Made by a program: the position numbers and the translations under genes. A stretch of DNA of 50,100 bases, counting the filler, from Yuukianura sp. NJ FZ-2021 (lineage: Eukaryota), in the NCBI GenBank assembly GCA_046563655.1. It is 2 parts of 2 records of this genome, joined end to end, with 100 filler letters (N's around TTAATTAATTAA, not from the genome) between each part and the next. Parts side by side here need not be neighbours in the genome. Positions count along the whole stretch, not along the records: positions 25,101 to 50,100 come from JAJCTO010000020.1; 1 more part is not named here. One strand, given 5' to 3'. Below the pieces are notes generated by a model. The model was not told where the DNA came from. It did no database searches and was given only the letters and a program-made list of their open reading frames with translations. Within the stretch, counting starts at the first letter, position 1, and the number at the start of each line of letters is the position of its first letter. This document shows positions 1 to 50,100 of the stretch, piece after piece.

Positions 1-504
1 GCTACGCCTGAGACGAAGTCACCGTCCGAGGACTCAGGTACGGCGTCTTAAGTCGTTTCTGAAACGTAACAAAAACGATTTCTACTGTTGCATGACCTTG
101 AGTTGTGTTCGATTGCCTGTTTTTTAGAAAATATTTGTGTGTTGATGGAGTTAATAATTAAATTGTGATTTCAGGTGTGTTGTATCGAGTGAGAGCTACT
201 TATCGCTATCAACGAGAGGACGTGGACGAACTGTCGTTCGAGGCAGGAGAAGTTATCAGAGTCGTCGAGTATGACGACCCGGAGGAACAAGTACGCAATA
301 TTGATATTCAACTTCTATTTTTACGTTTCTGAATACGATGATAGAGATATCCTCAAAGTCCTTGTCCATTTTTAATAATTTCTGTATGAAAACTGTCCTG
401 ATTTGTATCGATTTTGTATTTTTTAGGAGGAGGGATGGTTAATGGGAATCAAGGAGAATGGAGAGAAGGGCATGTTCCCTGCCAATTTCACGCGACCAAT
501 TTGA
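1..504 (+). CDS. Amph: Amphiphysin/BIN1, 3' end (C-terminal SH3); exons 1-37, 175-290, 427-504; gene begins before the window
   Basis: GT-AG splicing gives ...[65 protein letters not shown], the amphiphysin-type SH3 with the DPEEQ-EGWLMG insert. AATAAA at 1043 and 1282. Confidence 0.92.
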
Positions 505-1630
505 GAGATCGAATTCCGTCCGCCATAATTTAAGGTTCTTATTCTGGGGAAGAACTTGCAAGTTACTTCTGAGGCAGCTTCAGCTATTTGACCCATACCG
601 CAGCAGCAGCATGTAACCAACCAAAGTATTTCTGGGTCAACTTCAGGTCCTTGCAGTTACTAAAACAGTTTACTTATAAGGTCCCCCTCTCCACACTAAT
701 TGAACATTTCGAAAGTAGAGTTACGAAGCCGACTGTGCCTTAAAACTTATTTGTAATTTTAATGAAAAAGTATGTCCAAATGGTTAGTGCCAAAAGGTTT
801 TAACATAATAGGTTAGTGTAGCAATCCCTTCTCAGGAACTTATATTCCCAGCTCAAAATGGTGGCCCACTTGTCCAAGGTCAGTTGTAACTACATAATCT
901 GCAAACTACAGATCTGATAAGTACTCAAATTGTCTAACCCCACGAGATTGCTGATTGTAATAACAGAAATTGTCGTTTGAGATTTTAGTTGTGTAAGATG
1001 GAGGCAGAATGTTGCGAAACTGGAAATTGGAATCCGGATCGGAATAAACCATTGGAGCATTTAACGAAATTCAAACGTAACTGATTCGATGTCTCAGTCG
1101 AACGGTTGTTGCCATCGTCATATGATGTTGACATCATACTTAATAATTACCATCAGTATCTGAATCCTAACCTACGTTGCTGAGCTTAAGTGTCGGAAAA
1201 GCTGGTATTCTTATCACTGTCGACACTTCGGGTTTCGGATTCAGAACAATTTTTAGTAGATTTAAAGTGTTTAACGTAAAGAATAAACTGGCGTACCTTT
1301 GAGTGCCCAACCAACGGGTCAAAGGTTAATACCCACTAGACCAGACTGCCTCAATCTATGCAAATCACAGTGTTTTGGGTGTAACTTGTAATGGTTTTAA
1401 TTCGTCGCACTTGAATGGGTATTGAGTGAATTGATGAGATAAGTGAATCGATTGCTAGTGATGGAACAAGATCGATAAGGTCTTATCCAAGCATTCCGTT
1501 AGTTTGTTCTATTCTGTTTCAGTATCAGCACCAACTCCGATTGCTTCATTTCCAAACTGAGGACAACTGACCTTGACAGTGACATTTGTGACTAACCTAG
1601 GTATTAGGTGTTTGCTTTTCTCGTGTGACT

Positions 1631-1640
1631 GGAAATTCCC
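1631..1640 (-). promoter_or_regulatory. Candidate NF-kB/Rel site upstream of the Toll-like receptor
   Basis: GGAAATTCCC = GGGAATTTCC on the minus strand, a consensus kB site. GATAAG/CTTATC motifs at about 1438-1487 and an Inr-like TCAGT at 1519. Confidence 0.45.
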
Positions 1641-1732
1641 GTAACTCAATTGTTAGTTACTATCTTAATCCAAAGTATAGGTTCGTGGGGAATTTTGTTT
1701 GGGAAATGAACCTCCCAACAAATTGGCCAAGG

Positions 1733-4700
1733 ATGAAGTGGACTCAGATTTTGTTTCTCCTTGGGCTGGGAGTCGGTACTTGGCATGGGGTCACTGGGGA
1801 CCTTCTGCCTTCCCCAGAAACCAAACCACCCCCAACGGAAGGAGTACCGCACATTCCCATTGACCTGGCCAGGTCACACTTCTTTACCGAACTCATGTCC
1901 TGGTACGAACTGGGTGTCGCCGGTTGGATCAAGCGTGAAAACACTTTGTACGAAAGTATTCTCAAACGGGCTTTGGCAGACGATCCTGTGTTGATGTCCT
2001 ACTTCCTTGACCCGCTCAACAATCAGCCAATGTGTTATGATGGATCGCACCAACACAGGAACACCGACACTTTTGAACGAGAACAAGAAGAATCGGAGGA
2101 GCCGAGTGTTTCCGAACCGTCGGAATCGTACGAACCCGATTCGGCACTTCCGTTCTGTTCCAGTACCGGCAGCTTTACACGACGGATCAGGACAGACGTC
2201 AATTCGGAAGTACTGAATCTAAAGTCTGCATTACGGGATAATTTGTGCCATTTTGTGGAAAGTGATCCCTTCTTTGAACGATACTTGATTTGCAATTCCC
2301 AATCCATCACGACCATGCCGAATCTTCCGGTTGACACGATCTTGGACTTGTTTGAGTTGAGTGGAACACAAGTCCAGGTGATACCAGAGTATGCTTTCTG
2401 GAACGACAGTGTAAGGTCAATCAGAATCAACAACAATTTGGTGACCGTGGTTGACCCCAAGGCGTTCTCAGGTTGTTCCAGCACGACCTTGATTCAGATG
2501 ATGCACAATGACCTGAAGTGGGTGTGGTTCGACGGAGGATTCGAAGGTTTGGAGCAACTCGTTACACTGCAATTGGACTTTAACAAAATTACACTAGTTG
2601 GATACGACTCATTTTGCAAGGAGAAGGAGGTTTTGGACGACATTCCAATGCGACTTCCGAATTTACGAGTTCTGAGTCTGCGTCAAAATCCACTCAAACT
2701 GATTCCCAGGACGCTGTTTGCTCCCTTCAGAAACAGCAAGGTCAACTACCTCGTTCTGGACGGATGCGGTTTAGCCAGCATTCATCCAGGTAAGGATTAG
2801 CATTCACTTTGGTTATCATTCTTCCAAAATCCATTTTGCAGTTATCTGTTGAATCACTTCCAATGAAATCTAAAGTTTTGTTTAGCGTCACTGCAAATAT
2901 TAGAAAAAAAAACACTGATAATCTCAACTTTCTCCTCTTTTTTTCAAAAAATATATTTTTTGTTATTTTGCAGAAGCGCTTACGTTTCTTCCGAAGCTGA
3001 CAGAATTAGAACTCGGCGAAAATCCAGAACTTATGGGGAAACTTTTACCAGCATTTCGAGCATTGGCGAAGAAAACTGTCGTTCCGAAGTTAAAAGAACT
3101 CGGATTGTCCCAAAATGGACTCAGCGCTCCGGATCCAAGTATTTTCGTGTTTGCAGAAAGTTTAGAAACACTCAACTTGTACAAAAACAACCTCGTGTCA
3201 CTCGGAAAAGCTTCTTTTCCATCTCAAATGCCAAACCTCAAAAATTTAAATCTTGGCGCCTGTAATCTCGACAGGCTTGAGAGTGGCGTGTTCAATGGAA
3301 TGCCAAACCTTGAAGTTCTGATGCTAAATGGAAACCATTTTGTTCAAATTCCAGCACCAATTGGCTCGCTCAACCGACTTCTTACTCTGGACTTGGCAGA
3401 CAACGAAGTCGAAGATGAATTTGGACAAGCTCCGCTCAAAATTCCGAGAAACTTTTTCGCACATTTGGAGAAGCTGAACATCCTTGTACTGACGAATACG
3501 GAAATCCGTGGAAATGATCTGGATGCTGAACAATTAGCGGGACTTGTCAAGCTCCGCCTCCTTTTCCTCAATTCCTGTAAATTGAAACATATCCATGACT
3601 TTACGTTCACATCCACTCCGGCTCTCACAGTTTTAAATTTGAGCGGGAACGACGACATGGAATCGCCAAATTCAAATACGTTCTACGGACTAGCAGGACT
3701 TGAAACTCTTTATATGAATTTTACTGGATTCAAAATCAGTGATAATCCGGCCTTCCCTATGCCAACCCCCAATGTTAACGTTGACGCTACGAAAGCAATT
3801 GACTTTGTGACTACCGGAGGAGTGTTTTTAGAACAAATTACAGCGCAACTCCAGGAAGGCCTCGGACTTAGCCTTCGGCCATTTAAGTACCTCAATCGAT
3901 TGTCTTCACTGTACATGTTTAAAAACGACATGGGGTACCTCGACTCACGAACTTTTGACGATCTCCCGCTTCTGAGAACACTAGTTCTCAGCAGTAACGG
4001 AATTGGAATATGGCGAAAACCCGTTTTTACAAACAACAAGCAACTGAAGAATATTTTCCTAGATGGGAACTGGTTCCACAGTGTAACGGAAGATATGTTG
4101 TCAGATTTCAGTCAGAAGCCAGAGTGGCCCGCCCTGGGGCCAAAGGTCATTGACCTCAGCGGAAACCAGTTTCAGTGTGACCTGGGTGTTTGTCAGATGA
4201 AGCAAGGGCATGAGCAAGGTCGCTACGAATTGTACCAATGGGACATACCGAATGCTTACCAGTGCCTTATGGACGATGAAAGTCTGAAACAGAACAAAAT
4301 CAACATTCCTGAACTTTCTGCAGAATACTGTCAAAGTTTGTTACCTACAACTGATCCACCAACCACCGCTCCGGAACCAACCGAGAGGACGACAACAGAA
4401 AACAGGGTTGATGATTCGACAAAACCGGTACCGAACGGTTCGGAAGACGATTTCTTCTACTGGAACGATACAACAATGAGAATCGTCATTTCTATCGGTA
4501 CAGTGTGTTTTCTTATGGTCATTATTGGATCTTTGTATGTTGCAAAGTCACGACTTCCGAACCTTTTATTCAACATGACAATGAAGCGACATGCCAATGG
4601 ACGAAACAGTTCCGAAAATAGCGCCAAATATGACTACGACGTTTTCATTTCCTACAGTCAACAGGATTCCGACTTCATTCAGGAACTCGTTCCGGAATTA

Positions 4701-5180
4701 GAGGGAACCGGAAAATTAATGGGTGACGGGCGACACGAGTTGGCTTTCGACATGGACGCAGCCAGTACATGCTCTTCAACTGCCAGTCTGGGCCTAGGAA
4801 GCGCCGTAAACGAAACTCTGCGGGTCTGTCTCCATCTACGTGACTTCCAAGTAGGAGCACCCATTTCTGAAAATATTGTCGAATGTGTTGACAAGTCTAG
4901 GAAAGTATTGATTGTAATTTCCAAAAGTTACTTGGAGTCACAGTGGTGTCTATTTGAAATGAACCTGGCTTACCATCGACTCGTAGAAGGTCGAAGGTCA
5001 TCCATTGTTCTGATTTTACTGGAGAGTATCCCGTGCAGAAAGAGAACTAAAGTGCTGAGCCACCTCATGAAGTCCAGAACGTACCTGGAGTGGCCAGCCA
5101 ACGCTACGGGAGCACTGGAAAAACGGGTCTTCTGGAAAAGACTTAAAGTGGCGCTGAAAACCGATGCGGAGGAAGACTGA
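1733..5180 (+). CDS. Toll-like receptor (single cysteine cluster, Toll-9/vertebrate type), about 1087 aa; exons 1733-2789 and 2974-5180
   Basis: Signal peptide MKWTQILFLLGLGVG, many LxxLxLxxN LRRs, one juxtamembrane LRRCT (NQFQCDLGVC...C...C), TM IVISIGTVCFLMVIIGSLYVA and TIR (YDVFISYS, LHLRDFQVG, SQWCLFE, YLEWP, FWKRL). Intron 2790-2973 joins the two ORFs in frame. Alternative ATG at 1706. Confidence 0.93.
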
Positions 5181-5507
5181 TTCGCGCCTTTTCTTTTTTT
5201 AAATCTGCGTCTTCCATATAACAATTCTGCAGTTTTTTCGAAACCATTGTTTGCATAAATGTTTTAATATATTTGCACTCTCTATTTGATATGATTAATC
5301 GTATTATAGTTTATGAGTTAATTTAATTTAAGTTACATTTAATGATAAATTAAATACCATTTTAGGCATCCGAACTTTTCTTTCGTATTCGCAGAATCCT
5401 TTTTATATTTCAAATTCAACCAACATTTTTATTTAATTCAATAATAGTTTAGTTTGGTTTTTATAATGTGATTAAACGTTACATTTTTAGGTTAAGATTG
5501 TGGAAAT

Positions 5508-7276
5508 TCACGCAATTTGTGGTTGTGATCGTGGAGACTCCAGCGTTGCTGGAGGCGTTGGTTGCAGAACATAAGTATGCAGGTTGTCGTCACATTTTAC
5601 TGGAGTCGAAAAGAGATCAGGATTTTCGTCAGAAACGTTCAGTTCCTCCACATGGGAAGTCGTATAAGGCAAAACAGGATCTTCGACAACTTCGATTAAT
5701 TCCACTTGGTCTTCATCAGTTTCATATAAATTCAACTGCGCCGGCGCCTTGCGCAGCGGAAACAAACCATCCGAGTCGATGTCAGCCGAGGCACGCCCTG
5801 ATTTTGGAAGGAACGTCGGAGTTTCGTCACCATCTTGGTCCTCATCTTCCACTTCAAATTTGGTGGCCTCCCAAACGTTTTCTATTACCTCATCATCTTC
5901 TAGTTCTTCCACCCAAGAAGGTTCCAGTGCCATTGAAACACAGGTTCTGCGTTTCCCCAAATCATTTTCAATTACAGTGTCAAGGCTCGACACAGAATCG
6001 GTTTCTTCCTTGGTTTCAGTGTCGCCGTCTTCACGACACATTGCTTCAATTACACTTCCGACATCTTCGTCATCTTCTACTTCTGCAGTAGACGGTTTAT
6101 CGAACGTCCAAGGAGCAAAAACGGCTTGTGCTTCTGCAGTTCTCTTCAAAGCTGAGTAAATCTCGTCCATTTTTTCATGCAAAATTTCGAACGAATCATC
6201 TTTCAATTGGAAATCAGTCACTTTGTCATCCTTTTCAGCGTCAGTTACGAACTCGCCGTCACCGCTGCTTCTGGTGTCAACTTCTATGTCTATCACTGCC
6301 GGTTTCAAGTCACCTTCAAATGTCGCCATTTGTGGTACCGTCTGCGGAATGTCATCGGTAGCGTCGTTATCGTCATCAGGTTCACTGAGGCCTCGCATGT
6401 TAAGAACCGAGGCTGATCGCTGCAGCTTTTTGAATTTCGTTGTCATGACACTTCGAGCAAATTCAATTTCCTGGATGTCGCTCACGATACGCTCGTTCAA
6501 TTGATTTTCGTCATGGATTAGCTGGTTCGTGAACCACGTGACAGTGTTTTGAATTTCCGACATCTTCGTTCCAATTCCTGTTGTCATAGCCATGATTCTG
6601 GTCTTCTGCTTGGCAGCGATTTCGGTTAAGTCAAGTGCCTGTTGAACAATTTTGGGTTAGAACCAATGGCATGCTTCCCAATTTTAACTAAATTTCCAAT
6701 ATGTACTTGGATGAGGTAGGAAGTGTCCATGGACTTGCGTAGATCCGCTTTGGATCCAACGACCAGGATTGGTTTTCGCATGAGAAACTTGTGCGTCAGA
6801 ATGGAGTGGAGGATCAACGGCGATAGAGAAGGGGAGGAGCTTAGGTCAACGACAATCAGTGTGGCGTGAGATGTTGCGTAGAGGTCATCGAATTCATCAT
6901 CCATCAAATCCGCATCGCCACTGATTTCAACGTACTTGATCTGCGTGGTACGACGATAACCCAGTTTCCTGCGATGACTAAACGGCTGAATCCGCCCACA
7001 GAGTTCCGGTTGTGACAATTCGGCATCGAATGACTCGAACTCTTTTGACTTTGAGTCTGGAATGCAGAGATTGAGGCATAACGTGGTTTTTCCAGCTCCC
7101 TTTGACCCGAGCACGATGACTTGCAATTTTATTGGTTCCGCCTCAACAATGCCTCCGCAGCACCATGGATTTCTCAGGATGAATTCAGTGGAATAGTGCA
7201 GTCGCAATACTGTTCGACGAGCTGCGTCACTGATGCGGTGACGCAGACGCCTCATGTCCAACATGGTGACCTTCAT
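5508..7276 (-). CDS. Divergent ARL13-like (Arf-like) GTPase with long acidic tail, about 566 aa; exons 7276-6707 and 6638-5508
   Basis: A 68-nt GT-AG intron (6706-6639, CTAAC branch point) fuses the two ORFs in frame (YLIQ|ALDLTEI). CC motif before the P-loop GSKGAGKTT, KPILVVGSKADL (G4), and the post-G-domain helix WFTNQLIHDENQLNERI that recalls ARL13B WLLHVIARDFDALNERI. Confidence 0.72.
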
Positions 7277-7551
7277 GCTCCAATTGGATTGTTCTGCAAA
7301 TTAGGTATAACAGATGAAGATTAGAACTGTTCGATTTTTCTTTGAATTCTTGAATTTGGAACTTACCGATAGTTTGTCCTGATCTGACTGACTGAATTGA
7401 AATTTCAGATCACTGAATGCGAATAGAAATATCCAGAGAAGGCGAATTAAAATGTTTAACCTTCGGAGAGATCTGCAAGGAAAAGTTTTCCAGCAGATCG
7501 TTTTTGCGACGACGACGACGACGTCTTGCGCATATGGTTTATCACTTGAAA

Positions 7552-7593
7552 GTAAACAAATTCCTGTGTTACAATTGTCGTTGTCATAGCAAC
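7552..7593. promoter_or_regulatory. RFX X-box (7580-7593) with adjacent forkhead site (7552-7558) upstream of the ARL13-like gene
   Basis: GTTGTC AT AGCAAC fits the X-box consensus GTHNYY-AT-RRNAAC. GTAAACA lies about 20 bp away. Confidence 0.65.
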
Positions 7594-7696
7594 ATACTAC
7601 CACCTCCAACAAAAAAGCATCATATAAAAATGCGGGTGTTTGATTGAAAAACTGAATTTATTCAATACTTCCCCAGAAGACTCAGACTTATCGATA

Positions 7697-7923
7697 CAGG
7701 ACTCCACCAGTTTTAGAAACTCGCTCTGATTGGCTCACTCCTCTATTCTCCTCCCACCGTTACCGTAAAACTTCAGTTGGTGTGCAAGAAAGTTGTTTTG
7801 AGATTGAGATTGGACATACAGAGCAGAGGTGTTTACTTTTTTCCCTCCACTCATCGGAATTTCGGGGTAGAAGTGGAAGGAGAAAGAGTGGGAAGGTCAG
7901 TTTCTATAACTGGTGGAGTCCTG
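7697..7923. mobile_element. Tc1/mariner-type MITE, about 227 bp
   Basis: TIRs CAGGACTCCACCAGTTTTAGAAACT / AGTTTCTATAACTGGTGGAGTCCTG (1 mismatch), flanked by TA at 7695-7696 and 7924-7925. No ORF. Confidence 0.8.
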
Positions 7924-8670
7924 TATCAGTAAGAATTTGCAAAAAAAAATCTTTTTTTTAATTTTGTATGATTTTTATTACCCATCAACCTACATTTTAA
8001 CAGAAGGAAATTGGCAAATTGTTTCACAAATTTTTCTACGCTTCATTTTGGGCATTTTAGTATTTAAGCCAAAGTAGAAAATGAACACAAAGGACGAGAA
8101 GGCGCATTAGAAAGAGCGTTTGCTTTCGCGTGTCACGAGAGTCACGGCGACCCAGTAATAATTGAATGTTGGTTGAGTTCTTTTGACTTTAAACATCGTC
8201 GAAATCCAGGTCATCCCAGACTTCTGCGCGGTGGTAATGACGCTTTGATGGACGTGGATGGCCACACGGGACTAAAAATTCAAAATGTGGCTTGAATTGT
8301 CTAAGATTAACTGACGAGGGAACATTCGCAACCGGTCGTCAAGTTTTTGAATTTAAAAAATACAATCGTATGCGAAAAGAAAATTTCCTGCAGTAGTTTC
8401 GGTTACCAACGACGGAAAAAAAGTACCCTGACCTGGACTCGAGCTCGTGGCCCCACTCCAGAAAAAAGAAAAAAAAATGTTCATGTAGAATTATTCAACG
8501 GAAAACGTTCAGGTTGAATGATGTAACATCCTAAACACATTTTCTGTTTTAGAATTCGAAATAAAAAAAATTCTCTTTACTCTGACTTATATTTTTTAAA
8601 TTCAAAAACTTGACGACCGGTTGGGAGTGTTCCCTCGTGAGTGAAATTAATAAATTATTGCATTGTGATA

Positions 8671-9675
8671 TTAACCGTTTCCTTTGTGTGGCGACGGTGA
8701 CGGAGTTCGTTGCTGGAGTTCGTAGTACGGCGTTTGGTTCTCCGTGGCCTCGAAGTCACACTGCTCGTTGCGTAACTCCGCCTTCAGTTTCTGGATAGCG
8801 AGGATCCCGACTAGACGGAGGATGATTTCCGTGGCGTAGACAAAGATTCGTAACAATTCGTCGCCTGGCCTCCCTCCAATGAGGATCCACGACATCTGGA
8901 GCAGAGTGACGAGAATCAGAAACGTAGCAGTATAGGACCAGATTCTGCAGTTCCGAATGCAGATTCTGGACTCCTTCTGGAAAATAGACGCTTATTCAAA
9001 AATCAGATTTAGATGCTACTATAGTTCCTGTTAACAAAATTTCTGTACCTGCTTTGTTCCCCCGTACAGCGCACTGGCCACTAGCAACTGCAGAATGCAC
9101 AATGCAAATAAACCAACCCAAATCAAAACTGCCAGGATTTCACCTAATAAGTATAAAATACATTCGAGATTCAATTAAATCAACTAAAATATTCCCAAAT
9201 TCCGTAAACAAAAATTTGCTCATATCCTGAGCCATTCTTTAATTTTGGCACAGTTACGTGATTTATAAGTTGAATTATCCATGTCAAGTGTCAAAACTGC
9301 GTGTGTCGTTGCAGTTGGACTTGGATCGACTGTCTCTGAAGTAACATTGTGCGTACTAGCCTTGGTATAATTGTATTGAATTTGGAAGGAACGCTTTCTG
9401 TCATGTCTACGTTTGGTTATGAGGGTGAGTAAATGCAAAGCAATGAGGACCATGGCATACAACTGGAAGTGAAAGAAATTAAATTAGTTTTTAAAATAAT
9501 TTCTAAGTAAATTTGACTCCAGCCTCAAGAATCCTGAACTTACAATGTCGAGTGCTGCGATAATTTTTACGATTCCTCTAGCCCCGAGTGAAAACTTGCT
9601 TTTCCCATATGTCGTTCCCTGGAAGGGCTCAGAGTCCGCACCAATCCGTTCTGAAATGTTACTCGGAGTCACCAT
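8671..9675 (-). CDS. Uncharacterised membrane protein with about 4 TM helices, about 245 aa; exons 9675-9544, 9462-9258, 9143-9049, 8976-8671
   Basis: All four exons join in frame through GT-AG introns. Hydrophobic segments IIAALDILYAMVLIALHLLTLI, ILAVLIWVGLFALCILQLLVASALYGG, WSYTATFLILVTLLQMSWILI, IFVYATEIILRLVGILAI. Loop with NYT/NVT/NST sequons. Start codon uncertain. Confidence 0.72.
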
Positions 9676-10903
9676 ACTCACACCAACTCAAAAAGTATTA
9701 AATATCGTGCAATAATAAATCTTAAATAACTTCTAATTGTGCATTAAAGCTCCGCGAAACCGAAGTCGTTCCAATTCGCAACCAGTCGTCCTAATTGCGA
9801 ATCACTTCCGTTTTCACTCCAATACTTCTACTGTCCCCTCAGATGCTTTCTTCCCCAGCTCCATGCCGTTGCAGCTTTTCCTATGCACTTTAGCACACTG
9901 GATAAATGTACAACAAAAGCAGGCCAACATGACGCTAGATGTTTTCTTGTTTTCTAAAATTTTTAAAATTTTTCTAAAATAAAATATTTTCAAATTGTTT
10001 TTTTTAATAAATTGAGGCAACAGATGTATGGTATTACAGCTCAGTTTGAACATACTTTTAACTTTCATAATTACCGAAAAGTGAATTATTTTGAAAATCA
10101 CGTCATATAAATATATATAACAAAATATGCATCAATATAAATAATAAAAATAATCAACAATAAAAAACATTAGTTTAGCGTGAAGTAATATTCTAGTTAT
10201 AGTGTTATTATAATATTATTATAATAATTATAATTGCAATATTATAATTATAATAAGTATGATTATTGTTAACATTTAATTCCAGCTGCAGCATGACGAT
10301 AAGGTTCGAATTAAAGATTTTAGGTTTCATGCATTAGTTTGCAATTCAGCATTTGAAGATTGTTTTGAAAAAAAACACACTTTTTATTTCGTTGCTGGTT
10401 TAGTTGTGGTTTTGTGCCACTGTGCGTTATGCTGCAGTGAAGCTGGTGAAAGTTGGCGTCAGACTGGCTGGCGCCAAGATAACGTCAATAAGCACCACTT
10501 TCTCTTGTCTCCACCCTCGGATGCTGGCTGCTCTTCCAGAAACTGGATTCTGGTGATTTACATTACATTCCAACATCTTTTCATGCTTGTATCCCATTCC
10601 TTTTACTAAATTAAAAAGAAAAGCATAAGGTCATTTGACAAGCAGGCCTTGGAATGACCTTTGACCGTGAAGTGAGTTGGGAATTTACTCATTATGCTCC
10701 TAATTACCTATGCTTTGGCACCTACATGCAACAGTAGGTTTGAGCAGTATTCTCATGCAAAGGTACTCACAAATGTCACACCAAGGGTCACTTCCATTGT
10801 CTTTGTCACTTGAATCTTTACTACAAAAGTACTCGCAAAACGAAGTTAAAGTTTACATTAGTATAACTTATTTCAAGTTTCTTCAGGCTTTGGTTCAGGC
10901 GAC

Positions 10904-11241
10904 ATGCTCCTTGTGCTTCCCCTATTATTTATCGGTAATTTTTTCATAAAAATTAAATTTTCATTAAATTTTGCTTTCATTTCATTTTATTTTTTTCACA
11001 TTTTGAAAAAGGCATTGCTTGTGGAATAGAAATGCCGACTGAGGGTGGCTTCGCTCCGATTATGCCAGGCATGGAAAGTATTGCTTACAATTTGAAATTG
11101 GTGCGCCACATCATTCCGGTTCAAAATCGACGTCCTGACGACGAATCCATCTACTACTACGATTTTGATTTTGAAGAGATCAATGATTACGACTATGACT
11201 ACGAAGAACCATCAGGAGTATTTGAAAAATCACGCATTTGA
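10904..11241 (+). CDS. Small secreted protein or propeptide, 86 aa; exons 10904-10934 and 11012-11241
   Basis: An AT-rich phase-1 intron (10935-11011) joins MLLVLPLLFI to GIACGIEMPTEGG..., creating a signal peptide. RR dibasic site followed by PDDESIYYYDFDFEEINDYDYDYEEPSGVFEKSRI. Confidence 0.62.
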
Positions 11242-11434
11242 ATCCGATAAGTATAAACACATAAGCATTAAGTATAATACATAAATTTAATATAGTAAAT
11301 AAATATTAACTTATTAATTAGTTTATTGCAAGATTACAACATCTCTGCGGTTAAGCAAATTTCTTTCCGAAAGAGATCAAATGGCAGCCTAAAACAAAAA
11401 ATCGGGATTATGGATTAATTTTCTGATTCAGCCG

Positions 11435-11451
11435 TTGACCTTCAAGGTCAA
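11435..11451. promoter_or_regulatory. Palindromic nuclear-receptor element upstream of malate synthase
   Basis: TTGACCTT-C-AAGGTCAA is a perfect inverted repeat containing TCAAGGTCA (ERR/FTZ-F1 consensus), about 115 bp before the ATG. Confidence 0.45.
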
Positions 11452-11564
11452 ATTGACGAAATCTTTCCACTTCTGCTACGGCGTCACTATGGATGTCGAT
11501 AAATAGACTTTGGAATTAGTGACTCAATTCCAGTTCAGTTTGATAGGAAATTTAAGCAATTCAA

Positions 11565-13906
11565 ATGGAGTACGTATTCGAAGACAAGAGTGTTCAACTG
11601 AGCCCTGCGCCCTTTGACCTCCAGAATCAGCACAAGGAACTGTTCAGCATCGATGCTTTGGAGTTCCTTGCCAACTTTGTGTCACACTTTCTTCCAAGGA
11701 CAATCGAGGTAAAAACTTACGTAAATTGTTGGATTTAGTAAATTCATAAGTTCAAAATTTTTAATGCAGTTGCAACGTGCAAGGAGGGAGCGAAAACTGA
11801 ATTTGGACACGACGGGAAGTCTCCCTTCGTTCAAAAATGTGACCTCCGAGGTCATTACTGGGAACTGGAAAATTAGTCCTCTGCCACTCCGTTTGCAGAA
11901 CAGACAAGTTGACCTGGGCGATGTGTCTCCGTCGAATGAGAAGCTGTTCAAGGAGGCCATTTGCAGTGGAGCTCAAGGAGTCCAAGTGGACTTTGACGAC
12001 GGAGAGTGTCCGTCCTGGCCTAATATGATCAGAGGTCAGTATTGGTCATACGAATCTCAACAGTTTTGAACTTGGCAAACTCAAAAATTGCTTGGATTTT
12101 TAGGGCTCCATAACGTCATTTCGTTTATTCGCGGGAAGTTCGACTCATCTGACGTTCCCGATATCAAGTCGGCTCCGATTTTGATGCTCCGACCTCGCGC
12201 TTGGAATATGATTGAACACAATGTTCTGGTATGACGGACGGGTCGTTGGCATGTCAACAACATCCATCTTAATTCATTAATCAAGATCTTAATTTTTTAA
12301 TTTAATGATGAGGTTGTAAGCCACTTCTGCTCCCGTTAATCTCACATTGCCCCAGGAATTTATGACTTGATGCGAGATTAACGGGATAAATCCCTGGGGC
12401 AATTTGAGATTAACGGGGACAGAAGTGGCTTTTGCGTGCCTCATCACTTTGATTAGGAATGTCCAGGATTATTCTAGGTCAAAATACCTAGAGTTTATTG
12501 TTCAAACATGAATTAAAGTGTTCCATTTGAATTTAGGTGAATGGACGGGAGATTCCCGGTGCTTTGATGGACATTGGACTTTTGCTTTTCCACGGCGGGA
12601 GTCTTCTGGCTAAGGGGGAGGTGGGCCCTTACCTCTACCTGTCCAAGGTCGAGTGCTCCGCAGAGGCCAGACTCTGGAACGACATTTTTCTGTGGCTTCA
12701 GCTGAAGCTGAACATTCCGAGAGGAACCATCAGGGCGTGTGTATTGATCGAAAATATTTTGGCGGCATTTGAAATGGACGAAATCTTGTACGAACTTCGA
12801 GAGCACTCTTTGGGACTCAATTGCGGCATCTGGGACTACGCGGCTTCCATTGTCACGAAATTTGGTATAAAAGTGAACGTTCAGGTATGAAAATTTGACC
12901 ATGCGCAGTAAATGTATTTCTTAACAGGGGATAGACCTGACTTCCTGCTTCCCGATCGCAGCACCTACGTCAACATTCAAAATCCATTTTTACTGACTTA
13001 CATGCGGTTAGTTGTCAAAACTTGTCATAAACGCGGAGCTCCTGCCACTGGAGGGATGGCGGCACTTACGACATTCCGATGCACCACGGACGATGAGAAG
13101 TAAACTCGACTTTTGTAATTTGCGCACTTTAAAAATTTGTTAGGAAAATTATAGAAAAATACGATTTCAGAAATCAAGTGTGCGACTTGGTCTGTAAGGC
13201 GAAACTGCGCGAAATCCAGGAAGGCGTTGACGGATTCCTAATCTACGATCCACTTCTGCTTCCCAAGGTCAACGAACTCTGGGCCAAGGTTGGGACCAAC
13301 CAAATCAACACAGTGACACATGACGGCTTAATTGTTGAGGCCAAGGACTTACTCAATGTAAACGACTAAGGATTTTGTAAATTAAAAAAGTTTGTGACTC
13401 CTGCGCAGACAGCAAAACACTAAGTACTTTGATTCTGCGTAGATCCCGGGCGGAGAAGTGACGACTGCCGGAGTATTGAGGAACATCAAAGTGGGCGTTC
13501 TATTCATTTATTCCTGGCTAGGGAATGGCAGGGGTCACTTTGAGCTGGACGGTGGCATTGAGGATTCAGCTACTGCTGAAATATCGCGGTCACAAGTTTG
13601 GCAGTACATTTTTCATCAGGTTACTTACCAAATTCAAGTAATTGATATTTTGTGTTAATTAATTACTAACTTAATGAATCTTTAGACGAAGTTATCCGAT
13701 GGCTTGAAGGAGAAAATTACAAAAGGCTGGGTGGAATCGGCGACATCCAAAATCGTCGCGAGTGTCGACGCTAAAAGTACGACACAAAAATTCTTCAAGA
13801 CTCTGCTCAAATATTTCTGGAAATTGTTACGGCATCGGATTTTCCGGAGTTCATAACCACGTACCTCTACAACCATTCGTTCTTTCGATCTATTCACAAA
13901 ACTTAA
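11565..13906 (+). CDS. Malate synthase (MSA family, animal type); exons 11565-11708, 11770-12034, 12104-12228, 12537-12864, 12928-13099, 13171-13357, 13443-13619, 13686-13906; apparent 1-nt frameshift at about 13773-13790
   Basis: Motifs VDFDDG, LMLRPRAW (catalytic Arg), PYLYLSKVE, VLIENI, GLNCGIWDY, ATGGMAA, IEDSATAEISRSQVWQY (catalytic Asp) and C-terminal FPEFITTYLY. Seven GT-AG introns. Confidence 0.92.
12306..12446. repeat. Fold-back hairpin or small MITE in malate synthase intron 3
   Basis: About 46-bp arms AAGCCACTTCTG...CCCCAGGAATTTAT (12318-12363) and ATAAATCCCTGGGG...CAGAAGTGGCTT (12386-12431), with outer TGATGAGG/CCTCATCA. Confidence 0.75.
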
Positions 13907-14256
13907 CCTTTGGCCTTGGCCATTGAATAATAATGGGTCATAAATTTGTCATTTTCGATCCTTATTTCAATTTGTATTGATTGGAAATAAAACCGGGCAT
14001 TTTAAACATTCTTAATGGGAGAATTCTCCCCCCATAGGGTTTACACATGGCTTCCCTTCCAGAACTCAGCTGTTGTGTAAAAGAAAACAATAGACTTTTA
14101 GGTATTAAAACCTTCACCTTTCACCTTCCTGTTTTTACACCTTTGTAGTAAGTAATCGCAAGTGTTTTAGTTGATTACTATTCAAATTAGGAGTAATAAT
14201 GAGTAATGTATTTAATCCAAAATTTATTTTTTGAAATCATTTAGGAAAAGGGATGA

Positions 14257-17054
14257 ATGTCTCGTCCAACGAAGAAACCTCGACTCAGAATCACTTTAAC
14301 TGTCTTCATCTTGGTGTCGCTTTCAATAATCGGTTTAGGGTTCATCAGACTTCGTTACAATGGAGGACATCACATTGCAGAGTCAGAAGAAAGGGCAGAC
14401 TCTCTGGCAGTCGATTCAGGGTGGGATTATATGACTCACGCTACATCTTACCTCACGGTACATGATGTCCAAGCGATGGACAGACAGCGTGAAACCAAGA
14501 CTGTTGAAGGTATCTCGGATTATGCTTCGTGTCAAATGGAAACGTGCTTCAATTTCAATCGATGTCGAGACAACTTCAAAGTGTACGTATATCCGATTGA
14601 AGCAGCAGTGCCCATGAGCCCTACTTACGAAAAGATACTCGGACTCATTACATCTTCACCATATCATACGAAGGATCCTAACCAAGCATGTCTCTTCATA
14701 CTCTCGACGGACACCTTGGATCGGGACGAACTCTCTGGAGACTTTGTACGAAATGTACCCATCCGGCTTTTGAAGACTGAGGTAAGTTCCTCTGATTTAA
14801 CTTAACAGCGACAACGTTGTAAATTCGTTTTTTTTAATTTTGTAAGTTCTGGAACGAAGGAGAGAATCACATAATCTTCAACCTGTACGCCGGAACTTGG
14901 CCTCTCTACAATGAAACCCAACTGGGTTTTGATGTTGGCAAAGCGATTTTGGCGAAAGCTTCCATGTCGGTGGATCATTTCCGACCGAACTTTGACATTT
15001 CGCTCCCTCTTTTCCATGCGACACATGCAGAGAAAGGCGAGGAAGGTGGTCTTGGTCTTTCGAATGAATTTCCAGCTTACCGGCAGCATCTCATCAGTTT
15101 CAAAGGTACATTTACAGCAGAAGGCATTTGCGTTTGCCATAGATGATCTAATTTTCAATTTCAGGGAAGAGATACGTCTACGGAATTGGTTCCGAAACTC
15201 GGAACTCCGTATACCACCTTCATAATCGAAAAGATGTAGTGATGGTCACCACATGTAAACACGGAAAGAACTGGAAGGAGATGAAGGACGATAGATGTGA
15301 TCTGGACAATTTGGAATACGAAAAGTACGAACCACTTAAAACTTAATAATTCTGGTTTGGAGCGAAAATTTAATTCCCTTACCTCCCTCAGATACGACTA
15401 TGAGACGTTGTTGCTTAACTCAACATTTTGCCTGGTCCCTCGTGGTCGCCGTCTCGGTTCTTTTCGGTTCCTAGAAGCCTTGAGAGCTGGTTGTATTCCG
15501 GTACTTGTGTCTAATGGATGGATTTTGCCTTTTTCCGAAGTAATTGACTGGAAGGAGGCTACTGTAATGGGAGATGAGAGAACGCTTCTGCAGACCCTGG
15601 AGCTGCTGCGTTCCTTTCAACCAAAAGACATCTTTGCACTGAAGCAAGCCACACAAGTCATTTGGAACCAATACCTCGCATCTATCCAGAAAATTATTTT
15701 CACGACATTCGAGGTAATAAGAACATATCGGCACCTTCGTCATGTTGTGTATAGTTGTTACAAATTTTGTGATTAAAGTTTCATTTTCGTATTTTCACTT
15801 TAGATTCTGCGTGACAGAATTGAGCGACAGACATGGCGGGAAAAGGATATTTGGAACAGTGCACCAGGAGCATTGAGTTTTGACCTTGACTATGCCGATG
15901 ACGTATCTCGGTTCCCCTTCCACCACGATAGAAGAATGGGACAAGACCTGCTGCCCAACTTCACCGCAATTTTATACGTTGACGCTCCACAGAAGTCAAA
16001 CGCCGTACTATTCAAGCAGGTTCGCAACGCAGCCAGGAGCAAGCACATTGGAAAGGTATAGTTTTTCGTTTTTTAGCAATACCATTTTTGGGTTAATGGG
16101 AATTCACCTGATTCCGTGCAGATTTTAGTAATTTGGGAAAGTGTACGAGGCATTCCAAAAGTCTGGCCAGATGTGTCAGTGCCTCTTACAATTAAGAGAA
16201 GTTCCACCAAATCAGCGTCTCAGCGATTTGTCACTCGAGATGAAGTGGAGACGGATGCGGTATGTTATTGTATAAATACAACAGTGATTGTGGAAATGTC
16301 GAAATGTGTAGCTTAAAGGCTTTTCAATCTTATTAGGTTCTGTGGATGGATGAAAAGGAAGTTATTTCTACGGATGAAATTGACTTTGCTTACTCTGTCT
16401 GGAGATCTTTTCCAGACAGAATTGTGGGTTACTCCACCAGATCTCACTTTTGGGATGAATCCAAGGTGAAGACGAGAATAATTTAATTGTGAAATTCTGC
16501 TCAACAGCTTTCCGCCATTCCATCGTAGCAATAATACCGAATTGTTTCAATTTAGAACGCTTGGGAATACAGCAGCAAATGGACAAACGAATTCAGTTGG
16601 GTCGTGGGCAGTGGTATGATGTATCATGTCTACTATAATCATTTGTACTGGACTCAGACACCACCCGAGGCTCAAGAAATTGTGGACAGCTTCCCATCTT
16701 GCCAAGATATTCTCATCAACATCATTGCTCTACGCATGACACGGAAACCACCAATTAAACTCACTTGGAAACAAATGTCCGAACATTCAAAGTGAGTGGT
16801 GAAATCACATTTACATATCCTGCTATTTTTAAATATGAAAACGATTAATTGTAATTGTTAGGAAACGTCCAGAGGACAACGAGGGAGCAGAACTGTTCGG
16901 CCAGCGGCAAACATGTCTGCGGGAGTTGCTGGATGTGTTTGGGAGGATTCCAGACAGAAAGTCCGCCATTCGACTGGATCCGATTCTATTCCGAGACCCT
17001 GTGTCCAATCTACGGAAAAAGTACAAACAGTTGGAGGTAGCAGCTATTAGATAG
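14257..17054 (+). CDS. EXT1: Exostosin-1 / tout-velu heparan sulfate polymerase subunit, about 737 aa; exons 14257-14781, 14847-15105, 15165-15324, 15392-15713, 15804-16055, 16122-16259, 16337-16465, 16556-16791, 16862-17054
   Basis: Type II TM anchor, then [83 protein letters not shown] and [18 protein letters not shown], all characteristic of EXT1. Confidence 0.95.
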
Positions 17055-17660
17055 ATTTGGAAGGCTTATTAAAACTTTTTGTCTGTTAAAATTCACGCGT
17101 ACGAAGTATTTGCAGCAGCACGAAGAAAGGATTCCATTCCATCGCAAAATATATAGCACCAAGGTTTTTTCCGGTTTCAAAATTTACAAATTATTAAATC
17201 ATTTTTCGCATCACAAATTCAACTTTTACACGAGAGGTTTTACGATGCAACAAGAGTATTTTTGTTGGGGGGACGCAGGAGGAGGCGGATAAACTATACG
17301 CAGAATGATTAATACGAAAAATGAATGAATTTTTTTTTTGATTTGGAAATTTTGAAAATGTCGGTTACATTGAGAAATTAAAATCATATACTTTGCAAGC
17401 ATTACGATTTCAATCATCGTGGTGTTTGTAGAATGTAGTTACCAACAACTCACAATCCCAACTGACAGTACTTTCGCTGAAAATATGCCGTTGCAACAAA
17501 TATAAATGTGAAATCGAAATGCAAAAAGTTTATTCTAAGGTTCTAACTCTTCTAATTTGATTCTACTTCTACAACTTAAGTTTAGTGAAACAGCTTGAAA
17601 AGTTACTGTGACTTGCTACTGTGAAAAAATCGATTACTGAGAAAATATTTGTTGTACGAT

Positions 17661-19169
17661 TTAGTTTTGTTGATCTTGTGGATCGACGCTGTACTTGTTG
17701 TCGCCGAAAAGTGAATCCTGTGACATCGGTGGCAAGGAGTGGCCCATCGCTGGGTCGAGAAAGATGCTTTGGAGACTGTCTGGATTCAGAAAGGAATTGA
17801 GGTTAAGGATCATGCCTTCCCCCACCTCCACGCCATCAACAATTGTTCCGTCTTCAAACATGCACACTATTGAGACACAAAGAACAGATTATGATTTTAG
17901 TATACTTTACGTTACGCTCTAGCCTTTGGAAAATGAACTTTGAAGTTCGAAATGAACAAAGTGGCTTTACTGTTTGTCTCGGATGTATCCAAGGACAGGA
18001 TACGATTTGTAGATGCAGAATCGACGAATGATTGCATTCCTTCGAAGTGAAGCTCTATTTCTTCGCAATTCAACATTCCGAGTTCACTCGGGCCATGCAC
18101 TGCTCAGCAAAAGAGAAAAAAAAGTGCAAATCACTTCACAAATAAAAGTTTCATCTTCGTTTTTGAATTATGGTCCACTTACAGCAGGATTCAGGCTCGA
18201 GGTGCGGCATGTCGTTGACTAAAGTGAGTGAAGGTTGCGGAATGTCATGCTTAGTTTCCATTTCTGCTTTTTCAGTGAGTCCGCTACAAGCGCGAGTGTA
18301 ATCTCCAAGAATACTGGCAACTGCAAAGTCGGTTTCTGTCTTCAGCTTCGTCATGTCAATCGCTGCCGGTGCAGCAGGCTCCACTTTGTCTTGCTCTACA
18401 GTTTTGGGAACTAGGCCGCTTCCCGAACGTCGTCTCTTTATAAAATAAAACGCAAAGAATAACCTTACAGCAAACAACAAAGTTCCTAACTAGTTAACTC
18501 ACGTTGAGTCTGATCTCCTTGCAATCCTCTGCAATAGTCCATACATGTCCAGCTCCATGCTTTGACTTTGCACCTTTGTGGAAGTAAGGACTGATGCTAA
18601 GATTGTGACGAACGGAATTTTTCCAGCGATCGTCGTTTGGTTGATAGTATCCATATCGGGTCCTGATTGGAAAATACAATTTCAAATCGAGAAATGGATT
18701 TTTTTTTGCTTATAAAACAAACTATAATCGTTAACGTTTTTTCTTACGAAATATAGTCGTAGATTTCCGACACAGTTAGGCCATTTGGGTTTTCCTCCAG
18801 TGCAGTAGTGATGATTTCCGTGTAAGTATTATTGGGCTTCTCTCCGTTGAGGTTTCCCCTGCGTTTCCGATGTTTCTCTGTTTCTTCCGTACGATCGGAC
18901 GCTACTCCAGTTTCTATTTGATCCTTCATGTCCATTTCGATTCCTTCGGCCGAAACACACTCGTAATTTGCCACATCGTCCAAACCAAAGACAGGTTCCA
19001 GAACTGGTGGGGCCGAATTGGAGTCATCGGCGGTCGTGGTGGCAGTTTCGTCAGACCCCATTATTGGTGGGGCAGGTCCACCTGGTGGAAACAAATTCTC
19101 AACTGAGAAGGAAAGGAGCCAGTGAAAGTCAGAGGGAGGCCCACTTTCCAGCGTCCGTGTTCCACCCAT
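17661..19169 (-). CDS. Forkhead (Fox) transcription factor; exons 19169-18748, 18662-18503, 18435-18183, 18099-17971, 17866-17661; possible further 5' exons near 19437-19730 and 20156-20192
   Basis: Spliced forkhead domain KPNNTYTEIITTALEENPNGLTVSEIYDYIS|TRYGYYQPNDDRWKNSVRHNLSISPYFHK...GAGHVWTI. Downstream exons keep frame. The 5' structure and subfamily are unresolved. Confidence 0.85.
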
Positions 19170-20981
19170 TCCACCCTCCTTTCACTACGGAAACGTAAAA
19201 CCAGTGCCTATTACAGATAATACTTCCGAAGGAAAGGAGGGGTCAGGTCCATTAATGAATCAATTTTCCAAACGTGCGAGTTCCAGAGTCATTCAGAGAT
19301 TTACGCTAGAAAAGCTAATTAGGAACCAAAATTCTACTAACTCGCGCATTTAGAAAAATCAAATCATGAGGAACCACAGGATTTGGATCGGAATTCGGAA
19401 AGATGTCCACTAAAAGCAAACGGAACAGTAACTCACCCTTTTGCCTGTTTTGCCTCGTGTTTCTCGGTTTTCTTCCTCCTCTTCCTGCGTTTCCCTTGAC
19501 CTTTCGCTTATTTGAACTCTTGTCCTCCAACGCTGCGTCTTGAACGCTTTCAGTGGCTGGAGGCGGGGGCAATGGCTTCGTACCGACAGCAAAGAAAGTG
19601 AGTGACTTGAGTTTCCGAATTGTATTTGAAATCTGCTCCCCCCAAACGACCCCTTGTGCAGTGTCCACTTCATCAGACCAGACCACGTCCTTCTGCTCGT
19701 CCGGGCGTCTTGAGGCTGGAAGAAGAGACACTGGAGTAAGAACATTGAAACAAGAAAGTCAATTTTCAGTCCAATGAGGTACCAGGCACAAAAGAGGGGG
19801 AAACAAAAGGGCGATTAGTCGTAGCAGGCACTGGACTCCACTACTGTCATTTCCCTCACCTTCATTTCCAATCAAAAGACACGAGATGAATCACGGTTTA
19901 TATTCAGATTGGATTGGAGAGAGAGACAAACAGAAACAGAGGTTGATCAGTTGGTTTTAAGCATGAACGTTAGTCATCGTTAGTCTCTGCTTCAATAAGT
20001 AATAAAAATGTAGAACAAATTTACAGTTCATTTTTATGAAACGTGTGGCTTTAAATCTTAACAGTACAACTGCATAAACCAATGTCAGTGTCGCTTAACC
20101 GCAGTAATTCGGTAGAACATTACAACCATTGTAAATGAATGTAGAGAGAACTTACGTTCTTCCTGCTTTTCGCTCATGATACTGGTGTCCATTCCGTAAC
20201 CTTTGACCTTGTATGTAAACGCCAGTAAGAAGACTATAATTATTGACTGCTTCTTAACAAGTAGTTGGTCTCTTGAGTAGGACGGTTATGTCGATGTACT
20301 GCACACACTTCCGTCCAACTTTCTTTGTTCCCCATGTCGAATGAAAGAGCAAATGAGCATGTCTCGTCTCAGCCACAACACGGTTGACGAGGGCTTTATT
20401 GTAAGTCCTTGTAGCCAGCCATCCCCTACATTCAACCTTCGCGGCGGAATACCCTCTTACCGTGGAGGAGCGACACCTTCTTGTACCCCAACAGTTAAAT
20501 TTTCGAACTTCGCTGTTTGGATTTTAGATTTTTTTGAAAAATGCTGAAATTTCCTTGTGGGTCAGGGCGGCACACGCACAACACAACTCTAACTTGGAGC
20601 ACTATCCCAAAAGCCTACTTCCACGCAGAATACAGCACGACAAACGCAAAGCACCGTGTCTAATCCTCAGATTTCGCACAAAACTCGGAAGCAGACCTCG
20701 GCTTTCACTTCTTTCACTTCACAATTTAGCTATTCCATGTTCTGTTTTTCATTCGCTCGTGTAACTTTCTTTATGCTAATAGTTAACAATCGTAAGAAGA
20801 TGAGTTGGAAGTTGGATTCTCGCCATTCAATACAATTAAAAAAAAGAAAACTCCTAACTTATCAAAATTTGGTATAATTACACTATCGTGGGCAAGCACC
20901 GATTTTTTTAAATTTTTTTTTGTAAACACTCTATGGACCCCTGATCACGAAAACACAATTTTTTTTGAGGGGTCTCAAAAA

Positions 20982-21543
20982 AAAAATATTTTTTCGAAAT
21001 TTTGAAAATAAAAATTTCGAATTTTTTTTTGGCTCCGATTTGGCTGAAAATTGGTTTTCAGACTAATTCGAGTATGCTAAACACGAATCTGAAAGAATTT
21101 TTGTTCTAAAAAGTAAGACAAAAAAGTTACGCATTTTTTAAGCGATTCCTTCTACGAAGTTAGATAGGTTAAGTGGCAGAGGTAGGTTAGGTTCAAGCTT
21201 GCAGCCATATTTACTCTTTAATTCTAGTTAGATCAACTTGTATTTTCCCGCGCCGAAGGCGCGGTGTTAGGTTTGGTTAGATTCGCAATAATGATGACTA
21301 ATTTTAGTTCCAAGTTTTATGGTATCTTCGATGCCCTTACGCAAACCTTAGGTTAATCTGACGTTTCTCATAGTACGATTCCTTTAAAAATTCTGTAACT
21401 TCTTTGTCTTACCTTTTAAACCAAAAATTCTTTGATATTCGTGTTTAGCCCCCTTGAATTAGTCTAAAAACCAATTTTGATCCAAATCGGACACAAAAAA
21501 AAATTTCGAATTTTTTTTTTCAAAATTTCGAAAAAATATTTTT
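20982..21543. mobile_element. Non-autonomous fold-back element with about 160-bp imperfect terminal inverted repeats
   Basis: 20982-21142 is the approximate reverse complement of 21383-21543 (e.g. TCCGATTTGG/CCAAATCGGA, GCTAAACACGAAT/ATTCGTGTTTAGC). Internal GGTTAGGT motifs and a CGCGCCGAAGGCGCG hairpin. Confidence 0.75.
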
Positions 21544-21984
21544 CTTAACAGTAACGCTCGACACTGATGAGACATTGGCAGTCAGAAACCGTTGGCTTAG
21601 GGATCTGGAGGGGGAAAGTAGTATTACAAAGTGTATTCTACGTTGTTCCTTTTTCCTTTGTCAATGCTACTTTTAAGGGCCAAAAGTGAAGGGGAGAGCA
21701 TCCAATGGCTCCCCAGTAGTCCACATTGTAGAACACCGCTCATCTTTCTCCATGGCCCAATGTCAATTCGACACCAACCCTGATCCACACTCGGGAAGCC
21801 AGTTTACACACAACCCACAATCCCCTCAAATTCACATACACGCCGACTTTATCTAAACAACAAGCCCCATAGTTAACTTTTCTACCCCGCCCTTCACTGA
21901 CACCCCCCACTCCACAAAGTTGGAGGAGGGATAATTTATTAGTGGTGAGGGGAAGGGGGTAATGCAATTGTCTTTGTAAGGGTT

Positions 21985-22160
21985 AAGGGGGTAGTTAATT
22001 ACTCGGGTGGGGGGGGGGTTAGTTTAGTCAGGGGGGGATATTGTGGGGGTTAGTTAATTAGTCGAGGGGTGGGGGTTAGTTAATTAGTCCGGGGGGGTTA
22101 GTTAATTAGTCGGGGGGGGGGGTTAGTTAATTAGTCGGGGGGGGTTAGTTAATTAGTCCT
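21985..22160 (+). repeat. G-rich minisatellite, unit about G6-11 TTAGTTAATTAGTC
   Basis: About 7 copies of variable G runs followed by TTAGTTAATTAGTC or close variants. Confidence 0.8.
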
Positions 22161-22195
22161 AATTATTTTTTATTTAGTATTTATTTATTAATTAG

Positions 22196-23128
22196 TTTTA
22201 GTCTTCTGGAGACGCACGTCTACGACGTGCTGAAGAAGACTATTGATACGACTTTTCTGTCTGTCCGTGTGTCCTGTTTTTTAGTACCCTTTCCGCTGAA
22301 ACATTAGCCCCATCGCAGTCGGGGGGTTATGTATGGCTCAAGTATTTTCACTAGCTCTACATTGCACTCAAAGTCGTACATTAACAACGTCAAAGTATGC
22401 GGCTGAATCGCGTTGCTGTTTCTTTAGTCCTCAAAATTGTTGTGTTAGGTCTGCATTATACTCAAAATATTTTTTAACAACGAAGTTTTGATCTGCTCAT
22501 TTTCCGACAATATGTTAATTTACGTTGTTAAGTTGGGACTTATTAGAGGGCAGAAAATACGGCTTAAATGTGTAATATGTGAACAAAGCTTGACAGGTTC
22601 AAATTTGCGTTCACAAGAAATTTTGATTTTAAATAGCGATATTCGACCCTATAACTTATGCACTTAATAACACATGGTGCATTTATTTGAACCGATTTTG
22701 ACTAAAAAGAACGATATTTGACACCCTTTCTTCAACGTTCAATTTTGTGCATGTTGCACATGTATTGCACATCAATGTAAAATTGTGCAGTTTTTTTGAC
22801 GCTGGATAATGTACGTTGTGATGTCAAAATCTGTGCATATTTGGGAACAAGTGTGCAGCAAAATAATTTTGAAGTGAGTGAAAACTGTTCAAAGTTGAAC
22901 AACATTTTGATGCAAACGGTTTTTTAACATTTTGGAGTAATTGTGCACAAAAGGCCCCACATCTGCACTGAAAATTATGAGCGATGTTTTGTTGCATAAT
23001 CTAGTAAAAACGGTTTCTTAACGTTTCTCTTCGACGGGTTTTGCGGACAGCCGGTCTAAAAGCCGTATCAATTGTCCACTACCTCCAGAAGACCTATGCT
23101 CAACCCTTGAGCATCGCCCTACCTTGTT
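22196..23128 (+). mobile_element. DINE-1/Helentron-associated (HINE-like) non-autonomous element
   Basis: Sub-terminal IRs GTCTTCTGGAG (22201) / CTCCAGAAGAC (23083), a 5' partial IR (AGAAGACTA), a CTGTCTGTCCGT microsatellite, a 3' hairpin ATGCTCAA-CCC-TTGAGCAT, a CTTGTT end and T-rich flanks. Confidence 0.65.
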
Positions 23129-23436
23129 TTTTAATTACCCAAACCTAACATTAGGCCAATGCTAAAACCCTACCTGTCAATCATTATTTTGATTGACATT
23201 TTGGGCTATTCCTACACATTGTACCTACTGTTTATAAAATAATTGATGTTTTGTTAAATGTATTATTGGCTTTAATAATTTATCTTTATTTTCAGGAGGG
23301 CCTGGTACGTCCTCACTGTTCGGACTTTTCGTGGAGATTGGTCCATTCAGTGTCACTAAAAATTTGAGGTTGACCAGACGCCGTTACTCATCCCACATAG
23401 CCAGCATAATTTGGGAGAGTTTTGGGAAATATAGTA

Positions 23437-25000
23437 TTGTTCTTTACACACTCTGGGGGCGGTGATAATTTCAGACGTCGAGGGTGCTGGTGTTTGGTAT
23501 TATATGCACTAAAACACTTTTCCATTTCACATCGTACAGTTTGCTGCTGAATACGTTGTATTTTGACTCAAGTTAAGACTTAGAAGATTCCTGCGTTAAC
23601 TCAAAAAAGGTCAGCTTGCTGCACTAAAAATAGCAACACGCAGAAGATGCTAAGAAATTGTTCTCAGCACACACTCTGGGGGTGGTGATGATTTCAGACG
23701 TCGAGGGTGCTGGTGTTCGGTATTATATGCACTGAAACACTTTTCCATTTTACATCGTACAGTTTGCTGCTGAATACGTTGTATTTTCACTCAAGTTAAG
23801 ACGTAGAAGATTCCTGCGTTAACTCAAAGGAGGTCAGTTTGCTGCACCAAAAATAGCAACACGCTGAAGATGCTAAGAAATTCTTCTCAGCACACACTCT
23901 GGGGGCGGTGATAATTTCAGACGTCGAGGGTGCTGGTGTTTGGTATTATATGCACTAAAACACTTTTCCATTTCACATCGTACAGTTTGCTGCTGAATAC
24001 GTTGTATTTTGACTCAAGTTAAGACGTAGAAGATTCCTGCGTTAACTCAAAAAGGTCAGCTTGCTGGACTAAAAATAGCAACACGCAGAAGATGCTAAGA
24101 AATTGTTCTCAGCACACACTCTGGGAGTGGTGATAATTTCAGACGTCGAGGGTGCTGGTATTTGGTATTTTATGCACTAAAACACTTTTCCATTTCACAT
24201 CGTACAGTTTGCTGCTGAATACGTTGTATTTTGACTCAACATAAGACGTAGAAGATTCCTGCGTTAACTCAAAAAAGGTCAGTTTTCTGCACTAAAAATT
24301 GCAACACGCAGAAGATGCTAAGAAATTGTTCTCAGCACACACTCTGGGGGTGGTGATAATTTCAGACGTCGAGGGTGCTGGTATTTGGTATTATATGCAC
24401 TAAAACACTTTTCCATTTTACATCGTACAGTTTGCTGCTGAGTACGTTGTATTTTGACTCAAGTTAAGACTTAGAAGATTCCTGCGTTAACTCAAAGGAG
24501 GTCAGTTTGCTGCACTAAAAATAGCAACACGCTGAAGATGCTAAGAAATTGTTCTCAGCACACATTCTGGGTTCGGTGATAATTTCAGACGTCGAGGGTG
24601 CTGGTGTTTGGTATTATATGCACTAAAACACTTTTCCATTTTACATCGTACAGTTTGCTGCTGAATACGTTGTATTTTGACTCAAGTTAAGACGTAGAAG
24701 ATTCCTGCGTTAACTCAAAAAAGGTCGGCTTGCTGCACTAAAAATAGCAACACGCAGAAGATGCTAAGAAATTGTTCTCAGCACACACTCTGGGGGTGGT
24801 GATAATTTCAGACGTCGAGGGTGCTGGTGTTTGGTATTATATGCACTAAAACACTTTTCCATTTCACATCGTACAGTTTGCTGCTGAATACGTTGTATTT
24901 TGACTCAACATAAGACGTAGAAGATTCCTGCGTTAACTCAAAGGAGGTCAGTTTGCTGCACTAAAAATAGCAACACGCTGAAGATGCTAAGAAATTGTTC
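23437..25000. repeat. Tandem satellite, 223-bp monomer, about 7 copies, running into the gap
   Basis: CTCTGGG anchor (one TTCTGGG variant) at 23451, 23674, 23897, 24119, 24342, 24565, 24788 (spacing 222-223). Confidence 0.95.
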
Positions 25001-25100
25001 NNNNNNNNNNNNNNNNNNNNNNNNNNNNNNNNNNNNNNNNNNNNTTAATTAATTAANNNNNNNNNNNNNNNNNNNNNNNNNNNNNNNNNNNNNNNNNNNN
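25001..25100. other. Artificial gap/linker: N44-TTAATTAATTAA-N44
   Basis: Symmetric 100-nt spacer whose core puts a stop codon in all six frames. Confidence 0.95.
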
Positions 25101-28100
25101 TTGAAAATTCTTCGAAAGCCATATATCCCTTCCACCATGATTCTGCGTCAGATGCTACATGACAAATTGCTTTACGTTGTTTTCAAAAAACCGTATGAAA
25201 ATCATAAAATGTCAATGTATTACTACCAAGTCCCTATAGCGTAAAAGTTGAAAATTCTTCAAAAGCCTTATATCCCTTCCACGATGATTCTGCGTCAGAT
25301 GTTATGTGAAAAACTGCTTTACACTGGTTTCAAAAAACCGTGCAAAAATCATAAACTGTCAATGTATAACTAACAAGTCCGTATAGCGTAAAAGTTGAAA
25401 ATTCTTCAAAAGCCTTATATCCCTTCCACGATGGTTCTGCGTCAGATGTTAGGTGAAAAATTGCTTTACACTGGTTTCAAAAAACCGTGTAAAAATCATA
25501 AAATGTCAATGTATTACTACCAAGTCTCTATAGCGTAAAAGTTGAAAATTCTTCAAAGGCTTTACATCCATTCCACGATGATTCTGCGTCAGATGTTAGG
25601 TGAAAAATTGCTTTACACTGGTTTCAAAAAACAGTGTGAAAATCATAAAATGTCAATGTATAACTAGCAAGTCCGTATAGCGTAAAAGTTGAAAATTCTT
25701 CGAAAGCCATTTATCCCTTCCACCATGATTCTGCGTCAGATGCTACATGACAAATTGCTTTACGTTGGTTTCAAAAAACCGTATGAAAATCATAAAATGT
25801 CAATGTATTACTACCAAGTCCCTATAGCGTAAAAGTTGAAAATTCTTCAAAAGCCTTATATCACTTCCACGATGATTCTGCGTCAGATGTTATGTGAAAA
25901 ATTGCTTTACACTGGTTTCAAAAAACCGTGCAAAAATCATAAACTGTCAATGTATTACTACCAAGTCCCTATAGCGTAAAAGTTGAAAACTCTTCAAAGG
26001 CTTTATATCCCTTCGACGATGATTCTGCGTCAGATGTTAGGTGACAAATTGCTTTAAATTTATTTTACATACACTGGTTTCAAAAAACCGTGTGTAATTA
26101 TAAAATGTCAATGTATAACTAGCAAGTCCGTATAGCGTAAAAGTTGAAAATTCTTCAAAAGCCTTATATCCCTTCCACGATGATTCTGCGTCAGATGTTA
26201 TGTGAAAAATTGCTTTACACTGGTTTCAAAAAACCGTGCAAAAATCATAAACTGTCAATGTATAACTAACAAGTCCGTATAGCGTAAAAGTTGAAAATTC
26301 TTCAAAAGCCTTATATCCCTTCCACGATGGTTCTGCGTCAGATGTTAGGTGAAAAATTGCTTTACACTGGTTTCAAAAAACCGTGTAAAAATCATAAAAT
26401 GTCAATGTATTACTACCAAGTCTCTATAGCGTAAAAGTTGAAAATTCTTCAAAGGCTTTACATCCATTCCACGATGATTCTGCGTCAGATGTTAGGTGAA
26501 AAATTGCTTTGCACTGGTATCAAAAAACCGTGTGAAAATCATAAAACGGCAATGTATTACTACCAAGTCTCTATAGCGTAAAAGTTGAAAATTCTTCAAA
26601 GGCCTTATATCCCTTCAACGATGATTCTGGGGTCAGATGTTAGGTGAAAAATTTCTTTAAATTTATTTTACATACACTGGTTTCAAAAAACCGTGTGTAA
26701 TTATAAAATGTCAATGTATAACTAACAAGTCCGTATAGCGTAAAAGTTGAAAATCCTTCAAAAGCCTTATATCCCTTCCACGATGGTTCTGCGTCAGATG
26801 TTAGGTGAAAAATTGCTTTACACTGGTTTCAAAAAACCGTGTAAAAATCATAAAGGTCAATGTATTACTACCAAGTCTCTATAGCGTTAAAGTTGAAAAT
26901 TCTTCAAAGGCCTTACATCCATTCCACGATGATTCTGCATCAGATGTTAGGTGAAAAATTGCTTTACACTGGTTTCAAAAAACAGTGTGAAAATCATAAA
27001 ATGTCAATGTATAACTAGCAAGTCCGTATAGCGTAAAAGTTGAAAATTCTTCAAAAGCCTTATATCCGTTCAACGATGATTCTGCGTCAGATGTTAGGTG
27101 AAAAATTGCTTTGCACTAGTTTCAAAAAACCGCGTGAAAATCATAAAATGTCAATGTATTACTACCAAGTCCCTATAGCGTAAAAGTTGAAAATTCTTCA
27201 AAAGCCATATATCCCTTCCACGATGGTTCTGCGTCAGATGTTAGGTGAAAAATTGCTTTGCATTGGTATCAAAAAACCGTGTGAAAATCATAAAACGGCA
27301 ATGTATTACTACCAAGTCTCTATAGCGTAAAAGTTGAAAATCCTTCAAAGGCCTTATATCCCTTCAACGATGATTCTGGGGTCAGATGTTAGGTGAAAAA
27401 TTTCTTTAAATTTATTTTACATACACTGGTTTCAAAAAACCGTGTGTAATTATAAAATGTCAATGTATAACTAACAAGTCCGTATAGCGTAAAAGTTGAA
27501 AATTCTTCAAAAGCCTTATATCCCTTCCACGATGGTTCTGCGTCAGATGTTAGGTGAAAAATTGCTTTACACTGGTTTCAAAAAACCGTGTAATAATCAT
27601 AAAGGTCAATGTATTACTACCAAGTCTCTATAGCGTAAAAGTTGAAAATTCTTCAAAGGCCTTACATCCATTCCACGATGATTCTGCATCAGATGTTAGG
27701 TGAAAAATTGCTTTACACTGGTTTCAAAAAACAGTGTGAAAATCATAAAATGTCAATGTATAACTAGCAAGTCCGTATAGCGTAAAAGTTGAAAATTCTT
27801 CAAAAGCCTTATATCCCTTCTACGATGATTCTGCGTCAGATGTTAGGTGAAAAATTGCTTTGCACTGGTTTCAAAAAACCGTGTAAAAATCATAAAATGT
27901 CAATGTATTACTACCAAGTCCCTATAGCGTAAAAGTTGAAAATTCTTCAAAAGCCATATATCCCTTCCACGATGGTTCTGCGTCAGATGTTAGGTGAAAA
28001 ATTGCTTTGCACTGGTATCAAAAAACCGTGTGAAAATCATAAAACGGCAATGTATTACTACCAAGTCTCTATAGCGTAAAAGTTGAAAATTCTTCAAAGG

Positions 28101-31100
28101 CCTTATATCCCTTCAACGATGATTCTGGGGTCAGATGTTAGATGAAAAATTTCTTTAAATTTATTTTACATACACTGGTTTCAAAAAACCGTGTGTAATT
28201 ATAAAATGTCAATGTATAACTAACAAGTCCGTATAGCGTAAAAGTTGAAAATTCTTCAAAAGCCTTATATCCCTTCCACGATGGTTCTGCGTCAGATGTT
28301 AGGTGAAAAATTGCTTTACACTGGTTTCAAAAAACCGTGTAAAAATCATAAAATGTCAATGTATTACTACCAAGTCTCTATAGCGTAAAAGTTGAAAATT
28401 CTTCAAAGGCTTTACATCCATTCCACGATGATTCTGCGTCAGATGTTAGGTGAAAAATTGCTTTACACTGGTTTCAAAAAACAGTGTGAAAATCATAAAA
28501 TGTCAATGTATAACTAGCAAGTCCGTATAGCGTAAAAGTTGAAAATTCTTCGAAAGCCATATATCCCTTCCACCATGATTCTGCGTCAGATGCTACATGA
28601 CAAATTGCTTTACGTTGGTTTCAAAAAACCGTATGAAAATCATAAAATGTCAATGTATTACTACCAAGTCCCTATAGCGTAAAAGTTGAAAATTCTTCAA
28701 AAGCCTTATATCACTTCCACGATGATTCTGCGTCAGATGTTATGTGAAAAATTGCTTTACACTGGTTTCAAAAAACCGTGCAAAAATCATAAACTGTCAA
28801 TGTATTACTACCAAGTCCCTATAGCGTAAAAGTTGAAAACTCTTCAAAGGCCTTATATCCCTTCGACGATGATTCTGCGTCAGATGTTAGGTGACAAATT
28901 GCTTTAAATTTATTTTACATACACTGGTTTCAAAAAACCGTGTGTAATTATAAAATGTCAATGTATAACTAGCAAGTCCGTATAGCGTAAAAGTTGAAAA
29001 TTCTTCGAAAGCCATATATCCCTTCCACCATGATTCTGCGTCAGATGCTACATGACAAATTGCTTTACGTTGGTTTCAAAAAACCGTATGAAAATCATAA
29101 AATGTCAATGTATTACTACCAAGTCCCTATAGCGTAAAAGTTGAAAATTCTTCAAAAGCCTTATATCCCTTCCACGATGATTCTGCGTCAGATGTTATGT
29201 GAAAAACTGCTTTACACTGGTTTCAAAAAACCGTGCAAAAATCATAAACTGTCAATGTATAACTAACAAGTCCGTATAGCGTAAAAGTTGAAAATTCTTC
29301 AAAAGCCTTATATCCCTTCCACGATGGTTCTGCGTCAGATGTTAGGTGAAAAATTGCTTTACACTGGTTTCAAAAAACCGTGTAAAAATCATAAAATGTC
29401 AATGTATTACTACCAAGTCTCTATAGCGTAAAAGTTGAAAATTCTTCAAAGGCTTTACATCCATTCCACGATGATTCTGCGTCAGATGTTAGGTGAAAAA
29501 TTGCTTTACACTGGTTTCAAAAAACAGTGTGAAAATCATAAAATGTCAATGTATAACTAGCAAGTCCGTATAGCGTAAAAGTTGAAAATTCTTCGAAAGC
29601 CATATATCCCTTCCACCATGATTCTGCGTCAGATGCTACATGACAAATTGCTTTACGTTGGTTTCAAAAAACCGTATGAAAATCATAAAATGTCAATGTA
29701 TTACTACCAAGTCCCTATAGCGTAAAAGTTGAAAATTCTTCAAAAGCCTTATATCACTTCCACGATGATTCTGCGTCAGATGTTATGTGAAAAATTGCTT
29801 TACACTGGTTTCAAAAAACCGTGCAAAAATCATAAACTGTCAATGTATTACTACCAAGTCCCTATAGCGTAAAAGTTGAAAACTCTTCAAAGGCTTTATA
29901 TCCCTTCGACGATGATTCTGCGTCAGATGTTAGGTGACAAATTGCTTTAAATTTATTTTACATACACTGGTTTCAAAAAACCGTGTGTAATTATAAAATG
30001 TCAATGTATAACTAGCAAGTCCGTATAGCGTAAAAGTTGAAAATTCTTCGAAAGCCATATATCCCTTCCACCATGATTCTGCGTCAGATGCTACATGACA
30101 AATTGCTTTACGTTGGTTTCAAAAAACCGTATGAAAATCATAAAATGTCAATGTATTACTACCAAGTCCCTATAGCGTAAAAGTTGAAAATTCTTCAAAA
30201 GCCTTATATCCCTTCCACGATGATTCTGCGTCAGATGTTATGTGAAAAACTGCTTTACACTGGTTTCAAAAAACCGTGCAAAAATCATAAACTGTCAATG
30301 TATAACTAACAAGTCCGTATAGCGTAAAAGTTGAAAATTCTTCAAAAGCCTTATATCCCTTCCACGATGGTTCTGCGTCAGATGTTAGGTGAAAAATTGC
30401 TTTACACTGGTTTCAAAAAACCGTGTAAAAATCATAAAATGTCAATGTATTACTACCAAGTCTCTATAGCGTAAAAGTTGAAAATTCTTCAAAGGCTTTA
30501 CATCCATTCCACGATGATTCTGCGTCAGATGTTAGGTGAAAAATTGCTTTACACTGGTTTCAAAAAACAGTGTGAAAATCATAAAATGTCAATGTATAAC
30601 TAGCAAGTCCGTATAGCGTAAAAGTTGAAAATTCTTCGAAAGCCATATATCCCTTCCACCATGATTCTGCGTCAGATGCTACATGACAAATTGCTTTACG
30701 TTGGTTTCAAAAAACCGTATGAAAATCATAAAATGTCAATGTATTACTACCAAGTCCCTATAGCGTAAAAGTTGAAAATTCTTCAAAAGCCTTATATCAC
30801 TTCCACGATGATTCTGCGTCAGATGTTATGTGAAAAATTGCTTTACACTGGTTTCAAAAAACCGTGCAAAAATCATAAACTGTCAATGTATTACTACCAA
30901 GTCCCTATAGCGTAAAAGTTGAAAACTCTTCAAAGGCTTTATATCCCTTCGACGATGATTCTGCGTCAGATGTTAGGTGACAAATTGCTTTAAATTTATT
31001 TTACATACACTGGTTTCAAAAAACCGTGTGTAATTATAAAATGTCAATGTATAACTAGCAAGTCCGTATAGCGTAAAAGTTGAAAATTCTTCGAAAGCCA

Positions 31101-34100
31101 TATATCCCTTCCACCATGATTCTGCGTCAGATGCTACATGACAAATTGCTTTACGTTGGTTTCAAAAAACCGTATGAAAATCATAAAATGTCAATGTATT
31201 ACTACCAAGTCCCTATAGCGTAAAAGTTGAAAATTCTTCAAAAGCCTTATATCCCTTCCACGATGATTCTGCGTCAGATGTTATGTGAAAAACTGCTTTA
31301 CACTGGTTTCAAAAAACCGTGCAAAAATCATAAACTGTCAATGTATAACTAACAAGTCCGTATAGCGTAAAAGTTGAAAATTCTTCAAAAGCCTTATATC
31401 CCTTCCACGATGGTTCTGCGTCAGATGTTAGGTGAAAAATTGCTTTACACTGGTTTCAAAAAGCCGTGTAAAAATCATAAAATGTCAATGTATTACTACC
31501 AAGTCTCTATAGCGTAAAAGTTGAAAATTCTTCAAAGGCTTTACATCCATTCCACGATGATTCTGCGTCAGATGTTAGGTGAAAAATTGCTTTACACTGG
31601 TTTCAAAAAACAGTGTGAAAATCATAAAATGTCAATGTATAACTAGCAAGTCCGTATAGCGTAAAAGTTGAAAATTCTTCGAAAGCCATATATCCCTTCC
31701 ACCATGATTCTGCGTCAGATGCTACATGACAAATTGCTTTACGTTGGTTTCAAAAAACCGTATGAAAATCATAAAATGTCAATGTATTACTACCAAGTCC
31801 CTATAGCGTAAAAGTTGAAAATTCTTCAAAAGCCTTATATCACTTCCACGATGATTCTGCGTCAGATGTTATGTGAAAAATTGCTTTACACTGGTTTCAA
31901 AAAACCGTGCAAAAATCATAAACTGTCAATGTATTACTACCAAGTCCCTATAGCGTAAAAGTTGAAAACTCTTCAAAGGCTTTATATCCCTTCGACGATG
32001 ATTCTGCGTCAGATGTTAGGTGACAAATTGCTTTAAATTTATTTTACATACACTGGTTTCAAAAAACCGTGTGTAATTATAAAATGTCAATATATAACTA
32101 GCAAGTCCGTATAGCGTAAAAGTTGAAAATTTTTCAAAAGCCTTATATCCCTTCCACGATGATTCTGCGTCAGATGTTATGTGAAAAATTGCTTTACACT
32201 GGTTTCAAAAAACCGTGCAAAAATCATAAACTGTCAATGTATAACTAACAAGTCCGTATAGCGTAAAAGTTGAAAATTCTTCAAAAGCCTTATATCCCTT
32301 CCACGATGGTTCTGCGTCAGATGTTAGGTGAAAAATTGCTTTACACTGGTTTCAAAAAACCGTGTAAAAATCATAAAATGTCAATGTATTACTACCAAGT
32401 CTCTATAGCGTAAAAGTTGAAAATTCTTCAAAGGCTTTACATCCATTCCACGATGATTCTGCGTCAGATGTTAGGTGAAAAATTGCTTTACACTGGTTTC
32501 AAAAAACAGTGTGAAAATCATAAAATGTCAATGTATAACTAGCAAGTCCGTATAGCGTAAAAGTTGAAAATTCTTCGAAAGCCATATATCCCTTCCACCA
32601 TGATTCTGCGTCAGATGCTACATGACAAATTGCTTTACGTTGGTTTCAAAAAACCGTATGAAAATCATAAAATGTCAATGTATTACTACCAAGTCCCTAT
32701 AGCGTAAAAGTTGAAAATTCTTCAAAAGCCTTATATCCCTTCCACGATGATTCTGCGTCAGATGCTACATGACAAAATGCTTTACGTTGGTTTCAAAAAA
32801 CCGTATGAAAATCATAAAATGTCAATGTATTACTACCAAGTCCGTATAGCGTAAAAGTTGAAAATTCTTCAAAAGCCTTATATCCCTTCTACGATGGTTC
32901 TGCGTCAGATGTTAGGTGAAAAATTGCTTTGCACTGGTATCAAAAAACCGTGTGAAAATCATAAAACGGCAATGTATTACTACCAAGTCTCTATAGCGTA
33001 AAAGTTGAAAATTCTTCAAAGGCCTTATATCCCTTCAACGATGATTCTGGGGTCAGATGTTAGGTGAAAAATTTCTTTAAATTTATTTTACATACACTGG
33101 TTTCAAAAAACCGTGTGTAATTATAAAATGTCAATGTATAACTAACAAGTCCGTATAGCGTAAAAGTTGAAAATTCTTCAAAAGCCTTATATCCCTTCCA
33201 CGATGGTTCTGCGTCAGATGTTAGGTGAAAAATTGCTTTACACTGGTTTCAAAAAACCGTGTAAAAATCATAAAGGTCAATGTATTACTACCAAGTCTCT
33301 ATAGCGTAAAAGTTGAAAATTCTTCAAAGGCCTTACATCCATTCCACGATGATTCTGCGTCAGATGTTAGGTGAAAAATTGCTTTACACTGGTTTCAAAA
33401 AACAGTGTGAAAATCATAAAATGTCAATGTATAACTAGCAAGTCCGTATAGCGTAAAAGTTGAAAATTCTTCGAAAGCCATATATCCCTTCCACCATGAT
33501 TCTGCGTCAGATGCTACATGACAAATTGCTTTACGTTGGTTTCACAAAACCGTATGAAAATCATAAAATGTCAATGTATTACTACCAAGTCCCTATAGCG
33601 TAAAAGTTGAAAATTCTTCAAAAGCCTTATATCCCTTCCACGATGATTCTGCGTCAAATGTTATGTGAAAAATTGCTTTACACTGGTTTCAAAAAACCGT
33701 GCAAAAATCATAAACTGTCAATGTATTACTACCAAGTCCCTATAGCGTAAAAGTTGAAAATTCTTCAAAGGCCTTATATCCCTTCGACGATGATTCCGAG
33801 TCAGATGTTAGGTGACAAATTGCTTTAAATTTATTTTACATACACTGGTTTCAAAAAACCGTGTGTAATTATAAAATGTCAATGTATAACGAGCAAGTCC
33901 GTATAGCGTAAAAGTTGAAAATTCTTCAAAAGCCTTATATCCCTTCCACGATGGTTCTGCGTCAGATGTTATGTGAAAAATTGCTTTACACTGGTTTCAA
34001 AAAACCGTGCAAAAATCATAAACTGTCAATGTATTACTACCAAGTCCCTATAGCGTAAAAGTTGAAAATTCTTCAAAGGCCTTATATCCCTTCGACGATG

Positions 34101-37100
34101 ATTCTGCGTCAGATCTTAGGTGACAAATTGCTTTAAATTTATTTTACATACACTGGTTTCAAAAAACCGTGTGTAATTATAAAATGTCAATGTATAACTA
34201 GCAAGTCCTTATAGCGTAAAAGTTGAAAATTCTTCGAAAGCCATATATCCCTTCCACCATGATTCTGCGTCAGATGCTACATGACAAATTGCTTTACGTT
34301 GGTTTCAAAAAACCGTATGAAAATCATAAAATGTCAATGTATTACTACCAAGTCCCTATAGCGTAAAAGTTGAAAATTCTTCAAAAGCCTTATATCCCTT
34401 CCACGATGATTCTGCGTCAGATGTTATGTGAAAAATTGCTTTACACTGGTTTCAAAAAACCGTGCAAAAATCATAAACTGTCAATGTATAACTAACAAGT
34501 CCGTATAGCGTAAAAGTTGAAAATTCTTCAAAAGCCTTATATCCCTTCCACGATGGTTCTGCGTCAGATGTTAGGTGAAAAATTGCTTTACACTGGTTTC
34601 AAAAAACCGTGTAAAAATTATAAAATGTCAATGTATTACTACCAAGCCTCTATAGCGTAAAAGTTGAAAATTCTTCAAAGGCTTTACATCCATTCCACGA
34701 TGATTCTGCGTCAGATGTTATGTGAAAAACTGCTTTACACTGGTTTCAAAAAACCGTGCAAAAATCATAAACTGTCAATGTATAACTAACAAGTCCGTAT
34801 AGCGTAAAAGTTGAAAATTCTTCAAAAGCCTTATATCCCTTCCACGATGGTTCTGCGTCAGATGTTAGGTGAAAAATTGCTTTACACTGGTTTCAAAAAA
34901 CCGTGTAAAAATCATAAAATGTCAATGTATTACTACCAAGCCTCTATAGCGTAAAAGTTGAAAATTCTTCAAAGGCCTTACATCCATTCCACGATGATTC
35001 TGCGTCAGATGTTATGTGAAAAACTGCTTTACACTGGTTTCAAAAAACCGTGCAAAAATCATAAACTGTCAATGTATAACTAACAAGTCCGTATAGCGTA
35101 AAAGTTGAAAATTCTTCAAAAGCCTTATATCCCTTCCACGATGGTTCTGCGTCAGATGTTAGGTGAAAAATTGCTTTACACTGGTTTCAAAAAACCGTGT
35201 AAAAATCATAAAATGTCAATGTATTACTACCAAGTCTCTATAGCGTAAAAGTTGAAAATTCTTCAAAGGCTTTACATCCATTCCACGATGATTCTGCGTC
35301 AGATGTTAGGTGAAAAATTGCTTTACACTGGTTTCAAAAAACAGTGTGAAAATCATAAAATGTCAATGTATAACTAGCAAGTCCGTATAGCGTAAAAGTT
35401 GAAAATTCTTCGAAAGCCATATATCCCTTCCACCATGATTCTGCGTCAGATGCTACATGACAAATTGCTTTACGTTGGTTTCAAAAAACCGTATGAAAAT
35501 CATAAAATGTCAATGTATTACTACCAAGTCCCTATAGCGTAAAAGTTGAAAATTCTTCAAAAGCCTTATATCCCTTCCACGATGATTCTGCGTCAGATGC
35601 TACATGACAAAATGCTTTACGTTGGTTTCAAAAAACCGTGTGAAAATCATAAAACGGCAATGTATTACTACCAAGTCTCTATAGCGTAAAAGTTGAAAAT
35701 TCTTCAAAGGCCTTATATCCCTTCAACGATGATTCTGGGGTCAGATGTTAGGTGAAAAATTTCTTTAAATTTATTTTACATACACTGGTTTCAAAAAACC
35801 GTGTGTAATTATAAAATGTCAATGTATAACTAACAAGTCCGTATAGCGTAAAAGTTGAAAATTCTTCAAAAGCCTTATATCCCTTCCACGATGGTTCTGC
35901 GTCAGATGTTAGGTGAAAAATTGCTTTACACTGGTTTCAAAAAACCGTGTAAAAATCATAAAGGTCAATGTATTACTACCAAGTCTCTATAGCGTAAAAG
36001 TTGAAAATTCTTCAAAGGCCTTACATCCATTCCACGATGATTCTGCGTCAGATGTTAGGTGAAAAATTGCTTTACACTGGTTTCAAAAAACAGTGTGAAA
36101 ATCATAAAATGTCAATGTATAACTAGCAAGTCCGTATAGCGTAAAAGTTGAAAATTCTTCGAAAGCCATATATCCCTTCTACCATGATTCTGCGTCAGAT
36201 GCTACATGACAAATTGCTTTACGTTGGTTTCAAAAAACCGTATGAAAATCATAAAATGTCAATGTATTACTACCAAGTCCATATAGCGTAAAAGTTGAAA
36301 ATTCTTCAAAAGCCTTATATCCCTTCCACGATGATTCTGCGTCAAATGTTATGTGAAAAATTGCTTTACACTGGTTTCAAAAAACCGTGCAAAAATCATA
36401 AACTGTCAATGTATTACTACCAAGTCCCTATAGCGTAAAAGTTGAAAATTCTTCAAAGGCCTTATATCCCTTCGACGATGATTCCGAGTCAGATGTTAGG
36501 TGACAAATTGCTTTAAATTTATTTTACATACACTGGTTTCAAAAAACCGTGTGTAATTATAAAATGTCAATGTATAACGAGCAAGTCCGTATAGCGTAAA
36601 AGTTGAAAATTCTTCAAAAGCCTTATATCCCTTCCACGATGGTTCTGCGTCAGATGTTATGTGAAAAATTGCTTTACACTGGTTTCAAAAAACCGTGCAA
36701 AAATCATAAACTGTCAATGTATTACTACCAAGTCCCTATAGCGTAAAAGTTGAAAATTCTTCAAAGGCCTTATATCCCTTCGACGATGATTCTGCGTCAG
36801 ATGTTAGGTGACAAATTGCTTTAAATTTATTTTACATACACTGGTTTCAAAAAACCGTGTGTAATTATAAAATGTCAATGTATAACTAGCAAGTCCTTAT
36901 AGCGTAAAAGTTGAAAATTCTTCGAAAGCCATATATCCCTTCCACCATGATTCTGCGTCAGATGCTACATGACAAATTGCTTTACGTTGGTTTCAAAAAA
37001 CCGTATGAAAATCATAAAATGTCAATGTATTACTACCAAGTCCCTATAGCGTAAAAGTTGAAAATTCTTCAAAAGCCTTATATCCCTTCCACGATGATTC

Positions 37101-40100
37101 TGCGTCAGATGTTATGTGAAAAATTGCTTTACACTGGTTTCAAAAAACCGTGCAAAAATCATAAACTGTCAATGTATAACTAACAAGTCCGTATAGCGTA
37201 AAAGTTGAAAATTCTTCAAAAGCCTTATATCCCTTCCACGATGGTTCTGCGTCAGATGTTAGGTGAAAAATTGCTTTACACTGGTTTCAAAAAACCGTGT
37301 AAAAATTATAAAATGTCAATGTATTACTACCAAGCCTCTATAGCGTAAAAGTTGAAAATTCTTCAAAGGCCTTACATCCATTCCACGATGATTCTGCGTC
37401 AGATGTTAGGTGAAAAATTGCTTTACACTGGTTTCAAAAAACAGTGTGAAAATCATAAAATGTCAATGTATAACTAGCAAGTCCGTATAGCGTAAAAGTT
37501 GAAAATTCTTCGAAAGCCATATATCCCTTCTACCATGATTCTGCGTCAGATGCTACATGACAAATTGCTTTACGTTGGTTTCAAAAAACCGTATGAAAAT
37601 CATAAAATGTCAATGTATTACTACCAAGTCCATATAGCGTAAAAGTTGAAAATTCTTCAAAAGCCTTATATCCCTTCCACGATGATTCTGCGTCAAATGT
37701 TATGTGAAAAATTGCTTTGCACTGGTATCAAAAAACCGTGTGAAAATCATAAAACGGCAATGTATTACTACCAAGTCTCTATAGCGTAAAAGTTGAAAAT
37801 TCTTCAAAGGCCTTATATCCCTTCGACGATGATTCCGAGTCAGATGTTAGGTGACAAATTGCTTTAAATTTATTTTACATACACTGGTTTCAAAAAACCG
37901 TGTGTAATTATAAAATGTCAATGTATAACGAGCAAGTCCGTATAGCGTAAAAGTTGAAAATTCTTCAAAAGCCTTATATCCCTTCCACGATGGTTCTGCG
38001 TCAGATGTTATGTGAAAAATTGCTTTACACTGGTTTCAAAAAACCGTGCAAAAATCATAAACTGTCAATGTATTACTACCAAGTCCCTATAGCGTAAAAG
38101 TTGAAAATTCTTCAAAGGCCTTATATCCCTTCGACGATGATTCTGCGTCAGATGTTAGGTGACAAATTGCTTTAAATTTATTTTACATACACTGGTTTCA
38201 AAAAACCGTGTGTAATTATAAAATGTCAATGTATAACTAGCAAGTCCTTATAGCGTAAAAGTTGAAAATTCTTCGAAAGCCATATATCCCTTCCACCATG
38301 ATTCTGCGTCAGATGCTACATGACAAATTGCTTTACGTTGGTTTCAAAAAACCGTATGAAAATCATAAAATGTCAATGTATTACTACCAAGTCCCTATAG
38401 CGTAAAAGTTGAAAATTCTTCAAAAGCCTTATATCCCTTCCACGATGATTCTGCGTCAGATGTTATGTGAAAAATTGCTTTACACTGGTTTCAAAAAACC
38501 GTGCAAAAATCATAAACTGTCAATGTATAACTAACAAGTCCGTATAGCGTAAAAGTTGAAAATTCTTCAAAAGCCTTATATCCCTTCCACGATGGTTCTG
38601 CGTCAGATGTTAGGTGAAAAATTGCTTTACACTGGTTTCAAAAAACCGTGTAAAAATTATAAAATGTCAATGTATTACTACCAAGCCTCTATAGCGTAAA
38701 AGTTGAAAATTCTTCAAAGGCCTTACATCCATTCCACGATGATTCTGCGTCAGATGTTAGGTGAAAAATTGCTTTACACTGGTTTCAAAAAACAGTGTGA
38801 AAATCATAAAATGTCAATGTATAACTAGCAAGTCCGTATAGCGTAAAAGTTGAAAATTCTTCGAAAGCCATATATCCCTTCTACCATGATTCTGCGTCAG
38901 ATGCTACATGACAAATTGCTTTACGTTGGTTTCAAAAAACCGTATGAAAATCATAAAATGTCAATGTATTACTACCAAGTCCATATAGCGTAAAAGTTGA
39001 AAATTCTTCAAAAGCCTTATATCCCTTCCACGATGATTCTGCGTCAAATGTTATGTGAAAAATTGCTTTGCACTGGTATCAAAAAACCGTGTGAAAATCA
39101 TAAAACGGCAATGTATTACTACCAAGTCTCTATAGCGTAAAAGTTGAAAATTCTTCAAAGGCCTTATATCCCTTCGACGATGATTCCGAGTCAGATGTTA
39201 GGTGACAAATTGCTTTAAATTTATTTTACATACACTGGTTTCAAAAAACCGTGTGTAATTATAAAATGTCAATGTATAACGAGCAAGTCCGTATAGCGTA
39301 AAAGTTGAAAATTCTTCAAAAGCCTTATATCCCTTCCACGATGGTTCTGCGTCAGATGTTATGTGAAAAATTGCTTTACACTGGTTTCAAAAAACCGTGC
39401 AAAAATCATAAACTGTCAATGTATTACTACCAAGTCCCTATAGCGTAAAAGTTGAAAATTCTTCAAAGGCCTTATATCCCTTCGACGATGATTCTGCGTC
39501 AGATGTTAGGTGACAAATTGCTTTAAATTTATTTTACATACACTGGTTTCAAAAAACCGTGTGTAATTATAAAATGTCAATGTATAACTAGCAAGTCCTT
39601 ATAGCGTAAAAGTTGAAAATTCTTCGAAAGCCATATATCCCTTCCACCATGATTCTGCGTCAGATGCTACATGACAAATTGCTTTACGTTGGTTTCAAAA
39701 AACCGTATGAAAATCATAAAATGTCAATGTATTACTACCAAGTCCCTATAGCGTAAAAGTTGAAAATTCTTCAAAAGCCTTATATCCCTTCCACGATGAT
39801 TCTGCGTCAGATGTTATGTGAAAAATTGCTTTACACTGGTTTCAAAAAACCGTGCAAAAATCATAAACTGTCAATGTATAACTAACAAGTCCGTATAGCG
39901 TAAAAGTTGAAAATTCTTCAAAAGCCTTATATCCCTTCCACGATGGTTCTGCGTCAGATGTTAGGTGAAAAATTGCTTTACACTGGTTTCAAAAAACCGT
40001 GTAAAAATTATAAAATGTCAATGTATTACTACCAAGCCTCTATAGCGTAAAAGTTGAAAATTCTTCAAAGGCTTTACATCCATTCCACGATGATTCTGCG

Positions 40101-40514
40101 TCAGATGTTAGGTGAAAAATTGCTTTACACTGGTTTCAAAAAACAGTGTGAAAATCATAAAATGTCAATGTATAACTAGCAAGTCCGTATAGCGTAAAAG
40201 TTGAAAATTCTTCGAAAGCCATATATCCCTTCCACCATGATTCTGCGTCAGACGCTACATGACAAATTGCTTTACGTTGGTTTCAAAAAACCGTATGAAA
40301 ATCATAAAATGTCAATGTATTACTTCCAAGTCCCTATAGCGTAAAAGTTGAAAATTCTTCAAAAGCCTTATATCCCTTCCACGATGATTCTGCGTCAGAT
40401 GCTACATGACAAAATGCTTTACGTTGGTTTCAAAAAACCGTATGAAAATCATAAAATGTCAATGTATTACTACCAAGTCCCTATAGCGTAAAAGTTGAAA
40501 ATTCTTCAAAAGCC
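25101..40514. repeat. AT-rich satellite array, 147-bp monomer (161-162-bp variant), about 103 monomers, with higher-order repeats
   Basis: TTGAAAA anchor at 25101, 25248, 25395 and onward. The long variant carries an AATTTATTTTACATA insert and recurs at about 749, 1043 and 308+1043-bp spacings. Confidence 0.97.
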
Positions 40515-41079
40515 TGAGGGGTTGCAATGCCCCGACGACTGGCACACAGGCCACTCGAACAATAAAGTGGGGCAGAGGTCACGACAATGGCTACAAATGG
40601 ACAATGAACTTTATTTACAGTAATTAGGATAGAGTTTACGGTCTAATGAGGGCCAAATGTTGAATTGATGAAGTGTAGAGGTTGGTGGGGCTCGGTCCTG
40701 TGCAGGATTGACCAGGTACTGGTCCGGTGGGGCTTGTAGAGGTCAGTCCGGGTCACAACAGTAGTTCCGGCGTGGTCCAGTGGCCAATCCAAGATGGAGG
40801 AGACGTGGAGAGAGAGACGGGACAAGATCCGGGCAGAGTGACGAGTAGGGAGAGACTGTGTGGAGGAAGAAGTGGACAGTGGTGATGATGATGATGACGG
40901 GATGCGTGTCCAAGTGATGGATGATGCAACTTCCCGTGCATCTGATTGGTGGGCGAGTGGTTTTGGTGGTGAGGACGTGGAGTTGTTGTTGTGCTGCTGC
41001 TGGAAGGACGAAGGGGGAGAAGAAGGGGGAAAGGGAACCGAAGTGGCTATGGGAGGATTTGTGGGGAATAACCCCCACA
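40515..41079 (-). repeat. Putative 3' LTR, about 565 bp
   Basis: On the minus strand it starts TGTGGGGGTT and ends AACCCCTCA (TG...CA with short imperfect terminal IR). AATAAA at 40615-40610. Only a weak purine tract (GGGGA) precedes it, so the inner boundary is unconfirmed without the second LTR. Confidence 0.6.
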
Positions 41080-41131
41080 GGTCCCCAACGACCTGGAGAC
41101 GTCCCGGCGACATTTGAAGAAGACGTGGGGG

Positions 41132-42325
41132 TTATTTTGGTGGAGCTGGAGGATCTCGGCGTTTTGGGGAATTCTTCCTCGGCGGAGGTGGAGCATTGGC
41201 CGAGTTCAGGGCCCACCAACGAGCACGTCTCTGCTGCCGATTCGGAGCTGGTGGATTAGGTGGGACAGGGGGAAAACGTCCTTGTACAGGAGCTGGGGGA
41301 GCTGAAGCTGCTGGAGCTGAAACTACTGGAGCTGGGGGAGGGGTTAAAATTGGAGTTGGTGGGGAGTTGAAAGTGAAGGTAACAGAAGTTGCTGAATTCG
41401 GGAGAAGGGTGTAGTAGGGGAAATATCCGGGGGGAATTGATGAAAATGGGAATTGTGAAGCGGCCGAAGTGACAGGAACGGTAATTGAAGTTGAAGTGGA
41501 CGGAATTGGTGAAGTTGAAGAAGTGGCTGGAGAAACTGGACGTGAATTTGGAGAAAGTGGCCGAATCTGGGGAGAAGCTGAGCGATTTCGGGGAGGAGCT
41601 GGACGAGCGTTGTATGGAGAAGGCCGATTGGAACGGAATTGAGCTCGAACAGGGGGAACAGATTTTGATGAAGTGCTGGGTCCAGGGTTTTGGGGGTTTT
41701 TAGGGGTTCTTGGGGACAAGGAAACATTTGACATTTTGCGTGTCAAAGCTGTAGGGGAGCTGGATCGCGAACGACCAACTGGGGGTTGTTTTGGGGGTCC
41801 GTTTGGAAACTGCAAATCCAGAAGCGAGGGAATCTTCGCAGATCCATGACGCTGAGCCTGTAGCTTCGATTTTGGGGCTGGGTCACGAGGACGACGAAAC
41901 GTGGCAGAATCCTGGGACTTGGGGGGAACAACCACGACGACCGAAGCAAGTCTTGGGCGTGGCGCTGGAGGAGGAGCCGAAACCATGTCCTGGAGTGACT
42001 TTTGGGGGGAATTCGGTTGGAAGCTGCTAGAGCTTGGGGAAAACAACTGCCGATTGAGCTTTTTCGGGGATTTTGGAGGGGAAGCAGCAGCAGTGGGCAT
42101 ATCCCAGTCGTCATCCGGAATCGGTGCAATGGCAGGCGTAGAAATTGGAGCAGCAATGACGGTAGGAGACGGAGACGAAGACGAAGATGAAGAAGACCGA
42201 GAAACAGCATCATTTTGAGGAGGAGAGTTCAAAAGGTCATCTTCTGCAGCCAAATCGATCTCGGCAATGCCCTCAGAGGCGTCATCTCCTTCGTCCATCA
42301 TGTCATCATCGTGAGGGGGGTCCAT
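41132..42325 (-). CDS. Retrotransposon accessory ORF3 (397 aa, acidic N-terminus, Pro/Ser-rich, not Env-like)
   Basis: Uninterrupted ATG-initiated ORF between the integrase stop and the 3' LTR, directly preceded by the splice acceptor CTGATGCTGTTCTTTTATATATTTTTAG. Confidence 0.7.
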   Translation of the reverse strand: MDPPHDDDMMDEGDDASEGIAEIDLAAEDDLLNSPPQNDAVSRSSSSSSSSPSPTVIAAPISTPAIAPIPDDDWDMPTAAASPPKSPKKLNRQLFSPSSSSFQPNSPQKSLQDMVSAPPPAPRPRLASVVVVVPPKSQDSATFRRPRDPAPKSKLQAQRHGSAKIPSLLDLQFPNGPPKQPPVGRSRSSSPTALTRKMSNVSLSPRTPKNPQNPGPSTSSKSVPPVRAQFRSNRPSPYNARPAPPRNRSASPQIRPLSPNSRPVSPATSSTSPIPSTSTSITVPVTSAASQFPFSSIPPGYFPYYTLLPNSATSVTFTFNSPPTPILTPPPAPVVSAPAASAPPAPVQGRFPPVPPNPPAPNRQQRRARWWALNSANAPPPPRKNSPKRRDPPAPPK

Positions 42326-42369
42326 CTAAAAATATATAAAAAGAACAGCATCAGTATTTAATTACTGAG

Positions 42370-45300
42370 TCAGCGCTTCTTTGGCTTCGCAAGGCGGGAA
42401 ATGCAAGACAGAGCTTTAGTGTAAGCCGCGCGTTTCGGACGACTAGAAATCGGGGTTTTTACGCTGGCAGGGGCGCAAAATACGGGGATTTCACTCGCAA
42501 CGGGATGCAGGGTATCCTGGGCGAGTAAAATTGGTGGAATTAGGATTTCTGGGTCACGGCTTTGATTTTGGTCATTTAAGTCAACATTAGGGGGGTCAGA
42601 ATTTTGGTTTGGCGTTACGGGAAGCGTAAGAGGGTCATTTTGCTCAGTCGGAATTGGCAATTTTGGTAATGTAGAGGACAAATCAGGGTCAGACACTGGA
42701 GGAGGGACAAAATCGTTATCAGACGACTCAGAGGAACTACTGTCTGCATCAGACGTGTCAGAGACACGCTGATGATAAGGTTTAAGGCGCTGAACGTTCA
42801 CGACAGTCTCGTGAGGCTGCCGAGGGGGAACAGAAGTAATTCGAACAGTGCCGTTATGGAGGACGTCAATGACTTTGTAAGGGCCAATCCACTTCTTCGT
42901 AAATTTGCCGACACGACCCTTTTTCCGCTGAAAGTTCCTGAGCAGAACTTTCATACCAACGACATAAGTCGGAAAACGGATCTGTAATTGGGCCTTAACT
43001 CTGAGAAGCTGCTGCTCACGGGATAGCTCGTGGGCTACGTTATTCGCAACAAATAATCGGTCCAGGGCATCGTCGGGCTCTAAATATTCCCGGGGAAGGG
43101 GAACAGCCTGTCAACCGGCAAAACCGGCTCCCTACCAAAGACCAGAAAATAAGGAGAAAAATTAGTGACACGATGTACTGAACAATTAATGGAAAATACC
43201 GCCCTGGGGAGATGTAGATCCCAATCCTTGTGGTTTTCACTTACGAATTTGGCGATTACTGACTTTACCGTGCCGTTATGTCGTTCACAGACGCCGTTAG
43301 ACTTGGGATGATAGGAAGTCGTGGATCTGTGTTCAATGGCGTGGAGGGAAAGGAAATCTTCAAATTCGTCGGAAAGGAAAACCGTACCACGGTCTGACAG
43401 AATGATTTTGGGAATTCCGTGGCGAAAAAGGACGTGTTTGTTAAGTACTTTAATCGCTTGAGCAGAATCTGCTGCGGGAACTGGCCAGGCTTCTACGTAA
43501 CGGGTATGGAGATCAATTACTGTCAGAATGTACTTGTTACGTCTCGCTGTGACGGGGAATGGGCCTAAGTAGTCTAGGGCAATGGTGTGGAATGGAATGG
43601 CGGGAACGTCAAGACCAGCGCTATTTGGCGGGAGAGCAAAATTCCGTCTATTATGGATCTGACACAAGTGGCACGACGTGACAAATTTCACCACATCGCG
43701 ATACATCCGGGGCCAATAAAACCTGGAGCGTAGAAGATGCCAAGTCTTGTGTAAGCCGAGGTGGCTAAGGGAGTCGTTATGTACGGATTCCATGGACGAT
43801 TTTCGGAGGGATTTCGGGAGACAAAGACGCCAGAGATTTCCAAATTCCGAGTAGTTCATCCGGTACAAAATGCCATCACGAAGACTGTACTCTCTCAATT
43901 TCTTGGGTTCGGGCAAATTATGGGAAGTACCAGATTGTTCTGCTTTCAAATACTCAATGACAGGAAGCCATTCTGGCTCTTTAAGCTGGAGATCTTTCAG
44001 TTTTGCATCTCTAACTCTTCGTGGGGATTCAGGGGAAACCGCTAAGGCCAGAAGATGATGTTCAATGGCCAAATGGTCTGTGTCAGAGGGGGCTGGGTCA
44101 ACTGGGTTACGGGAAAGGGGATCAGCATCGGTGTGAACACGACCACTCTTATGAATTACGGTAAAATCATAAGGTTGGAGGGCTAAAGACCAACGGGAAA
44201 TTTGGCCATAGGGGTCTTTAAATTTTAGCATGTCACAAAGGGAATGGTGGTCAGTGACAACTTTAAAATGACGGCCGTATAAATACGGTCGAAATTTCTC
44301 TACAGCCCAAACAAAAGCCTTCATTTCCAATTGGGGGGTTCCAAATTTTGGATTCGGAGGGGGAAACCGCTCTGGAAGCATAAGCAACCACTCTCTCTTT
44401 TCCGTCCTGAATTTGGCAAAGGGTCGCTCCAAAACCGAGTCCAGACGCATCACAATGGACGGACGTTTCGGCTTCTTCATCAGGGAACGCAAGGACAGGG
44501 GGAGATGTTAATTTGTCTTTTAGCGTCTGAAACGCTGTTTCGGCTTCGGGGTTCCAATGGAAAGGGGTACCACGTTTCGCAGCAACGAGAAGATGAAGGG
44601 GACGGGCAATTTCGGCAAAACCCTCGATAAATCGGCGATAGTAACTGCAAAGACCAATGAAGGAACGGACACCTCTAACAGTCGTGGGAGTAGGGAATTC
44701 ACGAACTGCTTTTGTTTTGTTGGGGTCAACTGCAATTCCATTTCTGGAAACAATATGGCCAAGGAATTTTAGGGAATCTTCGCCAAAGTTACACTTTTTG
44801 GGTTTAAGACTCAGACCAGCTCTTCTAAGGGCACAAAAAATTTGGGCTAAGTGATCCAAATGCTCTTCAAAAGTTCGGGAGTAGCAAACCACATCGTCTA
44901 AATAAACGAGTGCTATGGACCACTTCAAACGACCTAAGACATTGTCAATTAGGCGTTGCCAAGTAGCGGGGGCATTGGTCAAACCAAAGGGCATTACAAC
45001 GAACTCATATTGTCCGTCGGGGGTCACAAAACTGGTCTTTTCTCGGTCCTCAGGCTCCACTTCAACCTGGTAATACGCTTGGTCACAATCCATGGAGGAA
45101 AAATACTTGGCGCCATTAAGTCTGTCGAGGGTATCATCAATTCGGGGAAGGGGGTAAGAATCTTTCCGAGTCACTGCGTTGACCTTACGAAAGTCAACAC
45201 AAAACCGCCAACTTTCGTCGGGCTTTTTGACCAGAAGGACTGGGGAACACCAAGGGCTATCGCTCGGAGTAATAGCATTGAGATTCAAAAGACGCTCGAC

Positions 45301-47438
45301 TTGGTTTTGAATTTCCCTCCGCTCTGTAAATCCGGTTCTGTGGGGATGGGAAGCAATCGGTTTAGCAGAACCTGTGTCGATTTTGTGGGTGGTTAGGTGA
45401 GTACGGCCAAGGGTAGCAGGATCAAAATTGAAAACATCCAAATTCGCTACAAGAAAATCTTGCATAATTTGGCGCTGTTCAGGGGTTAGGGAATTTGAAA
45501 TCTGGAACGCCTCGATCCTCTTTTGCAGTTTCAGTGTTGCTATTTCAGCGTCATCATTAACCGAAAGTCCTAAGATCTCGTGCGCTGGGAGGGAAGATTG
45601 GGAGGATTTAGAGCTAACATGGTCGAATTCATCAAGGTCACAGAGTACGGAAGACTCTGCGAAGGGTTCGAAGGTGCCAATAGAGATGTTTTGAAGAAGT
45701 TTCACAGGGCGGTCACTCAAATTCCACAAGAACGTAACTCCGCTGCCATCTTTAAGCGTAGAAATGGAATTCCCAATGGCAATATGTTTTGCGTGTTGGA
45801 GCTCACGACGAGGGGAAACCAAAATGTCTCCGGTGAAAGGTAAATCAGTTTTTACACTGACTCGTTTCATTGTTCTTGGGTTAATGAGGATTGACCTGGC
45901 CAGTCTCAGGCACGGAGGGGAGTAGAATTTTGAGATAAATTCGAATTGCTCACGAAGGACGCTTCGGAGTCAAGTAGGGAAGGGGAATTTGAAGTATCTG
46001 GGGACTGAGATGAATTCAGAGCCATGTCAATAGCTAGAGGGTTTTGGTTTTTGGGACTGGCTGTACATTTGGGAGGGATCGACTTTGGTTCTGCTTCCGA
46101 AGACTTTGGAATACTGGGACTATCAGAAACTTCTTCAGTTTCTGACAAAGTTAATTTGTTAAGGACAGGGACTTGGGATTTTGGAATACAAACATACTCA
46201 TTTCTGAGGTCAGTACACGGAAGTTCACCTTTTACAAGGCGCTCATTCGCGGGATCCAAGAGAAAATGTTGGGAACGGAGGAAATCTGAACCCAAAACGA
46301 TCTCATTTGAAAGGTGCTGGAAAATGTAAAAGGGGTATTGGAAGGAGACGCCAGCAATTGAGAAAGTGATCATTGTGGTTTGGGGGGAACCACAACGAAC
46401 GTAAGAACCAAAAGAAAGTTTGACTCGAACAGGTTGAACATCAACCGCTTGGGAAACAATATTGGGGAACCTCCTTAGAAAATCAGGGTGGACACAACAA
46501 AGAGAAGCACCTGTATCACACAGGACTCGAAGAGTCGTAGAACCAAAGACAACATCGGTATGGAAAGTAGAATGGGGGGTGGAGTCAATTCCGGAAATGA
46601 ACTTTGCAGCTGAGATTCCCGAAGGAAACTCGGAATCGTGACTTGGGGACTTAGGTGGGGAATCAAAATCGAAAGAAGTGGGATCTGGAACTTTGGAATT
46701 TGCAGCTGAGAACTCAGGGGCGGAATAATTTACCCAGTCAGCGACTCGGCTTACATTGGAGGGGCTAATGCCAAATTTGGAAGTGAGAGAAACGGCTAGT
46801 GGGTTGAGTTGAGTAGGGCCACACACAAAAGCGGAAGGGCAAGGTTCAGAAGGGCCAACACAAACAGAAACAAACTTTGGTACTGCAGCGGTAGGTTGAG
46901 TAGGGGGAAGAACAGAAGTAGTAGTAGCGGCGGCGGTTGTAGTTGTAGTTGTAGGTCCCAGAAGGGAAGTAGGATTAGTAGCGGCGGAGTTACGAAGAGA
47001 AGTAGGGACTGTAGGGACTGCAGCGTCAGAACAAAAGTTTGGGAAGGTTGTAGTAGCCTCCCCAACGACCAAAGGTGAAATAGGCTGGGGATTTGATTTA
47101 GGACAAGTTCGGTGGTGGTCAAAAAGAGCTTGTAGTTTGGAAAGAAACTCTTCTGGAATAATGGGAATTTTAGAATTGTGCTTCCTGCCAAAAGCTGAAC
47201 AATTCTTGTGGGTTTGAAATTTAGGTTGTTTGATTTTTCGGGATTTGGGACGTGTTGGACAAACCCTGGGTGGGGCTTGTACCTTAATTTGAGAGACTGG
47301 ATTGGGTGGTAATAGAAGCTGACGTCCCTGCAACGGCAGCTCTATTGGTTTTCCGGAGGTTTTGGAAGTACGGCGGATGCGATGTTTGTAAGAAGATCCG
47401 TCATTGTAGAGAAAGCAGACATCATCGAAGGAACCCAT
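42370..47438 (-). CDS. pol: pol polyprotein (PR, RT, RNase H, integrase with GPY/F tail), split by about 3 single-base frameshifts
   Basis: PR LCDTGAS. RT WRFCVDFRKVN, YPLPRIDD, MPFGLTNAPATWQR, YLDD. RNase H HCDASG, VVAYASR, VVTDHHSL. IN H-H-C-C, LDYLGP, ILSDRG, NGVCER, WIGPYKV. Breaks near 45915, 44345 and 43090. Confidence 0.92.
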
Positions 47439-48740
47439 TGGTTTTCCTGAGCTGGTGGTCCAGTTTGTGGATTTTGAAATGACTGCGGCTGATGTGGGCT
47501 GGTTTGTAGTGGTCTTGAATCAACGTTAGGGAAGGGACGTTGAACAGCTTGGCTATAACTAGCCAGCTGCTGGGGTTGTTGATTATTAGGATTGTTTCGG
47601 GGGCGCAGTGGTCTACAGTTGCGGGTCAAAGGGTCAATGCCTTGGCTCCACCACCATTTGTGACAGTATCGAACAATATGTCCAATATTGTTGCAGTAAT
47701 CGCAAATTGGCTTTCCATCATCAGAACGACGATTCTGTTGTGGAGGGAAAGGGCGATCGGGCTGGGGAGCAGTTTGAACTGCTGGTTGGGTTTGAGCAGG
47801 AGGGCGTTGGTACTGCTGGACTTGGTAGGGAACAGTTGTAGGGAAATTAGCATTTGGAATGGCGGGAGCCATTTGAGTTTCAAGTCCACGAAGAGAAACC
47901 ATTGGATCGGAACTTCCTTTAGAGCGGGTATGGACATCAGCAACTCGTCTCAGGATCTTCTGGAATTCGGAAGGGGTCTGGATATTCTGCATGACAAATG
48001 CTTGTTCCAGCTCGTGTGGGAGACCACGAACTAATTGTTCAACCTTCCGGGATTCTGGCATCATGGGATCAAGTTTGGAAAGAATTTGGATTTTCTCAGC
48101 TACATACTGATCAATGTTGTCCCCTATTTTGAACCGCAGAGCCTTTACTCTGAGCTTTGAAAACCTCCCGTCGCTCTTTAAGGGAAAAATGGGAAACAAA
48201 TTCTTTTTCAAATTTGCTCCAAATGTTTTCTGCGTCTGCGTAGGGAACTTGCAACTGCTCACGGAAATGGGGCCAAATGGAAACAAACCAGGCACTAGCA
48301 ACACCCGTCAACACTCTGTCAAAATGACTAAGCGCTCCGAATGCACCAAAGCCTGATCCGCCCAAGTCGTATTTGTATCGGGCCATGTATTCAGCAGGAT
48401 CGCTCATTCCATCGTACTGTCGAATGTGTTTGAATATCTTGATGTCCTGCTTGCTTGGGTCGGGTGGGGGGAAATTTCGAAAAATTTGGGGAATGGAAGC
48501 TTGTACAGCTGCAGGGCTAGCAATAGTACTTGCTGGGGTGGGGGGTGTAGGAACGAATTGGGCTTGTGTTGGGGCAAAATGAACTGCAGCAGGTTGACCT
48601 TGAGTTGACAAATTGAGAGTAGGAGGAAGAGTCTGGGTAGCAGTATCCATGGGAATTGTAGATTGCGACAAGATATGTTGAGGGGACTGTCCATCTTGTT
48701 GGGGGGTAGAGGCAAATGGTCTCGCAAAGTACGACAACAT
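47342..48740 (-). CDS. gag: gag (capsid plus CCHC zinc knuckle), one frameshift near 48180-48200
   Basis: IRQYDGMSDPAEYM, VLTGVASAWF, WSKFEKEFVSHF, GDNIDQYVAEK...LVRGLP and CDYCNNIGHIVRYC. Confidence 0.85.
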
Positions 48741-48752
48741 TTTTGAAATCGC

Positions 48753-49167
48753 TTAGAGACGGCGTCTCGGGTCTACACGGGGTTCTGACTCGAACACTAA
48801 CCAGCCTTGGGCGTTAGCAAATGCTTTGAACAACCACCGGTAAATTGGACCGAAGAAATCCCAGTGGTAGTATAGGACTCGTACAATTAGGGCTAGGAAG
48901 TAGTAAGTCTCGGTGCCAATGAGGACCCGGAAGAAGTAACGATAAGTCCTCGGAGCTTGCCGTAAGTAGAAGACTGGGATAATGTGGAGGGCGATATAGT
49001 CAGAAACAACCGAAAATGTCGCTATTAGACAGGAATAAGTAATGTGGGAGAGGAATGTTGCAATGAGATACACAGTTTCAAGGACCAAAAGGATGAAGCA
49101 GATCCCGAAAGAATGCTGCTAAGCCGAGAAATACGACTGTCTTTAGAAAGGACCAAAAAATTTGCAT
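48753..49167 (-). CDS. Hydrophobic ORF0 upstream of gag (111 aa open from TTG 49088; about 137 aa from ATG 49167 if one frameshift is corrected)
   Basis: Long apolar stretches, a basic C-terminus (PRRRL) and a stop 12 nt before the gag ATG. Confidence 0.45.
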
Positions 49168-50100
49168 TTGCAGGGACTTCAAAATAACTTAAATGCTTTT
49201 CAGCACTTAAGCTTTACTCAAGAAAATGTAGGAGAAGAGAGACCAAAAAGAAAACGACAATCCGTTGAACAATGACACCAATCGTAGCAATCACAACGAT
49301 CAAGACAATGTAAAGGAATGGGGAGTACATCGCTTGCTTTTCTGGACTGGGCAGGGACTTTCTATAAATACTTCAAAAAATGTATTAAATATGAACTTAT
49401 TTTGGAATATGAATATTTGTAAGCTTAAATCTAGAAAAAGAAAGAAATGGGAATTTGAAAAAAATAGGGTTTGTAGAATTAGCTACTGTCTAGGGGCTAT
49501 GATTTTACAATCAAATTCCTCCAAAACAGAACTTTAGAAAAAATAAAGAACCAATCGGACAAGAAGAACGAGAAAAACGAGTCTTACGCCAACCGATGCA
49601 ATGCCAAACCACATTAAGAAACCGACGAGCCAAAGAAACCACTCAATAATTTGCATTACTGAGCTTAATTTTCAGAAAAAGAACCGAAAAATTGGAATGG
49701 GAACTTCAATAGGGGAGGGCACGACGTAAAATCGCGTTATCTGAAGAATCGGCGAAGTCAGGGGAATAGGTAGTACCTACTCACTCACTGACTAAACGCA
49801 CACCGACTTGAAAAGTTTTAAGTTTTTAGAATTTTGGGAAAATCGGGCAGGGGTTTGGGACGAAAAGCCGCTTTTAATTTTTGAAGTTTGGACGAAAATC
49901 TGAATTTAATTAATGTAAAGTTAGAACGTAACGTAATTTAGGAATTAGGAATAGTTTTTAGCCAAATTCTGGAAAATCCGACTATTCAGGGGAATGGGGG
50001 ATATCGCAGTTACGTGCGACTTGAAAAATCAGAAGAATCGGCTGACTCTGGGGATTAGGTTAGGTAGGGGTAAACAAAAATCGGAATTCTGCTAAGTGTC

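What the first reader, a model, noticed from the sequence alone, without database searches (positions are those of the whole stretch)
41132..42369. Spliced, non-Env third ORF in the env slot of a gypsy element
Seen: a 397-aa uninterrupted ORF follows the integrase stop by 44 nt and ends about 50 nt before the putative LTR. That gap holds a branch-like CTGAT, a pyrimidine tract and TTTTAG directly abutting the ATG. The protein has an acidic N-terminus (EIDLAAEDDLL), a Pro/Ser-rich disordered body with short motif-like islands (PRLASVVVV, KIPSLLDLQF, GYFPYYTLLP) and a basic end, with no signal peptide or TM. Known: errantivirus env is expressed from a spliced subgenomic RNA at this position. Inference: an undescribed accessory protein, possibly nuclear (anti-silencing, RNA export or targeting).
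Basis: partly seen in the sequence, partly recalled or inferred. Interest (0 to 1): 0.82.

Follow-up and report, generated by a model that had tools for sequence, protein, structure and literature searches.

The report
Spliced orphan gene in gypsy retrotransposon
A gypsy-type retrotransposon in an animal genome carries, in the place where retroviruses keep env, a gene for a disordered protein with no known relatives, and a sequenced contig joins the end of gag directly to its start codon across a GT-AG intron that is the whole pol region, much as in the worm element Cer1.

Summary
A 397-aa open frame (41132-42325, minus strand) starts 44 nt after the integrase stop. It sits directly behind TACTGAT, a T-rich tract and TTTTTAG, and it ends 52 nt before a 565-bp LTR.

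The frame is probably a real gene. Only 10 of 2000 shuffles give a frame this long, and its synonymous codon choice matches gag-pol only in this frame. It has no signal peptide, membrane segment, Pfam domain or homologue: 0 hits among 1.84 billion representatives.

The main new evidence is one contig in run X1 (listed as 'DNA?'). It joins 47283 to 42325 and skips 4957 nt with GT..AG ends on the element's strand. The predicted acceptor is therefore used. The intron is the whole of pol. The upstream pol-frame exon is in phase with ORF3.

Best reading: an element-encoded, non-Env accessory protein made from a spliced gag-ORF3 RNA. It is analogous to, but unrelated in sequence to, CERV of C. elegans Cer1. 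Still open:
- its function;
- how it is translated behind gag;
- whether X1 is RNA or DNA.

This is a new variant of a known kind, of moderate interest.

The parts
41132..42325 (-). ORF3: 397 aa plus TAA stop. Acidic head, basic Pro/Ser-rich disordered body, aromatic island (residues 286-305), predicted basic helix at residues 363-376.
42326..42369 (-). Last 44 nt of the intron, between the integrase stop and the ORF3 ATG. Holds TACTGAT (42356-42350), a T-rich tract and TTTTTAG (AG at 42327-42326).
   Evidence: acceptor used in the X1 joint
42326..47282 (-). 4957-nt GT..AG intron: all of pol from 59 nt after the gag stop to the base before the ORF3 ATG.
   Evidence: table 5 (joint 42325->47283, ends CT..AC on the + strand)
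47283..47300 (-). End of the upstream exon, ...CAAATTAAG, followed by the intron start GTACAA (donor).
47283..47519 (-). pol-frame stretch (-1 relative to gag), open from 47519. The ATG at 47438 is 52 codons before the donor and in phase with ORF3. The gag stop TAG lies at 47344-47342.
47342..48740 (-). gag, split in this copy into two overlapping frames (48111-48740 and 47342-48304). The second carries a CX2CX4HX4C zinc knuckle.
   Evidence: sequence read by eye; no Pfam hit
42370..47438 (-). pol, interrupted in this copy into four ORFs: protease 45906-47438, RT 44263-45870, RNase H and integrase 43080-44492, integrase C-terminal SH3-like 42370-42954.
41080..41131 (-). 52-nt spacer between the ORF3 stop and the LTR. 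It ends ...GGTCGTTGGGGACC, the place of the polypurine tract.
40515..41079 (-). 3' LTR, 565 bp, TGTGGGGG...CCCCTCA, with AATAAA at 40615. It abuts the 147-bp satellite.
   Evidence: loose ends at 41079 and 40513/40515; X1 record 1 joins the LTR end to the leader
48741..50100 (-). In-window part of a long leader. An X1 contig puts about 900 more bases between the end of the 5' LTR and window position 50100.
   Evidence: table 5 (goes back 9588, 900 letters between) and table 8 record 1

Best explanation
ORF3 is a real gene of this Ty3/gypsy element. It is brought into a mature RNA by removal of a 4957-nt GT-AG intron that is the whole pol region. The donor AAG|GTACAA lies 59 nt after the gag stop. 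The acceptor TTTTTAG lies directly before the ORF3 ATG. The result is a leader-gag-ORF3-LTR RNA.

The product is not an envelope protein. It is an intrinsically disordered, charge-segregated protein with an acidic head, a basic Ser/Pro-rich body holding 20 S/T-P sites, an aromatic island and a basic C-terminal helix.

My best guess for its role is that of CERV of Cer1 and of retroviral Rev. The protein would be made only from the spliced RNA and would then act in the nucleus on the element's own intron-containing genomic RNA, in export or stabilisation, perhaps through the Arg-rich helix.

Shown: the ORF, its coding-like codon use, the absence of Env features and of homologues, and the joint at these exact bases.

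Inferred: that the joint is an RNA splice, that the protein is made, and everything about its function.

Odds: real coding gene about 0.7; joint reflects splicing about 0.85; CERV/Rev-like role about 0.3. The confidence of 0.55 is for the core claim: a real accessory gene reached by this splice.
For: ORF length and frame:
- 397 open codons, reached in 10 of 2000 shuffles. This frame has 3 stops against 9 and 13 in the other frames.

Codon use:
- Synonymous codon choice is like gag-pol only in this frame: +0.095 bit per codon, against 0.056 to 0.107 for the gag-pol pieces themselves. Off frames and the LTR frame are negative.

The joint in X1:
- One contig joins 42325 and 47283, skipping 4957 nt.
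- The ends are CT..AC on the + strand, which is GT..AG on the element's strand. Its contig depth figure is 87.5.
- The three long X1 contigs break exactly there: 40515-42327, 42298-47312 and 47283-50100, overlapping by 30 nt.
- The 1813-nt contig that carries ORF3 and the LTR is identical to the window.
- No repeat links the two sides, so the joint is not a graph artefact.

Splice sites:
- The donor and acceptor look like host splice sites seen in the window (CAG|GTAAGG, AAG|GTACAT, TTTTGCAG|, ATTTCAG|).

Non-random protein layout:
- Acidic head: 0 of 5000 shuffles reach it.
- Aromatic island: 41 of 5000 shuffles reach it.

Structure prediction:
- AlphaFold2 gives 248 of 397 residues below pLDDT 50.
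- Its one confident element is a helix at 363-376 (block means 76 to 87), over RQQRRARWWALNSA.

Precedent:
- Cer1 CERV is a non-Env protein whose C-terminal half is the env-slot ORF. It is made from a spliced mRNA, is nuclear and is needed for export of the unspliced genomic RNA (PMC10309623 and PMC3315495, passages read).
Against: - Run X1 is listed as 'DNA?'. Its being RNA is my inference from the shape of its contigs.
- Only one contig in one run, from one sample, shows the joint.
- In the joined form ORF3 lies behind a complete gag ORF, a position that ribosomes normally do not reach. No leader donor or other route to a monocistronic ORF3 message was seen.
- A pol-excising splice has a known purpose without any ORF3: the gag-only RNA of copia.
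- The strand is C-rich throughout, so open Pro/Ser frames are favoured. Two other ORFs of 127 and 156 aa overlap ORF3 in the other frames.
- Some genomic copies differ in ORF3 by a 76-nt skip, which is not a multiple of three (X2 and X3).
- No second copy could be aligned, so there is no test of selection.
- The motif-level hints are worthless or weak. NES-type patterns occur in 3749 of 5000 shuffles, PPxY in 868 of 5000, and no window of 12 residues holds 6 K/R.
Confidence: 0.55

Rival explanations
1. The splice exists to make a gag-dedicated RNA, as in Drosophila copia, whose intron covers all of pol. The acceptor merely sits after pol. ORF3 would be an untranslated, composition-driven open frame in the 3' untranslated region.
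For: - The intron is exactly pol, and the joined RNA has gag as its first long ORF.
- Copia makes a gag-only RNA by splicing an intron that covers the entire POL region (stated in PMC5580714, passages read).
- The strand is C-rich, and other frames are also fairly open.
- There are no homologues.
Against: - The element already has a gag stop and a -1 pol frame, so it does not need splicing to get excess Gag.
- Codon choice in ORF3 matches gag-pol in one frame only, whereas the open frame in the LTR does not.
- Only 10 of 2000 shuffles give such a long frame.
- The ATG is the very first codon after the acceptor.
- The charge and aromatic clustering is non-random.
Confidence: 0.2
2. ORF3 is made as a Gag-ORF3 fusion. 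On the spliced RNA, the same -1 shift that gives Gag-Pol on the unspliced RNA carries ribosomes through the last pol-frame codons of the upstream exon and, in phase, into ORF3. ORF3 would then be an alternative disordered tail on Gag, for example an adaptor or late-domain-like tail.
For: - The pol frame is open for 79 codons up to the donor, and the exon ends on a codon boundary in phase with the ORF3 ATG.
- ORF3 is Pro-rich and disordered with a PPGY motif, like the Pro-rich late-domain segments of retroviral Gag. That comparison is recalled, not tested.
- This route explains how a second cistron behind gag could be read.
Against: - Being in phase has a one in three chance.
- No X XXY YYZ slippery heptamer lies in the 178-nt overlap in this copy.
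- An ATG placed exactly at the acceptor is not needed for a fusion.
- PPxY occurs in 868 of 5000 shuffles.
Confidence: 0.15
3. The joint is DNA, not RNA. It would be a non-autonomous genomic copy that lacks pol. Such a copy could arise by reverse transcription of a spliced RNA, which still implies splicing, or by plain deletion.
For: - X1 is listed as 'DNA?' and no holder is on record as RNA.
- Other deletion variants of the family do stand in the DNA runs, for example 43239->47318 in X2 and 40556->40786 in X2 and X5.
Against: - The joint has exact GT..AG ends at a site with a branch point and a T-tract. The other long skip, in X2, has TT..AG ends on the element's strand.
- The joint is listed in X1 only, although X2 and X3 are from the same sample and hold 196 and 588 laid contigs of the family.
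- X1 lays only 10 contigs, almost all of one variant. Its longest record is 13 kb, against 275 kb and 403 kb in X2 and X3, which is the shape of a transcriptome. Contigs can drop variants, so absence from X2 and X3 is not proof.
Confidence: 0.1
4. ORF3 is a decayed envelope gene that has lost its signal peptide and membrane anchor.
For: Only its position, between integrase and the 3' LTR.
Against: - No Pfam family even at E up to 5.
- No hydrophobic segment and no cysteine at all in 397 residues.
- 248 of 397 residues are predicted disordered.
- No similarity to any protein in 1.84 billion representatives.
Confidence: 0.03

Closest known systems
CERV of Cer1 (Caenorhabditis elegans Gypsy/Ty3 element); PMC3315495 and PMC10309623, passages read
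   Same: [quoted passage not shown]
- It is made only after host-type GT-AG splicing that removes pol.
- It has no homologues outside a narrow host group.
- It carries a basic nuclear-localisation-like stretch and depends on phosphorylation.
- The element must also export an RNA that keeps usable splice sites.
   Different: - No detectable sequence similarity: 0 hits, a library I assume but did not verify to hold Cer1.
- CERV comes from a five-exon mRNA. Its N-terminal half is made of gag-frame exons, and its env-slot ORF is in frame with a single gag-pol polyprotein.
- Here gag has its own stop, the donor lies after that stop, ORF3 has its own ATG at the acceptor, and ORF3 shares nothing with gag.
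- Nuclear localisation and an export function are not tested here.
Drosophila copia gag-only spliced RNA (as cited in PMC5580714, passages read) and plant Ty1/copia shGAG RNAs
   Same: An intron that covers the pol region, with host-like splice sites, gives a shorter RNA on which gag is the first ORF.
   Different: - Those elements are Ty1/copia with one gag-pol ORF and no third ORF.
- That paper found no conserved splicing of this kind in Arabidopsis Ty3/gypsy elements.
- Here a 397-codon ORF with coding-like codon use starts at the acceptor.
Errantivirus (Drosophila gypsy, ZAM) env expressed from a spliced subgenomic RNA
   Same: A third ORF after integrase, reached by splicing to an acceptor just before it.
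   Different: - That env is a membrane glycoprotein with a signal peptide and an anchor. ORF3 has neither.
- The errantivirus donor lies in the leader or at the start of gag (recalled). Here it lies after gag.
Non-Env ORF3s of bdelloid rotifer LTR retrotransposons (PMC5408684, passages read) and additional ORFs of plant LTR retrotransposons (PMC7264820, passages read)
   Same: Family-specific ORFs in the env position that are not envelope genes. They are said to be typically expressed from spliced messages.
   Different: The rotifer ORF3s are recognisable enzymes (GDSL esterase, DEDDy exonuclease) or coiled-coil or membrane proteins. This ORF3 has no domain and is mostly disordered.
Retroviral Rev/Rex-type export adaptors
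   Same: A small regulatory protein made from a spliced RNA. ORF3 also has a predicted Arg-rich helix (residues 363-376).
   Different: No sequence relation. The nuclear-export-signal and basic-cluster tests were not significant. The resemblance is recalled, not tested.

Membership tests
Ty3/gypsy (Metaviridae) LTR retrotransposon (the host element) | pol domain order protease - RT - RNase H - integrase | tested here: met
   Pfam hits along the minus strand, in order: gag-asp_proteas, RVT_1, RT_RNaseH/RT_RNaseH_2, Integrase_H2C2, rve, SH3_Tf2-1. Of the 8000 candidates scored for the RT, 7003 had E <= 0.001. The best was 48% identical, and the best named ones are annotated as transposon 297/17.6/412 Pol.
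Ty3/gypsy (Metaviridae) LTR retrotransposon (the host element) | LTRs with TG...CA ends, and a primer binding site after the 5' LTR | tested here: met
   The 3' LTR runs 41079-40515 as TGTGG...CCTCA. Contigs that leave the window sequence at 41079 and at 40513/40515 mark both ends. In X2, X3 and X5 the loose ends after the LTR end read, on the element's strand, TGG followed by what looks like the complement of a tRNA 3' end. An X1 contig links the LTR end to the leader. The 5' LTR itself lies outside the window.
Retroviral or errantiviral envelope glycoprotein | signal peptide, membrane anchor, cysteines, match to a viral glycoprotein family | tested here: not met
   No Pfam family at E up to 5. 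Acidic N-terminus. Best 19-residue hydropathy 0.93. No Cys among 397 residues.
CERV (Cer1) family | sequence similarity to CERV | tested here: not met
   0 proteins at E <= 0.001 among 1,835,955,588 representatives. None among the 8000 candidates scored. Whether those libraries hold CERV was not checked.
CERV (Cer1) family | env-slot ORF expressed through a spliced mRNA that removes pol | tested here: met
   Joint 47283|42325 with GT..AG ends in one X1 contig. Caveat: the run is listed as 'DNA?'.
CERV (Cer1) family | N-terminal half built from gag-frame exons and sharing peptides with Gag | tested here: not met
   The upstream exon keeps the whole of gag with its stop. ORF3 has no similarity to any other part of the window.
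CERV (Cer1) family | nuclear protein required for export of the unspliced genomic RNA | not testable with these tools
   Needs localisation and genetics.
copia-type gag-only spliced RNA | intron covering the pol region, so that the spliced RNA has gag as its first ORF | tested here: met
   The intron runs 42326-47282, from 59 nt after the gag stop to the end of pol.
copia-type gag-only spliced RNA | single gag-pol ORF with no other means of making excess Gag, and no third ORF | tested here: not met
   gag ends with TAG at 47344-47342 and pol is in the -1 frame. A 397-codon ORF follows the acceptor.
Rev-like export adaptor | Arg-rich RNA-binding helix together with a leucine-rich export signal | tested here: inconclusive
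   A helix is predicted at 363-376 with pLDDT block means 76 to 87. But no 12-residue window holds 6 K/R, and export-signal patterns occur in 3749 of 5000 shuffles.

The most novel reading that the evidence does not exclude
By splicing, the element exchanges Pol for ORF3 behind one and the same gag-pol recoding site. Unspliced RNA would give Gag and Gag-Pol. Spliced RNA would give Gag and a Gag-ORF3 fusion whose disordered, phosphorylatable tail, with a PPGY and aromatic island, recruits host factors to the particle. Alternatively, if the protein is made free, it would be an independently evolved Rev/CERV-type export factor in a gypsy lineage far from Cer1. That would make 'spliced regulator in the env slot' a recurrent solution among retroelements whose genomic RNA keeps splice sites.
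Probability: 0.2. Interest if true: 0.75.

Novelty: new variant of a known kind. Interest (0 to 1): 0.55.

Why it matters
LTR retrotransposons are usually annotated as gag-pol, with anything after integrase called 'env-like'. Cer1 showed that such an ORF can instead be a Rev-like regulator, but it is so far a single studied case in animals. This element would be a second, unrelated example, found in a poorly sampled animal (its Toll-like receptor is at most 25% identical to any protein found).

Its RNA architecture is different. The whole of pol is the intron, gag is retained, and the exon is in phase with ORF3. If the protein is real, two questions become testable:
- How do retroelements with strong internal splice sites get unspliced genomic RNA out of the nucleus?
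- Can splicing swap the cargo behind a frameshift site?

If the protein is not real, this is a gypsy element with the copia type of gag-only RNA, which the Arabidopsis survey did not find in Ty3/gypsy elements (PMC5580714).

Tried and rejected
Searches and tests that gave nothing or could not be used:

- **RNA runs.** No RNA holder is listed among the 5 runs found.
- **Depth along the element.** It cannot be used, because depth is one figure per contig. ORF3 bins in X2 and X5 show lower summed depth than pol bins. In X1 the ORF3-LTR contig has 386 against 122 and 107 for the pol and gag contigs. I draw no conclusion from either, beyond noting that a further, unseen RNA form ending in ORF3 is not excluded.
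Those near 49587 and 49784-49788 appear in none of the 8 listed joints.
- **Whole genome.** None is held, so copies could not be collected and no dN/dS was possible.
- **Homology searches with ORF3.** All were empty:
  - word-indexed search;
  - exhaustive HMMER search;
  - ESM Atlas;
  - PDB sequences at E up to 1;
  - Pfam at E up to 5;
  - pattern scans of genome contigs (75 pattern matches, none confirmed) and of viral contigs (4 matches, none confirmed).
- **Related metagenome loci.** Eighty related gypsy loci were fetched (RT identity mostly 37-50%, one best segment 57%). tblastn with ORF3 found nothing with the low-complexity filter on, and a best E of 0.10 with it off. I looked at 11 of the 80 for frames after pol. 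Several have one, for example 659 aa in L058 and 492 aa in L019, but none is related to ORF3.
- **Short motifs.** NES-type, PPxY, P(T/S)AP, YPxL and YxxL motifs are not significant against shuffles.
- **The open frame continuing past the TAA into the LTR (40646-41113).** Its codon score is negative, so I reject it as coding.
- **Fold search.** Not run, because the model is too poor (mean pLDDT 49.7).
- **Earlier notes of this scan.** Three look-ups returned nothing.
- **Nematode-type isocitrate lyase-malate synthase fusion, as a clue to the host.** No isocitrate lyase exon was found upstream of the malate synthase exons among 35 frames scanned. The host phylum is left open.
- **tRNA genes in the window.** None.
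- **A slip in my own scripts.** One codon-table script held one reference piece out of frame. Only the corrected run is used.
Full report
**What is there.** On the minus strand of the window's last 9.6 kb lies a Ty3/gypsy element. Pfam finds, in order, an aspartyl protease (ORF 45906-47438), RVT_1 and RNase H (44263-45870), RNase H, Integrase_H2C2 and rve (43080-44492), and an SH3-like integrase C-terminus (42370-42954). Upstream lie two overlapping gag frames (48111-48740 and 47342-48304). The second carries a CX2CX4HX4C knuckle, read by eye.

In this copy, pol is therefore interrupted at three places and gag at one. Contigs of other copies differ from the window by small insertions and deletions inside pol (tables 4 and 5). 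The breaks may be private to this copy or to the assembly. I did not reconstruct anything.

The RT is only 48% identical to the best of 7003 significant hits among 8000 scored candidates, so the family is not in the protein collections. Other genes in the window show an animal host:
- an LRR-TIR Toll-like receptor;
- an exostosin;
- a forkhead exon;
- malate synthase exons.

The receptor's best hit is 25% identical, so the lineage is poorly sampled.

**The observation.** The ORF at 41132-42325 (397 aa) is as described. It starts 44 nt after the integrase stop. Those 44 nt contain TACTGAT, a T-rich tract and TTTTTAG immediately before the ATG.

The LTR could not be seen inside the window, because there is no direct repeat pair. 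Laid contigs define it:
- Contigs leave the window sequence at 41079 and at 40513/40515.
- After the LTR end, loose ends in X2, X3 and X5 continue, on the element's strand, with TGG and what looks like the complement of a tRNA 3' end.
- An X1 contig links the last 32 nt of the LTR, through 900 bases that lie outside the window, to window position 50100 and on to 47283.

The 3' LTR is thus 41079-40515: 565 bp, TG...CA, with AATAAA at 40615. ORF3 stops 52 nt before it. The 3' LTR abuts a 147-bp satellite array.

**Is the ORF more than chance?** The element's strand is C-rich, which favours open Pro/Ser frames, and two shorter ORFs overlap ORF3 in the other frames. Three results still point to coding:
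- The ORF3 frame has 3 stops in 1723 nt, against 9 and 13 in the other frames. A run of 397 or more open codons arose in 10 of 2000 dinucleotide shuffles.
- Synonymous-codon choice, scored with the element's own gag-pol table, is +36.9 bits (+0.095 per codon) in the ORF3 frame. The gag-pol pieces themselves score 0.056 to 0.107 per codon. The off frames score -29.9 and -48.9 bits.
- The same frame stays open past the TAA into the LTR, but that part scores -25.3 bits, so the coding signal stops at the stop codon.

The protein is also not a uniform low-complexity string:
- 15 of its 24 acidic residues lie in the first 40 positions (0 of 5000 shuffles).
- The rest is net basic, with 20 S/T-P sites.
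- Six aromatic residues cluster within 20 residues at 286-305 (41 of 5000 shuffles).

**What it is not.**
- It has no signal peptide, no hydrophobic segment and no cysteine.
- It has no Pfam family at E up to 5.
- It has no hit in 1.84 billion representative proteins.
- The word-indexed search, the ESM Atlas and the PDB sequences gave nothing.
- Pattern scans of genome and viral contigs gave nothing.
- Eighty related gypsy loci gave nothing.
- Nothing else in the window resembles it.

AlphaFold2 without an alignment gives mean pLDDT 49.7, with 248 of 397 residues below 50. The one confident element is a helix at 363-376, over RQQRRARWWALNSA. ORF3 is an orphan, mostly disordered protein and not an envelope protein.

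**The splice.** Five public runs hold the element. X1 to X4 are from one sample and X5 is from another organism. All are kept as Logan contigs and all are listed as 'DNA?'. I laid X1, X2, X3 and X5 on 40500-50100.

In X1 one contig joins 42325 to 47283 and skips 4957 nt. The ends are CT..AC on the + strand, which is GT..AG on the element's strand. The three long X1 contigs end and begin exactly at those places, overlapping by 30 nt, as expected at a branch of a 31-mer graph: 40515-42327, 42298-47312 and 47283-50100. The contig depth figures are 87.5 for the joint, against 122 and 107 for its neighbours, so in X1 the joined form is not a rare variant.

The sequence at the donor is ...CAAATTAAG|GTACAAGCC, and at the acceptor ...TATATATTTTTAG|ATGGAC. 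Host introns in the window use similar sites. No repeat connects the two sides.

The donors it proposed appear in none of the 8 listed joints.

**RNA or DNA?** I cannot settle this. X1 looks like a transcriptome on three counts:
- It lays 10 contigs, almost all of one variant, while X2 and X3 from the same sample lay 196 and 588 contigs of many diverged copies.
- Its longest record is 13 kb, against 275 kb and 403 kb.
- The joint is listed in X1 only.

That is inference, since contigs can drop variants. If X1 is DNA, the joined form is a pol-less genomic copy. Its exact GT..AG ends at a branch-point and T-tract site would then most simply mean a reverse-transcribed spliced RNA. Either way splicing at these sites is the likeliest origin, at about 0.85.

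**Anatomy of the joined form.** The gag stop (TAG, 47344-47342) lies 59 nt before the donor, so the joined RNA is leader-gag-ORF3-LTR. The pol frame (-1 relative to gag) is open from 47519. From its ATG at 47438 there are exactly 52 codons to the donor, so the exon ends on a codon boundary in phase with ORF3.

This gives three possible routes to the protein:
- initiation at ORF3's own ATG, on this RNA or on an unseen further-spliced or leader-spliced form;
- a Gag-ORF3 fusion through the gag-pol frameshift;
- no translation at all.

No canonical slippery heptamer lies in the 178-nt overlap of this copy.

**Comparison with what is known.** The nearest described case is CERV of Cer1. It is a non-Env protein whose C-terminal half is the env-slot ORF. 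It is encoded by a spliced five-exon mRNA, is nuclear and phosphorylated, and is required for export of the unspliced genomic RNA (PMC10309623, abstract and passages; PMC3315495, passages).

ORF3 shares the slot, the dependence on splicing, the orphan status and the problem of an intron-containing genomic RNA. It differs in several ways:
- It shares no sequence similarity with CERV.
- It does not borrow gag exons.
- It has a separate gag stop and its own ATG.

The intron itself is of the copia type. Copia makes a gag-only RNA by splicing an intron that covers all of POL, as stated in PMC5580714 (passages). That paper did not find such conserved splicing in Arabidopsis Ty3/gypsy elements.

Non-Env ORF3s are also known in bdelloid rotifer elements, which carry enzymes, coiled-coil and membrane proteins and are said to be typically expressed from spliced messages (PMC5408684, passages). 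They are known in plants too (PMC7264820, passages).

My searches for a Rev-like factor of LTR retrotransposons turned up only Cer1 as a studied animal case. This is not proof that none is in print.

**Verdict.** I rate it a new variant of a known kind: an orphan accessory gene in the env slot of a gypsy element, reached by an intron that is the whole of pol. The function is inferred only by analogy, with a CERV/Rev-like role at about 0.3. The main rival is that the splice serves gag and ORF3 is not translated (0.2).

**Results against my reading.**
- There is one joint contig, in one run of uncertain type.
- ORF3 lies behind gag on the joined RNA.
- A 76-nt skip within ORF3 stands in some X2 and X3 contigs.
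- All short-motif tests were non-significant.
- No selection test was possible.

Noticed in passing
window 25101-40515 (also 23446-25000, and N runs at 25001-25044 and 25057-25100): A 15.4-kb array of a 147-bp satellite, about 103 copies. Copy spacings of 147 and 161 nt recur with a period of 1351 nt, which is a higher-order repeat. The element's 3' LTR abuts the array. A 223-bp satellite (7 copies) and two runs of N lie on its other side.
   Followed up: partly
window 48741-50100, minus strand: The leader between the 5' LTR and gag is unusually long: about 900 nt outside the window plus 1360 nt inside it. It holds three small, strongly hydrophobic open frames: 49534-49671 (45 aa), 49214-49372 (52 aa) and 48753-49118 (121 aa, ending 12 nt before the gag ATG). 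None has a Pfam hit (the 121-aa frame was tested). Whether they are upstream ORFs, a fourth gene or noise is open.
   Followed up: partly
window 40646-41113, minus strand: The ORF3 frame stays open through most of the LTR after the single TAA (156-aa ORF). Its codon score is negative, so it is probably a by-product of the C-rich strand.
   Followed up: yes
window 40556-40786 and 43001-43114: Length variants of the family in DNA runs: a 229-nt skip inside the LTR shared by X2 and X5 (two organisms), and 96- or 112-nt skips between the integrase core and its C-terminal domain in X2, X3 and X5.
   Followed up: no
window 41968-42045: A 76-nt skip inside ORF3 in one contig each of X2 and X3. Some genomic copies would have ORF3 out of frame.
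   Followed up: no
window 1601-5180 (+), 12537-13655 (+), 14257-15776 (+), 18747-19181 (-): Host genes: an LRR-TIR Toll-like receptor in two large exons, malate synthase exons (unusual for an animal) with no isocitrate lyase exon found upstream, an exostosin GT47 gene and a forkhead exon. Their introns are short, with GTAAG or GTACA donors and T-rich CAG acceptors.
   Followed up: partly
window 47342-47519, minus strand: The string GGAAAACCAAT occurs twice in the gag-pol overlap: once just before the pol-frame ATG, and once ending in the gag stop. No canonical slippery heptamer is present.
   Followed up: no

Follow-up and report, generated by a model that had tools for sequence, protein, structure and literature searches.

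ORF0, a Maintained Gene for a Predicted Membrane Protein Ahead of gag in an env-less Ty3/gypsy Retrotransposon Lineage

1. Introduction

Before sORF2, retrotransposons without env were regarded as confined to their cell. sORF1 and sORF2 are reported from Drosophila elements of the MDG1 group (412, mdg1, Stalker, Blood and Tabor), and sORF2/FAST-like frames from insect Metaviridae more widely (PMC11952523 and PMC13486581). The first of these papers finds sORF2 together with capsids where invasive protrusions enter the oocyte, while assays of the cell-fusion, leakage or conductance kind are reported to have been negative for sORF2 itself (PMC11952523). According to the second, sORF2 and Env never occur together in drosophilids (PMC13486581). 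The locus described here raises a related question, namely whether a small hydrophobic reading frame directly ahead of gag in another gypsy element is a gene at all and, if so, what kind of protein it encodes and what that protein might do for the element. The frame lies in a stretch of 50,100 nucleotides (the window) from Yuukianura sp. NJ FZ-2021. A preliminary description of this stretch had compared the frame with the extra ORF of plant Ogre elements and with small FAST-like fusogenic ORFs of insect elements, and had suggested a non-Env route of membrane association or cell-to-cell spread.

2. The Element and Its Setting

The final 10 kb of the window carry, on the minus strand, a Ty3/gypsy retrotransposon with Pfam domains in the order gag, protease, RT, RNase H and integrase; the PR-RT-RH-IN order, LTRs of the TG...CA type and a target-site duplication place it in Ty3/gypsy (Metaviridae). 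In the window copy gag, with its zinc knuckle, occupies 47342..48740 (minus strand) and is frame-broken near 48140, and pol (protease, RT, RNase H and integrase in Ty3/gypsy order, 42370..47519, minus strand) is spread over several frames, both in addition to the break in ORF0 treated below. The 3' LTR (565 bp, 40515..41079, minus strand) adjoins an array of a 147-bp satellite unit (103 copies, window 25053-40500, with an inverted junction near 25050), and the 5' LTR lies outside the window. Within the four families defined below (A to D), LTR pairs from one copy each are 565 bp and 100% identical in A, 486 bp and 99.6% in B, and 312 bp and 97.8% in D, from which recent movement of the lineage follows; the flanks of these LTR pairs show 4-bp target-site duplications. 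One family B copy, on contig C5, likewise sits within a tandem-repeat array. The closest RTs that bear organism names are chelicerate, and the closest overall are metagenome proteins (71-74% identity across the RT core).

Downstream of pol lies ORF3 (41132..42325, minus strand), a Pro/Ser-rich frame of 397 aa with an acidic start, whose own ATG stands directly 3' of a splice-acceptor-like AG. Its maximum KD19 is 0.92-1.00 (measured in a single copy from each of A, B and D), so that it contains no hydrophobic or transmembrane segment and is not Env. Counterparts of 410 aa and 197 aa exist in B and D, and the single C copy inspected yielded none of 90 aa or more. ORF0, with 108-137 aa, is not of the Env type (F or gB) either, which has a large ectodomain, a furin site and a C-terminal anchor. 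The element is without env.

3. ORF0 in the Window Copy

ORF0, a 137-codon gene for a predicted membrane protein, spans 48753..49167 on the minus strand, its stop ending at 48753, 12 nt ahead of the gag ATG (48740). It is frame-broken near 49110 in the window copy, because the frame begun by the ATG at 49167 closes there after 29 codons; the frame that ends at 48753 runs for 121 codons from stop to stop (48753-49118) and has no ATG. The earlier account of this frame was right about its distance from gag and gave its length as 111 codons, which has to be corrected. That a single frameshift separates it from the ATG at 49167, as had also been proposed, is borne out by the other copies: a DNA search of the same genome found seven close copies, the window copy included, and four of the six others have an uninterrupted ORF0 of 137 codons that starts at this ATG and ends at the stop ahead of gag, the remaining two being broken elsewhere. 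ORF0 is present in most copies, so it is not absent from the family consensus. An alignment of the window copy with the copy nearest to it, 2,998 bases long, shows 3 substitutions and 3 single-base indels.

The frameshift was also checked in public sequencing runs. Contigs from all four of these (X1-X4) disagree with the window at this point, which makes an assembly error the most likely cause of the break; the depth that differs from the window at the break is 107.4/107.4 in X1, 92.6/92.6 in X2 and 9.67/9.67 in X4, and X3 has two placements. It is possible that the break is a genuine lesion in a single copy, given that X1-X3 represent one sample and that contigs lose rare variants.

4. Four Families under Purifying Selection

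Four of the 29 matches of a protein search were discounted: three were additional hits within broken copies, and the fourth, at E 0.4, had no gag behind it. The remaining 25 loci are distinct and fall into four families, with 7 copies in A, 5 in B, 11 in C and 2 in D. ORF0 lies directly upstream of gag in all four, at a gap of 11-18 nt in A-C and of 54-55 nt in D. It is open in 21 of the 25 genomic copies, and gag, measured from its start to the zinc knuckle and about three times longer, in 15. The protein has 137 aa in A and in B, 124 in C and 108 in D, with identities of 54% between A and B, 39-41% between either of these and C, and 25-28% to D (25-55% overall); A and D are matched at E 5e-11. 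In an RT tree A to D group together (support 94/89, not starred), with plant RTs outside the group. Their RTs are 76-98% identical, and ORF0 has diverged as rapidly as gag. Recombination between families as the cause of the near-identical RTs was rejected, since synonymous divergence in RT is high (pS 0.57-0.82), and ORF0 has been maintained in four families whose synonymous divergence is saturated. As a control, 3.5 kb upstream of 20 of the 36 weaker gag matches were fetched and held no ORF0 relative (best E 0.65); in these control loci the 1.9 kb inspected, perhaps with some host flank, contain 18-45 AUGs. One copy of another gypsy family has a 138-aa ORF with a hydrophobic start about 500 nt ahead of gag (L107:2592-3008), which is absent from its relatives L102 and L103 and unrelated to ORF0.

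Within families, pN/pS of ORF0 is 0.08, 0.05, 0.18 and 0.21. Pooled, 121 synonymous variants stand against 46 non-synonymous ones (pN/pS 0.13, p 1e-35; p-values for selection are optimistic here, the copies being related to each other). The constraint is similar to that on gag (pairwise dN/dS 0.04-0.37), and in run X4, which carries another organism label, 7 of the 8 ORF0 differences listed are synonymous. The preliminary description had itself named T-rich UTR composition, with no codon-level conservation, as an alternative source of the hydrophobicity. A chance hydrophobic frame would suit a leader of 30-41% T and the broken ORF0 of the window copy, but purifying selection acts on ORF0 in four families, and its other two frames are closed (1-8 stops) and non-hydrophobic (GRAVY -0.3 to 0.19 vs. 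0.69-0.89 in the ORF0 frame); T content peaks at codon position 2. The codon-level tests refute this explanation, and its probability is negligible. ORF0 is a real gene kept by purifying selection, with all intact sequences coming from a single genome assembly, and the proposal of a membrane-type accessory ORF ahead of gag in an env-less gypsy element gains from its being under selection and present in four families.

5. The Predicted ORF0 Protein

Two to three transmembrane segments and a basic tail had been ascribed to ORF0. One strong hydrophobic segment is present (residues 11-29, KD19 3.0), but the other two are marginal (1.7 and 1.5), and the basic tail is found in families A and B only. 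Across the four families the strongest segment begins at residue 5-11 (KD19 1.9-3.0) and is followed by two or three marginal ones (1.0-1.8), helices 2 and 3 having a family-averaged KD19 of at most 1.46. The structure model, built from an alignment of ten rows, is all-helical (2-40, 44-69, 72-100 and 107-120; pLDDT 75, pTM 0.48), and a single-sequence model of the D protein is helical too (pLDDT 62). Family D (L032, L034) has the shorter ORF0, without the last helix and tail; it also lacks the two upstream ORFs described in Section 6, and its leader is shorter, with several acceptor-like motifs. Eleven residues are invariant in the four families (M1, W5, C46, H61, P64, R69, V81, L82, E86, R96 and H101), mainly polar ones located in helices 2-3. 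In A, B and D, not in C, the marginal helix 2 has a basic patch behind it, and none follows helix 1. The hydrophobic profile, the helical model, the invariant residues and the distribution of the basic patch together make a topology likely in which a signal-anchor comes first and two paired helices, associated with the membrane or spanning it, come after. Helix 1 could be a cleaved signal peptide instead, in which case the single-TM-then-polybasic-patch layout of sORF2/FAST would partly fit. We infer that the protein is made and located at membranes. A homodimer prediction, run without an alignment, scored 0.00 and has no bearing either way.

Small hydrophobic helices rich in aromatic residues, together with invariant His, Glu and Arg within the helix pair, are what would be expected if ORF0 or one of the small upstream ORFs were viroporin-like, forming oligomeric ion-conducting or membrane-weakening pores that aid capsid release or uncoating; the upstream single-helix peptides of 38-44 aa also match the viroporin size class. 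The marginal hydrophobicity of helices 2 and 3 of ORF0 speaks against such pores, which we regard as improbable.

No homologue of ORF0 was found by word-index search of near-length proteins (with the single sequence and with the alignment), by phmmer with the single sequence against 1.84 billion representatives, in the ESM Atlas with ORF0 of A and C, or among PHROGs and PDB sequences. Viral and metagenome contigs yielded nothing with the ORF0 alignment or the gag alignment, and RT yielded nothing on viral contigs. None of the four ORF0 families has a Pfam match at E<=10, and Foldseek with the ORF0 model found no match in PDB or BFVD at E<=0.001. A Dps chain among the PDB sequences (E 0.019) was taken as a chance match, and the best VIA fold match, CsoR (Z 7.3, rmsd 5.5, 77 aligned), is at the level of a common helical arrangement. 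Since the searched libraries contain few animal repeat ORFs, these blanks do not show that ORF0 is absent elsewhere.

6. Upstream ORFs, Leader and Translation

Two further ORFs for transmembrane-type peptides precede ORF0 in families A, B and C, not in D. sORF-a (49534..49656, minus strand; 40 aa in the window, 39-44 aa among families) is hydrophobic, open in 23 of 23 A-C copies and invariant at E5, L8, W9, G12, W16 and A20, with a pooled pN/pS of 0.31 (p 1e-4). sORF-b (49214..49330, minus strand; 38 aa in the window, 38-39 aa among families) forms a single hydrophobic helix and is open in 22 of the 23; its pooled pN/pS of 0.19 comprises 0.07 in A and B and 0.88 in C, where it is unconstrained. 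Neither has a detectable relationship to ORF0. Families A and B thus have six ORFs each (a, b, ORF0, gag, pol and ORF3), and of the four-ORF architecture once proposed the extra ORF before gag and ORF3 stand, a and b having been missed. Because D keeps ORF0 alone and b is unconstrained in C, the three need not form one machine.

The leader, 2.2-2.5 kb long in copies other than the window copy, is represented in the window by its AUG-poor 3' part (49657..50100, minus strand), which continues past the window end. AUGs number 7, 4 and 4 in the leaders of A, B and C, where 300 dinucleotide shuffles of each leader average 18.2, 18.4 and 22.2 and have minima of 9-12, the start of the C leader being assumed as its LTR is unmapped; the D leader has 9 against 12.7 expected, a depletion that is not significant. 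In the last 1.9 kb of the C copy examined, the sole AUGs are the starts of a, b, ORF0 and gag. In family A a donor-like motif at ~49788, in the leader part within the window, and an acceptor-like motif at ~49430 (minus strand) flank sORF-a, with similar sites in C, not in B, and a spliced leader that skips sORF-a is possible.

Position -3 of the ORF0 AUG is C in 21 of 21 copies, a weak context by the Kozak rule, and that of the gag AUG is A in families A, C and D and C in B. ORF0 has no internal Met in any of the 19 intact A-C copies, and out-of-frame AUGs number 0-1 against 1.9-3.8 expected. The depletion of leader AUGs, the weak ORF0 context and the lack of an internal Met suggest that gag is reached by leaky scanning or reinitiation. 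The AUG-poor leader and weak ORF0 start, with the gap of 11-18 nt to gag in A-C and a signal-like helix at the ORF0 N-terminus, would also suit ORFs that mainly control Gag translation, either as peptide-dependent uORFs or with the targeting of RNA and ribosomes to the ER as the sole job of the product. Selection, however, runs along the entire ORF0, and the invariant residues lie mostly at 46-101, beyond the signal-like helix, which makes control of translation as the main function quite unlikely.

Another possibility is an N-terminal membrane anchor that is joined to a larger protein, either fused to Gag by stop readthrough in the manner of glyco-Gag or spliced to ORF3; ZAM/Beagle elements splice a short upstream exon onto env (PMC12992720). 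The spacer between ORF0 and gag, whose measured length is blurred by homopolymer errors, has 12 nt and keeps the frame, as a fusion would need, in all four intact A copies and in 3 of 5 B copies. Yet it is 11 nt and out of frame in the other two B copies, measures 14-18 nt in C with only 5 of 10 copies in frame, and contains in-frame stops in D; readthrough is therefore unlikely, and the stop codon is mainly TAA. As to splicing from ORF0 to the ORF3 acceptor, which had been put forward as a check, an insensitive scan found no donor consensus in ORF0 of any of the four families nor at the end of gag, and ORF3 has its own ATG after the acceptor. Taken as a whole, a fused or spliced anchor is very improbable.

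7. Comparison with Known Systems

The lineage shares with sORF1/sORF2 elements the combination of an env-less gypsy element and small sense ORFs between LTR and gag, and ORF0 shares with sORF2 its place as the last membrane protein before gag and its purifying selection. The MDG1 group, however, combines a nuclear sORF1 with a single-pass sORF2, whereas three hydrophobic ORFs (a, b and ORF0) are present here; ORF0 has further hydrophobic helices, and the element has a spliced-type ORF3. With 108-137 aa ORF0 is longer than the sORF2-like proteins (63-107 aa), and a and b, at 38-44 aa, are shorter, ORF0 falling inside the wider FAST range of 80-200. The myristoylation motif MGxxxS/T is found in none of ten proteins (ORF0 of A-D; a and b of A-C). 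According to PMC11952523 it is also missing from 2 of 6 MDG1 sORF2s and from some FAST proteins, and the sORF2-like entries seen in its supplement all start with MG, having been selected for MG. ORF0 has no ectodomain of about 30 residues, since in each of the four families its strongest segment already begins at residue 5-11. The likeness to FAST/sORF2 claimed earlier thus holds for a sense ORF ahead of gag in an element without env and fails in anatomy: no MGxxxS/T, no hydrophilic ectodomain before helix 1, and more than 107 aa. On this comparison ORF0 does not appear to be a member of the sORF2/FAST class and would at most work like sORF2. The same is seen with reovirus FAST proteins (PMC12945298), which share with ORF0 the 100-200 aa range, a polycistronic origin and, for ORF0 of three families, a basic patch after a hydrophobic segment, but ORF0 has neither their myristoylation and dicysteine motifs nor a hydrophilic ectodomain before the first helix.

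Ogre/Tat elements have a 5' extra ORF that, like ORF0, lies on the sense strand upstream of gag, and encodes a plant mobile domain with coiled coil or Transposase_28 (PMC4408406 and PMC6431247). The proposed likeness does not extend to the protein, since ORF0 is without any Pfam match (none to plant mobile or Transposase_28); its host is an animal, and plant RTs fall outside the RT group. The bdelloid elements Vesta4 and Vesta6c have small orphan TM ORF3s proposed as an env replacement (PMC5408684), which are, like ORF0, short orphan transmembrane ORFs in gypsy elements. They occupy the env slot after pol, however, and have 220-230 aa with a Cys-rich ectodomain, a furin site and a coiled coil, whereas ORF0 precedes gag and is half that size. 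Because sORF1/sORF2 elements and Ogre/Tat have them, extra small ORFs ahead of gag are a known kind; the ORF0 family and the cassette of three membrane ORFs were not found in the libraries and literature searched, where no multi-helix protein or triple membrane-ORF cassette ahead of gag in animal gypsy appeared (subscription journals and Repbase being outside the coverage). ORF0 is a selected membrane-protein family in the genomic slot of sORF2 that would escape the published screen for sORF2-like genes, which looked for short ORFs with both a myristoylation motif and a transmembrane helix and whose authors note that other forms are missed (PMC11952523).

8. Possible Roles of ORF0

We tentatively favour a small helical integral membrane protein that would be made from the gag-bearing RNA and, by analogy, would organise a membrane site for Gag capsids. 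ORF0 would then be an accessory gene that an env-less Ty3/gypsy lineage has maintained, and its product would have an N-terminal signal-anchor helix and a helix pair bearing the invariant polar residues C46, H61, P64, R69, E86, R96 and H101. Leaky scanning or reinitiation on that RNA would give the translation order a and b (membrane peptides of about 40 aa, families A-C), ORF0 and gag, and at the membrane site Gag capsids may gather and then leave or pass to a neighbouring cell. ORF0 would act at the step of Drosophila sORF2, namely capsid-membrane contact and possibly cell-to-cell transfer, without being a sORF2/FAST protein. In favour of this are the greater frequency of open ORF0 than of open gag, its fixed place and strong constraint in four families, the AUG-poor leader, the all-helical model, an ORF3 without a transmembrane segment, and the precedent of sORF2 in position and role (PMC11952523 and PMC13486581). 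Against it stand an anatomy unlike sORF2/FAST, a single strong hydrophobic segment that is perhaps a cleaved signal, the lack of a, b and significant AUG depletion in D, the relaxed sORF-b of C, the C at -3 of gag in family B, the low pTM from ten rows, and the origin of all intact sequences in one assembly.

It is possible, if on the unlikely side, that ORF0 (with a and b) has no role in spread and is a membrane-bound counter-defence or host-modulating protein, which would remove or block a host membrane factor, or an ER remodeller for assembly in the same cell. Vpu and the small coronavirus accessory proteins are analogues for host modulation. The gene-level evidence for such a protein is identical to that for an organiser of capsid sites; ORF0 diverges as quickly as gag among families with similar RTs, its bicistronic position precedes a structural gene, and its invariant polar residues could make a binding surface. 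Within-family pN/pS of 0.05-0.21, however, gives no sign of an arms race, and ORF0 has no known motif or Pfam match.

A bolder form of the capsid-site reading is unlikely: that the lineage has its own cell-to-cell transmission module, independent of Env and of sORF2/FAST, in which an ORF0 core and two micro-peptides, read from a polycistronic leader, would make up a new type of small transfer protein or fusogen. Such a module would be the retrotransposon counterpart of viral movement-protein blocks. Should ORF0 move capsids between cells, Env-free spread would have been solved a second time by unrelated means, and the small fusogens would gain a new class; otherwise, ORF0 would still be an undescribed retrotransposon accessory protein, and the RNA an example from Metaviridae of a leader with three to four cistrons.

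9. Further Features of the Element and the Window

Three regions of the plus strand (window 1601-5180, 11725-12890 and 14257-15776) contain what we take, from their translations, to be host genes resembling Toll-like receptor, malate synthase and exostosin. Within the element, the pol frame at 45906-47519 (minus strand) has about 300 Pro/Ser/Thr-rich codons ahead of the protease domain. Families A, B and C all keep, at the gag stop, a slippery-like A-rich run with a hairpin after it (window ~47310-47360, minus strand; L008:3300-3370, L019 and L023), with z-scores between -1.8 and -2.3, and the two together are a probable gag-pol frameshift signal.
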